In this document: one piece after another, positions 1 to 64,000 of the stretch
How positions within the stretch are numbered: position 1 is the first letter of the stretch
Layout: each line of letters opens with the position of its first letter
Source of the DNA: Hydrolagus colliei
Taxonomy: Eukaryota
NCBI GenBank assembly: GCA_035084275.1
Contig: CM068769.1
Coordinates: forward strand, 248,001-312,000
Reading direction: 5' to 3'
Length of the DNA: 64,000 bases
The notes under the pieces: model-generated
The model's input: the letters and a program-made list of their open reading frames with translations, nothing else
Databases searched by the model: none
What the model was told of the DNA's origin: nothing
Position numbers and translations under genes: made by a program

Positions 1-5
1 GCCTT

Positions 6-12
6 CACTGTG
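6..12 (-). other. RSS heptamer CACAGTG of V segment A (spacer and nonamer lie outside the window)
   Basis: Minus strand reads ...TGT GCA CTG AGG CC|CACAGTG AAGGC directly after YVCALRP. Confidence 0.85.
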
Positions 13-307
13 GGCCTCAGTGCACAAACATAGGCAGCGGTGTCGCTGAGCTGGAGGTTGTCGATCTTGAACTGGAAATGTTTCTTGGAGGAATCCATCA
101 GGGCAGAGAAGCGTTCCTGACTGATATCCTTCCCGTAAGAATGCCTTTGGATGTGGAAAGCGGGCCCTTCACTGCGGCGCTGGCGGTACAGCAGCACTGA
201 GATGCTGTCAATAGTCGTGGAGACATTACAGCTGATAGTCAGTGAGGCGCCTTCCAAACGCCAGGCTGCTTTCGGGCTCTGTCTCACCGAATCTCCATCA
301 CTGATTC
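13..307 (-). CDS. TCR alpha/delta-type V exon, family 3 (segment A); open frame; conserved Trp41 replaced by Leu
   Basis: Acceptor cctgtag|GA. Phase-1 translation GISDGDSVRQSPKAAWRLEGASLTISCNVSTTIDSISVLLYRQRRSEGPAFHIQRHSYGKDISQERFSALMDSSKKHFQFKIDNLQLSDTAAYVCALRP, then heptamer. Not in the ORF track. Confidence 0.88.
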
Positions 308-400
308 CTACAGGAAACAATTGTATTATTCAGCGTTGAAACGATTAATAGTAAGTTAGAAAACAAACGCTATTGTGTGCCACATTTCATACAGTATACG

Positions 401-732
401 TAGCTCCTGTGTATCATTGGGCATAGCACGCGCCTTACAAACGTGAGACATTTGTTCAAATCCAGGCAGTTCAGGGCGAAATTTTGGACAAGTATCCTAC
501 GTCCACTTACGCGATTAATAATAATCCCTCCGAAAAAAATACAATGTTATGATGAAAACTGGTAATTTGCAATCCACAAATGTTTGTGGGAACGCTGCTG
601 TGTGCAATTGGCTGCCGCGTTTCGCCAAAAAATATACATTCAATTCACTTTAAAGTATATTATGTGAAGCGCATCGAGACGTCCATAAGTTGTGAAAAGC
701 GCTATATCAAATCAACGATTATAATTACTATA
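401..732 (+). mobile_element. tRNA-derived DeuSINE (SacSINE1/AmnSINE-like) in the intron of V segment A
   Basis: tRNA-like head (TAGCTC...GTTCAAATCC), Deu-like core gctgctgtgtgcaattggctgccgcgtttcgcc, L2-like tail gaagcg...gtgaaaagcgctatatcaaat. Confidence 0.75.
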
Positions 733-734
733 TA

Positions 735-1703
735 CTATGATACACTTTGAGACGCTTTGGGAATTTCGTCACCCAGGGATATATTTTGTTTTACAAGATG
801 AAGGTCTGTAAGAATTGCAAGCCATCTGCAAGAGGATATAGACAAATTGGTAAAGTGGGCAGACACATGGCAGATGAAGTTTAATGCAGAGAAGTGTGAG
901 GTGATGCATTTTGGCAGAAGAAATGAAGGGAGGCAATATAGGCTAGATAGTACAATTTTAAATGGTGTGAAGGAACAGAGAGACCTGGGGATTTGTGTTA
1001 GTGACTCGTTGAAGGTGGCAGGACAGGTAGACAAGGCTGTTAAGAAGGCATATGGGATACTAGGCTTTATAAATAGGGGTATAGAGTACAAAAGTCAGGA
1101 AGTGCTGACTAATCTCTATAGGACTTTGGTGAGGCCTCAGCTGGAATACTGTGTTCAATTCTGGTCACCACACTACAGAAAGGATGTGAAGGCATTGGAA
1201 AGGGTACAACGAAGATTTACTAGGATGGTGCCAGGATTGAGGGACTTCAGCTATGAGGAGAGGCTAGATAGGCTAGGGTTATTCTCTCTGGAGCAGAGAA
1301 GATTGAGGGGAGACCTAATAGAGGTTTATAAGATCATGAGGGGTTTCGACAGGGCAAATAGAGAAAAACTATTTCCACTCGTGGGTGAATCTGTGACTCG
1401 TGGTCACAGATTTAAAATAGTTTCAAGGCGCAGTAGAGGGGAGCTGAGGAGAAATTTTTTCACTCAGCGAGTTGTTCGAATCTGGAATGCATTGCCTGAA
1501 AAGGTGGTGGAGGCTGATTCGATAACAACTTTTAAAAGGGAATTAGATCTTTATTTAGGGAGAACGGGTCTATTAGGCTATGGGGAGCGGGCAGGGCAAT
1601 GGGATTGAATCGCTCTTTTCAAAGAGCCGGCACAGACTAGATGGGCCGAATGGCCTCCTTTTGTGCCGTAAAATTCTATGATTCTATGATTCTATGATTC
1701 TAT
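735..1703 (+). mobile_element. CR1-clade LINE 3' fragment (RT C-terminal part, 3' UTR, ATTCTATG tail)
   Basis: ORF 847-1608 (WQMKFNAEKCEVMHFGR...RPQLEYCVQFWSP...FFTQRVVRIWNAL) followed by (ATTCTATG)x4. Confidence 0.93.
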
Positions 1704-1992
1704 GAATTTGTCAGTCGTTTGAAAATGAAATTCCATCGATCTGCAAATGAAAAACAGTAATAATAATCCATGAATCTTATATAGCGCTTTGCACGTTTTC
1801 TACACGTCATAAAACGCTTCACAGAATATACTTTAATGTGAACTAACTGCGGATTTGTGGGTGAAACTCGACAGTCAATTGTGCACAGCAATCTTACAGT
1901 ATACATGGTTAAAGGAGACTCTGTTTTGAGATTACCCGTGGTACCAGCATTGACTGGATGGGCTGTCGGTAATGATATCTAGATGAACTAAC

Positions 1993-2041
1993 CATATAGT
2001 GAGATTGCGATGGCTGCAGAGAGCATATATCCCAACTGCAT
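1993..2041 (-). CDS. Leader exon of V segment A
   Basis: ATG at 2041, MQLGYMLSAAIAISLY+G, 49 nt (phase 1), donor G|GTTAGT; phase fits the V exon at 307. Confidence 0.75.
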
Positions 2042-2150
2042 TACTTTCAGACACCAAAAACTGCGTTTATGTCTCTGCTTCTCTTGACACCGTGTGACAC
2101 TGAGGCCACAGATGTAGCTGAGAACCGTTTGTGATGTTGTCTCTTATGTG

Positions 2151-2159
2151 TGCGTCACT
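2151..2159 (-). promoter_or_regulatory. CRE-like/TCR V promoter element AGTGACGCA about 110 bp upstream of the segment A ATG; TGACGCA also at 3828-3834 and 25401-25407 upstream of family-1 leaders
   Basis: Same motif at a similar distance upstream of three leaders from two V families; CRE-like elements are known in TCR V promoters. Confidence 0.5.
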
Positions 2160-2753
2160 ATCTCGTCCCTCTAGCTGCTGTGGGCGTGTGGGATTGCTAC
2201 TATCAGGTTCACGGCATCAACGTGCTCATTTGAATCTGAGTATGCACACCCACAAAATATGGTGTCAATTCACTTCATGGGATAGTCTGTAAAGCTCTTT
2301 GAGAAACATGAATGGTAAGGCGATTGATCAGATGAAAACATAATTATCATAACGACTTATTTCCTCCTCAAAATCTCTCTTGTTCAGTCTCCATTACAAA
2401 TAAACTATTTTATATTTTTTGTAATACCAATATATCCAAACCAGCTTTATATCTCGACAAAACACGTAAAAGTTGCACAAATAAAAGCAACGTTGACTAC
2501 ACACTTCGTGTTTCTTTGAATTCAGTTTGTAAGTCATTATTAATAACAAAGTTATTTTGAAGGAATTATATCTACTGTAGATGAACCCAGTCACCAGCTA
2601 CTGCGAAGCGGGATACTACTGACTCCTGTCTAAACAGAGGTATACATAGATTAAGAAAACGTGTCCAAAGTTTTGCGCTGCAGGTAGTCGAACCCAATGC
2701 ACTTGCTTGCTAGGCGACTGTTCTCACTTCTGAGCTAGAGGAAACGGCATGAT

Positions 2754-2792
2754 AGTTTTTGTAGGGCGGCAACGCTAGTCTGTGTTTCTGTG
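2754..2792 (-). other. 23-RSS of V segment B: CACAGAA-23-ACAAAAACT
   Basis: Heptamer 2786-2792, spacer 2763-2785, nonamer 2754-2762. Confidence 0.85.
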
Positions 2793-3650
2793 CACAATAA
2801 TACACCGCCGAGTCTGTGACACTCACTTGGGATATATTTAATGCGATGGTTCTCGCCACTTTATCCACTGAAGCTGAGAAACGTTCTTCTGCACAATCTG
2901 CATATCTCGGCTTGCTCCTGGTTGATGTGCTGAGGATATGTTCTGGTGGTTTGTTAGGATAGTGACGGTACCAGAAGAGACAGTCTGTGTCAGCGTTTCT
3001 TGCTGTATAATTACACTGAAGATACATATCCATCCCCTCATTCTCTGTTACAGCAGATGGGAGCTGTGGCACTGTTTCGCCTCCACAATGTCCTGTGAAA
3101 TAGACAAAAATCAGCGTTCAATACAGTAACAATACTAATGTTGTATTTGATATAGCGCCGTATAAAGTCATTGAGACATCCGCAAGCTCTTAACAGAATA
3201 TATGTTGCCTCTATTTTGGGGGTGAGTGTGGCAGATAGCTGAGTATACCATCGTAGCACAAACGGTCATGGAATAAGTGGTCATATTATTATTCGTAACT
3301 GTTTATCTGAAGGAGACAAGACCTTATTAAAGTGGTCGTCCAACAGAATAAGATATATCGAGTACATACTTACTGCTCGTTAAGCAGTTATGTATAAGTG
3401 TGTAGAACAAGGAAACTTGCAGTGTCGTCCTGTCCCACCGCGAAACTAACACATTTCCTCCTGCATCCTGAACGAGTGTTCCAACCACTGGCTACAGGAC
3501 ACCACGTATCCACAAGTGCTATAGTGTATTGGTTATTCCATGCAATAAAACTTTGGCTTTCGAAAACATGTAAAGGGATTGCATCCATATGGAGTAGGTT
3601 TTTGGCTTATCTGTGAAAGTAATGATGGCGGCTGCCACATATATGTACAT
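2793..3650 (-). pseudogene. TCR alpha/delta V family 1 (segment B): leader 3611-3650, V exon 2793-3092; splice donor mutated GT>AT
   Basis: Leader MYIYVAAAIITFT ends G|ATAAGC whereas paralogs have G|GTAAGC. V exon is open (LQCNYTARNADTDCLFWYRHYP...DSAVYYC). Confidence 0.85.
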
Positions 3651-4295
3651 TGTCGTCTGTGTTAATGGCACCATGTGTTGAGAGAGCGCTGGTGGTTTAG
3701 TTGGAGAATGTTGGCTGGGAAGCATTAAGATACCGTGAGGAGGGCTGAACATGCATAAAACAGGTTGCCATACACTGTGAGAGAGCAGGTCTGAGATTTA
3801 CGTACAACGTTTGTGTCTCTGTCATTGTGCGTCACCTTCTCTGCTCTGCCATCTCGCTCCTCCATTGGTTCTCCTCCAAAACTGACATGCCTTTGGTTAA
3901 CTGGATGACAGATACCTGCAGCAAAATAGACCGATAGATGCATTAAATGTCGTCCAAACACATACGTGAGTTCCACTCATCTGTACCATCTGTGGACTCA
4001 TGTAGTTTCATGGTATCAACACTTGCCTTACAAGCACGTTGCCTGCGCTTGATGCCTGCCAGGGCGACATGTTGGTTAAGTTTACTTACGCCACACACCG
4101 ACCTCGGTTTAACGAGAGTAAGTAGGAATACGGTTGTTAATCGATTAATGAGTAACGTTTCAGCGAAACAATATCTCCTAACATAGGAAACTCGACCCAT
4201 GTCTGTTTATAGGACGATCTTGTGCAGAACTAAATGCCTCGTTTATCCTGCAAAACGAAAAGTAAGTACATTTTACATTGTACACTATGAAGTGA

Positions 4296-4430
4296 NNNNN
4301 NNNNNNNNNNNNNNNNNNNNNNNNNNNNNNNNNNNNNNNNNNNNNNNNNNNNNNNNNNNNNNNNNNNNNNNNNNNNNNNNNNNNNNNNNNNNNNNNNNNN
4401 NNNNNNNNNNNNNNNNNNNNNNNNNNNNNN
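4296..4430. other. Assembly gap (135 N)
   Basis: Run of N. Confidence 0.99.
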
Positions 4431-4842
4431 AAATAGGTAGGAGGAGGTGCTCAGAGGAACTCCCACAGTGTGTGTGTGTACAGGGTTAGATAATTCCTTT
4501 ATTTGTGTTGATCCCGGTCCTCACATCAAAAGCACTCAAGTATCTCGCACCATCCTACATTCGTGACATACTATCCCTCCTATCTCCTTACCAACCTGCC
4601 CGCCCACTTATTTCGGCTTGCTTTGACCTGCTCCACGTCCCCCGACCCACCCGCCCACCCATTGGTGGGCGAGCCTTCAACCACTCTGCCTCAAACCTCT
4701 GGAACTCAATCCCGAATTCATTCCGCCATAGGTTGTACTGAGAAGTGAATTGACTGTAGGCGCTACTGCATAAATGTGGCAACCCAATTCCTCTATGTTG
4801 TAATCCTAGTGCTATACCCATTGAGCTGTGGTAACCTCAGCA

Positions 4843-4881
4843 TGTTCTTGTACAGGTCCTTCGTAATCACACAACACTGTG
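4843..4881 (-). other. 23-RSS of V segment C: CACAGTG-23-ACAAGAACA
   Basis: Heptamer 4875-4881, spacer 4852-4874, nonamer 4843-4851. Confidence 0.88.
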
Positions 4882-5155
4882 CTCACTGCACATAAGTAAG
4901 TGGCGGAGTCAGACACTCGCACGGCTCGGATCGATAAGGTGCTGTTTTTTCCAACAGTCAAAGCATAAATCCTCTCCTTCTCCCTCATCTCTCTCGTTCC
5001 CAACACCAAGTAAGTGATGGAGCAGTTCCCATGCTGTTTGTACCAGTGAAACCTTGGTTTGGACACCGTTTTGCTGCACTCCATAATTACATTCCCATTT
5101 TCATTCTCTGTCAGAGCCTGCTGTGTCTGTGACACTTCGCTTTCAGCCAAGACAC
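4882..5155 (-). CDS. TCR alpha-like V exon, family 2a (segment C); apparently functional
   Basis: Acceptor ccag|GT; GVLAESEVSQTQQALTENENGNVIMECSKTVSKPRFHWYKQHGNCSITYLVLGTREMREKERIYALTVGKNSTLSIRAVRVSDSATYLCAVS; Cys/Trp/Cys intact; RSS follows. Confidence 0.9.
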
Positions 5156-5955
5156 CTGGTGACATAGAACATTCGTAGATAGTATTTCATACAATGTCTG
5201 CAATAAATTTTTTAATTATCTACCAGGAAAACCAGGATGCGTGTGTCCAATCTGATACTCTATTTACACAAGATTGTTGCAATTAAATAAAAAATCATAT
5301 ACGGTGCATTAAAATCCTGCTTCATTCTCAAGTCTTTTCTAATTGCGTCAAAATGTCTGATTGATGTACAGCGGGATATCAGCTACAGGCCGATAAATGT
5401 TTGCAAATTTTTGTGGAACGCAGTTAGCCATGCAGATTATAAGTAGATTCTCGGTAACACCTTCACACACTTCTCACTTCCTGTATGTTTGCCTATGCAG
5501 AATTCATTCGCCAATTGGCTAGCCACTTGCTGCTGGTTAGCGGAGGTTTGCATGTGTGTCAAGATAGCAAACGTGACTTATGTTTCTCCCACCCAAATTG
5601 GTTCCCAATGAGGAGATATTTTGGGCAACTATACTAACTCCATACACACACCTCAGTTTAGCTTAGAATAAGGAGGAAACCGCAGCTTAGTCCATTGGTG
5701 GATCACTTTGCTGGGGATAATATTCCCCATCTCCAAAATGTTCTGCATCAAAGGCAAGCAACACTAAAATAATCAATATTATTATTGATAGTATACTTAT
5801 TACCAATATTATTATTAATATTGCTGTCCAGTCATCTATGTAATTGATTGTACGCCTTGAAGCATGTAAGCAGTATAAGTTTTCTGCCCCTAGGTTAAAT
5901 TAAATGTTGTCAGTTTTATCGCGTTCCCAATCTATACTAAAACAAACTACCTTAC

Positions 5956-6040
5956 CGTAGTTAACAAAATCGAATGCAATTGTTAACACAGTGAGATCCG
6001 CTGGAAGGCGGATGCTTATGTTGGAGAAAGACAACAACAT
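5956..6040 (-). CDS. Leader exon of V segment C
   Basis: ATG 6040, MLLSFSNISIRLPADLTVLTIAFDFVNY+G, 85 nt (phase 1), donor G|GTAAG; homologous exon at 20823-20906. Confidence 0.75.
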
Positions 6041-6172
6041 GAATATATGACATCCCAATTACTTTGCGAGCAAACTAAGTCTTGCGATTGCCATGGTTAC
6101 GGTTTAGACAAACCTTTGAAGATTTCAGCAGAAGCAGCAATAATACATGGGATGTAACCAATGTGGACTGTA

Positions 6173-6186
6173 ACAGGAAGCACCTG
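6173..6186. promoter_or_regulatory. ETS + E-box composite ACAGGAAGCACCTG upstream of the family-2a leader (identical copy at 21032-21045)
   Basis: Identical in both family-2a upstream regions, about 130 bp 5' of the ATG. Confidence 0.45.
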
Positions 6187-7712
6187 TTATAGATGTCAAG
6201 GAAATTGGTACAGATTAATGGAAAATGGCAAGCTATGTCAATTGCAGATGATGTTATATGTGTGTTTTGTCTGCTGTCTGCTGGTGGACTGTAGGTACTG
6301 CACGTGCATAAATTGAAAGTAAGTGTTTTTTGGCGGGCCCTGCATAATGCTCCTGTTCCCATTGTCTCTATTGGAAACTGATATCTTAGTCCCATTTACT
6401 TGCTTTGTCCTCCTATTGTCTGTGCTTTAATGGGACACTCGAATTCATTCTCATTCACAGCCTCTTACTGTGACATATCCCTGATCAGTGTTACTCCACT
6501 TTAAGTCTATTCCTTGCTCTGATCCTGTAATCGTTGATTATATTTTGATGCACCTTGAGCTGCCATTCACCGTTTACATGACTGCAGCACAATAGTTACA
6601 TGAGTGTAGCACCATTCAGTTTGGGATGGTGTCACAATACACTGTATTTACTACTACATCAACAATAGAATCACATTTGGGACATCCTCCCGACGTAACA
6701 GGCGCTATGTAAGTACAATTTTGTTGCTGTGGTTCACGTCGGATGGACGTCCGAAGCCGCTGAGCAGTCAGCTCGGGAACTGAGCAATGGAGCGGGCAGG
6801 GTAGTGGGGAGGGGTGTGAGAGAGGTAAAACTAGAGGGCGGGTGATAGGAACGACGGCGAAGAGTCGGGGGGACAGAAGGCATGGTCGAAGAGGAGGGAC
6901 TTGAGACTGGCTTTCAAGGAGGAGAGGGAGGTAGCCAGGCCTAGCGACTGTGGGATGGAGTTCCAGAGTTTAGTGGAAGAAAGCCCGTCCACCGATGATA
7001 GGGCGGGTCAGGCGGGGGACATGGGGCGGATCGGAGCCCGCTGAACGGAGGGGGCGTGGAGGTTCATAGGAGGACAGCTTGTAGGAGATTGGGATGGTAG
7101 GGGTGGCGACGGCTGGATCGCGGGACTGGCAAGGCCGTGAATGGCCTTGAAGTTGTGGACGAGGTGTTTGAATTCGAAAACTGGATGAGAAATGACAAAT
7201 AATCAGCGTTTTTATTTTTGTTGCCTCAATAATAAACGTTGTCCTCAATTCGTATTGCCTCATGGACCAACACAATCATGTGTTCAGTGTCTGCTCTTTT
7301 TCGAACTATTGATTGAACCTGTTGTACCTGCACATCCAGACCTAGTGTCATCTCTAATCCAAAGACGTCAAGCAGAGCATTGTGAATGCTGTGTATTAAC
7401 TGGCATGCCCATCGAACAGCCCAAGAAAGCAAGACTTTTGAAGCTATGTCAGTGACAATAAAATGATTATGTTTTATACTCACATTAATGCTTGCGTTTG
7501 ACTCAGCGCCATATCATACATTTTAAAGTACTTTTTACCACTGGAAAAGGACTGTACCAATTAACTAACAAACGTGTTTGAAATTAATACTGAGTAAACA
7601 TGGTGTAGTTTAAGAAAACTTCACCAAAGTTTCGTTCTCCATAGAATTGAACCCAGGTTCCTCGCTAGCGATATTAGTGATCTAACCACTGAGCTACAGG
7701 ACTACACTTGGT

Positions 7713-7753
7713 AATTTTTGTAGGGCGGAAGCACCGATCTGTGTATTACTGTG
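7713..7753 (-). other. Aberrant RSS of V segment D: CACAGTA-25-ACAAAAATT
   Basis: Spacer 7722-7746 is 25 nt versus 23 in paralogs B and G. Confidence 0.8.
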
Positions 7754-8594
7754 CAGCCCATTGCACAGTAATACACCGCCGAATCTGTAACTTTCACTTG
7801 GGTTATATTTAACGGGACAGTTCTACCCACTTTATCCACCATCGTTGAGAATCGTTTGTTGATAAAGTCGGCATATTGTGGTCTGTTGCTCGTGGACGTC
7901 GAAAGGATATATTCTGGAGCTGTGTTGGGATATTGGCGGTACCAGAACAGATAGGGAGTGTTAATCCTGGTTGTATAATTACACATCAGATACACACCCT
8001 GCCCTTCAATCACTTTCACAGTAGATTGGAGCTGTGTCACAGAGTCTCCTCCACAATGTCCTGGAAATCAGACACATGTCAGCGTTCAGTAGAATAACAA
8101 CAATAAGGTAGTTATGCAGGCGTATGACAAAGCTACGGTTTGCGTCTTCGCGTTGACTAAACGTCAATTATACTGAATATAGGTTAAAGTGTAGTGGCTG
8201 TTTACTTTGCGGTCAAAACATATTAGCCAATTTTACACAAGAGTGTTCAACAAACAGTCATGGATTGAGTAACTATATTATGATTATCAGTATCACATAC
8301 TTGGAGATAATTACCCCCCCATAAAAAAATCGGCCAATGGACCATGTTCAAAATTACTTCTCAGTATTCACAGCAATGAGTGATGAGTGACTAAACCTGC
8401 CTAATATTTCGCCCTGTCCCGGCTGTGAAGAACCCAGATACTCTCGATTGTGACAACTCTATAAGGCTTGTTTTGTATTCATTATGTTATGCAATAAACA
8501 CCGGGCTGGATAATAAGTGCAGTTGGCTGACTATAGAATGATTGCATGGCTTACCTGACAAGGCAGTGATGGCTGCTGCCACATATATATAGAT
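7754..8594 (-). pseudogene. TCR alpha/delta V family 1 (segment D): leader 8555-8594 with ATG>ATC, open V exon 7754-8060
   Basis: Leader reads ATC TAT ATA TAT GTG GCA...; an in-frame TAG upstream excludes another ATG. V exon LMCNYTTRINTPYLFWYRQYP...DSAVYYCAMG. Confidence 0.85.
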
Positions 8595-8944
8595 TGCCGT
8601 GTATTTGAAGCGCTTTGGGACGTTGATAAGTTGTGGAAAGCGCTATATCAAATGCAAGGATTATTATTATTATGTAACGGGCGCTGATGGTTTAGTTGGA
8701 GAATTTAGGCGAGGAAGCGGTAAGATAACGTGAGGAGAGCTGTACACTGAATGACATAGAGTGAGCAGGTCTCAGTTTTATCTACAAACCTTGTGTCACT
8801 GTCAATTTGTGTCATCTTCTTTGCTCACCCATCTCCCTACTCGATTTGGTTCTCTGCCATCACTGAAATGTCTTTGATCCACCGGGTGTCTGACACGCAG
8901 GAATATGGTTACTAGTCAGCCAGTGAGTACGAGAGGCTTTAGCT

Positions 8945-9245
8945 CCGTGCTTTAACTCGGTGTTCAGAGCACTTGCCTTTCAAGTGTGTGCTCGAATCCA
9001 GGCAGATCAGGGAGAAAGCGTGGACAGGTTTCCTTACACTATACACACTCCTAAAGATAATCCGTGCAAATAAAACCAACACAATAATAAAATTGATGAT
9101 TTCAATCCACGATTGTTCGTGGGTCTGGTAGCCGCCTTTCGCCCACAAATATACAGTCAGTTCACTTTACAGTATATTATGTGAAGCGCTTTAAAACCTC
9201 GATAAGATGCGAAAAGCGCTGTATCAATTGCAAGAATTATTATTA
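8945..9245 (+). mobile_element. DeuSINE-like SINE (representative; similar copies near 18685-18970, 28420-28715, 30110-30410, 47560-47760 on +, and 20160-20350, 44690-44850, 48170-48475, 48880-49170, 62560-62720 on -)
   Basis: Shared head, core and L2-like tail; boundaries approximate. Confidence 0.7.
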
Positions 9246-9814
9246 ATTCCTGTTTCCTTTCCAGGAGCATCATTCTCTTGTTAATTAAGTAACTCAAAAC
9301 ACGACTGTCTGTGGGACAATGCTGCTTTGTATGATTGGTTGATAATTGAGTAATAATGTTTCTTGAATGGATTAAAATCCTGGAAAAGGCGACATGCTAA
9401 TTGAAAATTAAATGGGGCCCTACTCACACTTCGGCAAACAGACAATAATACAAATAATCTATGCGTTTGAAATAGTGCCTTACCACGTCCTCGAGACGTC
9501 GAGGAGCGCTTCCGCGGTTGTACGTGTTTTGCGTTTACTGTCTATGTTATGGGTTAAATGCGGCACAATACTGCGCACAGCAGTGATTCACAAAAATTCG
9601 TGGATTGAAGTGATCATTTTAAGTTGGAATTATCACACGCGGAAAATCCATCCACTAGTAGATTAATAATCGGATTCCTATTTACTCCTGTGTACTCAGA
9701 AGTATGTGGTGTTAGAAAACAATGGCCGAGTTTTTGGCCTGCTGTGATACGAACCAGAAGTCTTATCGTTTGTGAAACGAATGTTTTAATCATTGAGCTA
9801 CAACAACCTAAGCA

Positions 9815-10136
9815 TGTATTTTTACAGGCGCCTCTTAGAAACGCAGCACTGTGCTCTCTGCTGCACAGATGTAAGTGGCGGTGTTTGTCACCCTCATGTC
9901 TCTGATTGCCAGTGTGCTGTTCTTCTCTTTTGTGTCAACCAAAGAACTTATCCTCTACTCCACCTTTACCTCTTTTTGTCCCAACACCAATAACCTTATG
10001 GAGCCATTTCCATACTGTTTGTACCATTGGAAGGACCAGACTTCTCCATTGGTCCTGCACTCTATAGATACATTTCCATTTTCGTTCTCTGTCATGGAAA
10101 GTGGTCTCTGTGTCACTTCGCTTTCAGCCAAAACTC
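9815..10136 (-). pseudogene. TCR alpha-like V family 2b (segment E): V exon 9854-10136 with TAG at 9955-9957; RSS CACAGTG-23-AAAAATACA; leader not identified
   Basis: GVLAESEVTQRPLSMTENENGNVSIECRTNGEVWSFQWYKQYGNGSIRLLVLGQKEVKVE*RISSLVDTKEKNSTLAIRDMRVTNTATYICAAE. Confidence 0.88.
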
Positions 10137-10972
10137 CTGGAAAATAGAAATGAATAATCTAGGAGAGAAGTTTGGGGAACACTAGCACCTCAATCGACAA
10201 ATTGTATGTTTTCACAGTAACACAAAGCTGTGATTCTCCGAATAAATAACTGACTTACAAAGCAATATTGTCACTATATTTACAAACATATATAATGGGT
10301 TGAAATTCGGCTTCATTCTCCGGTTGAAATGCAACGAGCGTTCGGGAGAACGCTGATGAACGTTTATACAAGGTTGTCTGGAGTTTTTCGCTGTGAAGGT
10401 GCTAATTATATTCTCGGTGACGCTTTAAACCACAGCTCACTTCCGGCATGTTTGCGTGTGGTAAATTCATTCGTTAGTAGACTATCATCAGTGCTCATGC
10501 TTGCTGCTCGCTAAACCGAGCCATGCGTGTGGACAAAAATAACATGCCGAGTCTTTCTGCGTAGTCCAGAAGGAATGCATTTCCATATATGCATTTACAA
10601 ATTCCAATCCCTGGGTGAATGGCACTTCCTCCTATTGCTAGAACCACCCTACTCGTCAGGAGTTTGACTTGCTGGTTTAATAGGAGCAGAGTGGAATGAC
10701 CCCCCTTTCCCAGTGACTTGTCTGCTCTTCTAGGTCATACTAACGATCCAGCCTGGTCTACCTGTCACCAGCAGTTTCGTGAAATACTGCGAACTTGTCT
10801 AACTACAGAACATGTCTACCTCTGTAACTGGACTAGATACCGGCACAGATGATTGAATGGATTCTGACATTCACTTGCAAAATTCCAGATCATCTGCCGT
10901 GAGAACTGTTTCCCTCCCAAAAGGAGAAGAAGTGATTGTACTCAGAACATTGTGGATATTTACACAGTACAA

Positions 10973-11005
10973 TGGCACCTCTTTCGGCAGTGAAGCGGTA
11001 CTGTA
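10973..11005 (-). promoter_or_regulatory. CTCF-like site with upstream (U) motif
   Basis: TACAGTAC-10nt-CCGAAAGAGGTGCCA. Confidence 0.45.
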
Positions 11006-11607
11006 GATTTTCATTTTTAATTGAGTACACAGTAACTGACATTTAATTACTACATTCCATCACGACACAACAACACCGGGAAAGATAAAGACGCCGGGAA
11101 TTTGTTTCTCTTTTTAACGTCTCTCTAGCAGTTGATGTTGAGAAAAAACTGAGACGTTGAGGAACAAAATTGACCCTTGAATTTGATTTAACGCTGTTCA
11201 CGTCTGATTGAAGGTTTTTGAGCGCTTCACAGAATAAACTTTACAGTAAATTGCCTGCAAATCTGTAGAAGAAATACGTCATACAGTTGGATAGTTGATT
11301 ATCTAGTAAACATTCGTGGATTGAAATGAGCATTTATTTTTTTTAAACCAGAAATACAGTCAATGGCATTCAGTGAGGAAATGATTATTTACACAACCGT
11401 ATGATAAGGAATGAATATGTATTGGTAAATTATAACACAACATTGAGGAAAATCTCTGACCTGTGGTCATAAGCAATCGAGGTTAAATAAACACCGATTT
11501 GCTCTGTGTTGTTCTTGAAAACGTAAGAATTTCTGTCGTGAATTATGTTAGAGCTGTAATACCGCAGTCAGCCTCTGGGCTGGTTGTGTCTTGAACACAG
11601 TGCAGAA

Positions 11608-11639
11608 CCGCCACCTGGTGGACATGTGCCTGTACAGCG
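11608..11639 (-). promoter_or_regulatory. CTCF site, near-consensus
   Basis: CGCTGTAC-10nt-CCACCAGGTGGCGG. Confidence 0.75.
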
Positions 11640-12879
11640 GAACTTCAAGTGAATTTCTCTCTAAAATACCATTTAAAATACACCCATCACTGCAGTCTCC
11701 GCCCCCTGCCCCCCACAAACACCCCATCCCAATCAGTTTGTTATCATCAGCATCTGTTTGAAAACCAAGAAGCTGGCAATGATTCGCTCTACAGGGATTC
11801 AACTAATCATTTTAATTCCTGGTCGCTGCTATCAGTACATTTGTTCCAATTCTTATCACAGAAGTCTGTGTATTTTGAATCACAGCAACACCAGCTTGTA
11901 TTTGAACAGCACCGCTCGCAAAGTGTAGTGTCCCAGAGCTCGACACGGTGGTAACGTCTGGCGTTGAGCCAGGGTAGATGGGGAAGGGATCGTAGGTACA
12001 ACCAACCCCACATTTATACGCTCACCATCCTCACATTAACCCACAATCAGTCTCTCCCAATTCTCACCCACTCCCATCGCCATCATTTTCTGTCTGCGTG
12101 AAATAAGTGTAAGTATCAATTGCTTTACAATGTGCTCAACTTTGTAGCGTGTTGGAACTCGAACTGTTCAGAGAATCCAAACAAATCCCTGATATTTCTG
12201 TGCAATCCACCAATCTATTGAATTTCCCATCCAATCGAATGGAATGTGCTCTTCCTCGCAATGGAAGTATAGAACATCGCTAACCAACTACAGTGAGGAT
12301 AAAGTGCAAACTGGCAAGACTGTGCGACGTCAAATGCTGGATTATATCCATCTGAATCAGCAGATGTTTGCTATTCAGAGCACTGTGTAGGAAGCTTTCG
12401 CAGTGCTTCAATCAGGCGAAGCTAACGCAAAATCACTCTTTAATGGATAGTACAAGTTGTTCTCCTGGCTGCTGAATCGACAAAAAGAATCGTACAATCC
12501 TGGAATGAACAGGGTGTCACGAGAGCGAACGGTGTCCTGTATGTTGGAAATGATAGAAGTGAGAGAAGAGTGGGGGCAGTGTCGGTACTGTGATGGGATG
12601 GTTGTGTGACAGCTCAAGCGCGATGGAGCGATATAAAGGGGGTGAGAACTCGCAACATTGACACGAGTGAGCGTTGACATTTTGGCAAGAGTAACTGTCA
12701 ATGCTGGGACTATTGTTGAACGTGGCTGTTTTCCTATGTTTTTTGACTTAACGTCACTGCGAGTCTTTTGGAATAAGGGAGATTGAGTGGCTAGAGTTGC
12801 TGAGCGATGGAACTAACTAATACTCCACTTTCACTCGCTCAGCATTATCAGCCAGGGTGACCAGCTCATCGCTAACATA

Positions 12880-13420
12880 ATAGTGACCAGATATGGAGTT
12901 AAATTCCTCACGTATTCGGATGACAACCAACTCTATCAATTTGCCTATACTCTAGACTCCAGGAATAGCAGTGTCCTGAAAGACTGTCTTTCAGGCACAA
13001 GTCCTAACATTCCCCAGTTAGCAACTTTCTCCAGTGGAATTGTTCAGAACACCGAAGCCCTAATGATTGACTCGCACCAGCGCCTTCTTGCATCAGGCGC
13101 TGACAACATTTACCTCCGTGGTTGCACACTCAGCTTCATCAAACCAGTCAGGGACCTGGTTGTCTTGTTCAACTCTGAATTGACTTTCCTCTCCCACATC
13201 CAAGCAATGACTCGTTCTGCATTTCCGCATCTGTGCCACATTGCCCGATTCCGGCCATAACTCAACCGCCAAAGCCCTTCAAAGCCTCTTGCACACATTC
13301 ATACACCCCGGCTCGATTACGCAAGCCACATGCAGGTCGGCCTTCCCAATTCCTCCATCTACAAACTGCAGCTAATCCAGAACTCTGCGGCCCGTGTCCT
13401 TTGCCGTTCTTAGCACTATT
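12880..13420 (+). mobile_element. Degenerate L2 LINE RT fragment
   Basis: ORF 12883-13260 contains YSDDNQLY and KPVRDLVVLFNSELTF, similar to the L2 at 53094. Confidence 0.75.
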
Positions 13421-14649
13421 TGCTTTGCAATGGCAACTTTACAATTTCAATTATAGCGAATAGCTGGTCACCAACACGCGGTTGATCATGTAAGAAACTG
13501 GAATAATGCTTCAAATATTGAGTTGCTGTACCAACACTTGCATTTACGCATTGACGCAGACTAAGTTCAGAGCAGAGCTAAGGAAAGGCGTAACGTATCC
13601 GTTTCATATCATTGCTAGTTTAATGATACAGCATAATCGATACAATGTGAGGAATGATGTGGCTACACATAATGTTGAACTTCAGCCACACTCATGAATT
13701 GTTCCACAAGCAGGGAAGCGTTCAAATATTATGAACAGGACTCAATGATGTATGGTTAACTTTCATCTCCCACTTTCCCCCCCGAACCTCTCTTCCCCTT
13801 TCTCCCCTGGCTGTTCCGTGACTGTTTATGCGCAATTTGGCTGCCGCTTTTCGACCACAAATAGACAGTCGGATGTCCTGCTCTCCTTACTCCTACCGCG
13901 AACTCTCCTATTACCCTCTTTTCCAACTATCTCCCATAATCCCCATTCCACAATTGTTTGTAGGATAGTGTTGTGCGTAATTTGGCTGCCGCGTTTCGCC
14001 CACAAGTATACAGTAAATGTTCCTTCTCTCTTTCCCCTACCCAAACTCTCTCATCTTGCTGTGGTCCCTAAATATTTGTTCAGCGCCAAGTGATGTCATT
14101 CCGACGTGAAACGCACCATATAAATGTAATTTTTACTTTGATTGCAGTAAAGTAACTATTTGGAAAATGGAATCTCCTGCTCTTTGAAACAATTCGAGTG
14201 AAGGTATCATAATTGGTGAAGGAATATTTGAATTAGGATCCAATCAGCTTTTCCAACGCAGATATGTGATGTAACTTGATTAAATATATTCTACGTAGTG
14301 CTGAAGTACATTTATTTCGATGCATATACGCATATGCATTGGTAATGAAATAAAATGTATTGAGTTCTCCTGAATATCTGATTTTGCTTGAATGACTTGT
14401 TCAATATCCATAAAGTAAACATTGAATGAACAAAGGTAATATCCATAATTTATGTTAAATGCTCCTGAGACACACAACTTATAATCAGTTAAAGAAAAAG
14501 CTGAAATACACACCTGTGTTGAAATGCTCAACGACTGTTAGCAAACTATCGAATAGACTGGGAAAATCTCTGATTGATATGGTAACCCAAGCAAGGGCAA
14601 ACTGCCGACAAGCGTACCCCAACGATAGACATACGAAACAACAACAATA

Positions 14650-15400
14650 AAATTACATTGATTGTGTGCCTTTCACGTAGGGATGTCGTCCCAAAGCGCT
14701 GCACTGTGTGTCGGGAGGCAAGCAGGGAGGAAGGGGCGTGGCAGGGGGAAGGGGAAGGAGACTAAGAGAGTGGGTGGAGTTAGGAGGGGGCCAGCAGGGT
14801 CCGAGTGGGCTTGTAGGGGGAGAGTAAATTGGTTAACTAGGGCGGGGCAAGGCCATGTAAGGCCTTGAAGGTGAGGACGAGGATCTTGAACTCGATCCTC
14901 TGGAGGATGGGGAGCCAGTGGGGACAGGCGAGTGTGGGGATTATATGGTCGCGGAGGCGGGTGCGGGATAATACACGGGCTGCAGAGGTTTGGATGCCCT
15001 GCAGCCTGTGAATGGAGGAACTGGGGAGGCCGACGAGGAGAGATTTTCTGTAGTCCAGCCTTGAGTTGAAGTATGCGTGCACGAGTGTTTCGGCAGCGTG
15101 GGGGGTAAGATAATTGCGGAGCCTGGCAATGTTGCGCAGGTGGAAGTAAGCGGTGCCGGTCAAGGCATGGATGTGAGGGAGCAAGGAGAGTTTTTCGTCA
15201 AACGTAATGCCGAGGTTCCTGACTGGCTTTGTGAGGTGCAGAGTACAGCCTTGGATGTTGAGACTGGCAGCGCCTGAAGTGCGGATGCGCTGGCTTGAAC
15301 CGATCAGGAGGGCCTCGGTCTTTCTTACGTTCAATTGGAAGAAGTTGTCCCTCGTCCAGGACTCAACGTCGGACTTTCTGAAACATTGCTGTGCACATTT
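14650..15400 (-). mobile_element. L2 LINE 3' fragment
   Basis: ORF 14837-15436 ([20 protein letters not shown]...[11 protein letters not shown]...) near-identical to the L2 at 53094. Confidence 0.88.
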
Positions 15401-15739
15401 GGCTGCCACGTTACGGAAATCGAAATGTACAGTCAACTCACTTTTGGGTAAATTATGTGAATCGTGTTGAGATACCTCAAAATTATTCCGAATAATTTTA
15501 CGATAAAGAGTGGAAGGAATATTATGCTAGTTTTGTAAAATACACTTGAATATATTTAAACTCGAGAATATTTAAAAAAGTGACATACGGCAAAGCAAGA
15601 AGAGAGTCATTGAGATCACTGTGAACGTATAGCACATAAGCATCCTGGTTGGCCACTTGTCTTATTTTAACTCTTCAACGTGCGGCTGTTTGTTGTGAAT
15701 GTTAATGAAATGTGAAGTCACCCAGCCACTGAACCCCAG

Positions 15740-16690
15740 TCAAAACAGCGCCCCGCAAACCAATCCCAGTTCAGCCCAACCAGAGTACCGACCAATCAGC
15801 CACTGCCCTGCCCATTCATAGCCACGCCCATAGAGTCACGAACTCAAACACACAGTCACTGCCCAGCCCACAGTCAATTCTCCGCCCATAATGTAATTAC
15901 ACCTCCCACGGAGAGTACTAACCAATCAAGCACACCCGTTCCCAAAGATAGACCTGTCCACATATTTACTGCACCACCCACACAATGACTACCCCGCCCA
16001 CACAGTCGCTGCTGCGCCCAAACAGTCACTGCCCCGCCCTTACAGTCACTACCCCGCGCTCACTTTAATTACGCCGCACACAGAGAGCCATTCAAACATA
16101 TCCTGGTCCCAAAGGTAGACCTGGACACAGAGTCACTGCACCGCCTACACAGTCACTGCCCCACCCACACAGTCACTGCCCCACCCACACAGTCACTGCC
16201 CCGCCCACACAGTCACTGCCCCACCCACACAGTCACTGCCCCGCTCACACAGTCACTGCCCCGCCCACACAGTCAATGCCCCGCCTACAGACACTGCCCC
16301 GCCCACACAGCAATTACCCCTCCCACGGAGAGTACTGACCAATCAAACACACCTTTTCCCAGAGATAGACCTGCCCACATATTTACTGCCCCGCCCACAC
16401 AGTATCTGCCTCGTCCATACAATAACTGCCCCGCCCACACCGTCGCTGCCCCGTCCACACAGAGTCACTGCCCCGCACACACAGAGTCACTGCCCCGCCC
16501 ACACAGAGTCACTGCCCCGCCCACACAGAGTCACTGCCCCGCCCACACAGAGTCACTGCCCCGCACACACAGAGTCACTGCCCCGCCCACACAGAGTCAC
16601 TGCCCCGCCCACACAGTGTCACTGCCCCGCCCACACAGAGTCACTGCCCCGCCCACACAGTGTCGCTGCCCCGCCCACACGGAGATCCGT
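15740..16690. repeat. GC-rich minisatellite, 20-22 bp unit ACACAG(AG)TCACTGCCCCGCCC; purest part 16130-16685
   Basis: Direct tandem copies visible, with degenerate flanking copies. Confidence 0.92.
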
Positions 16691-19380
16691 TAACACAGAC
16701 ACTAACGAGCCCGCATGGTAACTCTACCGAACCAGTCACACACATACAATGTCGGGTCACTCATTTACTGCCCGTTCCATGAAGATCACCGCTCACTGAG
16801 TCACCGCCCACCAATACAGAGAACGGCCTATTCTGTTAATGCGCCACCCACGCAGAGCTACGTCCACAGAGCGCACCGCCCTCACATGAAGTTAATGGTT
16901 AAACCGTACTGTCGACCTGCCTGTTGCCAAGGGCCAGACGTGGTCACAAAATCAGGCAATCAGCTTTGTTAGCTCTGGTGATTCTGGAATGTCACTGAAA
17001 CAGATTGGCTGTCTTCGTTGCACCCAAAGATATTTTCAACACAAGATCACGTTCGTAATAATACGATTCTGAGCAAAGATGATTGGCATGACTTGGTTAT
17101 TCATTTTGCTCTCTTCATGGATGCTGCCTGACCTGTTTCTTGTTCCAGCGGCGTCGTCTGTGTTACTGCTAGATTACCAGCGTCTATCGAAACTGGCTCC
17201 TGGGCACAGAATGGGAAAATAAAATGCCTCTTCTGATCCTAAGTTAAACAGTGTCCTAATCAATCTCACCTACGCCCGCGAACCCTGGCTCCCCAATTTT
17301 CAGACGATCGAATTAAGAACGTCTCTCTCACTTTCAGGCCTTGCCCCTTCTTATCCCATTGACCTGTTGACTTGCTACCCACATGACCTCCACCCCTCCG
17401 CTTATCGGGCTAAAGTTTCATCCACTTCTCCCGCCCGACCCTCCTACTATTGGTGGCCGGACTTTCAGACTCCCTGACCGTCCACACTCTGAAACACCAA
17501 CCCACAGTCCCTTCGCCTAGCTTCCTCCCTTAACAACAACAACAACTTCGATCTATATAGCGCCCTCCATGCCAGATGGCGTCTCAGAGCCCTTACCCGC
17601 TCGAAGACGAGTCGCAAGACTCTCAATTTCGATCCTTCTACCACCCTCCCAAGTCTCTTCCCACTCTTCCACATACGTAGTCTCTCTCACACACCATGCC
17701 ATTCCCCCAAACTCGGGTTGCTATGTCCTCTAGACCTGAATGGCCCTCTACTATTGTAATTCTGTACGTTTTGTTACTGAACTACACTATGCTAGTTTTT
17801 ATCCCCCTCCGAAACTCAACCAGAGCATGCTACCATATTGTGGTTCACAAGATCTAACCCACTTTAACCACAATGTGAATCACTTTTGGGCGGCTGTGCT
17901 TTTGGTAGACAGACACTGAAATAAAAATCTTGCCACAGAAATTGCTTTTTGAGCAAACAAAACCTTGTGTTAATCAGTCTAGTGAAACTGTTTACAGTTC
18001 ATCTGATGCAGCAAAAGTCTGTACGAGGGAACCATGACAACTGTAACAGCAAGCACCTGTTATTGCTGAGAAGGCCTTTAGTTATACAAAGCAAGTTGAT
18101 TTCCTGTAAGTTGCAGCTCACGTTACATGTGTATTTAGTGCACCAAATGTTGGTGACTGTTAGCTACTGCACGTTCACAATCGAAGTCGTATAATCTAAA
18201 TGGTGTTTCGGCCCTTCGTATCTTCGATGGTCCTATGATCTCCACTGGAAGTTTGTATCTTAGTTGACACCTGTAAGCTATGTGCTGTGCCTGTTAACTC
18301 GCCGAACTTGGCGTCAAATATTCATATTTGTAAACGGTGTGTCTGGCAACATTTCAACCTGTCGGAAATAGAACCCAGGTCTGTCGCTTGGAAGGAGAAT
18401 GTTCTATATCACTGATCTCTGAATATTAAGAATTTGGAATGCGAAATCTAGCAAGCCTTTTATTTGGATCAGAGGCATACGAGGCGATAGCTTTAGATTT
18501 TCATGTTTGGGACATTGTCAGATCGATACTGATTTGAAAGCATTGATACTTAACAATCTCTGAAAGTCCAAAATTCTTCGAAAATCATGTGGCCTGTACT
18601 GTACATTATGTGTGGTCAACATTTAAATTCACCTATTCAAATTCCTGCAGGTGTTTCTGTGATGTCTTCCATATAGTCTGGAGTCGTGTAGCCCAGTGGT
18701 TAAAGCACTTGCCTTACAGATGTGAGATCTGTGTCTCGAATGCAGGCAGTTCAGTGTGAAACCTTGGGCAATTTTCTTTAATGCACCTGTCTAATAACAA
18801 TCCGTCCGAAAATAAACTGAAACGACAAATTGATCATTCCAATCCACGACTGTTTGTGGGGATGTTGCTGTGAAATTGACAGTCAATTCACTTCACAGTA
18901 TATTCTATGAAGCGCCTTCCGACATCTAGAAGCCGTGAAAAACGCTAAAGCAAATGCAAGGATTATAATCCCTGAATTACTATCTCAAATAATATTTTCC
19001 CCAAGCCCAGCTCCAAGGATCTCGATATACACACGGTATAGAGTCTTCTAGTATTGAAAAAACAGCTCGCAGTTTGTACTGCGAAATGAATAAACTGTCT
19101 ATATTATGGGCTAAATGCGGCAGCCAAGTGCGAACCTCAGCATCCCATAAGTATCTTGGATTGAAGAATAAAAAAGTTTAAAATAGTTATTATTATCCCC
19201 AGGAATGCGATTCGCCAATCGATCACAAACCGGGTTCTTACATATTTCAATGTAAGTAGATGCGTGTGGAGTAAGTCAGCATACTCAGGGAACTGAGTGT
19301 GTCACCCTGAGTCGATTCCAGCTCAGCTTCCCTTGTTTGCAACGCAGGGTCTCTAACCATTGAGCTGCAGTAACCCCAGC

Positions 19381-20472
19381 ATGTTTTTTACAGGTCTTTC
19401 TTAAACACACAACACTGCTATCTGCACAGAAGTAAGTGGCGGAGTCAGACACTCCCACATCTCTGATCGTTAACGTGCAATCTTTTTCTACAGTTAAAGC
19501 ATTTATCCTCTGTTTTGCCTTCTCTCTTGATCCCAACACCAAGAAAATGATGTAGCCGTTTCCATACTGTTTGTACCATTGGAAGTATGGGATAGATGCA
19601 GTGCTTCTGCAATCTATAGTTGCATTCCCATTTTCATTCGCTGTCAGAGCCTGAGGTCTCTGTGACACTTCGCTTTCAGCTGAGACGCCTGGGGAAAAGA
19701 AATGAACATTCTTGAATAGTCAATCGCAAAATATCCGCAATAAGATAAAACATTTTTTTTATCAGGAATACCAAAATGTCCTTTTGTCCAATCTGATGTT
19801 CTACTTACACAAGAGTGACATCATTAATTTAACAATAATATATGGTGCATTGTACTCCAGCTTCATTCTCAAGTCTCTTCTATTCACGTCAAGATTTCTG
19901 ATTGATGTACAGCTAAAAGCTGATAAATGTTTGTGGAACGCAGTTAACTGTGCAAACTATATATTTGATCTCGGTTAATCCTTCATACACTTCATGTATA
20001 CTTGTTTCTGCTGAATTAATTCGCCAATTGGCTTGCGAAAAAGTTACACTGGCTGCTGTTTAGCTAATGCTTGCATGTATGTGGAGTGACCAAACCCACC
20101 CTGACTGAGTCCTAAGTACAGCGATAATTGTGGCATAATAATAATAATGAATCATTAATAATATTATTCATTATTAATAAAAATAATGAAATGCAAGGAA
20201 AAATAATCTTTGCATTTCATGTAGCGCTTTCCACATCTGCAAGTCATCAAAAAGCGCTTCAAGGAATCTAATGTAAAGTTAATTGACTGCATATTTGTGG
20301 GTTGAACGCGGTATCCAATTGCGCACAGCAGTGTCCCACAAACTGTCGTGAAATGAAATGACCAATTTATCATTGTTTTATTTGAAAGGTAATTTTTAGG
20401 CTTGCGTGTGGACGTAAGGAAACTTTCCCCAAATGTTCGCCCTGAAATGCCTAGATTCTAGCATCCTTATTC

Positions 20473-20538
<66 letters not shown>

Positions 20539-20906
20539 TCGCTAAGAATAGTTAGCGAACACCCAACTTAATCCATTGGCGGTTCACTTTGCTGGAGGTA
20601 ATATTCCGCACCTCTCAGGTGCTGCGCATCACAAGAAAGCAATACTCAGTTATTTTTTAAACTATTATTATTTATGTTAGTGTTAATATTGATGGCATGT
20701 CCTGTTTAGAATTTTGATTACGCCGGGTAGCAGGTCATTAATATAGTTATTCTTTACCTAAGTTATATTAAATATATTAGTGTTATCTCCGTCCCAAACT
20801 AGACTAAAAGAAAACATAATACCGTAGTTGACAAAACCTAATACGTTTGTTAACAGAGCGAGATCCACAGGAAGGTGAACGCTTATTTTGAGTAAGACAA
20901 TAACAT
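19381..20906 (-). pseudogene. TCR alpha-like V family 2a (segment F): open V exon ~19418-19688; leader 20823-20906 with 1-nt deletion and stop; RSS destroyed
   Basis: Leader ATG TTA TTG TCT TAC TCA AAA TAA (84 versus 85 nt); heptamer position reads AGCAGTG; nonamer position reads AAAAAACAT. Confidence 0.87.
20474..20536. repeat. (CA)n microsatellite
   Basis: Direct observation. Confidence 0.95.
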
Positions 20907-22808
20907 GAACATATGACACGGACATTATATTTTGAGCAATTAAAACTTGTCATAATCGTGGTGCAGACAAACCATTGAACATTTCAGCAGAAGCAGCAAT
21001 GATATACAAGATATAACCAATGTGGACTGTAACAGGAAGCACCTGTTATAGCTGTCAAGGTAGATTATTACAGATAGGAACATGGCAAGCTATGTCAACT
21101 GCAGTGGATGTCATACGTGTGTTTAGTGTGCCATCCGCTGGTGGACTGTCGATACTACACGTGAAAAATCTGAAAGCGAACAGTTTTTTGTCAAGCCATT
21201 CTTAAGGTTCCTGGTACTTTCGTCTCCAATGGAAACTGATACCTTATTCCCTTTTGCTTGTTTGTTCGTTGTATTGTCTGATACAAGGAACAAGCTTCAC
21301 TGAGACGTTCGAATTCATTCTCATTCACAGTCTGTTACTGTCCAGTCTGTTACTTCCATGAATGTTTGTGGGATACTTATGTATGCAACTTGGCTGCCGC
21401 TTTTCGCCCACAGGTATACAGTCGTCTTTCCTGCTCTGCATCCCCCCTGCCCTGAACCCTTCCCTTGCTGTCTTCCTGCACCCCCCACCCCCTTTGCCCC
21501 TTACTCCCCACTCCATGACTGATTTGGGACACTGCTGTGCGTTTCACCCACAAAGATACAGTCAATTTTCCTACTCTTCTTCATCCTGCCCTGACCTCCC
21601 CCCTGCGTAACTGTACAGCGCCATGTGACATCCACTCGACCTGAAAGACGCTGTATAATTGTACATTTTTAGTGATTGATTGATAACTCTGCTTATTGTT
21701 TCCACACTTTAATTGTATTCCTTGCTCTAATGCTGTAATGATTGATTATATTTTGCTGAACCTTGAGCTGCTATTCACTGTTTGCATATCAGCAACACTA
21801 AATTGATATCTATAAAGCAGCATTCACTTTGGGATGACGTCTGAAGGCACTGCCTGTACTAATTCAAAAACAACAAAAGCAGATTTACATTTACAGAACG
21901 TCGTTCACGTCAGGTGGGGTAGTGGGGAGGGCCGTGACGGAGGAACGACTGGAGGGAGAGAATTAGGAGGTGAGAGAGAGAGAGAGAGAGAGGGAGCTGG
22001 GAGGGTGGCAGGAGCCACGGTCGAAGAGGCGGTTCTTGAGACCGTTCTTGAAGAAAGCGAGGGAGGCAGTGAGGCGAAGGGACTGTCGGAAAGGGTTCCA
22101 GAATGTAGCGGAAGTAAGTCCGTCCACCGATGATAGGGCGGGTCAGGCGGAGGATATGGAGCAGATCGGAGAAGGCTGAACGGAGCTGGCGTGGAGCTAC
22201 ATAGGAGGACAGCAGGTCGGAGAGGTGGTGGTGGGAAGGGATGGAGACGGGTTGGATCACGGGGTTGGCAAGGCCGTGAATGGCCTTGAAGGTGTGGAGG
22301 TGGATTGTAAATTCGTAAACTGGATGATAATTGACAAACAATCTGCATTTTTATTTATGTTGCATAAACACAATCATGTCTTCAGTGTCTGCTCTATTTC
22401 GAACCATTGATTGAACCTGTTGTATCTGCACATCGAGACCTGGTGTCACCACTAATCCAAATATGTCAAGCTGAGCATTGTCAATGCTGTTTATTAACTG
22501 ATATGTCCACCGAACAGCCCAAAAAAACAAGACCTTTGCAATTGTCAGTGAAAATAACATGGTTATGTTTAACAGTTATATTAATGCTTCCAATTGACTC
22601 AGTGTCATATCAAATATTTTAAAGTAATTATTACCAATGGAAAAGCAATGTACCAATTAACTAACAAACGGGTTTGAACTTACTGCTGGGTAAACAGGGT
22701 ATAGTTTATGGAAACTTCACAAAAGATTCGTTCTGCAGGGAATTGTACCCAGTATCCTCGCTAGCGATATGAGTGCTCTAAACACTGAGCTACACGACTA
22801 CACTTGGC

Positions 22809-25254
22809 AGTTTTTGTAGGGCGGAAGAGGTGATCTGTGTCTCTGTGGGGCTCAGTGCACAGTAATACACCGCCGAGTCAGTAACTCACTTGGGTTATAT
22901 TTAGCGGGACAGTTTTTCCCACTTTATCCACAATCGTTTGGAAGCGCGTGTGTGTAAAGTCGGCATATTGTGGTCTATTGCTAGCGGGCGTCCTAAGGAT
23001 ATATTTTGGAGCTGTGTTCGTATATTGGCGGTACCAGAACTGATTGGGAGTGCTACTTGTGATTGTATAATTACACCTCAGATACACATCCTGCCCTTCC
23101 TTCCCTGTCACGGTAGATTGGTGCTGTGTCACAGAGTCTCCTCCACAATGGCCTGGAAAACAGACACATGTCAGCGTTCAGTAGAATAACAACAATAAGA
23201 TAGTAATGCAGGCATATGACAAAGTTACATCTTGCTTCTTCGCGATGACTAAACGTCAACTATACTGAATATAGGGTAAATCGTACTGTCTGTTTACTTT
23301 ACGGACGAAACATTCATACACTCATAGCTTCATATACTTTTACGGCACAAAAGGAGGCCATTCGGCCCATCTAGTCTGTGCCGGCTCTTTGAAAAGAGCG
23401 ATTCAACCCCACTGCCCTGCCCGCTCCCCATAGCCTAATAGACCTGTTCTCCCTAAATAAAGATCTAATTCCCTTTTAAAAGTTGTTATCGAATCAGCCT
23501 CCACCACCTTTTCAGGCAATGCATTCCAGATTCGAAAAACTCGCTGAGTGAAAACATTTCTCCTCAGCTCCCCTCTACTTCGCCTTGAAACTATTTTAAA
23601 TCTGTGACCACGAGTCACAGGTTCGCCCACGAGTGCAAATAGTTTTTCTCTATTTGCCCTGTCGAAACCCCTCATGATCGTATAAACCTCTATTAGGTCT
23701 CCCTTCAATCTTCTCTGCTCCAGAGAGAATAACCCTAGCCTATCTAGCCTCTCCTCATAGCTGAAGTCCCTCAATCCTGGCACCATCCTAGTAAACCTTC
23801 TTTGTACACTTTCCAATGTCTTCACATCCTTTCTGTAGTGTGGTGACCAGAATTGAACACAGTATTCCAGCTGAGGCCTCACGAACGTCTTATAGAGGTT
23901 AGTCAGCACTTCCTGACGTTTGTACTCTATACCCCTATTTATAAAGCCTAGTATCCCATATGCCTTCTGAACAGCCTTGTCTACCTGTCCTGCCACCTTC
24001 AACGAGACACTAACACAAATCCCCAGGTCTCTCTGTTCCTTCACACCATTTAAAATTGTACTATCTAGCGTATATTGCCTCCCTTCATTTCTTCTCCCAA
24101 AATGCATCACCTCAGACTTCTCTGCATTAAACTTCATCTGCCATGTGTCTGCCCACTTTACCAATTTGTCTATATCCTCTTGCAGTTGGCTACTATCCTC
24201 CTCACTATTTACTATTCTCCCTAACTTAGTGTCATCTGCAAACTTGGAAACTGTAGTCCGTACACCCAAGTCCAAATCATTGATGTAGATTACAAACAGC
24301 AATGGTCCCAAAACTGATCCCTGTGGCACACCACTGCTCACTTCCCTCCAGTCTCAAAAACAGCCGCTCACTACAACTCTCTGCTTACTGTCTCGCAGCC
24401 AGTTGTGGATCCACACTGCCACTGTCTCTTTTACGCCATGGGCCTTTAATTGCCTAATACGTCTCTCATGTGGCACTTTGTCAAATGCCTTTTGAAAGTC
24501 CATGTAAACTACATCAACTGCGCTACCATTATCCACCCATTCCGTTACCTCATCAAAAAATTCTATCAGATTTGGAAGGCAAGATTTGCCTTTACCAAAT
24601 CCATGTTGACTGTCCTTTATTAGCCTATATCTTTCTAAGTGAAGATCTACCTGTCCCTGATTATGGACTCTAGAAGTTTGCCCACTACCGACGTTAGACT
24701 GACTGGTCTGTAGTTACCAGGCTTGTCCTTCTGCCCCATTTGATACAAGGGAGTAACATTAGCTATCCTCCAGTCGTCTGGCACGACCCATGTGTCCAAG
24801 GAAGATTGAAAGATCGTGGCCAGAGTCCCTGCTATTTGCTCCCGTGCCTCCCTTAATAATCAACGTTGCATCCCATGTTAGCCAATTTTACATAAAAGTG
24901 TTCCACAAACAGTCATGGATTGAGTAACTATATTATGATTAGCAGTATCACATACTTGGAGATAATTACCCTCCAATAAAGCAATCGGGAAATGGACCAT
25001 GTACAAATTTACTTCTCAGTGTTCATAGCAATGAGTGATGAGTGAATAAACTTGCCTAATATTTTGCCCTCTCCCGGCTGTGAATGGAACCCAGATAATC
25101 TCGATTGTGACAACTCTATAAAGCTTGTTGTGTATTCATCATTTTAAGCAATCAACACTGGGCTGGATAATAAGTGCAGTTGGCTGACATGTATAATGAG
25201 TGTATGGCTTACCTGACAAGGCAATGATGGCTTCTGCCACATATATATATACAT
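22809..25254 (-). pseudogene. TCR alpha/delta V family 1 (segment G): RSS CACAGAG-23-ACAAAAACT (22809-22847), V exon 22848-23152 with 2-nt FR3 deletion, leader 25213-25254 with +2 slippage, CR1 in the intron
   Basis: CAA GTG AGT TAC TGA versus CAA GTG AAA GTT ACA in segment D; leader 42 versus 40 nt. Confidence 0.88.
23314..24877 (-). mobile_element. 5'-truncated CR1 LINE inserted in the intron of V segment G
   Basis: ORF 23403-24341 ([14 protein letters not shown]...FADDTKLG...) plus ORF 24354-24536; the paralogous intron at ~8215-8230 lacks the insertion. Confidence 0.93.
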
Positions 25255-25927
25255 TGCCGTGTATATGTAAAGGGCGCTGATGGTTTAGTTGAAGAATTTA
25301 GGCCGGGAAGCGGTAAGATACCGTGAGGAGAGCTGAACACTAAATGACATAGAGGGAGCAGGCCTGAGGTTTATGCACAGACCTTGTGTCTCTATCACTG
25401 TGCGTCACCATCACTGCTCTGCCATCTCGCTCCTCCGTTGGCTCTGTTCCAACACTGACATGTCTTTGATCAACCGGGTGACTGACACACGCAGCGAGTG
25501 ACACCCATATCCCTATTTATGTTCGTTGACAGCACACGAACGAGTTCCACATGTGTGTATACCGCCTGTGGAGACCTGTAGCTTAACAGTGTCAGCACTC
25601 GGCCCACAATCGAGGGGTCAAGGATTGATTCCAGGCAGCTCGACATGTTGGATACGTTTCTTTCCTCCAAACCCCCGCCTTGGTTTACCGCTGACAGTGG
25701 TTCAACAACGTTTTCAGTAATGTAGCCCTTTTAATTTTCAACGTTATCTTATATCCCCACGCGACTACATACACACACAACACCAGCCCCCTCATTCCTC
25801 TCGCATTTTATGACGTAGCATTTCTTATATAACAAAACAACTAGCAAATAAAAACGAGAGGAATAACAATTAAAGATACAATTTGGAAATCTATAAAACG
25901 CTAAAGAGAGGTAAATAAATAAATGTT

Positions 25928-25960
25928 CCGCCACCTGCAACCTCTAGAAGTAGTATTCCA
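25928..25960 (-). promoter_or_regulatory. CTCF-like site
   Basis: TGGAATAC-11nt-GTTGCAGGTGGCGG. Confidence 0.4.
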
Positions 25961-26657
25961 ACCCCTGGGATATATGTACCCATGGTTGAGAACCGTCGAG
26001 CTAGCAGCAAGTAGGAATTGGGTTATTAGTCGATTAGTGGTTGCTTTCCAGTGGAAATACTCTGTTATTAAATAAGTAACTCAATTCACACCTATTTGAG
26101 TGTCACTGCTGCGTAGAATTTAAAGCGTATCTGAGCGCTCTTAGGCACCGTCCGGTGTGGAGCGCGCAATTGAATTAGAAGTTGTTTTTTTGGTGTTGTT
26201 ATCAAGTGACAATGCTTTTTCAATGGACTATCATCCTGGAAAAGGCGATATGCAAATCGACTATTTACTCGGTCCCTATTTACACATCGGGAATAATACT
26301 AAGAATCTATCCATTTGGTATAGCTACTTATCACGTACTCGAGACGTCCAAGTGCGCTTCCCTGTTGATACTGTGCGGTGAGTTTACTGTATGTATTATG
26401 GGATAAAGGCGGCAAATAACTTCACACAATCCACAAAAGGTTGTGGATTGAAGTGATCATTTTAATTAGGAAATATCACACGCTGAAAGACGATCCACCG
26501 TTAGATTAATAACTCGATTCCTACTCTCTCCTAAGTACGCAGAAGCATTTTGTGTTACAAAACAATGGCCGAGTTTCTGGCCTGCTGGGATGCGAACCAG
26601 CAGTCTTATCGTTTCTGAAGCGAGTGCTTTAGCCATTGAGCTACAGTAACTTCAGCA

Positions 26658-26984
26658 TGTTTTTGTACAGGCTCCTCTCCTCTGAGACACGCAGCACTGT
26701 GCTCTCTGCTGCACAGAAGTAAGTGGCGGTGTTTGTCATCCTCAGATCCCTGATTGTTAGTGTGCTGTTCTTCTCTTTTGTATCAGCCAAAGCACTTATC
26801 CTCTCCTCCACCTTGATCTCTCTGCTTCCCTTCAACAGCAAATCGATGGAGCCGTTTCCATACTGTTTGTACCATTGAAAGTAGTCTACGTTCAAAGCGG
26901 TGATGCAATCCATGGTTACATTTCCATTTTAATTCTCTTTAATTGATGGAGGTCTCTGTGACACTCCGCTTTCAGCGAAGACAC
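26658..26984 (-). pseudogene. TCR alpha-like V family 2b (segment H): V exon 26702-26984 with TAA at 26929-26931; RSS CACAGTG-28-ACAAAAACA; leader not identified
   Basis: GVFAESGVSQRPPSIKEN*NGNVTMDCITALNVDYFQWYKQYGNG...ATYFCAAE; spacer carries a GAGGA duplication. Confidence 0.88.
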
Positions 26985-28227
26985 CTGCGGCAATAGAAAT
27001 GAACATTCTTGGAAAGAATCTCGGAAAATATCTGCAACAACAAATCATAATTAGGTAATAAGTAAACAGGGATGTGTTTGTCCAAGCTCATACTCTACTT
27101 ACGGAAGAACAGAATCATTAAATTAAAAATGATATACAATGCGGTGAAACGAGGCTTCATTCTTAATAATCCACGTTGACTCGAGTGAAAATCTGTCTTT
27201 AAAATTAAACGGGAAGTCATGTAAAGGCTTATAAGCATTTATCAATGATTGTCGAATGTTTTTTTTAACTCTGCAGGATATGACTATATTCTGGGTAACG
27301 CCTTCACTGAAATATCACTTCCTGTATGTTGGGTTGTGCGGAATTCATTCGTTAATCGACTATCATCACGATTCTTATTTACTGCTGGTGAAACAGCGGC
27401 ATATTTGTGGATGAAGAAAACATACCCAATATTTTCCCCTGCTGGAGAGGTGACCTCCACAGCAACATCGAAATTACACGAAAATAGCGCCTTTGATATC
27501 GAAAGGACGTCCCAAGACGTTCAGCATCCTTGGTCGGGAACGGAGCAGGAGGGAAGGGTTGGGGTGAGAGCCGAGTAAAGGAGAGTAGAAGACGGGGAAG
27601 AGGTAGGAATGGGGGCAAAAGGCATGGTCGAAGTGGTAGCTCTTGAGAACGGCATTGAAGGGGGGAAATGAAGAAGCGAGGCGAAGGGAATGTGGGACTG
27701 AGTTCCAGAATGTGGCGGCAGAGAGGCTGAAACCCGGGTAACTGATGTTAGGGCGGTTCAGCGGGGACATAGAGCAGGCCAGAGCTCGCTGAACTGAGGT
27801 CACGTGCAGGCTGATAAACAGACGGCGGTTCAGAGATAGGCGGCGGGCAATGCCATGTGGGAGAAGAACACGAGCTGTCAAGACCACAGATCTTCTTAAG
27901 TGGCAAGCGCCTGAACCGATAAAGTACAGGATATCTCCTTCGTTGATTTCAAGTAAGCAGGGAAATAGATTGTAGATCCGACGGCCAACGGAATGCTGGC
28001 AGTAGAGGAATCGTGAAGGTCTCCCAGTTTTGTGCTGGTCTGCCCTTCAAACTCCTGCTGATGAGCCAGGTTGGGCTGCGTTCCATCAGCAGTGAGAACC
28101 CTAGACCTGGAAAGAATTATGTCAATGTGTTACCAAGCTACAGATCAGGTCTGGTCAGACATTCTGTTCTCCACTCAAGGAGGCAGGGGATTTACTTAGA
28201 ACACTGTGAGCAGTTACACGGCGCATC

Positions 28228-28260
28228 GTCACCATCTAGCGGTAGTAAAGCGGTACCTCA
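28228..28260 (-). promoter_or_regulatory. CTCF site
   Basis: TGAGGTAC-10nt-CCGCTAGATGGTGAC. Confidence 0.65.
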
Positions 28261-28928
28261 GGTTTGTATCGTTAGTTTGATCACACAGTCACAGAATCAT
28301 AGAATCATATAATCTTGCGGCAGAAAAGGAGGCCATTCGGCCCATCGAGACTACGCTGGCTCTTTGAAAAGAGCAATCCAATCCCACTTCTCACCACATT
28401 CTCCATAACTCTTCTAGCTATAACAGTAATACCTTTTAACGAATCCAGGCAGATCAGGGCGAAATCTTGGGCAAGTTTCCTTACTCCGTACGACTAATAT
28501 TAATGCTTCCAAAAATAAGCATAGCAATAAAATTGGTCATTTCAATCCACGCATTTTTGTGGGAGATTGCTGCGGGCAATTAGCTGCCGTATTTCTCACA
28601 CAAATATATATTCAATTCACTTGATTGTATGTTTTGTAAAGCGCTATAAGACTCAATAAGATGTGAAAAGCGCTATATCAAATGCACAGATTATGATTAT
28701 TTTATTATTATTATAACCGCACAAACCTGTCCTCCACAAATAACTGTCTGCCTGACATGTCTCGATCAGTAAACAGATTAGAGACCGTCGCGGGTAATTG
28801 GAAACTGTGAAGAATTCTGACAATGTGTTAGCAAGCTACACATCGGCTCTGGGCGTACTTTCTCTTTTCCGCTAACAGAGAACAAGAGATTTGAATGAGA
28901 AGACTGTGCTGAGGTACACAGTGCATCG

Positions 28929-28960
28929 CCGCCATCTGGCGTTAATAATTCGGGACAGAA
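28929..28960 (-). promoter_or_regulatory. CTCF-like site
   Basis: Core ACGCCAGATGGCGG. Confidence 0.5.
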
Positions 28961-29679
28961 GGTTTTTTATCGTTAATTTGAACACACAATAACTTACAGT
29001 AAATTATTGTACTCCACAAATGCACAAAATAATCAGGAGAGATATAGAAAAGGGATTTCGTTTCTCTGCTTGAAGGCTGTCTAGAATTTGATAGTGTAAT
29101 ACAGATCTGAGGCGTTAAGGAATAATAATAAACATTGCATTTGATATAACTGTTTCCACATCCTCTAGATATAGAATCTTATGGCACAAAAGGAGGCCAT
29201 TCGGCCCATCGAGTCTGTGACGGAAGATTCTGCAATCTGATGGGAAGCTCACGTAATTTACTCTAAAGTAAATTAGTTGTACATTTGTGAGTGAAATACG
29301 TATGAGAATTGCACATTTAAAAAAATGCACATTGCACATTGCACACAGTAGGGTCCCGCAAAGATTCGTGGAACGGAGAGAGAATTTATCTTTGTTTTTT
29401 TACAATGAATACAAGTAGTATCATTGGCTTCAATGGGGAAATGTTTAGTTACATAAAAACTGATAAGCAATGAAAATGTATTGGACATTGATAATACAAC
29501 ACGGATTTGATACTCAAAACGTGATTCTACATAATTGGGTCTCAATAAACGCAGATTTGTATGTGTTGTTCTTGCAAAATTAATAATATCTGAAGAAAAT
29601 TAAGTTGGAGCTGTGATACGACATTCAGCCACAGGGGAGGTGTTGTATTGTGAACACAAATTGGGAATGCAGTGCATCA

Positions 29680-29711
29680 CTGTCACCTGGTGGAGATACG
29701 ATTGTACTGCA
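29680..29711 (-). promoter_or_regulatory. CTCF site with perfect U motif
   Basis: TGCAGTAC-10nt-CCACCAGGTGACAG. Confidence 0.75.
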
Positions 29712-31384
29712 GACCATCGTGTCAATGCCTATCTGCCTGGATTTGGGAACCATTTAAATTGATAGACTAAGAATATCTAAACAAATCTCTGATGATTCTG
29801 TGCAATCCATCTCAATATGGGATTTTCCATCTATTAGAATGGAATGTGCTCTGTCTCTCGCTGGATCTATGCATCCTAACCATCCGATTACAGACGGTAT
29901 AAAATAAACTGACAAGACTTTGTGATGTTTAAATATGGATTACAAACATATAAATAAGCAAGTTTCTTTTGGGAGCACTGTCTCCCAAGGTTTCCCAGCG
30001 CTTCAACCTGGAATGCCCAAACTAAAATCACCCAACTTCGGGGTAGAAATCGCGGCTCTTTTCGGACTTATTTGGCAACAAAATCAGCGTTATGGAATTC
30101 TACAACAACGCAACAGACAATTACACCGGATACATTTGTTCGAATGCAGAGAGGTCAGGGCGAATCCTTGGGCAAGTTTCCTTGCTCGAAACGCATAATA
30201 ATAATCCGTCAAAGAAAAACCACAATTAAAAAAACGGTAATTTCAATCCACGACTGTTTGTGGGACACTGTTGAGCGCAATTGGCTGTCGCGATTCGCCC
30301 ACAGATTTATAGTCAATTCCCTTTACAGGATATTTTGTGACGCACTTGTAGGACGGTGATATGATGTGAAAAACGCTCTATTAACTGCATGAATTATTAT
30401 TATTAGTTAGATTTATTGTGCCTTTGTTGGTGCCGTGAAATATCAGCCAATTATCCCTCAAGATTTCATCAGGTTTCATCAGAATCCGCAAATGACCTGG
30501 TCAAGTAACAGATGTTTCCCTGTACTTTGGATTGTGGTGGTGGTGGAGGATGGGGGGCAGTGTCAATAATGTGTTGGGAGGGCTGTGTAATAGTTGATGC
30601 GCAAGGGAGTGGTATGAAGTGTGTGTACACGGAGGACGTTGTTCGCATTGTCCCTTTGACTCACACGTTCTCACTCCTTTTGCCATGCTGGTTTAGCCAC
30701 AATGGAAATCGCCAATGTTGGACCTTGATTGGAGTTCGTGAAACTTCCACAAAAAATGAACTGAGACAAGTTCCATGCAGCAAAATTTAATCAAAATAAT
30801 TGAACGCCCATACATAATATAGTACATCAAATCAGCGGAATGCTTACGTCAGGTTAGTAAAGTTTATGGCAATAGGTTTGAGCGTGTTAGTATAGTGGCT
30901 TTACAGCAGGAATCGATAGGGCACGGTTCCCATCAACCGATTGTGATTTAACAATACAGCCCAATATATCAACTGTTAACACAGCAACAACCGTGATGAA
31001 CACATTCTTAGTTCTGATCAATGCAATTCAGAGGCAAACGCATGTTCATTTATTCTGAACCCTTCTTCTAAAGTTATACCAACTAAACTGCAACAAACAT
31101 CATGTTAAATGTGGAATTCAGATTATTCGGAAAAAACTAACACGGATCATTCATGTGCAGACTCGGTTGTGATAAGCAACATTCGCCTTGTCAACAAAAC
31201 AATTTCTGAACAGGATTGTCATTCCAAAGGTCAGTTAACTAACATAAGCATTTCTGTCTGAGCGAACATTATATTTTAAGCGAGGGGTGTCGAATCTTTT
31301 GGCTGCTCCCAGTCCGTTTTCGTATTTGGGAAATGTCACATGAGCCAAAATCTTTGTGTTCCCCTTCCAGAAAAAAATAGTTAC

Positions 31385-31585
31385 ACAAAGGTGGTGGAGG
31401 CTGATTCGATAACAACTTTTAAAAGAGAATTAGATCTTTATTTAGGGAGAACAGGTCTATTAGGCTATGGGGAGCGGGCAGGGCAGTGGGATTGAATCGC
31501 TCTTTTCAAAGAGCCGGCACAGAGTAGATGGGCCGAATGGCCTCCTTTTGTGCCGTAAAATTCTATGAATCTATGAATCTATGAA
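31385..31585 (+). mobile_element. CR1 3' terminal fragment
   Basis: Matches 1500-1700, including the ATTCTATG-like tail. Confidence 0.85.
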
Positions 31586-32224
31586 ATCCTTTTCAGATTG
31601 AAAGGATTGCTTAAAATGCTCGTAACTACCTGCTGGGCAGCAAGGCTGGGAGTGGGAGCGCTATGGTGTGGGGTGGGGAGGGATTAAGATGACTGAAAGC
31701 GGATTGAAGCAGTTATACTTGATGAATGGTCATGGACATAAAACATTTGCGAATCAACGGCATTGCACATTTGTTGGTCAGGTCGGATGGGGGGATCGGG
31801 AGAAGAATAGAATGGATCGTGGCATATAACAAGAGTTTGGGTAGATCCAGGAGACCGGTCTGAACACCCAATCTATCTCAATTCTTCTCCATCATTCTGC
31901 GTCTCTCCTGCACGATATTAGTCAGAATCTCTCTCCCTCTTTCTCTCTCTTTCGCACATCCTGCACAGTCCCACTTTCTCATAGAGTGCCTTCAACTTTG
32001 TTATTTTTCTCTCACTCAATCTCTGTCTCTCGCACACAGTCTCTATCTCTCCGTTTCTCTTTCACCCTACCTCACTTAGTCTCAGTCATGCTCAGCTGAT
32101 CTTTGTCAGAGAAACAATTGATGGAATCTGCTAATTGTGGTCAGACTGAAGCTGGTATCTATGGCATGTGTCCATGGGAGTTAGAGAAAGTAGAATGAGC
32201 ACTTTGTGGCCAGTGGACTCACAG

Positions 32225-32329
32225 CTACACCCTGACTGCGGCGTACACTGTACCATCGTCAGGAGCGGTTTTGCGGCGATTGTCAATCCGGTTTCCTAAC
32301 GTCAGACTGGCGTAGTTGACATCAGAATC
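32225..32329 (-). CDS. Receptor gene 1, exon 10 (last): ITIM + ITSM
   Basis: Acceptor ttttcgcag|; DSDVNYASLTLGNRIDNRRKTAPDDGTVYAAVRV*; 105 nt, phase 0; conserved in the paralog. Confidence 0.88.
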   Translation of the reverse strand, partial: DSDVNYASLTLGNRIDNRRKTAPDDGTVYAAVRV

Positions 32330-33091
32330 CTGCGAAAAGGACGTCAGTCAACCCACTTGCTTAGGGTTTCAGTGGGAAAACCCAAAGCCCACCCTCACCC
32401 ATGTTGGGATGCCAAGCCATAGCACCTGTATATGTGTGAGCGATTTGTGCCTGTTTGTGTATATGGGCATTTGGGCTTGAACCTCCACCCTTTGAAATTC
32501 CATATCTCTGTCGCTTTGCCTTGCCTCCTACAAGTACATTATGAAGACCCATCTCTACGACCATTCCATCGTCCACCGTGTTACTATGAAGCGCTCTTAG
32601 ACGCCGTCCGACGTGGAGGGCGTTATATCAATCGAAGTTGTTGATACCCCTACTCTTCCTGCATTCTGGGTCTATACACCCAGTAAGTGTCACACACGTA
32701 CACACGCAGACATTTGAGGTCGTGCGAACTGCTGGCAGTGCCGTAAAGTGTTCAACAGATGCTGTTGGAACTTGAGAAACGAACGCAGCAGCCAAATTAT
32801 GCACAGCATCGTCACACAAACACATTCCGTCTCCCCCCAAAACTCTCTTCTGCCTGAGGCAATAGTGCTGCTGGCTGAGTTTGACTGAGCCGGGCTCTGA
32901 GCTGAGCTGTGCCAGCCTGATTGACACAAGGCACATGCTTGGCTCGCGCAAAATTTAATTGATGGTGACATAGGACGTGAATTCTGCTGAGCGAGGAGCC
33001 AACTGAGACTTACAGTAAGGCTGAGCTGAGCTGCATCTAAGCTCACACTGAGCCTGAACCAACGTAAAGCAATGATTCTGTCTCTACTCAC

Positions 33092-33132
33092 CACTGGAGG
33101 CACCAAGCTTGGAACGATTCTCACTGAAGCAT
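33092..33132 (-). CDS. Receptor gene 1, exon 9 (cytoplasmic)
   Basis: tttcag|AT GCT TCA GTG...CCA GTG|GTGAGT; 41 nt, phase 1 to 0; same length in the paralog. Confidence 0.85.
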
Positions 33133-33917
33133 CTGAAACAAAAACAAACAGTGTAGAGTACTAGCATATTACAGTTAAACTCAACGTTATTCAATATCAT
33201 TGTTAATCTTATAAGTAAGTACATTCTGTAATTAAAGACGAAAGTGACAATAATAATCATTTGACAAATAATAGTGTACTTGCAATTTTGGCACTGAATT
33301 TAACTGACTTGTCATTTTGTCGAGACATCCCAAAGAGTTTCATAAGGTACGCCGTTTAATGCAGTTATTGTTCGTATTGTGAGTGACTCATATCATATAG
33401 TTTGGGCACAACAGTGAGCCACAGAAAAGCAAGGTGAATGACATATTTTATTCATTTAGTGGACACCTATAAAAATTCTATTGCCTTTGTGAACAGTGAC
33501 TCCAGATGTCGAATGTGAAACTAAAGAGCCAGACGGGCACTCGCTTTCACATCTCATCTGAAGGGCAGAACACTTGAAGTGGGTGAAATTAATTCAGACG
33601 GTCAGACACACATTGAGACACATGGTCAGATACACAGTTAGACACATGGACAGACACACAATCAGACATGCAAACGGACAAACACACTTGTAGACACTCA
33701 CTCAAACACTCACACACATATACAAACGGATAGTCGCAGATCTTCAGCGAGTGGCAGCACCAGAGAAAGGTTAAGAGAACAATGGCCTCTAGCCAGACAG
33801 AAGATCATGAACAATCGATCGCGTTCTGTGGGATTAAGTTACATGGCTGACTACGCGCCTGTATGTGACCAGTTTTGTTTTCCCTCTGCGATCAAATCAA
33901 GGAAATCTCTCACTCAC

Positions 33918-33961
33918 ATGTGACGTTGCTGGATTCTGGGCCGCCTCTCTCAGGTAAATTC
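33918..33961 (-). CDS. Receptor gene 1, exon 8 (cytoplasmic)
   Basis: cccccag|G AAT TTA CCT...GTC ACA T|GTGAGT; 44 nt, phase 2 to 1; same length in the paralog. Confidence 0.85.
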
Positions 33962-35118
33962 CTGGGGGAAATAAGAACATAGAGTGATGAATTCACTGCT
34001 GCTGTAATAAACAGGACCACAGATCTGAGGCCTGGCCTTTTAATAGAGGTCACAAGCAACTATTTTGTCTAGTCTTGGGGAAATAACAGGGAAATCGTAA
34101 TCAGAGGATTGCTTTTGAAAGAGGAGAACAGGTACGAGGCAACGAATGGTAATAGCTGCTTTATCGCTGTATTTGTTGCTTTAGTTGGAAAATGGAAGAA
34201 GCATGGTGGTGTTCATTGCAAAATCTAATTTCACAACACAGCACTTACCTAACTTCGAGACAGTAAATAAAATATACGAGTTTCTGTTTTTCTGTGTGAT
34301 GGAGCCCGGTGACATGACGGTGTGTTTGCAGTTGGGTGGAGTGGTGAGGAGCTGATCTGTACACAGTGTTTACCTAGACTTGCATGACTTCACTTTTTGA
34401 TTATTTAAGGTGGGGATAGAGGGTAACATGATAACAGGGGTAGACAATTCTTGTCTTATAATGTGTTCCCCTAATTTGATAATTTGATCATTAAATTTGT
34501 GCGGGGTGGTGGGTGAAGTTGGGGACGGGGGTGGTAGAGAGGTTGCGGGGGTTTGCGGGGAGCTGTGTGGTAGGTCCAAGTCAGGTGTGTGCCTCGTGTG
34601 AAAACCCATTACGGTGGTGACATGCTCGAGTCACACGTGCTACAATTGGCAAATTCCTGCGTTTGTTATGATTATACAACAACAAATTAACAAATTACAC
34701 TTATAAAGGATACAGTATCTCTGCAACCCTATGCACCGTTAGAATAAGGCACGGTGTGAGAAGAGGCAGTGTGTATTTGCTCCCAATTGTGCATAGGCAT
34801 AACTGTTTCGGTCTCACCAGCCGAAACCTCACAGCTTTAAGGCAGAAACTATGTCTGGCAAGATTTATAGCGATTAAGAATTACGACAAGACCACCGTTG
34901 AGGGCTTTGTCTTGCAGAAATAACTGAACATCAGTGAAAGGAATCCAGTGTCTCCTTTGTCATCCCACTCTTGGTGAATAGTGACAGAGCGAAAACCAGC
35001 ACGATGAGGTGAGTTGTGCGACGTAAATGGGATAAGAGTTTCGAAGTACAGTGAAGGGGCGAGCAACAATATATGTAAGATGGATAGAGAGCAGAGTTTA
35101 GAGTAGAAGTATTCGTAC

Positions 35119-35146
35119 CTTTCTCCACTTGGACTGTTCTTTTTAG
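35119..35146 (-). CDS. Receptor gene 1, exon 7 (28-nt cytoplasmic micro-exon)
   Basis: CTGAC branch, ttcttgcag|CT AAA AAG AAC AGT CCA AGT GGA GAA AG|GTACG; phase 1 to 2 exactly bridges the TM exon and exon 8. Confidence 0.75.
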
Positions 35147-35713
35147 CTGCAAGAACAAAATGTAATAAAAATGAAACATTGGTCAGTACTTACGTATATT
35201 CGTGTGGTTTTATTAATAGCTATATTCCATTTGAGCCAGGGTCAAAGCCTGAAATGGTGACTATGTATCTTGGGAATGAAATACATCAACTAATTAGCTT
35301 ACTAATGTGTCCCAGAAATTACTATTAATTTAGTGACCAACAAAATGGGTGGAATTGTTAGCCAGGACAACTGGGAGAGAGAAATTCCCATCTCTTTTCG
35401 AATCGAGCCAAAGCATGTTTAACTTCAACATGAACCGTTAGACGGGACCTCGGTTTGTAAGTCTCACCAATGCTATCGACCGAAGGATTGAACATTCAAG
35501 CAACACTGTCATACCACAGCAGCTTCAAAACATTGACTATTCTATATAACTGCAAGTTGTTGTCGTATTGGTGCATCTCTGTTCTCATGCTCTGTTCTCT
35601 GGTGTTTCTCTGAAACACCAGAGCAACCATACAAAGTGATTAACGGCACCGCTGGCTCCAACTTGATTCCGAGCAATTCTATTCTACACTCAGAGATATT
35701 AGTAGACAATTAC

Positions 35714-35812
35714 CTCTCCTATACAGACAGATGGCCAGGAAAATCACAGCGATCACTATCACAGTGACAATTCCAGCAGCAAGTCCTGAAATGCGTATAC
35801 CTATCCACTTTC
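35714..35812 (-). CDS. Receptor gene 1, exon 6 (transmembrane)
   Basis: Polypyrimidine...ctctctag|; GKWIGIRISGLAAGIVTVIVIAVIFLAICLYRR; G|GTAATT; 99 nt, phase 1-1. Confidence 0.9.
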
Positions 35813-36235
35813 CTAGAGAGGAAAAGGGAAAAACAGCAATTGTAAGAGCTAACAAAGACGGAAATTCATGATTTTGCTATGGTTCAATATCAGCTGCTGT
35901 ACAACAGCTCGATCTGGGGTCAGCAAACCTTGTATCACAAAGAAAAATTACATCGTATATTGGTGAGGATTAGGTCGTATACTGAACCCCTCCTTTGCGG
36001 AAAGCAGAGAGAATTAATACCCGGACATACCGTTAGGCTATCGTTCGTGAATTTCGATTTGGAAACTGTTTTATCATGCGATGTTTTTTCGTCCTTAGGG
36101 TTAGGGTTAGGATTGGGGGTTAGAGTTTGGGATCAAACAGGGCAAACACCATGACATTACATAAAAATACCAGGAGCTCTCATAAATTTCTAAAACAGAA
36201 ACAAGTAATTGTTTGAAATTTTATTCAGCACTTAC

Positions 36236-36520
36236 CTGGTACAGTGATTCGCACTCGCTCGCTCTCTGGTGATGTGAATTCTCGTCCGCCTATGTTTGTT
36301 GTATATTGACACGAGTAATTTCCTATTTGGGTCGCCGATTGGTTGAATGTAGCCGTGTTGTTTTTCTCTGGAGCCAGCTGTGATGTGACAAACTCGCCGT
36401 CTCTGTATAAAGAGAAATTGCTGCCAGGATGATTCCCAGCACACGAGATCTCAGTGTGTTCTCCTCTCACTAGCACATGGGAATATGGCTTCAAAGAAAT
36501 GTTTGGCTTCGGAAGTGGAT
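36236..36520 (-). CDS. Receptor gene 1, exon 5 (Ig domain 2, C2-like, LRC/FcR type)
   Basis: DPLPKPNISLKPYSHVLVRGEHTEISCAGNHPGSNFSLYRDGEF...GNYSCQYTT...SPESERVRITVP; 285 nt, phase 1-1. Confidence 0.92.
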
Positions 36521-38163
36521 CTGGAATTGATACACATTAAAGATAATCTCATAAACGGTCGCTGTGATCGGTGGTGGTGTGAGAGTCAACATCAGCACCG
36601 ACAATGAGCCCAGCACCAGCCTGTGAAACTGCTTGTGTCTGAGGTTTAGGTAGAGGCAGACATGTGCACTTTGTCTCAATACCAGGAATCAGCAGCTTTC
36701 CAAAGTGTTCTACTTCAGATTGGGTATCTGCCTGGCTCAACGACTCATACTCTCCTCTCTGAATCAGAGAGTTCTGGGTTCAAAATGCATGTCAGAGACT
36801 TTCAGCCAACAATAAAGGCTGACTCTGCAGTACCGCGCTGGGGGAGAGTAGGATAATAGACTTTGGGGGAGATTTAAAATGAAAATTCTGGCCACATCCT
36901 GTTCAGGCAGATATTAAGCATCCCGCAGCTCTCTTTGAAACAGAATAGTATTTCGACTAGCTGTCGTGATCAACAATGCTTCAGACAAAATGGGAACTTT
37001 GGAAAGTCAGGTCCAGGCGAATGATTTTACGGCCCTTTTTGTCAGCTTTATATCTCTCCACAGTAACTCCCCCACACGTCGTTTGTGACCTCCAGTAAAC
37101 CCGCATCTCCGCCCCCACTCCCCCCCTCCCTCAGCACAACTGCCTTCACTCAGACCTGGTCCACATCGCGCCATCGTCCACTACAGCACTAAATTCTCCT
37201 CCCCACCCTTCCGACTCCATTATACCCAGTCCGGCTTCTAGCCACTTAGCCACTTTAGAAGTCCAACAGGTAGACCCTCTGACTACATACTTTTCTCCAC
37301 TCTTTCAAGGCCTGACTCAACGTCTACCTTTTCGCCACACTTTGGAAATAGTTTGACTGCCTTCCACAGCAATTCAACCCAGCTCCCCGGCTCCAGCCTG
37401 ACACAATGTCCAGCCGCAATGCCCAGCTAGGTCACAAGGCCTGGAGTGTTTCACACTTTGGGATATCCATGAGGGGAAAGGAAAATTTGGGATTTGATAG
37501 TAATTTACTGCGTCACCGCTGGTAGTACGTTGCCTTGAATCGCAGGTGAAATATGTTGTTATTGTGTGAAATTGATGTCATAGTTGCCAAGAAATAATAG
37601 TCCCCTCTATTGAAGCGTTTTTCTTACATACAGTATTATCGCTATTTGGATCACTAAGGTTATGCGAAAATTTGTTTCAAGTAATTCCACGTTGATGGAA
37701 GAAAATGACCCATTTCGCATCATTTGCGGCAATAAATATACGGTCTGATTACTGGGTGGGTGGTAACGTTGGCAATGATTGTTTGCCACACACTTCTCTG
37801 TTTGTCCAGCATTAGTTAACAACATGTTTGGTAGTTGAACGGTAAATTCTTTTCCTGGAGGTTAACAATCCCTCCAAAATAGTAGCAGTATGGTCACCAG
37901 CTCCACCCTGTTGAGTGCGATGAGCAACTAGCTGCCGCATTCCACTCACAAATATATATTCAATACACGTTGAGATTTGAAATAATTTCAGTCGTCTCTT
38001 CAAAGTGCTATGAACTGCAAGCATTATCCTTGCACCACCACCAACAACAAAATTATGTACACGTGTATAGCGCCTTTCACGTCAAATTCAAACTCATCAA
38101 AACATAATTAGGTGAGTGAATGAGAATTTAGAAGTTGGAAAGCCTTCAGGCTCTCGCTCTTAC

Positions 38164-38448
38164 CCAGCAGGGAGACTTCCACTCGCTTGCTCTCTGGTGA
38201 TGCGTGGTCTCGGCTCTCTACGTGTGTAGTATATTTACACCAGTAGCTCCCTGTACTGATCTCTGATGCGATGAACGTGGCCTTGGTTTCATTCTCTGGA
38301 GATGGCTGTGATGTAATAAATTGATCGTTTCTATAGAAAGAAAAATTGCTGCCAAGGTGATTCCCAGAACACGAGATCTCAGCTATTTCTCCCCGCACAA
38401 ACACCGGGAAATCCGGCTTCAGGTGTATAGTGGGTTTCTGCAGTGAAC
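38164..38448 (-). CDS. Receptor gene 1, exon 4 (Ig domain 1, C2-like, LRC/FcR type)
   Basis: GSLQKPTIHLKPDFPVFVRGEIAEISCSGNHLGSNFSFYRNDQF...GSYWCKYTT...SPESKRVEVSLL; 285 nt, phase 1-1. Confidence 0.92.
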
Positions 38449-39229
38449 CTGGAATTAAAGCAACAAAAATAATATCACGACTACTCGCTCTGATCTGTGC
38501 TGTGAAACTGAAAATCATGATCTTCAACGACCGTCTGTTTGATTGTTTCTGCCTAAGGTTTATTAAGAGGTAGAATTGTGCACTGTATTTAAACCTCGGT
38601 CAGTGTGAGTTGTGGTCAGGATCAGCTCGGGGGTGAGAGTGAGCTGGGGCACAGTGTGATTTGCCGACCTGTGTGAGCAGGAAGCTGGTGTAAACTGGTT
38701 TACAGTGTGAGCTGGAGGGCTGTGTGACCCGGAAGAGATTCCCTGCTGGGGATCATTGTGTCCTGCGGATATGTGACTGTTCTGGGTTGCGGTCACATCC
38801 CCACCGTTAACTGGCTCAGAGTCAGACACTGCACTTGTTAAGCACTCTTAGATGCTACACGGCTTGGAGGGCGCTATTTAATTCTATGTTGTCGCTGTTG
38901 TTCATCGGCCCAAGCATTGTACTGAGCCTCTCCCGAACCGCTCAGCCTCGCACACAGTCACCCCCATCATCTCATCGCTTTCATCCTGCATTGAAACCCA
39001 TCCAATTGTCTCCTCTCTTCCCACGTTGGTCTTCTCCATCCCTCCCTCAGTCCTAATCCCTCCCCATGTAATCTGCCAACCACGAGACCTCAGCCCCTCC
39101 CCCATTTCTCACGACCTCCTACTGTGATCAGCGTTGGCATGGTGGTCTGCCTCACCACTGTATACACTATTCTCAGCCCGTTCCTCTGTGATCACGCACG
39201 CCTCATCGATATAGTCACTCTGTGTACGA

Positions 39230-39660
39230 CAACAACAGCTTCGATTTATATAGCGCTATCACGCCGGACGGCGTCTCAGAGCGCTTCAGAATAGCGGATC
39301 CCGGGACCGAGTCTGGGGCAGGGGCAGAAAGGTGACCAAAAGCGCGCTGGAAGAGAAAGGTCTTCAGCTGTGACCTGAAACTCGGAAGAGAGGGGGCGAG
39401 GCGAAGGGAGTGTGGAAGGAAGTTCCAGACCCTCCCGGTGTAGCGACTGAAGGCAGGTCGCCGAGGGTGCGGCGGAGGATTCGGAGAACATGGATGAGGC
39501 CAGACCCAGAGGAGCGCAGGCAGCGGGTGCTGGGTGGGGGGAGAAGAGATCATAGAGATAGGCGAGTGAAGGGATTTGAAAACAAGGGTGATGATCTTGA
39601 AGTCGATCCTCTGTGGGATAGTGAGGCAGTGAAGTCTGGCATGGACTGGAATAATGGGGG
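39230..39660 (-). mobile_element. L2 3'-end fragment or L2-derived SINE in a receptor intron (similar pieces near 6690-7160, 21900-22300, 27470-27880, 43490-43880, 50700-51130, 54250-54540)
   Basis: Shared tail gagacgccgtccggcgtg...gcgctatataaatcgaagct; boundaries approximate. Confidence 0.7.
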
Positions 39661-39852
39661 AGCGAAGTTGAAGGTTGGAGTGTACTCACTCGCCCTTTTG
39701 GTCCCGTCTCTGTTCAAACCCCTGCAGTCATAACACTCTGTGTTCACAATGCATAATGTATGCACTGTGCGCCCCATCCAGTGCTCATCACCCTCCGTGC
39801 CTCCACCCCACCCCGAGTGAACGAGACAATGATCAGACACTGAGTTACTTAC

Positions 39853-40161
39853 CTGAGCAGATGACGGCGGCATCATTGTCGTGTGTTGCGGGATAGTGAC
39901 TCCAGGGATGTGAGGGACATTCCCTCAGAGTAGACTCATTGCCTCTGCACTGAACATCAAAAGTCACAATGGGAGCTATTGCTTTCCCAAAGTGAGCTCC
40001 TCCTGGTATTGACATTGCCTCTCCACAGCCCAGCTCCTTACACACCACTGCTACGTCCTTCATATCCCAGTCAGAGTCAAACACTCTCCCCCATATTCCA
40101 TCGTGGTAAACCTCCACTCTCCCAGCACACGTGATGCTTCCATTCGCCAGTCTCACTCTCC
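39853..40161 (-). CDS. Receptor gene 1, exon 3 (single-exon SRCR domain)
   Basis: GRVRLANGSITCAGRVEVYHDGIWGRVFDSDWDMKDVAVVCKELGCG...DVQCRGNESTLRECP...DAAVICS; 309 nt, phase 1-1, G|GTAAGT. Confidence 0.95.
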
Positions 40162-41972
40162 CTGTAACACATCATACAAATATCATAATAGTCTTTCCTC
40201 GTTGTCATAAACTCAACCAAGATTCAACAGATGCGTATTGTCTATTGTCCACAACAGATAGACATTTGTTTTGGGAGGACGGATTTATGCGGTTATGGGG
40301 AGAGAACTGGAGAATGGGATTGAATTGATCGTTTCAAAGAGCTGGCACAGCCTCTATGGGAAGAATGGCCTCCTTTTGTGCCGAAAGATACTATGATTCC
40401 ATAATTCTAATAAAGTGTACATGTGCCTGAAACACGGGAGGGTGTCTGCGGTATTAACTATACAGCAATGATAATAATAACTATAATGGTGGCAGTGAAT
40501 GATGGAGACATACAATGCAAATTATGAGTGTCCCAATGACAGATACAGTTTATTCCATGGCGAGCTACGCCCGTTTCAGCTACGTTTGCAACAAAATGAT
40601 ATATCATGGAATAAATATTTCAGTGTTTGTATACTTTATGTTATGTTAGGATACTTTATTTTGTAATACTTTATAATATTTTATGATACTTTACGTATCA
40701 TAGTATTTTATAGTCGGTTAGTCAGCTTCATAATTGATTGTTATATTTTATATTGTGTCTTTTATATATTATCATAAATTATAGTTCCTTATCATAATGC
40801 ATATTATGTTAGATTATTGTACTTTATAATATTATGCTTTATGTTACATGTAAGGCCAAAACAAACGTAGAATTTGTCACATGAATTCAGGACTCTTTGT
40901 GTCATACAGACTGATGCGCGCCATTGGCTGCAACACTTTACCCGAAAATAATGCAGGCAATAAACTTTAAAGCATACTGTGTGAAGCGCTTAGAAATATC
41001 TAGCAGACACAGAAGCACTAAATCAAATTGATGGAATAATATATGTTAGTACATTTTACGAAATTGTACTAAATATGATATGATTACACTTGATAATAAA
41101 TTTTATCCTTTTTGTTAAATTATTATGTTGTTATTAGATTACTATATGTTAGACAACGATAGGATATGCCGTACAAATATACACCAGTGCTTTTGTAATT
41201 TGCTACACAAAATATTAGTTAGATGTATCGCTCTACAAAGGTATATGTTTGTTTTTAAAAAACATTACGTTGCAGAATAGCATATTTTGCAGATTAATGT
41301 AATATTATAAAATATAGCTGATCAAACACATGAGATCCCAGAAGCCAAATATGACCTTAACATTTTTTTTAGGAAGACGTTTCCGCTATGGTGTATATTA
41401 AACTCTTAAGTCAGGTATTCCGTTATTGGCAAATCCACAGATACACACACAATGCCAATTTATTAGTTTAATTTTATCAGGTAACAGCTCGGGTTTGTTC
41501 GTTAAGGGCAAGTTACATGGTGTATGTGCAAACACAGAGAGATAGATATTGAACAGTGCAACCTGACAGAGTTCACAATCCCACAGCACAGCGATTTGAG
41601 AGCTAATCTCTACTGGGGGCAGCGCTGTGCCTACACCATACATAGGACACCAGTCAAACTCGACACTCTCCACCATCCTCCCATGTACAACTCAACAAAC
41701 ACCTTCTTTGAACCCAGACGTATGTATAGTAGCCACGGCTATTAGAAAAACGTCAACTTGCGTTGAAGCAGGCAGCTAAGGATTACAAGATGGAGGGAAA
41801 GAGAAAGAGTATTCCATAGGTTTGAAACGTTGTGACTGAAAGCGCAGCCGCCGATGAGAGAATAACTGGGCAAGAGGGACACAATGTGAAACTTTACTAA
41901 CATGGTTTGTTCATTATGTGACTGTTTGATTCCCCACTCCCCATATATCGATAAAGAGAGGCCGAGACTCAC

Positions 41973-42029
41973 CCTCATGAGCTAAAGTTGCAGCAGTGGC
42001 TTTCATCATCATCATCTCTAGAGATATCA
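41973..42029 (-). CDS. Receptor gene 1, exon 2 (second half of the signal peptide)
   Basis: ttccccttgtgcag|TG ATA TCT CTA GAG ATG ATG ATG ATG AAA GCC ACT GCT GCA ACT TTA GCT CAT GAG G|GTGAGT; 57 nt, phase 1-1. Confidence 0.78.
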
Positions 42030-42644
42030 CTGCACAAGGGGAAAAACAAATACATCAGGTGGAAGTATGAATCCGATAAGGATATTAAAGCATTGGAAAT
42101 GGTGCGGAAGAGATTTTCCACGATGGTATCAGCAATCAGGAACTTCAGTTATGTCTACTCAGCTATTCAGCTTTCAACTCCGCCCCTCAATCATCTATTG
42201 CTTTACTCTCACGCTCGATTCCCAATCTTCTTTCTTTCCTTAACAACAAGCCAAAATTATAGTTAGCAGTGCATTCCACAGCAACAGGACGTCCTGTGGT
42301 GGACGGCGGGAGATTTGCACCAGAGCTGGTGGTTGATTTCAGGACAGGTGGAAAGCAGAGAACGTAGGGCTAATAGGTTGGCAGAAGGCAGGGTTGAAGA
42401 AGAGCGTCTTGAGATGTCTCCTCATGGAGGCAAGCGAGGGTGCGAGATTCAGCGACTGTGGGATGGAGTGCTAGATGGTGGGCGCAGAGAAGCTGAAAGC
42501 CATCTCTTCTATAGTGGGGCGGTCAAAGTGGAGTTGCAGACAGGCAGAGTGGGCTACCGCAGCGATGTGAGGGTGAACGACAGTTGGAGGTCAAACATGA
42601 TGCTGAGAGATTGAATCAGTGATTGGGTTATTAACAGTACTCAC

Positions 42645-42693
42645 AGAATAGGAGAAGCATCTTGAGGATGGAGATGGACCTGTAAAGGGGCAT
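42645..42693 (-). CDS. Receptor gene 1, exon 1 coding part (ATG at 42660, or in-frame upstream ATG at 42693)
   Basis: (MPLYRSISILK)MLLLF+T|GTGAGT; joined to exon 2 gives MLLLFLISLEMMMMKATAA, a plausible signal peptide. Confidence 0.68.
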
Positions 42694-44939
42694 AGCTTGG
42701 AAGCGCGTGTCTGGGTCTTGGTGAGGGTGGCAGGTGATTTCCGCAGACTTGGATATAAACCACAAGGTGGAGATGTTCAGAGCAGCTCTTGTGGCGATCG
42801 CTGAGTTCCGTGATCCACAAACACGAACTTCCCTGTAACACGTCAACAGGGTATGTGCACTGACCCCAGGAAAGCAGCACAGCTGATGATGTATTTTACT
42901 GTAACAACAACTCAAATATCTGCACCCCCACCCCCGCCCAGTATATCCTGCCAGTTCATATCAACCGTTGAAGCTCTGTGTCCAGAAGAAGCATGGCTTC
43001 AGCGCATTGGACTCCAGCAGTTACCACAAGTCCAAATAGGATATGAAGAAATTTGAAAGGATGTACCGGAAATTTCCGCGGATGAAACCAGGGTTGAGTG
43101 ATTGCAGTTATGTGCAGAGACGAGAAAACATGAGATTGATCATATTCGGTTCGTGAATTTACGGAAAGTGTTAGTGCATTTAGTCATCAAACTTATGAGT
43201 GATTTGTTGAAGCAGCAAGATACAATCTTTGTTCCACTTTTATTAACCCAAGGACACAGATCATTGGCAAAAGCAGCGGAGTGGAGATATGAGACGCAGA
43301 TTTGCTTTACATCTCAAGCTATTCACGTGGAAACCACACTCTATGAATGTATGGTGGAAACAGCTTCAATAAAAACTTTCAAAGTGGAATTAGAAAGGTA
43401 CTTGAAAATGGACAGGGATGCGGATTCCAGCGTAGATGAAGGTAGTTGACGAGGATAAATTGGCAAAGATATACAACAACAAGAGAAACCATAGAGCGCC
43501 TTTCACGTCGGGAGGACGTCCCAAGCTAGGTCGGGACCCGAGAAGGAAGTAGTGGGGTGGATGGAGTGCGGTGGAGGGGTGGGATAGAGTTAGGGCTAAG
43601 GTAAGTAGGAAAGTGGGGATATTTAGGAGGGGAACGGAAGGTACCCTCGAAGAGGAATGTCTTGAAACCGGACTTGAAGTAAAACAGGGAGCAAGTGGGG
43701 AAAAGGGATTGCGGGATGAATGTGGGGGCAACGAGGCTGAGAACCCAACCGTCCATGGTAGGGCAGATAGGGCAGGCGACGTGGAGCAAGATAGTGCCCG
43801 CTGAAAGGAGGGGACAGAAAGGCTGATAAGAAAGCAACATGTTGGAGAGATAAGGGGGGCAACGTCGTGAATGGCCTTGACAGTTAAATAGGTAAATTGT
43901 CGAAAGTTAGGACTGTTGCTGTCTCCGTTTCAATGTGCAGAAAGACCTGAATCTTGGAGCATGCATGATACAATGATTTCATAATGCATACAGTCTTGCC
44001 AACCTGTGGGATCCTGGCAACTTCACAAAGAGTGAAGATCATCACAAGGAGCAGCTCACAGCATATACAGTCAACTCACTTTAAGGTGGAAACGGTGAAG
44101 CTTTTTGTTATGTCTTGAAAATCTCATGCCTTATCAGAGCCACACATTTTAACCCGAAGCATGGCTCTGACCTTCCCAGCTCGCACCCTAACCCTAACTG
44201 GAAACACTGATGACAAAATCAAACCTTGTCCCAAAAAAATTAACCTGGACCGCATCTGGGCACTAACACTGAACCTCCTCACTTACATTTTTGATTTACT
44301 TGGCGGAAATCAACAAAAGGAGACAAAGTAAAACGCACAATTTACGAGAAGCTGACCGAGGAAAGAGAGTTGAGTTAAAGCGACTGCGATATGAAAACTG
44401 ATCTGTGCAGTGTCCCTTTGTACCGATACATTTGTACTTCAGCTCATCACGGCATCAAAACATCTGGAAACCACCACCAACTGCAAAGAGAAAACAAACA
44501 TTGTTTGTCTGTCTGTCGATCATTTTATCTGATTCTTGCTTGCCTGCACGCCCGTTCGCCCGCCACACGCCAGAGAAATTGTCCAGAGAAATTCAAAGAA
44601 TAGAAGCTCCGTTACCCAAATTGTGCTGTTGGATTGATTCATTTTACTTTGTTTGAATGTATGTTTGCTTAGCTTGTCATAAGTATGCAGTAATAACAAT
44701 CCCTGCATTTGATATAGCGCTGTTCACATCTCATAGATGTCTCAAAGCGCTGCACAGAATATAGCGTGAATTGACTCTTTATATGTGGGCGAAACGCGGT
44801 AGCCAATTGCACACAGCGGTATGACAATAAACAGTCGAGGATTGAAAAACGGCGCAATCTGTACAATTGATTACCTCAACCGAGAGGACCAGCGAAAGTG
44901 ATGGTGAGGAAACAATCGAGAGATAGCCGCTCTATATTT

Positions 44940-44954
44940 GTGTGTATGTGTGTT

Positions 44955-44991
<37 letters not shown>

Positions 44992-45008
44992 CAGAGAGAG
45001 AGAGACTG
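44940..45008. repeat. Compound (GT)n(GA)n microsatellite
   Basis: Direct observation. Confidence 0.9.
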
Positions 45009-48000
45009 AGAGTATAAAAGGCAGAATGAGTATGAGAGAGAGAATGAGAGCATATTCTGCAGCTGGTGAAGGGAGTAGCTGGGAAAGCCGACAAGGAGAG
45101 AGTCGAGCCCAGATGTAATGAATGCATGGATTAGCGTTTCGGCAGTGTAGCTACGAGATTGTCTGGCAATGTTGCGCATGTGATGGATAAACATTCACTT
45201 CGCAGACTTGAGGAACAGGGATCGACCCCGCGGAGACTGAAACATTATGCAAATGTGGATGCGTCACCCAAATGGCCTTGCTTACTTGCTTACTTAATGA
45301 CAAATCGATCGCACTTGCTCGCCGATTTTACGACTGCATTCCAGTGGAAATTATTCCACCATAAATAAAATATTAGAACGACTGATTGGTCAGCGGATCG
45401 ACAAAAGTATGTGGAATATTATGATGCATAGTAGCTTTCCAGATTTGGGCCACATATATGCGATCAATCCGCTTGATAGTACATGCTGTGAAACACTTTG
45501 AGACGTCTGGAAGACGTGAAAACCGCAACATCAAATTCAATAATATTATTAGTATCACACAGTCAGTATATTGTATAGCGCATCATTCGAAATGTTTTTA
45601 GATGTCGCGAGTGTATCTTCCCAAACTACATAAACAGTCACTGTGTTTCTCCCACAAATGTGTAGTCAATTTTCCTACTTTCCTTCCCCCAACCACGACC
45701 CTCCCCTCCCTGCACTGTTCCCTACCTAATCCCCCTCCTTTCTCCCTCCTTTTCTTTTCCCTACCCCGACAACTCCCGCCCTTCTGTGGTCCCTATCTTA
45801 GGAATTTTTTTATTCTGTAAATGTTTTTGAGACGTCGATAAGACGTGCAAAGCGCAATATAAGTGAAAGGAATGTTATTATTTATTGTTATATCCGTGAA
45901 CCTAACATCTAACAACATCAATAAAATTACATTTGCAAAGCCACTTCGATGTCGAGAACACTCGGGCCCAAACACCTATGCTAACCTTTACACGAACCCT
46001 GATCATAAGCACACACGCCTTCCCCTCCCGCAGCTTCTGTTGGAAATTTTGAACGTAAAAATTAGAAAAACTGTGAGCAGCTTAAATTGTTAAAATAGGT
46101 GTGATAAAGAATCTGAGCTGTGATCTCTGTGGTTTCCCCGTAGGTAGATATACGTGCTTTTCACTCATCACATCAGATCAGCTAAGCACTCTTCACCAGA
46201 TTTTCAACAGAAAAGAAAACCTGCTACATTTATTCTTTCTGAAGTCTCTGTGTGCTTCTATTTTCACGTGAGGCTCTATCTCACGCTATCTTTCCATGTC
46301 TCTATCGCTCTCTCCCACTCACCATCTGACCCCATCTCTGTCTCCCTTTAGCTTGCTCTCCGTGGCGGACCATCTCTTTCTCTATCTCTGCCTCTACTTC
46401 TCTCTCGCTCTCTCGCTCGCCCCTCACACACTCCTTATCTTTCTGTATGCAGCGCCAACTGTATAGTTGTTCGAAAATTCATAAAATTTACATTTTATGT
46501 CAATATAGTTTACATTTCTGAATGATGTAAATCGAATCAGAAAAGGGCAGAATTAGAATTCATCATTCTGGTTGATGATGAGGCCAGCTCAACGCTGTGA
46601 TATTGTACATTGTAGCATTGCTGAAATAGTTGTATATTGATATAATTAAATTCAACAGTATGCTTCCACTTCTGAGCTACAATTTGCCGGCCTCTCCATT
46701 GCTTTTTGTGAAAAGAGTGAACGTTGATGCAGTGCCTGTCATGTGGAGAGGAAGTCTCAATGCAAATAATAGTCGAAGATGGGGAACAGAACGTAAGCAG
46801 ATGAGGATTAGGAGGAGGATTAGGCCATTCGGCCCCTCGAGCCTGCCACGCCAATCGACAAGATCATAGCTGAACTTCTTATCTAACTCCACCTACCCAC
46901 CTTATCCCAATATCCCTTTATCCACAAAAAGTCTATCAATCCCAGTGTTCAATATTTTCAAAGACTGAGCATCTACAGCCCTTTGGGTTAGACAATTCCA
47001 TAAATTCACTACGCTCAGTGCGAAAGGGCTGTACACTAATTTTAAGAATGTAAGCCCTGGTTATAGTTTCTCCAACCAGGGGAAAACGTCTCCAACTATC
47101 TAGTCTGTAGGGCGGACAAGCCACCTTTCAACTCGCGAGTTTAGCTGATAACGAATAGGAGATTACACAGTGAGTTGACAGTAGGTGCACATTAATTTAG
47201 TTAGTGTGAAATCTTATCATCAAATAATTTTCAGTAATTCAAGCAGTAATAATCCCTCTGCGACACGGTTTTCCCTGTATAAGTAACCAGTTTCCGATTG
47301 TGGTGTTTCTTCACAATCAGAACCAGATCTACCAGCGATTCGCAATGATGGCAGAAGCTCATCAGCTTAAATTGGTATTTTTGGGGTAGTCAGTGCATTT
47401 AAAATGCACTGATTGGAGACGCTTGTTTTGATCAATGAGGAGCAGGCCAGGCTGCCTTGTGATCTGTGCTCCATTTGTGGGACTGATTGTGTCTCCATAT
47501 AAGATGCAGCGATTTACAAGTTTCACAGGAAACCACCTACGCTGCTTTCATCCTAACAATAATATATTTGAAATATACACAATAATAAAAAATAAGAATT
47601 TAAACCATGAATTGTTGTGGGGGACGCTATTGTGCGCAATTAGCTGCCGCTTTTCACCCACATACACACAGTCAATTCACTTTACAGTGTCATCTGTGAA
47701 GCGCTTGGAGATATCGATAAGATGTGAAAATCGATATATCAAATGCAAGGTTCATTATTATTATCCAATCCCACCAGACCTCACAGATGTTGCCCATTGA
47801 ACCTGTCATGTTGGATGTATAAGTGACGGGAATGGAAGGTCACATTTAGAATTTTAATTAGAATATGTTTTCCAAACTAGTGAGGGTGGCTGGATGCAGG
47901 AATGGCTTCTATTCTGACTTCAGAATAAAAGATTGTGCCAACAATCAGAAATAACCTTCGTCATTCCCATCAAGGCTGTTTGTGGGGCGTTACTAGAACA

Positions 48001-49873
48001 AAAATGCGTTGCAATCTTCACTCACAGCATACACAGTCACTTCAATGTACTGTATATTTTGTGACGCGACTTGTCCTTTTGTTGAGAAAGGCTATCTGCC
48101 AAAAGCAAGAATTATTATCCTCTTGGTTTCGGAGGAGATATAGGTTATAATATATAATAATCCTTGCTGTTGATATAACGCTTTCCACATCTTATCAACG
48201 TCCCAAAGCGCTCATAGAATATGCTGTAAAGTGAATTGACTATATATTTGTGGGCAAACCGCGGCAACCAATTGCGCACAGCAGTGTCACACACAGTCGT
48301 GGATTGAAATGACCAATTTTATTATTCTGTCTTTTTTTGGAGGGATGATTATTAGGCGTGTGGAGTAAGGAAACTTGCCCAAGGTTTCGCCCTGACCTGC
48401 CTGGATTCGAACACAGGTCTCCCCAGCTTGGTCTCCCCAGCTTGCAAGACAAGTGCTCTAACCACTGAGCCACAGGAAATCACAAGGTTGAGCCTACAAG
48501 GCCTGTTGCTGCCCTAAACAATGCCGCCCCTACTACTCTAAATAAGGCTCAGCTCTCATCCTCTGTCACACACTGGTCTCTCGCATTCTCCATCTCACAC
48601 ACTTTCTATCTCTCCTTGTCAGTACTTCTCTCACACGCTCCGACTTCCTCTCTCTCCCTACGCCATCTGTTTCTCTCACATTCTCAGTATCTGTCTCTCA
48701 CAAAATGCATCTGATACTCTCAGTCTATCGCTCTCTCACAGGCTCTGTCTATCACACAGGATGTACAGGTATCATCCTTGTGTTTGCACATAACGCAGTG
48801 CCTCTGCATAATGTCTATCATTTGCTTAACAGAACGATAAACGGTACAGTATGGTAAAAATAACATAATAATCATTGTATTAGATATAGCGCTTTTCACA
48901 TCGATACACAGAATATATTGTCAAGTGAATTTACTGTATATTTGTGGGCGAATCTCGACAGCCAATTGCGCACAGCAGCGTCCCACAAACAGTCGTGGAT
49001 TGAAATGACCAATTTTATTATTGTGATATTTTGGGAGGGATTATTATTAGGCGAGTGGAGTAAGGAAACTTGCTCAAGGTTTCGCCCTGACCTGCTTGGA
49101 TACGAACATAGGTCGCCCTAACTTGGTCTCCCAGCTTGCAAGTCACGTCCTCTAACTAATAAGCCACATGAGCTCCGAAAAGGCGGTGGAGGCCGATTCG
49201 ATAACAACTTTTAAAAGAGAGGTAGACATTTATTTGGGGAGGATGGGTTTACACATTTATCGGAAGAGAGCTGGGGAGTGGGATTGAATTGCTCCTGTCA
49301 AAAACCATGCATAGAACAAATGGCCTCCTTTTGTGCTATATTGTTCTGTAATGCTATGATTGTTAGCCTTTATCCCATCTAACTTTCTCTTCTAGCCAAT
49401 TTATTTGGGCTTGTTGAAATCTCGCATAATATTATAGTACCAAGTAAACACATTTCCTCAATTTGCTCTAGATGTTTCTCAGAGTTTGCAGTTTGTACCA
49501 GATGAATTCAAATCCCACACGAAAGTGATATTATTGAACATGTTGTCAAATTTCAGCGGATGATGTGTCGTTGAACCACCGTCAACATGTTATCTTAGCA
49601 GCGTTATCACAAAGCAAGCAGCAAACGCACAAATCTTCGCCACCTCCTTCAACGTCTCGCTTATTTGATGGATTGACACACAGAGAAGAGCTAGAAATAA
49701 ACAAACCGTGGAGCTAAAATTCGCCAAAGATGAATTATCTGAAACATTTGAGTTGTGCCTACTGATGTATGTGGTTTCCATACAGAAATGTTTCCCGCAA
49801 GTTGGCATCAGACCACTTACTGAAGCTTCACGTGCAGCCAACGGCAAACAAAACATTCTTGTTTGTCTTTTAT

Positions 49874-50033
49874 NNNNNNNNNNNNNNNNNNNNNNNNNNN
49901 NNNNNNNNNNNNNNNNNNNNNNNNNNNNNNNNNNNNNNNNNNNNNNNNNNNNNNNNNNNNNNNNNNNNNNNNNNNNNNNNNNNNNNNNNNNNNNNNNNNN
50001 NNNNNNNNNNNNNNNNNNNNNNNNNNNNNNNNN
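49874..50033. other. Assembly gap (160 N)
   Basis: Run of N. Confidence 0.99.
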
Positions 50034-52789
50034 TATATTGGCTGTGCTGTATTTCGGACAGTTCTTAGCAATTCCGTTAGTCCATTGAGGAAGGACATTT
50101 AAGTTTCTCAATGTTTTCTGAGACATTAGAAACTCAATGCAAGCCGTATCATTATTTTTTAACTATTGCAGACAGTGTCAAACGGAAAAAAGCTGATGGA
50201 TAGCTGAACCTTTCTTGTGGTTCAGCTGAGCAGCATTACCAGACAGAAAGCACAAATCACATCAATCTGCCTCCTAAATGTGCTCACACAACTAACTGCA
50301 AAATGAACATCAATAAATAAGCACAGCAACATAATTTCTGTGCGGCATTTTTAATCCGAACTTTATCCGAATAGAACCTATTTGAATTTTGAATACGCGT
50401 TACAAAAGTAGATATTTAAAAACAATACAGCCGTTATCAAGATTTCGAGCTGCTCCAGAGAAAATTTCTTAATCAAGATGCATTTTTTTCAAATGCAGCA
50501 CATCAAACACCCATTTCTAAGAAGTAGATAGAGTGAGACTCGTCAGCGACATAACAAAATGGAGTCGGTCAGCTCAGTGGTAGGAGCATTCACATCGCAA
50601 TCTTGAGAACACGCGGTGAATCCATGGGGAGATTGAAACGTGAGCCAGTTTTCGTTATTCCACACACATGCTTCTATTAACCAGTAGAAACAACAACAAC
50701 AATAACCTCGATTTCTATAGCGCCCTCCACGCCGGACGGCGTCTCAGAGCGTATCACAACAATGAATCACGAGACTGAAACAGGGGAAGGGGGAGAAAGG
50801 CGAACAAAGGCTCGGTCGAAGCGAAGGATCTTGAGTTGAGAAGTGAAAGTGGGATGGGGTAGGCGGCGAGGCGAAGGGAGGGAGCAAGTGAGTTCCAGAT
50901 CCTCGGGGCGCAGTGGCTGAAGGCACGGCCACAGATGGTGGAGCGGAGGATTCAGGCTAAATGAGTAGGCCAGATCCGGAGGATCGAAGACAATGTTTTC
51001 TGGTTTGATGGGAGAGGAGGTCAGAGAAGTAGGGAGGTGCAGAGTAATGGAGAGATTTGAAAAAAGGATGAAGATCTTAAATCGATCCTCTCCGGAACAG
51101 GGAGCCAGTGAATTATGCCAAGGTTTGGGATAATGGGGGAGGGAAGTTTGGTGCGGGTGACAATCATAGGGAAGAACTCCCTTATTCATCGATTATCGAA
51201 TTCCGGTGAAAATCAACCCTCCATAATATATATATTTCATTAGTAATAATTATTTGGTCATTGGATCCACAAATGTATGTGGCACAGTGTGATGTGCGAT
51301 TTCCTTCCCGATTTGGCATTGCAAACACACAGCCATTACATTTGTCAGGATAACATTCAAAACGATTCTAAACTTCTGGAAGTTTTCCCAAAGGCGCTGC
51401 ATCAGATATAAGGAGTTTTATAATTTATCTCATTTGTGCAGTACTGACACCCCCCCCCCCCCCCCCGCACACCATACTCCACAGTCCCCCCAACCCCTCT
51501 CCCCCACTCCCGATAAACCGGCCTCGTTTGCTGCAGATCTTGCAACATCTAAAAAGCTAAAATCTACCTCATACACTAAAGCAAACCTTGACTCGAACCA
51601 TGGACATCACCAGACGCCCCCTCACCTCCATCGCTGTGTCGTTTATTGGATGGAAATTAACAGAAAGATTAAAACTCAAATCAGACAAACAGTGAGATGC
51701 AGAACATTGAAAACACATTGAGAAAAATAGGTGAGTTGAAGAGCTGGAGGTGTGAAAACGGAAATGCGTGGGTTTAGTCACCACATCACAGCAGCTATAC
51801 AAGTTTTGCAGACTGCAAATAGCAAAGGAAATCTCTATGTTTTGTTTCAACTGACTTTCTCTCTCCCCCATGCTGGCAGCCTGGCCTCTTTATTTCTACG
51901 TCTTTCTCCTTCTTTATCTCCCTCTCTCTCTTTCACTCTGACTCTCTCTCTCTCATAATAGCTGTCCTTCCTTGACAACACGGTCAATACACGCTACCGC
52001 ACATTCTCTCATTGTCCTTCAGTGACTCTATATCGTTCGCTCTCCTTCTATCTCTCTCTCTGACTCTACCACCGAGCAGCTTACTGCACTTCAACAGCAC
52101 TGTATATTTTGCACCCGAAATGTAATGCAAGTTTCCTTACTCCACACGCACACACAAACGTGGACAGTCCTCTGTTTCCCGTACAAAAGCCAGGTTCCCA
52201 ATTGTTACTCGACTGATGGATCTCTACATTCGGGAATGCATACCTCAATATTACTGCCAATGCTGTACGAAACTTTCCTCTGTGTTTCACCCACAGTATG
52301 GGCATAGAGTTACCTTACAGCATCAATAGTGTTGGTGAAAATCAGCTGGAAGTATGATTGCCATTATTCTTAATACCTAATACTGTGAACTGTTCGTGAA
52401 CTATGGCATCGCCATAAAGGATTTGGGACGCTGTCATTCTTGAAGGGCACTATAGAAACGCAGGCTGTTGTTGTTCAATCAATGTGATGAGTGATTTTTT
52501 TAAACAACTTTAGAAACAATAATAGGGACCATACCAGTTTGAATCGCCTGATTGGAAGTGAAACAAACCAAACAGCGTAGCTACGTAATGTTGCCAAACA
52601 TACAGTTACTTCACTCAACGTTATACTTTGTAAAGCTCTTTGAAAAGCGTCATAAGCAGGATGAACCATTTTATCAAATACAGGATTGTTATTTTCAACA
52701 AAGTCACATAATGTCCAAACGGATGTTAGGCCACATATTGTAGCATCACTTACTGTGAATGTCTCATTTTAAAAATTATTTCTTAAATC

Positions 52790-54235
52790 CCTCTAGTCCT
52801 CTGCACTCCATATCTCTCTGATCTCCTCGCCCATCACAACTGTAACTGCTTCTTGAACCCCTCCAATCAGGTTTCCGCCCTATCCACAGTACAGACACTG
52901 CCCTGGTCAAGGTCACAAATGACTTCCTAACCGCCTGTGACCAGGGCTCCCTCTGCCTCCTCGTCCTCCTTGACCTGTCTGCTGCGTTCGACACAGTGGA
53001 TCACACCATCCTCCTTCAACGCCTTTCCTCCTTCAACGCCTTTCCTCCCACCTCAACCTTCAAGGCACAGTCCTTGACTGGTTCCATTCTTATTTGACCC
53101 ATCGTTTACATTTTGTTTCTTCCAATGGCTTTTATTCAAACCCCCGCACAGTTTCCCACGGCGTCCCTCAGGGCTCTGTCCTCGGTCCCCTTCTTTTCAC
53201 CCTTTACACGCTCCCCCTGGGCGACGTCATCCGCAAACATGGGGTAAATTTCAACATGTATGCGGATGACACCCAGTTGTTCCTTTCTGCCTCATCCCTC
53301 AACCCCCAGACGATCGATGTTCTGACAGCATGTCTGTCCGACATCGAATCGTGGACGAGGGACAACTTTTTGCAATTGAACGTGAATAAGACCGAGGCCC
53401 TTCTGATTGGCTCAAGCCAGCGCCTCCGCACATCGGGCGCTGCCAGCCTCAACATCCAAGGCTGTACTCTACACCTCATAAAGCCAATCAGGAACCTCGG
53501 CATCATGTTCGATCAAAAACTTTCCTTCCTCCCCCGCATCCGCGCCTTGACCGGCACCGCCTATTTCCATCTGCGCAACATTGCCAGGCTCCGCAACTAT
53601 CTTACCCCCCGCCTTGCCGAAACACTCGTGCACGCGTACATCACCTCACGGCTGGATTACGGAAATTCTCTCCTAGTCGACCTCCCCAGTTCCACCATTC
53701 ATAGGCTGCAGGCCATCCAAAACTCTGCAGCCCGTGTACTATCCCGCACCCGCCTCCGTGACCACATAAACCCCACCCTCGCCCGTCTCCACTGGCTCCC
53801 CATCCTGCAGAGGATCGAATTTAAGATCCTCGTCCTCACCTACAAGGCCTTGCACGGCCTTGCCCCATCCTACCTCGCCGATCTACTCTCCCCCTATACG
53901 CAGTCCCGGACCATCCGTTCAACAGGACGTAGCCTCCTCCAACCCCCCCGCCCGAACCGCCACACCATCGGAGGCCGGGCCTTCAGTTTCGCCGCTCCCA
54001 CCTTATGGAATGCCATCCCTCAATCCCTCCGTTTCGCCTCTTCCCTTTCCTCTTTCAAGGCCGATTTGAAGACTTTCCTCTTCGATCGTGCCTTTTGTTC
54101 CACACCGAACTCTTTTACCTCCCCTTCGTGTTTCACCCCTTCCCAAACACTCCACTCCCAGTTCGGGTCACACGCCTCTTGTTTTGCGCCTTGGGACGTC
54201 CTCCCGACGTGAAAGGCGCTATATAAATGTAAATT
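52790..54235 (+). mobile_element. L2-clade LINE, RT region and 3' end
   Basis: ORF 53094-54212 ([21 protein letters not shown]); tail tgggacgtcctcccgacgtgaaaggcgctatataaat. Confidence 0.93.
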
Positions 54236-54767
54236 GTTGTTAATTGTAGTTGCTGCCGACAGCTGTACCGTGTCTGGCCTCCTCCATGTCCCCAGGAATC
54301 CTCCGCCCCACCACCGTCTGTCTTGCCTTCAGTCACTGCGCTGGAGGCTCTGGAACTCCCTTCCTGACTCTCTTCGCCTCGCCGCCTCTCTTCTTACATT
54401 CATGTATCCGTTCGAGAACTGTCTGTTCGACCGCAGCTTCGGTCACCCTTTTTCCCCCTGCCCCTGTCTCCAGCTCGGAATCCGTTATTTTGAAGCGCTC
54501 TGAGACGCCGTCCGTCTTGGATGGAGTTATATAAATGGAAGTTGTTTTTGTATATTTGGGATAGTGCTCTCAGCAGCCCTGGATATTCTATGGAACACTC
54601 CAGTCTCAGGTACAGGATTAAAGACCCTGACATAGGGTTCATAGCTGCGTTGGACCCTGTTGCTATGTTACTAAACTCCTGATTTGCTCTCGTACGACCT
54701 GCTCATCTCCCATCGAGGATGACAAAAGTGTTTACTGATAACATTGCGGGCAGTTACACTCTACAGC

Positions 54768-54800
54768 GCTACTCTCTGGCGGCAGTGAAGCTGCACCGTA
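54768..54800 (-). promoter_or_regulatory. CTCF-like site (paralog of 10973 and 28228)
   Basis: TACGGTGC-10nt-CCGCCAGAGAGTAGC in homologous flanks. Confidence 0.45.
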
Positions 54801-55156
54801 ATTTTCTGTGGTGAAATTAACCACGCAATAAATCACAGTAAATGATATCGCTCAAATACACAACAGTCTCAGTAGAGATAAAAACAGGTGAATTTATTTC
54901 TGAGAGTTAACACTCACTAGCATTGGAGGTTAAGGACTAACAATAATGCATGGGATTCAGTGGGGATTCTGTTCGTTTATAAAAATACATGAAATGGTAT
55001 TGCTCAATGATTAGACAACACCGAGGAAATGCTACGGTTCGTGATTCCAAGTGCATGCGGTTAAATATATACGGATTTTGATGCTCCTGAAAAACAACGA
55101 ATTTCTGAAGTGGATATTCTTGGAGTTGTAATACTGAGCTCAGCCACTTTCTCAGA

Positions 55157-56170
55157 ATGGCGGTACGTGTCTATGTAGTGCCTCAAGGATCAGTCCTTGT
55201 GCCTCAACTATTTACCATCTACATCAACGATCTTGATAAAGACATCGAGCTTAATATATTTAAATTTGCTGATGATACGAAACTAGGAGGAAGCGTTAAT
55301 ACCAAGATTGACATTTTAAAAAATGCAGCGCGATACAGATAGGTTAAAGTGAGTGGGCATGTCGGTGGTCTTCGAAGTATAATATAGGAAAGTGCGAAGT
55401 CATCCACCAAAGTGGCAAGAACATCAGAGCAGGTTTTTTTTAGAGAGAGGGGAGAGATTGGAATTTATTAGCTTGCAGAGCGACTTGGGTGTGCTTGTAC
55501 ACCAAACACAGAGAGTTACTATTCAGGTGCAGCAGGCAACCAGGAACGCTAATGGTATGTTAGTTTTCATTCTGAAAGAGTTAGAGGATATGAGTAGTGA
55601 CGTCTTGCTGCAGCTTTGTAGGGCACTGGTGAGAACACAACTGGAATACTGTGTGCAGTGTTGGTTTCCTTATTCAAGAAATGATGTACTTGCCTTGAAG
55701 GGAGTACAGCGTAGGCTTGCTAGGTCGGTACTGGGAATGAGTTATGATGATAGGTTGTTTAATTTGTGCCTCTATTCTCTGGAATATCGAAGAATTATAG
55801 GGGATCTTATAGAAACATTTAACATTATTAAGGGGCATGACAAAGTAGATAGTGGGAGATAGTTTCCCTCGGTTGGTGAATCTAAAACCAGGAGTCACAG
55901 TGATTAAGTTAGGGGTCAGCCCTATCGCACTGAGTTGAGCAAAAACGACTTCACTCAGAGTGTGGTGGATGTACGGCATCCTTTACCTCGAAGGGCTGTA
56001 GATGATCAATCCTTGAATAAATTCAAGAATGTGTTAGATAGATTTCTAGTTTATAAATATATTACGGATATCGGGATAAGGCAGGCAGCTGGAGTTAGAG
56101 TTGAGTATCAGCCATGATTGAATGGCGGGACAGGCTCGATGGGCCAAATGGCCTTCTCCTTCTCCTACTA
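55157..56170 (+). mobile_element. Older, degenerate CR1 LINE fragment
   Basis: VPQGSVL...FADDTKLGG and LEYCVQCW motifs broken by frameshifts. Confidence 0.82.
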
Positions 56171-56451
56171 GTTATGTTCTTATTTTCTAACCTCATCGTA
56201 GTCAATGGGGGAAGTATTTATCTGCATAAAAAGGTGATAAAGAGTGAAGATGTATTGGACAATTATAAGACAACAATGAGGAAGTACTGAAAACGTGTTC
56301 CGACGTAATCGGCTAAACTAACCGGGATTGTTTGTGTGTTGGTCTTCAAAAAGTAATAATATCTGAAGTGAGTGAAGTTGTATCTGTAATATCGCATTCA
56401 GCCAATGGGGAGTTTTGGATTCGCTGCACAAGGAGGGAATAGAGTTCAACA

Positions 56452-56483
56452 CCGCCAACTGTTGGATATATGGTTCTAATGCA
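56452..56483 (-). promoter_or_regulatory. CTCF-like site (paralog of 11608 and 29680)
   Basis: TGCATTAG-10nt-CCAACAGTTGGCGG in homologous flanks. Confidence 0.5.
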
Positions 56484-57229
56484 CACCAAGCCTATCTGTC
56501 TGTCTCGTCTTCGGAACCATTTAAATTCGACCCCCACCCGCACCCCTCCTCCTCCACCCGAAACCTCATTCAGTGCGTTATTACTGTAATATATTGAGGA
56601 ACCAAGAAATTAGTAGTAAGATGCTCTACAGATTTTTAACTAATTACTTTTATTCCTGGTCCCGGCCGCAAGTGCATATGTATCATTCTGATTAAGGGTT
56701 TCCATGTTTGAAAAGCAACCGTGAATTTTGAGTTAGAGCAACAACACCGGGCAATTAATATAGCCCCGCTCGCGCATTGTAGACTCCCAGAGCTCGACAC
56801 TGTGGTGAAGGCTGTCGCTGAGCCAGCGTGGATGGGGTAAGGCAAACCCACCCCCACATTTATCCGCTCACTATTCTCACACTCGTCCACAGCCAGCCTC
56901 TCGCAATTTCGCCTATTTCCATGACATCTCAAACTTTCTATATTTGTATAAAATACGTGTAATTGTTAACTGCTTTATATTGTGCTCAATTTTGTATCAT
57001 GTTGGAACTCAAGCTATAAAGAGAATCCAACCTAATCCCTGATAATTCTGTGCAATCCGCCTAAACATGGGCTTTCCCATCTACTCCAATGCAATGTCCT
57101 CTTTCACTCGCTGGAAGTACGCATCTGAACTAACCAATCGCAGTGAGTATCATGGGTAAATTTGCAAGAATGCGCGATTGTGAAATCCTGGGTTTTATCA
57201 AACTAAATTCTAGTTTTCGCTATTGGGAA

Positions 57230-58925
57230 TACTGTCCAGCAAACTTTCACAGTGCTTCAATCTAACCCCATATCACCCTGGTGGTGACCAGCTCAGCAAT
57301 AACATTAGGGGGAGCTCCAACCTTTGGCCCCGCTCATTTCTGACACCAACAAACTTTCCCTCTCCTCAGGCACTGTCCCTACCTCCCTTAAAACAGCCAC
57401 CATCACCCCTATCCTGAAGAAACCCTCCATTGATGTGTCGCAACCATCAAGCTATCGACCCATCTCCAACCTCCCGTTTTTATCCAAGGTCCTTGACAGA
57501 GTGGTTGCCTCCCAGCTCCGCTCTTTCCTTTCATCTCACTCACTCGTTGAACACCCCCAATCAGTTTTCCTCCAAATTCACAGCACAGAAACTGCCCTGG
57601 TTTAGGTTACAAATGACATCCTAACCGCCTGTGACCAGGGCTCCCTCTGCCTCCTCGTCCTCCTTGAACTGTCTGCTGCGTTCGACACAGTCGATCACAC
57701 CATCCTCCTCCAACGTCTTTCCTCCCACCTCAACCTTCAAGGCACAGTCCTTGACTGGTTCCATTCCTACCTGTCCCACCGTTTACTCGTTGTTTCTTCC
57801 AACGGTTTTTCCTCAAACCCCGCACAGTTTCTCACGGCGTCCCTCAGAACTCTGTCCTCGGCCCCCTCCTTTGCACCCTTTACACGCTCCCTCTAGGCGA
57901 TGTCATCCGCAAACATGGGGTAAATTTCCACACGTATGGGGACGACACCCAGCTGTACCTTTCTGCCTCATCCCTCAACCCCCAGACCATCGATGTTCTG
58001 ACTGCATGTCTGTCCGACATTGAGTCCAGGATGAGCGACAACTTCCTCCAATTGAACGTGAGTAAGACCGAGGCCCTCCTGCTCGGCTCAAGCCAGCGCC
58101 TTCGCAGATCGGGTGCTGCCAGCCTCAACATCCAAGGCTGCACTCTGCAACTCACAAAGCCAATCAGGAACCTCGGCATCATGTTTGATCAAAAACTCTC
58201 CTTCCTCCCCCACATCTGTGCCTTGACCGGCACCGCTTATTTCCACCTGCGCAACATTGCCAGGCTCCGCAACTATCTTACACCCCGCGCTGCCGAAACA
58301 CTCGTGCACGCGTACATCACCTCAAGGCTGGACTACGAAAACTCTCTCCTCGTCGGCCTCCCCAGTTCCTCCATTCACAGGCTGCAGGTCATCCAAAACT
58401 CTGCAGCCCGTGTATTATCCCGCACCCGCCTCCGCGACCATATAAACCCCACCCTCGCCCGTCTCCACTGGCTCCGCATTCTCCAGAGGATCGAGTTCAA
58501 GATCCTTGTCCTCACCTTCAAGGCCTTACACGGCCTTGCCCCTCCCTACTTCACCAATTTACTTTCACCCTACAAGCCCACCCGGAACCTCTGTTCAACA
58601 GGACTTGGCCTGCTCCAAGCCCCCCGCCCGAACCTCCCCACCATTGGAGGCCGGGCATTCAGTTTCTCCGCTCCCACCCTATGGAATACCATCCCCCAAT
58701 CCCTCCGTCTCGTTTCTTCCCTTTCCTCTTTCAAGGACGATTTGAAGACTTTCCTCTTCGATCGAGCCTTTTGTTCCACCCCGAATTTTTCGACCTCCGC
58801 TTCGTGTCTCAGCCTTTCCCAAACACTCCCCTCCCATCTCGGATCACACGCCTCCTGTGCTGCGCCTTGGGACGTCCTCCCGAAGTGAAAGGCGCTCTAT
58901 AAGTGTAATTTGTTGTTGTTGTAGC
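57230..58925 (+). mobile_element. L2-clade LINE, RT region and 3' end
   Basis: ORFs 57324-57605 and 58031-58888; highly similar to 52790-54235. Confidence 0.93.
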
Positions 58926-59594
58926 TGTTGTGACTGCGTACAGTATAGATGTAGTGTGGAATTATATGTATTCTCTATTATCATTGTCCCTTTGTTTAGC
59001 ATCCGGATTGCATATCTATCTCACTACGTTGTAATTGTTAAAAGCTTTTGTCAGGCTGGATCAAGCTGAATCGTATCTACCAGTTTTAAGTTTTAATCTA
59101 ATTGGTTACCCTGCAGTGAATAATGAACTGACTCCAATTTCCTTTTATATAGCAAAATTTAATAACGTGTAAAAAAGAAGCTTTTACCTAATGAAGATTA
59201 TACATTTCATTGTATAAATGCATACGAAAGGTTAAAAAACGTCACTGCAAATGGTTTGCTTCAGCCGCGAGAGTGGCTTTGTTGTAGGAATCGATAGGGT
59301 ACAGTTCACATTAACTGATTCTGATTGAACAACACTATCACACCAATAACACACAGAGCTACCACTGTGAGTACAATCATCTTTCCGTTAAATGTAACTT
59401 TGCAACTCATGTGTTCGGTCATCTTCCCAGATCCTTGTATCGAAATGTATACCTAGACGTTTTGACCGCAAACGTACAATCAAATCACTTTACAGTATTA
59501 ACTTTAGAGCGATTTCAGGCTTCCACAAGATGTGCAAAGTGCTAAATCAAATCCAACGATTATTATTATTTTTTGCTGTTAACTGTGGCACACA

Positions 59595-60312
59595 GTTGAA
59601 GGTGGCAGGACAGGTAGACAAGGCTGTTAAGAGGGCATATGGAATACTAGGATTTATAAATAGGGGTATAGAACACAAAAGTCAGGAAGTGATGCCTAAC
59701 CTCTATAAAACTTTGGTGAGGCCTCAGCTGGCATACTGTTTTCAATTCTGTTCACCACACTACAGAAAGGATGTGAAGACATTGGAAAGGATACAAAGAA
59801 GATTTACGAGGATGGTGCTAGGAGTGAGGGACTTCAGCTATGAGGAGAGGCTAGATAGGCTAGGGTTATTCTCTCTGGAGCAGAGAAGATTGAGGGAAAA
59901 ACTAATAGGTTTATAAGATCATGAGGGGTTTCGACAGGGCAAATAGAGAAAAACTGTATCCACTCGAGGGCGAATCTGTGCCTCGTGGTCACAGATTTAA
60001 AATAGTTTCAAGGCGAAGTAGAGGGGAGCTGAGGATAAATTTTTTCACTCAGCGAGTTGTTCGAAGCTGGAATGCATTGACTGAAAAGTTGGTGGAAGCT
60101 GATTCGATAACAACTTTTAGAAGGGAATTAGATCTTTATTTAGGGAGAACAGGTCTATTAGGCTATGGGGAGAGGGCAGGGCAGTGGGACTGAATCGCTC
60201 TTTTCAAAGAGCCGGCACAGACTGGATTCATAGACTTGGTATGGTTTAGATTGGCCGAATGGCCTCCTTTTGTGCCGTAAAATTAGATGAATCTAAGAAT
60301 CTATGAATCTAA
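59595..60312 (+). mobile_element. CR1 LINE 3' fragment
   Basis: ORFs 59530-59916 and 59921-60193 match the CR1 at 847-1608, with one frameshift. Confidence 0.9.
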
Positions 60313-61180
60313 CTATCCAGTCACGTACAACATGCTTAAACATGCAATACGTTTCCAAAAAATTCATTGCTGTGCGGCCAAGAACACACCTGGTCAACAA
60401 AACATTTTCTCATCAACATTGTAATTTCAAATATCAGCTAAGCATCAGAAGCATTTCTAACTGAATCAACTGTGTTTTTTAGCAGGCGGTGTCCAATCCT
60501 TTGGCTGCTGCCGGTCGGATTACGTAATTGAGAATCATCACTTTAGCGAAAAGGTTTGTCTTCTCCTTCCAATAAGATAATAGTTGAACAGCGCCTTCAC
60601 GAAGGAAGGATGCCTAAAAATGCTCGACTACTGCCTATGCAGCACCTAAGATGGGGATGGGATTGGTGAGATGTGGGGGAGGGAGTTACAAATCTCATTG
60701 AAAGCGGAGTCAAGCAGTTATATCTCATGAATGGTCACCGACCTAAAACATTAACTCAATAGGAGAGGAGTCCTGTAGCTCAGTGGTTAAAGCACTCCCT
60801 TTACAAACGTGATTCATGTGATCGAATCCAAGAAGGCCTCAGCGACACACATGGCAAGTCTCCTTACTCCACAAGCCTAATAATATTAGCTCTATAACAC
60901 CCCCTCTGCTCATCCTTTCTCTCTCTCCCTCTCTGTCTAGCTCACTACTATTCCTGTCTCTCAGCTTCGGCGACAGTCAATCAATTTATCTCTCACTCAA
61001 CGTTTATCTCACTCATTCTCTCTTTCACAATCCGTCGCATACAGTCTGTATGATTCTAATTTGTTCTGTCACAGATGATTTGGGATGAAAGTTGAGGTCA
61101 GAGCGAAGCTGGCAATTACCAATGTGATGAAGTCAGAAAGAAAGATAAGCGAGAGCACCTCGTTGTCACCAGCCTCTGAG

Positions 61181-61285
61181 CTACACTCTGACCGTGGCGT
61201 AGACTATACCAGGGTCCACGTTGGTGTTTCGGGCATTCTCACTCCTGTTTCCTAACACCAGATTGGCGTAGGTGATATCAGCGTC
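61181..61285 (-). CDS. Receptor gene 2 (paralog), last exon: two ITIMs
   Basis: tgtttgcag|DADITYANLVLGNRSENARNTNVDPGIVYATVRV*; 105 nt. Confidence 0.87.
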   Translation of the reverse strand, partial: DADITYANLVLGNRSENARNTNVDPGIVYATVRV

Positions 61286-62078
61286 CTGCAAACAGTTTAA
61301 CAATTATCACACCTGCCGACGGACAGTGGGAACCCCCCACCACTTACACCCTTCCAGCACCCCACCCCCACCAATGGGAGGCTCCAAACCATAGCTCATG
61401 TGTGTGTTTTTGTGTGTGTGTTTGTTTGAGTGAGTATATCTCTCATTCGTTCCTTCACTCATTGAGTCTCCCAGTGTTTGTGTGTGCGCGCGTTCGGCTT
61501 GTAACATCGAACATTTGGATCCCCATTCTCCAGTCCCCGTTTGGTTGCTCGCTTATCTGCGACTCTCAAGTACGTGTTCAAGACATTACTCTTCTTCGAC
61601 CAACTTCCTGCCCGTAATCTATCTGCCTTCTGTATCCCCAAACCACAGCACAGGTCTAAATCAATGACTGACTAGCGTTTTGGGATGTACATACATAGAT
61701 GCAAACATTTACAGACAGACACAAAGAAACACACGTGAACACAAAGGCATACACATATACACACATACACACATACACAGACATGTATGTACATATAAAC
61801 ACAAGTACACAGCGCTAAACACACCATACGTACTAACAGCTACACACACAGAGACAAAGTGGTGACTAACGCTGTGCGGAGTCAGTCTGACAAATACCTG
61901 GACTGGGTTTTATTCAAGCTTACAGAGGCTCGACTGACACAGAAACGGATCTGGGCTAAGCCTGGCTGACATAGGACGTGAGCTATACTGACAAGGCCTG
62001 AGCTGGACTGAACCAGGCTAAAACAATGTTTTAGCCTGACCTGAACCAGGCTAAAACAATGATCCTGACACCGCTCAC

Positions 62079-62119
62079 CTCTGGAGTCTCTGATCGTGGA
62101 GCTCGTCTCACTGTAGCAT
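62079..62119 (-). CDS. Receptor gene 2, penultimate exon
   Basis: tttcag|AT GCT ACA GTG AGA CGA...CCA GAG|GTGAGC; 41 nt. Confidence 0.83.
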
Positions 62120-62852
62120 CTGAAACAAACACAAAGGTGAATTAACATCAGCAATGTTTCAGTAAAATTCTCCGGTATTCATCAATAATATTATGATATC
62201 AATACATACAACTTAGTATTATTGAAGAAAATAACAAGAATAATTATGAGACAAAGAGTGGTAGAATATTAATTCTTGTATTTAGAATAAATCCTGAACA
62301 TGTCGACAAACGATCCCAATGTGCTTCAGAATAGACGCGGTACAGTGGAGAGACTGTGTACCCTCCCTATGGAAATGGCGCTCCAGAAAGATTTTGTTGA
62401 TTCCATTGTTGCTACGTTTTATAAGAGTGGACCATAAACATCCATTTTGCGCACACTGGTGTCCCATAGACACATAGTTAGACCACGTACAGACACACAG
62501 GCAGACACAAATACACACCCACAGCTAGACAAAGGGAGACGGTGAATGAGACAGAAAGAGATAGAAAAATAGTATAAGTAATCATCCTTGAATTTGATGT
62601 AGCACTTTCCATATATTCTAGAATTGTCAAAGAGCTTGACAGAATATACTGTAAATTTTGTGGGGGACACGCGGCACCCAAATGCGCACAACAGTGTACC
62701 TCAAAAAGTCGTAGATTGAAATGAACTCGCAGTTGGAGGAGTTTGATGAGCAAGCGATGGATGTGTGTGGTGCTCAGTCATATTGCTGAATAGGTCTGTC
62801 TGTGACTGGCTCCTTTCATTCTAGGTTCAAACCCAGGAAACCTCTCACTCAC

Positions 62853-62896
62853 ATGTAAAGTCGCTGGCTTGTGCGCCGCCTCCCTCAGGTATGTTC
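62853..62896 (-). CDS. Receptor gene 2, cytoplasmic exon; upstream exons presumably lie beyond the window
   Basis: ctttttcag|G AAC ATA CCT GAG GGA GGC...TTT ACA T|GTGAGT; 44 nt. Confidence 0.83.
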
Positions 62897-64000
62897 CTGA
62901 AAAAGAAATCAGAGAGGAAAGAGGAATAAATTCACTGCTGTTTTATTCAAGAGGAAAACAGAGCTCAGATCTGCGCTTGTTTCAGCGCCAACAAAAAATA
63001 TTGCCTGTCAACTGTGGAATAATGGACCTGACAGGATTGTGGCTAAATAAGCAGCAAGGACATGAGGGGCTGAATGATCTGTGCATTATAATATTGCGTG
63101 CAGTTATGGTCTCCATTTGAAGAAAGGATATCCTCGCCTTTGTGCCTGGGGGGGGGGAGGGGGGTGCAGAACGTAGATTCACTAGGTTGCTACCTGGGAA
63201 AAGGGGAGGAGCTATGAGGATAGGTTGAGCAATCTAGGCCTATATTTTGAAGAATATAGAACCATCAGAGGTGATCCTATAATAACCTATGAGATTACTA
63301 AGGGGCACGGCAGAATGGATAGTGGGAGACCTAGTTGCAGAAAGTATAACCAGTGGACATAATATTGCAATTATTGGTCCATTCTCACTGAGATACGGAA
63401 AAGCTTCTTCACTCAGATGGCCGTGAATTTATGGAATTCTCTAAACTCAAAAGGCTGAAGATGTTCAATCCATGAAAATATTGAAGACTGAAATTGATAC
63501 ATTTCTTTTGGATCAAGTGAGTAAGGGATATGTGAAGGTGGATTTCGATTAGAAGATCAGTTATGACCTTATTTAATGGCGAGGCAAACTCGAGGAGCCG
63601 AATGGCCTACACCTGCTCATAATCCGTATATTCCTAAATTATTGTGCGTTCAAATCACTCCGAATTCACTTTGCCATTTTCAGTTTCAATTATTTTTGTT
63701 CTGGGACGGACAGTTATCTGACTTGTGCGAATCCATCTTACTGATTATGAATTCTAGTCACTATTCCTGCTGGTGGCAATTCCTGTGTTAGTAGTGTAAA
63801 TCCAATATCTCTGCCAACCTGACTGTAGTGAGGATTAAGCAAGAATAACTGAAAAGTTACGTTGACAGATCGCCTTTCGCGTGGGAAAGACGTCTCAAAG
63901 CGCCGAACAATCAAGTCGGGACCAGAGCGGGGGGGGGGGGGGGGGGGGGGGGGGGGAGGGGGGGGGGGAGGGGGGGGGGGTGTTAAGAAGGTGGGATGTT

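What the first reader, a model, noticed from the sequence alone, without database searches (positions are those of the whole stretch)
26658..42693. Inhibitory receptor cluster directly adjoins, and shares duplicated DNA with, a TCR alpha/delta V array
Seen: the receptor stop codon is about 5.2 kb from V segment H, on the same strand, and I found no V segment between 27 and 64 kb. The CTCF-bearing non-coding block upstream of the V cassettes also lies just 3' of both receptor genes. Established: the mammalian TRA/TRD 5' flank holds olfactory receptor and other genes, not LRC or SRCR receptors. Inference: either the 5' border of the chondrichthyan TCRAD locus abuts an NK-like/SRCR receptor family, which bears on primordial-immune-complex ideas, or the two were co-duplicated. 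The V array could alternatively be an orphon.
Basis: partly seen in the sequence, partly recalled or inferred. Interest (0 to 1): 0.7.

Follow-up and report, generated by a model that had tools for sequence, protein, structure and literature searches.

The report
Inhibitory receptor genes beside TCR V-array
In this chimaera-like fish genome, an intact gene for an inhibitory immune receptor (plus the tail of a second copy) sits about 5 kb upstream of eight mostly broken T-cell-receptor V segments; the junction is real and old, but 64 kb cannot show whether it is the edge of the true TCR alpha/delta locus.

Summary
Everything lies on the minus strand.

- **V array (1-27.2 kb):** eight V-set segments with a leader exon, V exon and RSS. 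They are TCR alpha/delta-like. Only V2, V3 and possibly V1 look usable. V5 to V8, nearest the receptor, are defective.
- **Receptor gene 1 (32,225-42,693):** a nine-exon, 414-aa open frame encoding SRCR, two LILR/KIR/OSCAR-type Ig domains, a TM segment and three tyrosine motifs. Every junction is AG/GT. Its stop lies 5.07 kb from the V8 leader ATG.
- **Receptor gene 2:** only the tail is in the window (61.2-62.9 kb).
- **No V segment lies at 27-64 kb.**
- **Shared DNA:** it is real and is not a transposon. Two collinear segmental duplications overlap in the spacer at 28.1-30.6 kb. One copies three V segments plus their upstream DNA; the other copies the receptor tail plus its 3' flank. The three copies of the ~1.1 kb block are equidistant (K2P about 0.40), so the adjacency is old and not a mis-join.
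- **CTCF:** the motif is perfect in one copy only and shows no special conservation.

Closest proteins are from Callorhinchus milii (61-70% identity). The window could not be placed in an assembly, so "5' border", "interleaved" and "orphon" all remain open. No open-access paper found describes this adjacency. Moderately interesting.

The parts
32225..42693 (-). Receptor gene 1, intact. Exons: 42693-42645 (leader), 40161-39853 (SRCR), 38448-38164 (Ig1), 36520-36236 (Ig2), 35812-35714 (TM), 35146-35119, 33961-33918, 33132-33092, 32329-32225 (stop TAG 32227-32225). Encodes 414 aa. Tyrosine motifs: VTYASV, VNYASL, TVYAAV.
   Evidence: Pfam: SRCR 3e-29; Ig_2/HIDE1-type Ig. Exon borders were read. 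Small exons were found by homology to C. milii P0009. The joined CDS is 1245 nt, open, and AG/GT at every junction. PDB hits are LILRB1/2, PIR-B, OSCAR, KIR3DL1 and FCRL5.
61184..64000 (-). Receptor gene 2, 3' part only. Cytoplasmic exons at about 62898-62854, 62119-62079 (YATVRRAPRSETPE) and 61288-61184 (ITYANL, IVYATV, then stop). The ectodomain exons lie beyond the window end.
   Evidence: tblastn with P0009; tblastx between gene 1 and gene 2; exon scan.
26658..27160 (-). It has an in-frame stop (IKEN*NGNV) and a 28-bp RSS spacer.
   Evidence: V-set 6e-11; translation; RSS.
22809..23200 (-). V7, family B, pseudogene. It is frameshifted before the DSAVYYC motif. Heptamer CACAGAG with a 23-bp spacer. 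A LINE fragment lies just upstream (23.3-24.9 kb).
19382..19866 (-). V6, family A. The V exon is open, but the RSS heptamer is destroyed (AGCAGTG) and the spacer is 22 bp.
9815..10316 (-). V5, family A, pseudogene. It has an in-frame stop (KVE*RIS). The RSS is canonical (heptamer plus 23-bp spacer).
7713..8100 (-). V4, family B. The V exon is open, but there is no leader ATG at the position used by V2, the heptamer is CACAGTA, and the spacer is 25 bp.
4843..5325 (-). V3, family A. The best functional candidate: open frame and canonical CACAGTG-23-ACAAGAACA RSS.
   Evidence: All 60 listed PDB hits are TCR chains, nearly all alpha, with one delta.
2754..3171 (-). V2, family B. Open frame, leader ATG at 3171, heptamer CACAGAA with a 23-bp spacer.
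1..400 (-). V1, family C. The V exon is open, but the conserved Trp is replaced (LLYRQ). The heptamer is at 12-6; the rest of the RSS is cut off by the window start.
28128..30625 (-). Intergenic spacer included in both duplications. It is collinear with V5-upstream (to 12644) and with the receptor-2 3' flank (to 54666).
29360..30006 (-). Block copy between receptor 1 and V8. It carries an internal deletion of about 500 bp. Degenerate CTCF-like motif CCACCAGGTGACAGT at 29679-29693.
11308..12413 (-). Block copy upstream of V5. Perfect CTCF core CCACCAGGTGGCGGT at 11607-11621.
56188..57263 (-). Block copy 3.9-5.0 kb 3' of the receptor-2 stop. Motif CCAACAGTTGGCGGT (2 mismatches) at 56451-56465. 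No V segment follows it.

Best explanation
This is a genuine and old junction between two tandemly duplicating immune gene families in a holocephalan (Callorhinchus-like) genome.

**Shown: the two families**
- Upstream lie head-to-tail genes for type I membrane receptors: one SRCR domain, two LILR/KIR/OSCAR-type Ig domains, an uncharged TM segment, and a tail with ITIM/ITSM-like tyrosines.
- Downstream, on the same strand, lies an array of TCR alpha/delta-type V segments (leader exon, V exon, 23-bp-type RSS). Most of them are pseudogenes.

**Shown: why DNA is shared**
- The 5 kb spacer between the last receptor gene and the first V segment was caught in two separate, roughly contemporaneous segmental duplications.
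- One copied [spacer + V-A, V-B, V-A]: 19.35-30.6 kb matches 4.8-12.6 kb.
- The other copied [receptor + spacer]: 28.1-34.0 kb matches 54.7-63.0 kb.
- Hence the same ~1.1 kb block now sits upstream of V5 and V8 and 3' of both receptor genes.

**Inferred: how the parts work**
- The receptors signal by tyrosine phosphorylation and SHP-type phosphatase recruitment, as inhibitory members of a paired activating/inhibitory family.
- Intact V segments (V3, V2) are joined by RAG to J or D segments further downstream.
- The shared block is mostly neutrally evolving spacer. Its single intact CTCF motif points towards the J/C side and could act as a V-side loop anchor, but nothing here shows constraint.
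- The adjacency is best read as the product of local duplication of a lineage-expanded receptor family at or inside the periphery of an alpha/delta-type V region. It is not evidence of primordial linkage.
For: - **Domains:**
- **Complete gene model:**
- **ITIM tail homologous to C. milii XP isoforms:**
- **V anatomy and RSS:**
- **Collinear multi-block duplications on both sides of the block:**
- **Three block copies equidistant, K2P 0.39-0.41:**
- **No gap in 4.4-49.9 kb:**
- **Block absent from about 147 kb of four C. milii paralogous loci, although SINEs and LINEs recur there:**
- **Activating-type paralogue with Arg in the TM (P0017):**
- **Receptor family on several C. milii scaffolds without nearby V segments:**
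Against: - The window could not be placed in any assembly. Contiguity with TRAJ/TRAC/TRDC, and what lies beyond 64 kb, are therefore unknown.
- Family B V segments score about as well against mammalian VH as against V-alpha in PDB.
- A second signal-peptide mini-exon, present in a C. milii paralogue, was not found.
- Expression and signalling are not tested.
- The age estimate rests on an assumed neutral rate.
Confidence: 0.6

Rival explanations
1. The junction is the true 5' border of the functional TRA/TRD locus, and it reflects ancestral linkage of LRC-type/SRCR receptors with antigen-receptor genes.
For: - The receptors are upstream of, and co-oriented with, the V segments, and no V segment lies in the 37 kb upstream.
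- The duplications are old.
- Cartilaginous fish keep Ig, TCR and other immune loci linked (PMC12227049, PMC3964593).
Against: - Only 64 kb is seen.
- TCR alpha/delta-type V exons are scattered among other clusters in elasmobranchs.
- The receptor family hits only C. milii among chondrichthyans, so it looks like a holocephalan expansion.
- Four paralogous loci have no V segment within 10 kb.
Confidence: 0.15
2. The eight V segments are an orphon or decaying satellite cluster. They were duplicated away from the working TRA/TRD locus into a receptor-rich region and are not used for TCR chains.
For: - Five or six of eight V segments are defective: stops in V5 and V8, a frameshift in V7, a lost heptamer in V6, and a 25-bp spacer with no leader ATG in V4.
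- All four V segments nearest the receptor are dead.
- The region is LINE- and SINE-rich.
Against: - V3 and V2 keep open frames, leaders and usable RSSs.
- V spacing and orientation are those of a normal translocon array that runs off the window.
- Pseudogene-rich distal V regions are common in genuine loci (established knowledge).
Confidence: 0.25
3. The adjacency is an assembly artefact: a chimeric join at a shared repeat between 27 and 32 kb.
For: - The receptor family sits on unplaced, repeat-rich scaffolds in C. milii.
- A shared block exists at the junction.
Against: - There is no N run in the interval.
- The block copies in the window are only 68-70% identical, too diverged to mislead an assembler.
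- Receptor-flank homology (34029-28128) and V-upstream homology (30625-26205) overlap by 2.5 kb.
- The receptor-2 flank independently continues into V-upstream-type sequence.
Confidence: 0.05
4. The shared block is a conserved regulatory element. It would be a CTCF insulator or loop anchor separating the receptor transcription units from the V array, or promoting V-to-J contacts, and is kept by selection in each duplicate.
For: - There is a perfect CTCF core at 11607-11621, in the same orientation as the genes.
- Homologous positions are retained in the other two copies.
- CTCF sites accompany V segments in mammalian antigen-receptor loci (established knowledge; PMC7515734 for Tcra).
Against: - The motif is degraded in two of three copies.
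- Only 11 of 15 motif columns are identical in all three. The motif window (17/25) is not the conservation peak. Overall three-way identity is 55%, as expected for neutral drift.
- Window-wide motif counts are at chance.
- Six of eight V segments have no such block.
Confidence: 0.2

Closest known systems
Mammalian TRA/TRD locus V region and its 5' flank
   Same: Co-oriented V segments, each with a leader exon, a V exon and a 23-bp-spacer RSS. Tandem duplication of multi-V units. Pseudogenes among the V segments. A non-TCR multigene family immediately upstream.
   Different: In mammals the upstream neighbours are olfactory-receptor and housekeeping genes (established knowledge). Here they are ITIM-bearing SRCR-Ig receptor genes. 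The pseudogene fraction here is much higher. Linkage to J/C genes is not shown.
Trypsinogen genes embedded in the mammalian TRB locus (established knowledge)
   Same: An unrelated, tandemly duplicated gene family sits inside or against a TCR V region and is co-duplicated with it.
   Different: Trypsinogens are not immune receptors. That arrangement is conserved across tetrapods, whereas conservation of this one is unknown.
LRC receptors (LILR, KIR, OSCAR, PIR-B) and FCRL
   Same: Ig domains of the same sequence type. Each domain is encoded by one phase-1 exon. The tail carries ITIMs split over small exons. Activating paralogues with a charged TM exist (P0017).
   Different: The membrane-distal domain is an SRCR domain. 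Genomic position relative to LRC framework genes is unknown. Ligands are unknown.
Group B SRCR receptors WC1/SCART1/CD163/DMBT1
   Same: A single-exon SRCR domain whose nearest named relatives are DMBT1-, WC1-, SCART1- and M130-like proteins.
   Different: There is only one SRCR domain. The cysteines corresponding to the C2-C7 pair are missing (read directly from the sequence; numbering from established knowledge). It is fused to Ig domains. The tail is inhibitory rather than of the WC1 type.
Callorhinchus milii automatically annotated SRCR-Ig proteins (e.g. P0009 'uncharacterized LOC103172721 X3', P0001 'alpha-1B-glycoprotein-like')
   Same: The same architecture and the same tail exons: KQKSSSGER / NVT|YATVRK / IIYANL...IYATVRV.
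   Different: Identity is only 48-61%. No identical protein is on record. The neighbourhood of those genes (four loci) shows no V segments.
Elasmobranch antigen-receptor complex (Flajnik et al. 2025, PMC12227049)
   Same: TCR alpha/delta-type V exons lie in a region shared with other immune gene clusters. Some V segments are intermediate between TCR and Ig types (compare family B here).
   Different: The neighbours described there are IgH, IgL and UrIg2, not SRCR or LRC-type receptors. SRCR, LRC and natural killer are not mentioned in that paper.

Membership tests
TCR alpha/delta V gene segments (TRAV/TRDV) | V-set Ig domain with the conserved Cys, Trp and Y-x-C residues | tested here: met
   Seven V-exon ORFs were scanned in Pfam: six pass the V-set cut-off (4e-12 to 2e-10) and frameshifted V7 falls just below it (24.5 vs 26 bits). 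V5 is placed by alignment with V8 and its translation. V1 lacks the conserved Trp (LLYRQ).
TCR alpha/delta V gene segments (TRAV/TRDV) | Split leader: a leader exon, a short intron, then the V exon | tested here: met
   Family A leaders MK..., with a GTAAGT donor about 55 nt after the ATG, are seen for V3, V5, V6 and V8. V2 has a leader ATG at 3171. V4 and V7 lack that ATG.
TCR alpha/delta V gene segments (TRAV/TRDV) | RSS with a 23-bp spacer directly 3' of the V exon | tested here: met
   The spacer is 23 bp in V2, V3, V5 and V7. It is 25 bp in V4, 22 bp with a broken heptamer in V6, and 28 bp in V8. V1 is cut off. A 23-bp RSS does not by itself separate alpha/delta from beta, gamma, VH or lambda.
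TCR alpha/delta V gene segments (TRAV/TRDV) | Closest sequence relatives are V-alpha/V-delta rather than Ig or V-beta/V-gamma | tested here: inconclusive
   Family A: all 60 listed PDB hits are TCR chains, nearly all alpha, with one delta. Family B: the only named database hits are TCR alpha, but in PDB VH domains score as well as V-alpha because of a VH-like FR3. Family C: mixed.
TCR alpha/delta V gene segments (TRAV/TRDV) | Physical linkage to TRAJ/TRAC or TRDD/TRDJ/TRDC, and use in TCR transcripts | not testable with these tools
   No J or C gene lies in the window. The assembly could not be reached. No transcript resource is available.
LRC-type inhibitory Ig receptors (LILR/KIR/OSCAR-like) | C2-type Ig domains of the LRC/FcR sequence family | tested here: met
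   PDB hits: FCRL5 3e-16, LILRB2 2e-10, LILRB1, PIR-B, OSCAR, KIR3DL1. Pfam: Ig_2 and HIDE1-type Ig.
LRC-type inhibitory Ig receptors (LILR/KIR/OSCAR-like) | Cytoplasmic ITIM ([SIVL]xYxx[ILV]) with an uncharged TM | tested here: met
   VTYASV and VNYASL, plus the ITSM-like TVYAAV. The TM segment GLAAGIVTVIVIAVIFLAICLY has no charged residue.
LRC-type inhibitory Ig receptors (LILR/KIR/OSCAR-like) | Location in the LRC syntenic region | not testable with these tools
   No framework genes lie in the window, and the C. milii paralogues are on unplaced scaffolds.
Group B SRCR domain | Single-exon domain of about 100 aa matching the SRCR profile | tested here: met
   PF00530 at 3e-29, covering model positions 2-100. 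The exon 40161-39853 is phase 1-1.
Group B SRCR domain | Eight conserved cysteines (four disulfides) | tested here: not met
   Only six cysteines are present. The positions of the C2-C7 pair read F (RVFDSDW) and no Cys before HDNDAAVICS (sequence; numbering from established knowledge). The C. milii paralogue P0001 shows the same loss.
CTCF-binding element | Match to the core motif CCASYAGRKGGCRSY | tested here: inconclusive
   There is one perfect site (11607-11621). The homologous sites have 1 and 2 mismatches. Window-wide counts are at chance: 2 observed vs 0.37 expected at <=1 mismatch (8 of 100 shuffles reach this), and 8 vs 4.6 at <=2 mismatches. There is no conservation peak at the motif.
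CTCF-binding element | CTCF occupancy in vivo | not testable with these tools
   This needs ChIP or CUT&RUN.
Transposable element (as an explanation of the shared block) | Many dispersed copies in both orientations, with homology ending at the element's ends | tested here: not met
   There are three copies, all in the same orientation. Homology continues collinearly beyond the block on both sides. There is no copy in about 147 kb of C. milii loci that do carry the window's SINEs and LINEs.

The most novel reading that the evidence does not exclude
In holocephalans, the alpha/delta-type V region is physically interleaved with an expanded family of paired SRCR/LRC-Ig receptors. On this reading the arrangement preserves an ancestral linkage between NK-like (LRC-type) receptor genes and rearranging antigen-receptor genes. 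It would add an LRC-like component to the proposed proto-MHC/antigen-receptor complex. An SRCR receptor, whose domain relatives WC1 and SCART are gamma-delta T-cell co-receptors, might then be co-regulated with TCR delta/alpha V segments.
Probability: 0.1. Interest if true: 0.8.

Novelty: new variant of a known kind. Interest (0 to 1): 0.45.

Why it matters
**If the junction lies in the bona fide TRA/TRD locus and recurs in other chimaeras, sharks or rays**
- It would give a concrete, checkable case of LRC-type or SRCR inhibitory receptor genes linked to an antigen-receptor locus in the oldest jawed-vertebrate lineage.
- That bears on ideas of a primordial immune gene complex.

**If it is lineage-specific, which I think more likely**
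- It is still a clean example of two immune multigene families expanding by overlapping segmental duplications across a shared spacer.
- It documents an undescribed receptor architecture: SRCR + 2 LRC-type Ig + ITIM tail, with activating counterparts. This family deserves naming and expression study in holocephalans.

Tried and rejected
1. **Placing the window in an assembly.** Exact-protein look-ups failed for C. milii isoforms P0009 and P0002 and for V protein P0045. They also failed for two LINE ORFs of the window itself. Flanks were chosen so that neither N run would be fetched. The species and chromosome stay unknown.
2. **Synteny in C. milii.** Four paralogous receptor loci were fetched: L001, L003, L004, L005, all on unplaced scaffolds MU2498xx/MU2499xx. 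They contain no V segment and no copy of the block. L002 is a dense V array of an unidentified assembly with no receptor exons.
3. **A V relic 3' of the receptor-2 block.** Homology to V8-upstream runs to about 54,666, then a LINE follows. There is no V-like coding sequence or RSS. The 'ATYIC' match at 51.3 kb is chance.
4. **A receptor relic upstream of V5 (12.6-19.3 kb).** None was found.
5. **The block as a transposon.** Rejected; see the membership test.
6. **The block as a constrained element.** No window exceeds what drift allows. The best is 22/25 at GGATTGCACAGAA..ATCAG.GATT, and the CTCF window scores 17/25.
7. **A full-length TCR chain using a family B V.** A length-padded search found no full-length TCR chain using a family B V.
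8. **A second signal-peptide mini-exon, as in the C. milii paralogue.** Not found.
9. **Other genes.** The window has no Rfam hit, and ten intergenic ORFs between 30 and 57 kb have no Pfam domain; a separate scan identified the LINE reverse-transcriptase ORFs.
10. **Literature.** No open-access paper was found that describes SRCR-Ig/ITIM receptors in chimaeras, or such genes beside TCR V segments. The supplement of the elephant-shark genome paper is not held.

Full report
**What the window is**

The 64 kb is vertebrate DNA of about 43% GC with two N runs (4296-4430 and 49874-50033), which I left untouched. It is rich in LINE reverse-transcriptase fragments and a SINE of about 270 bp. All features relevant to the finding are on the minus strand. 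On that strand, high coordinates are upstream.

The closest proteins to both gene families come from the elephant shark Callorhinchus milii. Identity is 61% for the receptor and 70% for a V segment. No shark or ray protein appears among the receptor hits. The source is therefore a holocephalan, but no identical protein is on record and the exact species or assembly could not be determined.

**The V array (1-27.2 kb)**

Stop-to-stop ORFs and Pfam identify V-set exons; with V5, recognised by its alignment to V8, there are eight. They fall into three families by self-alignment:
- Family A: V3, V5, V6, V8.
- Family B: V2, V4, V7.
- Family C: V1.

Family A members have a leader exon (MK..., GTAAGT donor) about 100-150 bp upstream of the V exon. 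Each V segment ends in Y-x-C followed within 1-11 nt by an RSS.

| V | Family | Coding state | RSS |
|---|---|---|---|
| V1 | C | Open, but lacks the conserved Trp | Cut by the window edge |
| V2 | B | Open | CACAGAA-23-ACAAAAACT |
| V3 | A | Open | CACAGTG-23-ACAAGAACA |
| V4 | B | Open, but lacks the leader ATG that V2 uses | 25-bp spacer |
| V5 | A | In-frame stop | 23-bp spacer |
| V6 | A | Open | Heptamer lost |
| V7 | B | Frameshifted | 23-bp spacer |
| V8 | A | In-frame stop | 28-bp spacer |

At most three of the eight look usable, and the four nearest the receptor are all defective.

Evidence on V type:
- Family A hits only TCR chains in PDB, nearly all alpha plus one delta.
- The only named database relatives of family B are TCR alpha V regions.
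- Family B also has a VH-like FR3 (YADF..RFS..DK...DSAVYYCA). Because of this, VH domains score as well as V-alpha in PDB.
This is a lead, not a test.

I accept 'TCR alpha/delta-type V segments'. Family B is possibly of the intermediate TCR/Ig kind reported in elasmobranchs (PMC12227049).

**The receptor genes**

One SRCR exon (Pfam 3e-29) and two Ig exons were found at 39.9-40.2, 38.2-38.4 and 36.2-36.5 kb. A TM exon lies at 35.7-35.8 kb.

Four small cytoplasmic exons were located by homology with the C. milii isoform P0009 and with the second gene copy. The DNA just upstream of it is homologous to the corresponding region of a C. milii paralogue.

Joined, the nine exons give a 1245-nt open frame of 414 aa, with AG/GT at every junction. 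The order is signal, SRCR, Ig, Ig, uncharged TM, then a tail with VTYASV, VNYASL and TVYAAV.

The Ig pair hits FCRL5, LILRB1/2, PIR-B, OSCAR and KIR3DL1 in PDB. The SRCR domain has six cysteines rather than the eight of group B.

A second gene is represented only by its last three exons: 62898-62854, 62119-62079 and 61288-61184, the last carrying ITYANL and IVYATV. Its ectodomain lies beyond 64 kb. 'Cluster' therefore means one complete gene plus one tail.

C. milii has many paralogues on separate scaffolds. They include forms with an Arg in the TM (P0017) and even a PRY/SPRY fusion model (P0014). This is a paired-receptor-type expansion.

**The junction**

The stop TAG at 32227-32225 lies 5,065 bp upstream of the V8 leader ATG at 27160. 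There is no N between them. No V-like coding sequence or credible RSS exists between 27 and 64 kb.

**The shared DNA**

Self-alignment shows more than a single shared block.
- The segment [V3, V4, V5 + upstream] at 4812-12644 is collinear with [V6, V7, V8 + upstream] at 19351-30625. A LINE insertion at 23.3-24.9 kb interrupts the second segment.
- Independently, the receptor-1 tail and 3' flank (34029-28128) are collinear, in nine to eleven ordered blocks, with the receptor-2 tail and flank (62968-54666).

The two duplications overlap in 28128-30625. This is why a block of about 1.1 kb occurs three times, always in the same orientation: at 11308-12413, at 29360-30006 (with an internal deletion of about 500 bp), and at 56188-57263.

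The three copies are mutually equidistant (68-70% identity; K2P 0.39-0.41). The two duplications are therefore of similar and considerable age.

The block is absent from about 147 kb of four C. milii paralogous loci, although those loci share the window's SINEs and LINEs. Its homology also extends beyond its ends in each pair. It is therefore not a transposon.

These facts argue strongly against a chimeric join at 27-32 kb. The receptor-2 flank, a separate copy, also runs from a receptor tail into V-upstream-type sequence, although no V segment follows it. A LINE occupies 52.8-54.3 kb there.

**The CTCF claim**

The core motif CCASYAGRKGGCRSY is matched perfectly once, at 11607-11621 on the minus strand (CCACCAGGTGGCGGT). 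The homologous positions have one mismatch (29679-29693) and two mismatches (56451-56465).
- With <=1 mismatch, the window has 2 sites against 0.37 expected, and 8 of 100 shuffles do as well.
- With <=2 mismatches, it has 8 sites against 4.6 expected.
- The motif is not a conservation peak in the three-way alignment: 11 of 15 columns are identical, against a 55% background.
- Six of the eight V segments have no such block.

A regulatory role is possible, but the sequence does not support it.

**Interpretation**

Shown:
- Two immune multigene families are contiguous and co-oriented.
- They have duplicated across a common spacer.

Inferred from family knowledge:
- The receptors are inhibitory, with ITIM and SHP recruitment.
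- The intact V segments recombine by RAG to downstream J or D segments.

Not shown:
- That this is the 5' border of the TRA/TRD locus.
- That the V segments are used.
- That the linkage is ancestral.

Points on each side of that question:
- Elasmobranch data show alpha/delta-type V exons scattered among IgH clusters, so a V-free stretch is not a border.
- The heavy pseudogene load fits either a decaying distal part of the V region or an orphon.
- The receptor family looks holocephalan-specific and sits on many scaffolds without V segments. This favours local, lineage-specific duplication over primordial linkage.

My confidences are about 0.6 for 'real, old junction created and propagated by local segmental duplication', 0.25 for orphon, 0.15 for ancestral border, and 0.05 for misassembly.

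**Comparison with known systems and novelty**

- The V array behaves like any translocon V region.
- A foreign gene family against or inside a TCR locus has precedents: olfactory-receptor genes 5' of TRA, and trypsinogens in TRB (established knowledge).
- The receptor combines LRC-type Ig domains and an ITIM tail with an SRCR head. That architecture exists only as automatic annotations in C. milii. I found no description of it in the searchable literature.
- The adjacency to TCR V segments is likewise undescribed there. SRCR, LRC and natural killer do not occur in PMC12227049.

I rate this a new variant of known kinds, with moderate interest (0.45). The decisive work is chromosome placement, synteny and transcript use, none of which could be done with these tools.

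Noticed in passing
window 7713-8100, 2754-3171, 22809-23200 (family B V segments): Family B V segments combine a TRAV-like FR2 (LFWYRQYPN..PE.IL) with a VH-like FR3 (YADF.NKRFS..VDK...DSAVYYCA). In PDB they score as well against VH domains as against V-alpha. They may be of the 'intermediate' TCR/Ig V type, or VH-delta/TAILV-like, as reported near shark TCR alpha/delta loci.
   Followed up: partly
window 15716-16780 (tandem array 16126-16684, + strand): A GC-rich minisatellite of 20-22 bp units (CACACAGTCACTGCCCCGCC, about 27 copies) lies between the two V duplication units. Each unit contains a heptamer-like CACAGTC. GC skew there is -0.35.
   Followed up: no
window 39853-40161 (SRCR exon); also C. 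milii P0001: The SRCR domain has six cysteines. The pair corresponding to C2-C7 of group B domains is missing, both here and in the C. milii paralogue. This family therefore carries a distinct three-disulfide variant encoded by a single exon.
   Followed up: partly
window 820-1697 (+) vs 23314-24191 (-); also 31387-31585 and 59595-60311: Very young LINE 3' fragments are present: 96-97% identical to each other, against at most about 75% to copies in the sampled C. milii loci. One inverted pair brackets V2-V7. Others sit in the 3' flanks of both receptor genes, at non-homologous positions. This indicates recent retrotransposition into the region, and perhaps a species other than C. milii.
   Followed up: partly
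L005 (C. milii MU249886.1), protein P0014: One annotated C. milii paralogue model fuses SRCR-Ig-Ig to a PRY/SPRY (B30.2) domain and is named 'TRIM17-like'. It is either a real chimeric receptor or a gene-model fusion of neighbours.
   Followed up: no
L001 19430-19470 vs window 42645-42693: The C. milii paralogue has a two-exon signal peptide: MKTFVVLLL | VIFLEGKTGECAESVN. No counterpart of the second mini-exon was found in the window gene, although splicing the leader directly to the SRCR exon stays in frame.
   Followed up: yes
window 11500-11530 / 29590-29620 / 56330-56360 (alignment A1, columns 254-278): The best-conserved stretch of the shared block is GGATTGCACAGAA..ATCAG.GATT (22 of 25 columns identical in all three copies), not the CTCF motif. 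It is not clearly beyond chance.
   Followed up: partly
L002 (GCA_977066275.1, contig CDRUPQ010000519.1, 379822-400232): This is a very dense array of at least 15 TRAV-like V exons in 20 kb, from an assembly whose organism is not given. They are about 45% identical to family B.
   Followed up: no

What the first reader, a model, noticed from the sequence alone, without database searches (positions are those of the whole stretch)
32225..42693. Complete SRCR-Ig-Ig-TM inhibitory receptor gene with a triple ITIM/ITSM tail
Seen: ten exons (16+57+309+285+285+99+28+44+41+105 = 1269 nt) with canonical GT-AG sites and matching phases splice into one stop-free 422-aa frame. The order is signal peptide, one SRCR, two short C2-like Ig domains, a TM with no charged residue in its core, and a tail AKKNSPSGERNLPERGGPESSNVTYASVRIVPSLVPPVDSDVNYASLTLGNRIDNRRKTAPDDGTVYAAVRV. 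Established: V/I/L/SxYxxL/V is an ITIM and TxYxxV/I an ITSM, both SHP-1/SHP-2 docking motifs as in LILR, Siglec and PD-1. Group B SRCRs occur in CD5, CD6, CD163 and the gamma-delta co-receptor WC1, which lack Ig domains. Inference: a hybrid of a scavenger-type pattern-recognition head with an LRC-type inhibitory receptor, in a chondrichthyan. I know of no characterised receptor with this architecture, although unnamed fish SRCR+Ig predictions may exist.
Basis: partly seen in the sequence, partly recalled or inferred. Interest (0 to 1): 0.93.

Follow-up and report, generated by a model that had tools for sequence, protein, structure and literature searches.

The report
Hybrid SRCR–Ig inhibitory immune receptor gene
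An intact ten-exon gene in a chimaera-like cartilaginous fish encodes a surface receptor with a scavenger-receptor (SRCR) head, two LILR/KIR-type Ig domains and an inhibitory ITIM/ITSM tail; it is real, but it belongs to an unstudied family already predicted in the elephant shark, and SRCR+Ig mosaics are common in fish proteomes.

Summary
On the minus strand, ten exons (16+57+309+285+285+99+28+44+41+105 nt) with GT-AG at every junction splice into a stop-free 422-aa protein. The order is leader, one SRCR, two Ig domains, an uncharged TM core, and a tail with two ITIMs (VTYASV, VNYASL) and one ITSM (TVYAAV).

One correction: the 16-nt first exon starts at the ATG at 42660. The ATG at 42693 is an in-frame upstream start.

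The Ig domains are LRC-type; the best PDB matches are PIR-B, LILRB1/2, NKp46, OSCAR and KIR. The SRCR keeps the group-B C1-C4 pair but lacks C2-C7.

The gene is not unique. Callorhinchus milii carries a multigene family (50-65% identity) with the same architecture and the same three-tyrosine tail, plus a short-tailed member with Arg in its TM. SRCR+Ig+TM mosaics are also predicted in rays, sharks, sturgeon, bowfin and teleosts. All are unnamed or misnamed, and I found no paper on them.

The only characterised Ig+SRCR chimera I found is soluble mammalian FCRLS, which has the opposite domain order.

The most likely function is an ITIM-type inhibitory receptor that recruits SHP-1/2. The ligand is unknown.

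The gene and a tandem paralog lie directly 5' of TCR-alpha/delta-like V segments.

The parts
42645..42660 (-). Coding exon 1 (16 nt, MLLLF + 1 nt, phase 1). It holds the start of the leader peptide.
   Evidence: ATGCTTCTCCTATTCT|gtgagt. It is homologous in position and phase to the 28-nt first leader exon of the C. milii paralog in L001.
42661..42693 (-). Possible 5' extension: an in-frame upstream ATG at 42693 (MPLYRSISILK).
   Evidence: There is no stop between 42693 and 42660 and the frame is the same. Which ATG is used depends on the transcription start, which was not determined.
41973..42029 (-). Coding exon 2 (57 nt, phase 1-1). It holds the rest of the leader, (L)ISLEMMMMKATAATLAHE(G).
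   Evidence: The junctions are cag|TGATATCTCTAGAG...CATGAGG|gtgagt. It begins like the 36-nt second leader exon of the C. milii paralog (TGATATTTCTGGAGG...). The extra 21 nt include (ATG)4.
39853..40161 (-). SRCR exon (309 nt, phase 1-1).
   Evidence: Pfam SRCR E=4.9e-28 over residues 31-127. The best PDB match is CD163 SRCR7. The 6-Cys pattern lacking C2 and C7 is shared with the C. milii family.
38164..38448 (-). Ig domain 1 exon (285 nt, phase 1-1).
   Evidence: Pfam Ig_2 and Ig_C19orf38. Cys154 and Cys198 are present. It is 61% identical to C. milii P0005. The family profile hits LRC receptors first.
36236..36520 (-). Ig domain 2 exon (285 nt, phase 1-1).
   Evidence: Pfam Ig_2 over residues 227-299. 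Cys249 and Cys293 are present. The exon plus flanking intron is 73-77% identical in DNA to C. milii loci.
35714..35812 (-). Stalk and transmembrane exon (99 nt).
   Evidence: The 24-residue core ISGLAAGIVTVIVIAVIFLAICLY has no charged residue. The GLAAGIVT motif is conserved in C. milii long-tail members.
35119..35146 (-). Cytoplasmic exon 1 (28 nt, AKKNSPSGE(R)).
   Evidence: Canonical AG/GT. It is colinear with P0007.
33918..33961 (-). Cytoplasmic exon 2 (44 nt, NLPERGGPESSNVT plus the first base of Tyr375).
   Evidence: Canonical AG/GT. If the next intron is retained, the frame reads ...SNVTCE-stop. That is the C-terminus annotated for C. milii isoforms P0006 and P0028.
33092..33132 (-). 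Cytoplasmic exon 3 (41 nt). It completes Tyr375, giving ITIM 1, VTYASV.
32225..32329 (-). Last coding exon (105 nt including TAG). It holds ITIM 2 (VNYASL, Y394) and the ITSM (TVYAAV, Y417).
   Evidence: AATAAA/ATTAAA signals lie at 31442 and 31054 downstream.
61181..62896 (-). Tail exons of an upstream tandem paralog: 62896-62853 (44 nt), 62119-62079 (41 nt) and 61285-61181 (105 nt). They splice to RNIPEGGGAQASDFTYATVRRAPRSETPEDADITYANLVLGNRSENARNTNVDPGIVYATVRV*.
   Evidence: The exon sizes and phases are identical to the main gene, with 59% identity in the last exon. The rest of this gene lies beyond the window end.

Best explanation
This is an intact gene for a type I membrane receptor of a holocephalan multigene family. 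The family is built by exon shuffling from one SRCR exon, LRC-type (LILR/KIR/PIR-like) Ig exons, a TM exon and a four-exon inhibitory tail cassette.

Shown here: the exon structure, the domain identities, an uncharged TM core, two ITIMs and one ITSM, and conservation of the whole tail cassette in C. milii paralogs.

Inferred: the ectodomain binds a ligand that is still unknown, through the SRCR head, the membrane-distal Ig domain, or both. Src-family kinases then phosphorylate Y375, Y394 and Y417. The tyrosines are 19 and 23 residues apart, so pairs of them could dock the tandem SH2 domains of SHP-1/SHP-2, and the ITSM might also bind SAP-type adaptors. This would damp ITAM-driven activation of the leukocyte carrying the receptor.

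The family appears to be a paired one. A C. milii member has the same kind of ectodomain but a short tail and an Arg inside the TM, which suggests an activating, adaptor-coupled partner. Retention of the intron after the 44-nt exon would give an ITIM-less ...SNVTCE* isoform.
For: - Gene model: ten exons, all GT-AG, 422-aa ORF.
- Domains: SRCR E=4.9e-28 and two Ig domains. The SRCR is closest to CD163 SRCR7.
- Ig type: a family Ig profile hits PIR-B at 1.6e-17, then LILRB2, LILRB1, NKp46, OSCAR and KIR3DL1. FcεRIα and FCRL4 appear only around 3e-4.
- Tail: VTYASV, VNYASL and TVYAAV. The motifs resemble LILRB, LAIR and KIR ITIMs; this is from my own knowledge.
- Tail conservation: the TM and tail align gap-free to C. 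milii P0007 (55% identity, E=2e-37) and P0031 (46%, E=8e-27). The first two ITIMs are conserved in P0003, P0007, P0031 and P0075; P0068 keeps only the second, IHYASL. In the neighbouring paralog the second motif (ITYANL) is a canonical ITIM but the first is FTYATV, with F at -2.
- Putative activating partner: P0057 and P0109 have TM ...VARLIVVITLPLVIIF... and a 19-residue tail.
- Both partners of one SRCR disulfide are lost together, and all other structural cysteines are kept. This argues for a folded, selected domain rather than decay.
Against: - There is no transcript or protein evidence for this gene in this species.
- The start codon is ambiguous (42693 or 42660). The h-region of the leader is short and the cleavage site was not predicted with a dedicated tool.
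- No ligand is known.
- The third motif is not conserved as an ITSM in relatives: PVYATV or PIYATV in most C. milii members, IVYATV in the neighbour.
- YxxV/L motifs are also generic AP-2 sorting signals.
- Phosphorylation and SHP binding are inferred from motif consensus only.
- The Arg-in-TM 'activating partner' is inferred from one C. milii gene.
Confidence: 0.7

Rival explanations
1. The protein is mainly an endocytic scavenger receptor. The SRCR head captures microbial or altered-self ligands, and the three YxxΦ motifs (YASV, YASL, YAAV) act as AP-2 sorting signals for uptake rather than as phosphatase docking sites.
For: All three motifs fit YxxΦ. SRCR receptors such as CD163 are endocytic (established knowledge). 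The SRCR is closest to CD163 SRCR7.
Against: The -2 positions (V, V, T) fit ITIM/ITSM. They stay aliphatic in the first two motifs in most C. milii relatives examined, and the neighbour's second motif is ITYANL; YxxΦ alone does not require this. The tail cassette is shared with Ig-only family members that have no SRCR, such as P0075. The family includes a short-tail member with a charged TM, which is typical of paired signalling receptors. The two roles are not mutually exclusive.
Confidence: 0.12
2. The model is not a functional single gene. Either it joins exons of two adjacent genes (an SRCR gene and an Ig receptor gene), or it is an unexpressed recent duplicate in a fast-turnover cluster.
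For: There is no expression data. The region is rich in LINE and SINE fragments, and the family is tandemly duplicated. The leader exon 2 carries an unusual (ATG)4 insertion.
Against: No leader, TM or stop-containing exon lies between the SRCR and Ig1 exons. All exons from the second leader exon through the TM exon are phase 1-1. Several independently annotated C. milii genes have the same SRCR-to-Ig junction (...VICS|G.. / ..CS|DPLQKP) and the same tail. There are no frameshifts or stops in 1269 nt, all structural cysteines are paired, and all 18 splice sites are canonical.
Confidence: 0.08
3. The output is switchable or dual rather than purely inhibitory. The C-terminal ITSM could recruit SAP/EAT-2-type adaptors and give activating signals, as in SLAM-family receptors. 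The intron-retention isoform (...SNVTCE*) would yield a signalling-dead decoy that competes for ligand.
For: TVYAAV fits TxYxxV. The read-through stop directly after the 44-nt exon is conserved in this gene, in the neighbour (SDFTCE*), and in annotated C. milii isoforms P0006 and P0028.
Against: The T at -2 is not conserved; it is P in most C. milii members and I in the neighbour. Two canonical ITIMs sit upstream of it. Whether chimaeras have SAP-family adaptors was not examined here.
Confidence: 0.1

Closest known systems
Callorhinchus milii predicted proteins LOC103172721 (P0007, 450 aa), LOC103191288 (P0003, 723 aa), XP_007883112 (P0031) and P0068. They are annotated as 'uncharacterized', 'M130-like', 'DMBT1-like' or 'A1BG-like'.
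   Same: The parts and their order are the same: split leader, SRCR, LRC-type Ig, TM (GLAAGIVT...), and a tail with ...SNVTYA[ST]V...D.[IV].YA[NS]L...[VI]YA[AT]VRV* (P0068 lacks the first motif). P0003 also shares the 6-Cys SRCR subtype; P0031 has the classical 8-Cys form, and P0007 and P0068 were not captured in the alignment. P0007 and P0031 also align gap-free across the TM and tail.
   Different: Identity is only 50-65%, so there is no 1:1 orthologue. Domain numbers differ: 1-2 SRCR and 1-4 Ig there, against S-I-I here. The third motif is an ITSM here but PVYATV or PIYATV there. The second leader exon is 57 nt here and 36 nt in the one C. milii paralog examined. None of these proteins has been studied experimentally as far as I could find.
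Mammalian and avian LRC inhibitory receptors (LILRB1-5, PIR-B, KIR-L, LAIR-1, CHIR-B)
   Same: The Ig domain type is shared, with one phase-1 exon per Ig domain, a split leader, an uncharged TM, a long tail with tandem ITIMs of the VTYAxV/L kind, and short-tailed relatives with a charged TM.
   Different: None of them has an SRCR domain. LRC synteny was not shown here; the gene sits next to TCR V segments. The Ig domains are distant (E about 1e-10 to 1e-17 with a family profile).
FCRLS (Fc receptor-like scavenger; mouse, rat, dog and other mammals), PMC7940838
   Same: It is the only characterised vertebrate protein I found that combines Ig-like domains with a group-B-type SRCR domain. It too is thought to have arisen by recombination between an Ig-receptor gene and an SRCR gene.
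   Different: In FCRLS the Ig domains are N-terminal and the SRCR is C-terminal. It has no TM and no ITIM and is soluble. Its Ig domains are FCRL-type and its second leader exon is 21 bp. It is an independent invention.
CD163 / WC1 / SCART1 / CD5 / CD6 (group B SRCR membrane receptors)
   Same: The SRCR domain is closest to CD163 SRCR7. Each SRCR is encoded by a single exon, the protein is a type I membrane protein, and the tail has tyrosine motifs.
   Different: Those receptors carry tandem arrays of SRCR domains and no Ig domains. Their SRCR domains have 8 cysteines. Their tails are unrelated.
SRCR/Ig mosaic predictions in other fishes: Narcine bancroftii XP_069783103, Pristis pectinata XP_051864821, Heptranchias perlo XP_067833434, Amia XP_066566105, Acipenser and Polyodon (P0030, P0036, P0115), Cyprinus XP_042588924, and others
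   Same: They combine SRCR domains with the same kind of Ig domain, and many have a TM. Architectures range from S-I-I to more than 20 domains. The sturgeon protein P0115 is S-I-I-TM by the first search's coverage, and S-I by my Ig HMM. It has a VSYASL ITIM.
   Different: Identity is about 30-35%. The sturgeon SRCR domains aligned (P0030, P0115) have the classical 8 or more cysteines; the elasmobranch and teleost ones were not checked. Apart from P0115, none of the representatives examined has a canonical ITIM or ITSM in its tail. Many are giant multi-domain proteins.

Membership tests
SRCR superfamily, group B | The sequence matches the SRCR domain model. | tested here: met
   Pfam PF00530 E=4.9e-28, residues 31-127, covering profile positions 2-100 of 100. 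PDB matches are CD163, CD5L, CD6 and DMBT1.
SRCR superfamily, group B | The domain is encoded by a single exon. | tested here: met
   One 309-nt, phase 1-1 exon at 40161-39853.
SRCR superfamily, group B | Eight cysteines are present, including the group-B-specific C1-C4 pair. | tested here: not met
   C1 and C4 are present, but C2 (WGTVC becomes WGRVF) and C7 are both absent, leaving 6 Cys. The same pattern occurs in the C. milii family SRCRs. Sturgeon relatives and C. milii P0031 keep 8 or more. The domain is best described as a group-B-derived 6-Cys subtype.
LRC-type Ig-like receptors (LILR/PIR/KIR/OSCAR/NCR1) | The Ig domains are more similar to LRC members than to FcR/FCRL or other Ig families. 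| tested here: met
   A profile of 22 family Ig domains gives PIR-B 1.6e-17, LILRB2 3.4e-11, LILRB1, NKp46, OSCAR and KIR. The first non-LRC hit is FcεRIα at 3.4e-4. The single-sequence search agrees.
LRC-type Ig-like receptors (LILR/PIR/KIR/OSCAR/NCR1) | Each Ig domain lies on one phase-1 exon, and the leader is split with a 36-bp second exon. The 36-bp rule is from my own knowledge; I could not confirm it in the paper library. | tested here: inconclusive
   The Ig exons are 285 nt each, phase 1-1. The second leader exon is 57 nt here but exactly 36 nt in the C. milii paralog in L001 and starts with the same bases. It is not the 21-bp FcR/FCRL type described in PMC7940838 and PMC2413239.
LRC-type Ig-like receptors (LILR/PIR/KIR/OSCAR/NCR1) | The gene lies in a region syntenic with the leukocyte receptor complex. 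| not testable with these tools
   The window shows only a tandem paralog, LINE and SINE fragments, and TCR-alpha/delta-like V segments. No LRC framework genes were seen and no chromosome-scale context is available.
ITIM/ITSM inhibitory receptors | The cytoplasmic tail carries the consensus (S/I/V/L)xYxx(I/V/L) and/or TxYxx(V/I). | tested here: met
   VTYASV (Y375), VNYASL (Y394) and TVYAAV (Y417). The first two are conserved in C. milii P0003, P0007, P0031 and P0075. P0068 keeps only the second. The neighbour has ITYANL but FTYATV for the first.
ITIM/ITSM inhibitory receptors | Type I topology with an uncharged TM. | tested here: met
   There is an N-terminal hydrophobic leader, a 24-residue uncharged core, and a basic stop-transfer sequence YRRAKK. 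This was judged by hydropathy only; no SignalP or TMHMM was available.
ITIM/ITSM inhibitory receptors | Tyrosine phosphorylation, SHP-1/SHP-2 (or SHIP) recruitment, and inhibition of ITAM signalling. | not testable with these tools
   This needs biochemistry and cell assays.
FCRLS (Ig + SRCR-B chimera) | FCRL-type Ig domains N-terminal to a C-terminal SRCR, no TM, and a 21-bp second leader exon. | tested here: not met
   The order here is SRCR then Ig. The Ig domains are LRC-type. A TM and a long tail are present. The leader exon is 57 nt (PMC7940838).
CD163/WC1/SCART family | Tandem arrays of group-B SRCR domains as the whole ectodomain. | tested here: not met
   There is a single SRCR followed by two Ig domains. 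No further SRCR exon exists in the window.

The most novel reading that the evidence does not exclude
SRCR-plus-LRC-type-Ig receptors may be an ancient gnathostome receptor class that was lost or dissolved in tetrapods. Holocephalans would then have evolved from it a paired ITIM/activating family with a new 6-Cys SRCR subtype. The position of at least two members directly 5' of, and co-oriented with, a TCR alpha/delta-like V-segment cluster would reflect functional coupling to T cells: an inhibitory, Ig-bearing counterpart of the SRCR co-receptor WC1. It would also move the origin of LRC-type ITIM receptors back before the split between cartilaginous and bony fish, contrary to the 2014 claim that they first appear in bony fish (PMC4016189).
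Probability: 0.12. Interest if true: 0.75.

Novelty: new variant of a known kind. Interest (0 to 1): 0.45.

Why it matters
- It gives a clean, intact example of an LRC-type, ITIM-bearing Ig receptor in a cartilaginous fish. One comparative survey reported that this receptor class is absent from sharks and arises only in bony fish (PMC4016189).
- It shows that exon shuffling has joined a pattern-recognition-type SRCR head to an inhibitory signalling chassis, repeatedly and in many fish lineages. The literature I could search describes only the soluble mammalian FCRLS chimera.
- The family is easy to test. It offers short ectodomains for Fc-fusion ligand screens, a compact tail for SHP-binding assays, and apparent inhibitory and activating pairs.
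- Its value is limited because the family is already visible in public annotations, and the inhibitory function is predicted from motifs only.

Tried and rejected
1. A first exon counted from the ATG at 42693 was rejected as a 16-nt exon because it has no GT donor. A 14-nt version with a GT donor runs into a stop in exon 2. The 42693 ATG is kept only as a possible in-frame upstream start.
2. A word-indexed search with the TM and tail alone (residues 318-422) found nothing at E<=0.01 against 5.8 billion proteins. The tail relationship was shown by pairwise BLASTP instead.
3. The spliced protein is not accepted by the representative search, and by the same stated input rule it would not be accepted by the structure tool. 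I therefore searched with the C. milii Ig-only family member P0075 and ran no AlphaFold model. Single-exon models would have added nothing beyond the Pfam and PDB matches.
4. The look-up of encoding contigs had no record for P0006 or P0007. P0057, P0068 and P0074 gave C. milii loci L001-L003.
5. I asked whether C. milii family loci also sit next to TCR V segments. No V exon lies within ±10 kb of three loci, so the linkage seen in the window is not shown to be general.
6. An ITAM reading of the tail was rejected. The tyrosine spacings are 19 and 23 residues and the first motif ends in V, so the tail does not fit YxxL/I-x6-12-YxxL/I.
7. I could not find literature support for the '36-bp second leader exon' LRC rule in the library. 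It stays a recollection.
8. Six literature searches for any described chondrichthyan or fish SRCR+Ig receptor returned nothing relevant; one on TCR-locus context also found nothing.
9. I did not try to name the species. Shared repeat families with C. milii at 70-83% identity and the identity gradient point to a holocephalan. No protein identical to this one is in the searched collection.

Full report
**Observation**

The gene lies on the minus strand. I rebuilt it from the sequence.
- exon 2: 42029-41973 (57 nt)
- SRCR: 40161-39853 (309 nt)
- Ig1: 38448-38164 (285 nt)
- Ig2: 36520-36236 (285 nt)
- TM: 35812-35714 (99 nt)
- tail: 35146-35119 (28 nt), 33961-33918 (44 nt), 33132-33092 (41 nt), 32329-32225 (105 nt with TAG)

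A 14-nt version with a GT donor runs into a stop. A proper 16-nt exon, ATGCTTCTCCTATTCT|gtgagt, sits at 42660-42645 and gives the reported total of 1269 nt and 422 aa. The ATG at 42693 is in the same frame 33 nt upstream with no intervening stop. The protein may therefore start MPLYRSISILK-MLLLF... (433 aa) or MLLLF... (422 aa), depending on the transcription start.

**Is it more than chance?**

Pfam gives SRCR at E=4.9e-28 over the full model, and Ig_2 (1.7e-13) and Ig_C19orf38/HIDE1 (5.5e-13), each matching two stretches. The small exons, which carry no domain signal of their own, are validated by colinearity. The spliced TM and tail (five exons) align without a single gap over 103 residues to the C-terminus of C. 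milii P0007 (55% identity, E=2e-37) and of P0031 (46%, E=8e-27). All three end at ...VRV-stop.

The leader exons are also homologous to those of a C. milii paralog. Its second leader exon begins TGATATTTCTGGAGG, against TGATATCTCTAGAGA here, and both pairs of exons are phase 1.

**Anatomy**

- Leader: MLLLFLISLEMMMMKATAATLAHEG.
- SRCR: residues about 27-127.
- Ig1: about 128-222 (Cys154-Cys198).
- Ig2: about 223-318 (Cys249-Cys293).
- There are nine N-glycosylation sequons in the ectodomain.
- TM core: ISGLAAGIVTVIVIAVIFLAICLY, uncharged, with an Arg just outside it and the stop-transfer sequence YRRAKK.
- Tail: about 71 residues past the stop-transfer Arg-Arg, with VTYASV (Y375), VNYASL (Y394) and TVYAAV (Y417). 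By the strict consensus this is two ITIMs and one ITSM.
- The tyrosines are 19 and 23 residues apart. There is no ITAM.

The SRCR is closest to CD163 SRCR7 among solved structures. It keeps the group-B-specific C1-C4 pair, C3-C8 and C5-C6, but lacks both partners of C2-C7. This 6-Cys subtype is shared with the C. milii family SRCRs. Sturgeon relatives and C. milii P0031 keep the classical 8 or more.

The Ig domains are LRC-type. A profile of 22 family Ig domains hits PIR-B (1.6e-17), LILRB2, LILRB1, NKp46, OSCAR, LILRA5/6 and KIR before any Fc receptor; FcεRIα is at 3.4e-4 and FCRL4 at 6e-4.

**Relatives**

All close relatives are from the elephant shark Callorhinchus milii, at 50-65% identity. 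They form a modular family:
- P0003: 2 SRCR + 4 Ig.
- P0007: 2 SRCR + 2 Ig.
- P0031 and P0068: SRCR + 1 Ig.
- Ig-only members: P0001, P0019, P0042, P0075.

Many share the TM motif GLAAGIVT. Most long-tailed members share the tail cassette ...SNVTYA[ST]V...D.[IV].YA[NS]L...[VI]YA[AT]VRV; P0068 lacks the first motif, and P0066 and P0087 have divergent tails.

P0057 and P0109 have the SRCR-Ig ectodomain, a different TM with an embedded Arg (VARLIVVITLPL...), and a 19-residue tail. This is the classic signature of an activating partner in paired receptor families; the activating role is inference.

NCBI names these proteins 'DMBT1-like', 'M130-like', 'IGSF1-like', 'A1BG-like', 'OSCAR' or 'uncharacterized'.

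An exhaustive HMMER search with the Ig-only member P0075 found 598 cluster representatives at E<=1e-3. Of the 138 new ones listed, 34 also carry SRCR domains and 21 of those have a TM. Their architectures run from S-I-I-I to interleaved S/I arrays of more than 20 domains. They come from:
- rays: Narcine, Pristis
- a shark: Heptranchias
- bowfin
- teleosts: Sardina, Clupea, Cyprinus, Epinephelus, Collichthys, Sphaeramia
- sturgeon, paddlefish and conger, from the first search

Outside holocephalans only the sturgeon protein P0115 showed a canonical ITIM (VSYASL). None of the other SRCR+Ig representatives did.

**Source organism**

Elasmobranch Ig relatives of the C. milii family are only about 31-35% identical to the C. 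milii query, whereas the window's protein is 57-65% identical to C. milii. The window also shares interspersed repeat families with C. milii scaffolds at 70-83% DNA identity, and exon-plus-intron similarity around the Ig and SRCR exons is 73-77%. The source is therefore a holocephalan. No identical protein exists in the searched collection, so it is either another chimaera species or an unannotated C. milii paralog.

**Literature**

I found no paper describing a chondrichthyan or fish SRCR+Ig receptor family.

The one characterised Ig/SRCR-B chimera is mammalian FCRLS. It is described as unique, soluble, with Ig domains first and the SRCR last, and with the 21-bp second leader exon of the FcR/FCRL family (PMC7940838; PMC2413239).

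A 2014 survey stated that no LRC-type C2-only receptors exist in sharks and that they arise in bony fish (PMC4016189). The holocephalan family, including Ig-only ITIM members such as P0075, is at odds with that statement.

**Mechanism**

The best-supported reading is an ITIM-type inhibitory receptor. After ligand engagement, Src-family kinases phosphorylate the tail tyrosines, and SHP-1/SHP-2 bind through their SH2 domains and damp ITAM signalling. The ITSM may add SHP-2 or SAP-type binding.

- Shown: the motifs, their conservation in paralogs, the topology, and the family's apparent paired organisation.
- Inferred: phosphorylation, phosphatase recruitment, cell type and ligand.

Rivals:
- The tyrosines act as YxxΦ endocytosis signals on a scavenger receptor. 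This is not exclusive of the main reading.
- The gene copy is mis-joined or silent.
- The output is switchable or acts as a decoy.

**Details seen along the way**

The codon for Tyr375 is split across the junction of the 44-nt and 41-nt exons. If that intron is retained, the frame reads ...SNVT-C-E-stop. The same SNVTCE C-terminus is annotated for C. milii isoforms P0006 and P0028. The neighbouring paralog would read SDFTCE-stop. An ITIM-less isoform therefore seems to be a conserved option.

**Context**

About 18.5 kb upstream on the same strand lie the three tail exons of a tandem paralog: 62896-62853, 62119-62079 and 61285-61181. Their sizes are the same 44, 41 and 105 nt, and the spliced tail is ...SDFTYATV...DITYANL...GIVYATVRV*.

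Downstream on the same strand, at 26928-3, are seven germline V-set exons in three subfamilies. Six end in YxCA (the seventh ORF breaks off earlier), and at least four are followed by a recognisable heptamer, 23-type spacer and nonamer. One subfamily matches TCR alpha V domains best in the PDB.

The receptor genes therefore abut a TCR alpha/delta-like V cluster. Three C. milii family loci show no V exons within ±10 kb, so this linkage is not shown to be general.

**Verdict**

It is wrong to imply a singular hybrid. This is one member of an unstudied but already-annotated holocephalan family, within a wide radiation of fish SRCR/Ig mosaics.

Relative to characterised receptor families, it is a new variant: an LRC-type ITIM receptor with an SRCR head. 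I rate interest at 0.45.

Noticed in passing
window 3-329, 2713-3117, 4815-5186, 7705-8067, 19288-19719, 22881-23177, 26644-26928 (all minus strand): Seven germline V-set exons in three subfamilies. Six end in YxCA, and at least four are followed by CACAGTG-type heptamers, a spacer of about 23 nt and ACAAAAAC-type nonamers. One subfamily matches TCR alpha V domains best in the PDB. The SRCR-Ig gene therefore lies directly 5' of, and co-oriented with, a TCR alpha/delta-like V cluster.
   Followed up: partly
window 61181-62896 (minus strand): Tail exons (44, 41 and 105 nt) of a second, tandem family member. Its tail reads ...SDFTYATV...DITYANL...GIVYATVRV*. Its ectodomain exons lie beyond the window end.
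   Followed up: partly
window 33918 donor (minus strand); also 62853 in the neighbour: Tyr375 of the first ITIM is split across a splice junction. Intron retention would give ...SNVTCE-stop. The same C-terminus is annotated in C. milii isoforms P0006 and P0028, so an ITIM-less isoform looks conserved.
   Followed up: partly
window 41973-42029 (minus strand): The second leader exon is 57 nt and contains (ATG)4, coding MMMM. The homologous exon of a C. milii paralog (L001 about 21583-21618) is 36 nt. The 21-nt difference looks like an in-frame insertion or microsatellite expansion in the signal peptide.
   Followed up: no
window 23406-24353 (-), 52974-54209 (+), 57755-58885 (+), 802-1605 (+): LINE-type reverse-transcriptase fragments; three of the four ORFs match Pfam RVT_1, and 802-1605 gave no Pfam hit. 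The copies at 52849-54128 and 57313-58936 are 75-77% identical to an element in the C. milii locus L001.
   Followed up: partly
window 405-741, 20175-20443, 28444-28714, 30157-30419, 48147-48477, 48855-49114: A short interspersed repeat of about 270-340 bp is present in many copies. It is shared with C. milii scaffolds at 75-84% identity and is probably a SINE.
   Followed up: no
window about 15990-16780 (+): A C-rich stretch (GC 0.53, GC skew -0.35) whose reading frames repeat peptides such as HSHCPAHTVTAPPTQSLP. It looks like a tandem minisatellite.
   Followed up: no
C. milii loci L002/L003 (GCA_018977255.1 MU249876.1 and MU249954.1): Dense tandem arrays of family SRCR and Ig exons, with up to about ten Ig/SRCR exon hits in about 20 kb, on unplaced scaffolds. 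One annotated model (P0050) fuses SRCR-Ig-Ig to a B30.2/SPRY domain and is named 'TRIM17-like'. This is either a mis-joined model or a further mosaic.
   Followed up: no

Follow-up and report, generated by a model that had tools for sequence, protein, structure and literature searches.

A second, diverged ITIM-type receptor tail in tandem with an SRCR- and Ig-containing receptor gene of the chimaera Hydrolagus colliei: probable 3′ end of an old paralog

The window analysed here, a 64,000-nucleotide stretch of the Hydrolagus colliei genome (assembly GCA_035084275.1, contig CM068769.1, positions 248,001 to 312,000 of the forward strand), contains one complete gene (gene 1) and one 3′ end (gene 2) of a family of receptors. 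The question raised by this locus is whether the isolated 3′ end belongs to a second receptor gene or is a remnant that is no longer part of one. The reading favoured here, to which a probability of roughly 60% is assigned as a whole, is that the three exons of gene 2 are the 3′ end of a second gene for an SRCR + FcR/LRC-type Ig receptor, which lies on the same strand and was produced long ago when a unit that included gene 1 was duplicated in tandem. As judged from their translation, the three exons would specify the last 62 residues of an inhibitory-type cytoplasmic tail, equipped with three YAxV/L motifs.

All three exons are located on the minus strand. Exon A (62853..62896, read 62896-62853) is 44 nt long, is entered in phase 2, is bordered by an AG acceptor and a GTGAGT donor, and is translated as (R)NIPEGGGAQASDFT plus the first base of a tyrosine codon. 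Exon B (62079..62119, read 62119-62079; 41 nt) is translated as (Y)ATVRRAPRSETPE and finishes the motif FTYATV. Exon C (61181..61285, read 61285-61181; 105 nt) is the terminal coding exon and ends with a TAG codon at 61183-61181; its product, DADITYANLVLGNRSENARNTNVDPGIVYATVRV, contains two motifs that match the ITIM consensus at a spacing of 23 residues. The acceptors of all three exons are good polypyrimidine-AG sites, the donors of exons A and B read GTGAG, and the complete translation of the gene 2 tail is NIPEGGGAQASDFTYATVRRAPRSETPEDADITYANLVLGNRSENARNTNVDPGIVYATVRV*. A scan for canonical poly(A) signals found no AATAAA within 1 kb past the stop, the first one being located 1041 nt downstream. 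The preliminary description of this DNA had placed three minus-strand exons of 44, 41 and 105 nt here and had read the motifs FTYATV, ITYANL and IVYATV from them; the positions proved to be exact, the lengths and phases are those of the last three exons of gene 1, the borders are AG/GT, and the motifs were confirmed by translation.

Gene 1, the comparator, is also encoded on the minus strand. It comprises an SRCR domain exon (39853..40161; 309 nt, phase 1-1; Pfam SRCR, E=4e-28), exons for Ig-like domain 1 (38164..38448) and Ig-like domain 2 (36236..36520), each of 285 nt and phase 1-1, a transmembrane (TM) exon with an uncharged TM segment (35714..35812), and the exons of the tail. The Ig domains match Pfam Ig_2 and Ig_C19orf38. 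The gene 1 tail is made up of four small exons, one of which, a 28-nt cytoplasmic mini-exon (35119..35146; AKKNSPSGER; AG/GT borders; matched in Callorhinchus milii by GKQKSSSGER), was missing from the preliminary description; without it, the TM exon and exon A (33918..33961, 44 nt) would not be joined in frame. Exon A is followed by exon B (33092..33132, 41 nt) and the terminal exon C (32225..32329, 105 nt). No leader exon of either gene was found in the window, whether by tblastn with the leaders of C. milii, by scanning for signal peptides or by a fuzzy search for the 36-nt second leader exon. The interval scanned for gene 1 leader exons includes an N run (49874-50033), and an ‘ERKSVET’ match at 51863 was rejected as a gene 1 leader, as it is not an exon.

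The gene 1 tail is translated as NLPERGGPESSNVTYASVRIVPSLVPPVDSDVNYASLTLGNRIDNRRKTAPDDGTVYAAVRV*, and its first tyrosine codon is split T/AT between exons A and B exactly as in gene 2. The two tails align without indels and share 34 of 63 positions (the stop counted) and 142 of 190 nucleotides; the products of the two exons A are 50% identical in tblastn. A tblastn search of the window with gene 1 exon C recovers its gene 2 counterpart (E=3e-10), and the order of the three exons is the same in both genes. The gene 2 tail lies on the same strand as gene 1, in tandem, 21 kb upstream of the gene 1 SRCR exon, and no additional tail, Ig, SRCR or NxxR-TM exons were detected by tblastn elsewhere in the 64-kb window.

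Relatives of the two genes are numerous in C. milii, in which dozens of annotated SRCR+Ig members are clustered, with neighbouring members on scaffold MU249866.1 and at least two units at one locus (L004); this supports the clustered multigene family that had been postulated. These members bear only automatic names (‘uncharacterized protein LOC103172721’, ‘alpha-1B-glycoprotein-like’, ‘immunoglobulin superfamily member 1-like’, ‘DMBT1-like’ and ‘OSCAR’), and a full-text literature search found no paper describing a chimaera SRCR+Ig receptor family. Cytoplasmic exons of 28, 44, 41 and 105 nt recur in the C. milii loci together with SRCR and Ig exons of the same types; the exon lengths of gene 2 are also found at loci L002 and L003 (41 nt in both, 105 nt in L002), and L003 has a 28-nt exon as well. 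The gene 2 tail has the C. milii family consensus, N.P.GG...VTYATVR..PRS..DADI.YANL.LGNR.EN...GPVYATVRV, in common and is 56-60% identical to the tails of P0003, P0005, P0023 and P0028. In the full-length proteins P0003, P0005 and P0023, such tails are joined to SRCR+Ig ectodomains and uncharged TM segments. Other C. milii members combine an arginine-containing TM segment (NxxR) with a short tail (P0027, NVAR; P0041, NVGR; L004 58389-58535, NLAR), and the charged-TM activating partners that had been predicted are therefore plausible, although none is present within the window. The similarity between the two species is limited: the best C. milii matches reach at most 61% identity for gene 1 and at most 68% for the neighbouring V segments, and the repeat copies common to both genomes peak at 70-80% identity, without the 90-96% class that is present within each genome. 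The C. milii loci also contain a conserved second leader exon of 36 nt. In genes of the LRC, the second signal-peptide exon is 36 bp long.

The chief alternative, which is rather unlikely, is that gene 2 is an orphan 3′ fragment derived from a partial duplication, limited to the last exons and downstream flank of a family member, or a recently inactivated pseudogene that has lost its upstream part, and is not expressed in a receptor. It draws in part on the DNA upstream of exon A, as no mini-exon, TM, Ig or SRCR exon of gene 2 was found in the last 1.1 kb of the window (62897-64000) by tblastn and a scan for AG-N(22-34)-GT. A K/R/S-poor mini-exon candidate in this interval was rejected, being located inside a repeat. 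Moreover, clear homology to gene 1 ends at 62968, only 72 nt upstream of exon A, and the presumed intron is filled at 63183..63625 by insertions of a dispersed repeat (no strand assigned) that matches 55712-56167 and 46805-47009 and is also matched in the C. milii loci. However, the introns of the two genes are mostly unalignable across the duplicated unit, with 10-16 gap openings per alignment, so that even a full copy would be expected to lose its homology upstream of exon A. In addition, colinear similarity resumes faintly at 63711..63820 (minus strand), which corresponds to 34582-34730 in the intron between the gene 1 mini-exon and exon A (64% over 99 nt, E=0.002 in the small search space of a lenient blastn). 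This weak patch suggests that the duplication may reach 0.8 kb or more beyond exon A in the upstream direction and that the gene 2 mini-exon may be located at about 64.2 kb, outside the window. Since the gene 1 mini-exon lies 1.16 kb upstream of exon A and the gene 2 copy has in addition received a repeat insertion, the gene 2 mini-exon would be expected beyond position 64000.

Homology of the flanking non-coding DNA had also been claimed (59.1-63.1 kb against 30.8-34.1 kb), and it is real, though patchy: colinear blastn patches of 41-227 nt and 70-83% identity connect 30894-34029 with 59272-62968. A non-coding segment located 430-790 nt downstream of the gene 2 stop (60389..60752, minus strand), probably a 3′ UTR or flank of the duplicated unit, is homologous to 31186-31747 downstream of gene 1 (blastn patches of 72-74% identity), and a MAFFT alignment of the downstream non-coding DNA (31150-31760 with 60380-60770) gives 72% identity, the gene 1 copy alone having gained an insertion of about 200 nt. 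The most distal colinear patch, 59272..59335 (minus strand), is 81% identical to 30894-30957 over 64 nt in blastn. One more patch, which pairs 31387-31585 with 60085-60307, is out of order and represents a dispersed repeat that has other copies in the window. The dS between genes 1 and 2 is 0.39, near the pairwise dS to a C. milii tail (0.42-0.49), which indicates that the duplication is old and that the tail has been intact for a long time.

The pattern of substitution in the tail exons provides further support for an orphan fragment or pseudogene. The pairwise dN/dS between the two tails is about 0.9 (0.87-1.05; bootstrap 0.46-1.92), the differences are distributed 20/14/14 over codon positions 1/2/3, and the identity of the exons (74.7%) does not differ significantly from the lower value of the non-coding flanks where these can be aligned (68.7%; p=0.15) and is about equal to that of the downstream non-coding patch (72%). 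The preliminary description had argued for purifying selection from this pair of tails; these values do not uphold the argument, and since that description had itself named a ratio near 1 as fatal, the claim would fall by its own criterion. Decay is also documented among the C. milii relatives: decay or stops affect the SRCR exon at L002 and the Ig exon and tail at L003, and P0046, at L003, has a decayed tail in which Y2 and Y3 are lost and exon C is short by 18 nt. Thus, pseudogenes are common in the SRCR+Ig family.

Against this alternative stands the integrity of gene 2 itself. In a neutral simulation, the probability that the open frame, the five splice dinucleotides and the stop are all kept is 0.107 if gene 2 accounts for half of the divergence and 0.009 if it accounts for the whole, and when retention of the three tyrosines and of V/L/I at the three +3 positions is also required, it falls to 0.028 and 0.0004, respectively. 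Furthermore, the exons are free of indels whereas the introns contain many. The YAxV/L cores, a definition adopted post hoc, are identical between the two genes at 9 of 9 positions, against 24 of 53 elsewhere (Fisher p=0.0019), and when only the tyrosine and the +3 residue are counted, the values are 6/6 against 27/56 (p=0.018); at the ITIM positions set a priori (-2, 0 and +3), identity amounts to 6 of 9, which is not significant (p=0.31). Finally, among the 32 positions that are invariant in the three full-length inhibitory tails of C. milii (P0003, P0005 and P0023), gene 2 retains 28, more than the evidently complete gene 1, which retains 20. Consequently, the notion that the gene 2 tail has been maintained, which the pairwise dN/dS would not sustain, appears to be supported by the intact frame and splice sites, the conserved cores and the closeness of the tail to the family consensus.

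It is also conceivable, but quite improbable, that the tail is functional and that the ectodomain differs from that of gene 1 (Ig-only, with several SRCR domains or with many Ig domains), so that the term ‘paralog of the same receptor’ would be overstated. Among C. milii relatives, members whose tails and TM segments are nearly identical do indeed vary in this respect, having two SRCR and four Ig domains (P0003), two SRCR and two Ig domains (P0005), one SRCR and one Ig domain (P0023), six Ig domains only (P0001), or one SRCR and seven Ig domains (a unit at L004). Nevertheless, such an ectodomain would be compatible with a second tandem receptor gene, and this idea refines the favoured reading more than it competes with it. 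A chance open reading frame or repeat-derived similarity is effectively refuted, in spite of the abundance of dispersed repeats in the region, by the three colinear exons with lengths and phases identical to those of gene 1, the match of exon C alone in the window, the colinear flanks and the lack of matches to the gene 2 exons anywhere else in the window. Use of the gene 2 exons as alternative 3′ exons of gene 1 was ruled out because they are located upstream of the first visible exon of gene 1 on the same strand.

The motifs of gene 2 can be compared with those of the relatives. ITYANL and IVYATV fit the ITIM consensus (I/V/L/S)xYxx(I/V/L), and FTYATV does not, because of the phenylalanine at position -2, where every relative aligned has valine. 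The last motif had been described as an ITSM in gene 1 and an ITIM in gene 2; this distinction holds by motif definition, but position -2 of this motif is variable across the family (proline in four C. milii relatives and serine in another), and an adaptor switch between the two tails is a matter of speculation. It is presumed that gene 2 is a complete, expressed gene the tail of which would recruit phosphatases. Upon engagement of a ligand, the tyrosines would be phosphorylated by Src-family kinases, the paired phospho-ITIMs would bind SHP-1 or SHP-2 through their tandem SH2 domains, or possibly SHIP, and ITAM-driven activation would then be dampened, as in LILRB, KIR-L, PIR-B, FCRL and the Xenopus XFL TM2 receptors. 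The tail would evolve as a disordered linker carrying short linear motifs, in which drift of the linker may be almost neutral, whereas the cores of the motifs, the lengths of the exons and the splice sites would be conserved.

The tails of LILRB, KIR-L, PIR-B and FCRL1-6 likewise contain several V/IxYAxV/L motifs. Examples are the ITIMs of LILRB1 and KIR, VTYAEV, VTYAQL and IVYTEL. The best PDB matches of the gene 1 Ig domains are FCRL5 (E=3e-16), LILRB2 and LILRB1 (1e-10 to 4e-9), PIR-B, OSCAR and KIR3DL1. The mammalian LRC and FCRL families are tandem and multigene, with an NxxR TM in the activating partners (PMC6557307); the similarity to these families is distant, without orthology, and gene 2 is comparable to them by its tail only. 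When the gene 2 tail was scored alone in a chimeric protein query, none of 98 word-sharing candidates gave a scoring match, and exon C (34 aa), too short a query, gave no match among 1.84 billion representatives.

The Xenopus FcR-like (XFL) paired receptors also form a large clustered family (Guselnikov et al. 2008, PMC2413239). Its inhibitory class has an uncharged TM and one to three YxxL/I/V motifs on several small cytoplasmic exons apart from the TM exon, and in its activating class an NxxR TM is combined with a short tail encoded by a single exon (PMC2413239); both designs are present in the chimaera family as well. On the other hand, XFL ectodomains consist of Ig domains only, whereas many chimaera members begin with SRCR domains. 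In FcR/FCRL genes, the second signal-peptide exon is 21 bp long (PMC2413239), and some XFL genes follow a 30/21-bp signal-peptide exon rule, in contrast to the 36-nt exon of C. milii.

An SRCR domain is absent from LILR, KIR and FCRL, and the two domain types are combined in mammalian FCRLS, a chimeric protein with FcR-like Ig domains and a group B SRCR domain (PMC7940838). FCRLS is a single soluble protein with a C-terminal SRCR domain and without a TM segment or tail, thought to derive from FCRL-CD5L recombination in mammals (PMC7940838); by contrast, the gene 1 type is an ITIM-bearing membrane protein in which the SRCR domain is N-terminal. The SRCR exon alone is 45-58% identical to WC1.1-like, SCART1-like and CD163/M130-like proteins, the multigene organisation of which is similar. 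However, the ectodomains of WC1 and SCART contain nothing but SRCR repeats, and the tails of these receptors are unrelated, whereas in gene 1 a single SRCR domain precedes two Ig domains, and there is no resemblance to them in the visible part of gene 2.

Genes 1 and 2 directly adjoin a cluster of rearranging V segments, and this neighbourhood may hint at a link with an antigen-receptor locus; a PDB search with a V segment did not separate TCR from Ig, multi-domain antibody constructs dominating the matches. As a tentative proposal, which is somewhat less than an even chance, the two genes may belong to an undescribed chondrichthyan branch of the FcR/LRC paired-receptor superfamily, headed by SRCR domains and characterised by three-YAxV/L tails on 28/44/41/105-nt exons, by NxxR activating partners and by a 36-nt second leader exon.

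A second ITIM-type tail beside gene 1 is, taken alone, what is expected of fast-evolving immune receptor clusters. Gene 2 nevertheless indicates that the SRCR+Ig receptor is a duplicating family and not a one-off chimera, and that the three-tyrosine tail design of this family has been kept in at least two chimaera genomes. It also illustrates that a pairwise dN/dS near 1, taken alone, is no proof of lost function where a tail is composed of short linear motifs. A family that has LRC/FcR-type Ig domains, ITIM tails and NxxR partners bears on the time at which paired inhibitory and activating Ig-like receptors originated. Cartilaginous fish have been stated to lack homologs of FcRL or C2-type LRC (PMC4016189); if the features described here are homologous to those of tetrapod LRC/FCRL receptors, the ITIM and NxxR cassettes would date to the jawed-vertebrate ancestor, in contradiction to that statement.

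The cytoplasmic end of gene 2, the diverged paralog of the SRCR + two-Ig receptor gene (gene 1), is encoded by three minus-strand exons: exon A (62896-62853, 44 nt; borders tttctttttcag/GAAC...ACAT/gtgagtga), exon B (62119-62079, 41 nt; borders tgtttgtttcag/ATGC...AGAG/gtgagcgg) and exon C (61285-61181, 105 nt), which is preceded by aactgtttgcag and ends in TAG. Their counterparts in gene 1, also on the minus strand, lie at 33961-33918, 33132-33092 and 32329-32225; lengths and phases are equal in the two genes, and the first tyrosine codon is split T/AT in both. The tails (62 residues each) are identical at 34 of 63 aligned positions, with the stop counted, and the exons at 142 of 190 nucleotides, without any indel. 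This similarity is not due to chance: the exons are colinear, and exon C taken alone gives a tblastn E value of 3e-10 within the window, where tblastn found no further copy of the tail exons elsewhere in the 64 kb. The exon lengths, phases and outer coordinates of the preliminary description proved exact, and the three retained tyrosine motifs that it spelled out are read directly in both genes (VTYASV, VNYASL and TVYAAV in gene 1; FTYATV, ITYANL and IVYATV in gene 2). By the usual definitions, those of gene 1 are ITIM, ITIM and ITSM, and those of gene 2 are a non-canonical motif (Phe at -2) followed by two ITIMs. The proposed replacement of an ITSM by an ITIM at the last motif is true by definition, and the change of adaptor suggested with it is speculative; the -2 position of this motif is variable across the family, being P in four tails of Callorhinchus milii and S in a fifth, and gene 1 has T there and gene 2 has I.

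The homology extends into non-coding DNA, as had been proposed for 59.1-63.1 kb and 30.8-34.1 kb. Colinear blastn patches of 41-227 nt each, with 70-83% identity, connect 30894-34029 with 59272-62968; the one patch that is out of order (31387-31585 versus 60085-60307) belongs to a dispersed repeat that also occurs at 1500-1697, at 23313-23511 and at further sites. When the stretches 0.4-0.8 kb past both stop codons are aligned, their identity is 72%, and a clean insertion of ~200 nt downstream of the stop is found in the gene 1 copy only. Both tail introns are mostly unalignable between the genes (~52% identity with 10-16 gap openings each in global alignment), in contrast to the tail exons, which retain 71-80% identity without gaps. 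The region is a true segmental duplication, into which repeats were inserted independently afterwards.

Purifying selection, which had also been suggested for the signalling motifs, is not borne out by the pairwise dN/dS test proposed for it: the ratio for the tails is 0.87 (NG86) or 1.05 (ML) between the two genes, with a bootstrap median of 0.90 and an interval of 0.46-1.92. The differences are spread over codon positions 1, 2 and 3 as 20, 14 and 14, and exon identity (142/190, 74.7%) equals that of the downstream non-coding patch (72%) and is not significantly above that of the non-coding DNA that the blastn patches described above cover (277/403, 68.7%; p=0.15). The tail as a whole thus evolves almost neutrally. 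Nevertheless, its integrity, motif cores, closeness to the family consensus and age argue that the tail has been maintained despite this rate. In simulations, the probability that the open frame, five splice dinucleotides and stop are all kept is 0.107 when gene 2 is given half of the observed divergence and 0.009 when it is given the whole; when the three tyrosines and the three V/L/I residues at +3 must also be kept, the values are 0.028 and 0.0004, respectively. The motif cores (Y, +1 and +3), which were defined after looking, are identical at 9/9 positions versus 24/53 elsewhere (p=0.0019), and the Y and +3 positions alone give p=0.018, whereas the a-priori positions -2/0/+3 (6/9) are not significant. 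Three C. milii tails agree at 32 positions, of which gene 2 keeps 28 and gene 1 keeps 20, and therefore much of the amino-acid divergence lies on the gene 1 side. The dS between gene 1 and gene 2 (0.39) is close to that to a C. milii tail (0.42-0.49); the gene 2 copy is old yet intact, in contrast to the C. milii model P0046 (locus L003, 12063-15674), whose 28-, 44- and 41-nt exons are intact and whose exon C is 18 nt shorter, with the second and third tyrosines replaced (ITDAKG and PVNSTL). P0046 is a useful negative control that shows the appearance of lost constraint. Free linkers combined with fixed short motifs and a fixed exon geometry are the pattern expected of a disordered signalling tail.

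The description of the exons stands confirmed, and its interpretation is supported in part. We consider that exons A-C are most likely the 3′ end of a functional inhibitory paralog (probability roughly 0.6). That they are an orphan fragment or a pseudogene is a less probable but serious alternative: it is compatible with the near-neutral rate, and the maintenance of the tail speaks against it. No mini-exon, TM exon or ectodomain exon of gene 2 was seen in 62897-64000, part of which is taken up by a poly-C tract and, at 63183-63625, by a dispersed repeat. The gene 1 mini-exon lies 1.16 kb upstream of its exon A; this spacing, together with a weak colinear match (63711-63820 versus 34582-34730; E=0.002 under lenient scoring), would place the gene 2 mini-exon at ~64.2 kb, and the absence of such exons from 62897-64000 is therefore uninformative. 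Long poly-C tracts are present on the minus strand near the window end (63940-63990 and 63150-63165); they are likely to break short-read assemblies and contribute to the difficulty of tracing the DNA upstream of gene 2.

Gene 1 is readable in full from the SRCR exon through the stop on the minus strand, comprising the SRCR exon (40161-39853; Pfam SRCR, E=4e-28), two Ig exons (38448-38164 and 36520-36236), an exon for an uncharged TM segment (35812-35714) and a 28-nt mini-exon (35146-35119) that is required for the frame and was absent from the preliminary list, followed by tail exons A-C. The best matches of its Ig domains among solved structures are FCRL5, LILRB2, LILRB1, PIR-B, OSCAR and KIR3DL1. 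No leader exons of gene 1 were found in 40162-61180, and the 36-nt second leader exon of C. milii (VIFLERKTVESA-like) has no window match at ≤6 substitutions. A run of 160 N (49874-50033) lies between the gene 2 3′ end and the gene 1 SRCR exon, where leader exons are expected; another (4296-4430) has 135 bases.

The minus strand of 1-27400 carries eight or more V-type Ig exons, which fall into two sequence types and end in YYCA, YFCA or YLCA (for example, 8067-7705, 5186-4815, 3117-2713, 10158-9958, 19719-19288, 23177-22881, 26928-26644 and 329-3), and a recombination signal of heptamer, 23-nt spacer and nonamer follows at least two of these exons (22847-22809 and 4881-4843). Unnamed "Ig-like domain" proteins of C. 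milii match the exons best (59-68% identity). Since no D, J or C exons intervene between the V segments of 1-27400, this run adjoining the SRCR + Ig receptor genes suggests a translocon-type T-cell-receptor V cluster. The V region, too, is a segmental duplication whose copies have diverged (4812-10169 versus 19351-27018, offset ~15-17 kb), with patches at 6868-8221 versus 22003-23313 (81%), 8219-8607 versus 24874-25267 (90%), 9349-10169 versus 26205-27018 (78%) and 4812-5572 versus 19351-20095 (74%). Open LINE reverse-transcriptase fragments of 316 and 268 codons occur at 23406-24353 (minus) and 802-1605 (plus); the inverted pair 820-1697 versus 24191-23314 (96% identical) is younger than any other repeat pair of the window, and further LINE fragments lie at 52974-54209 and 57755-58885 (88% to each other), 55383-55859 and 59398-59913. 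A G+C-rich minisatellite (15977-16684; ~27 copies of 20-22-nt units, CACACAGTCACTGCCCCGCC) accounts for the pronounced dip in GC skew at 16-18 kb.

The best protein matches of gene 1 all come from C. milii (49-61% identity), and comprise dozens of SRCR + Ig models with assorted automatic names. The window probably does not derive from C. milii itself: the highest identity reached is 61% with gene 1 and 68% with a neighbouring V segment, and repeats common to the window and C. milii peak at 70-80% identity, without the 90-96% class present within either genome. Several full-length models have tails closely resembling those of gene 1 and gene 2 (e.g., ...NVTYATVRKVPRSVPPMNADIIYANLMLGNRIENGRENGENDGPIYATVRV), and cytoplasmic exons of 28, 44, 41 and 105 nt recur in C. 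milii loci. Two family genes adjoin each other on scaffold MU249866.1, and at least two family units share one 60-kb stretch. The suggested analogy with clustered families holds for LILR and KIR, as well as FCRL and Xenopus XFL receptors, but fails for WC1, whose ectodomain consists of SRCR only. A highly conserved 36-nt second signal-peptide exon (phase 1-1) occurs in five C. milii units (L001 21583-21618; L002 9379-9414; L003 3452-3487; L004 7651-7686 and 41679-41714), unlike in FcR/FCRL genes, which follow a 21-bp rule. Of the activating partners that had been anticipated, none occurs in the window; candidates exist in the C. milii clusters, where the TM segment of other members contains NxxR (NVAR, NVGR or NLAR) or NxxH (NIVH or NVLH) and one exon encodes both this segment and a short tail (L001 36951-37097, L004 58389-58535, P0027, P0041, P0037 and P0008). 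The NxxR motif marks FcR-gamma-coupled activating LRC receptors (PMC6557307) and Xenopus FcR-like receptors (PMC2413239), and is on record back to amphibians and birds (PMC6557307). One C. milii model, P0022 (named "E3 ubiquitin-protein ligase TRIM17-like"), joins SRCR and two family-type Ig domains to PRY/SPRY (B30.2) in a butyrophilin-like arrangement, which may reflect either a genuine fusion or an error of annotation.

According to a survey from 2014, sharks, among them the elephant shark, have no FcRL or C2-type LRC homologs (PMC4016189). FCRLS is a soluble mammalian SRCR-Ig chimera (PMC7940838); neither another such chimera nor a description of the chimaera SRCR + Ig family was found in full texts outside subscription journals. 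As a tandemly duplicated ITIM-bearing receptor of the Ig superfamily, gene 2 is of a familiar kind; less ordinary is its family, which in a cartilaginous fish combines an ectodomain headed by SRCR with Ig domains of LRC/FcR type, tails bearing ITIMs and partners with NxxR.
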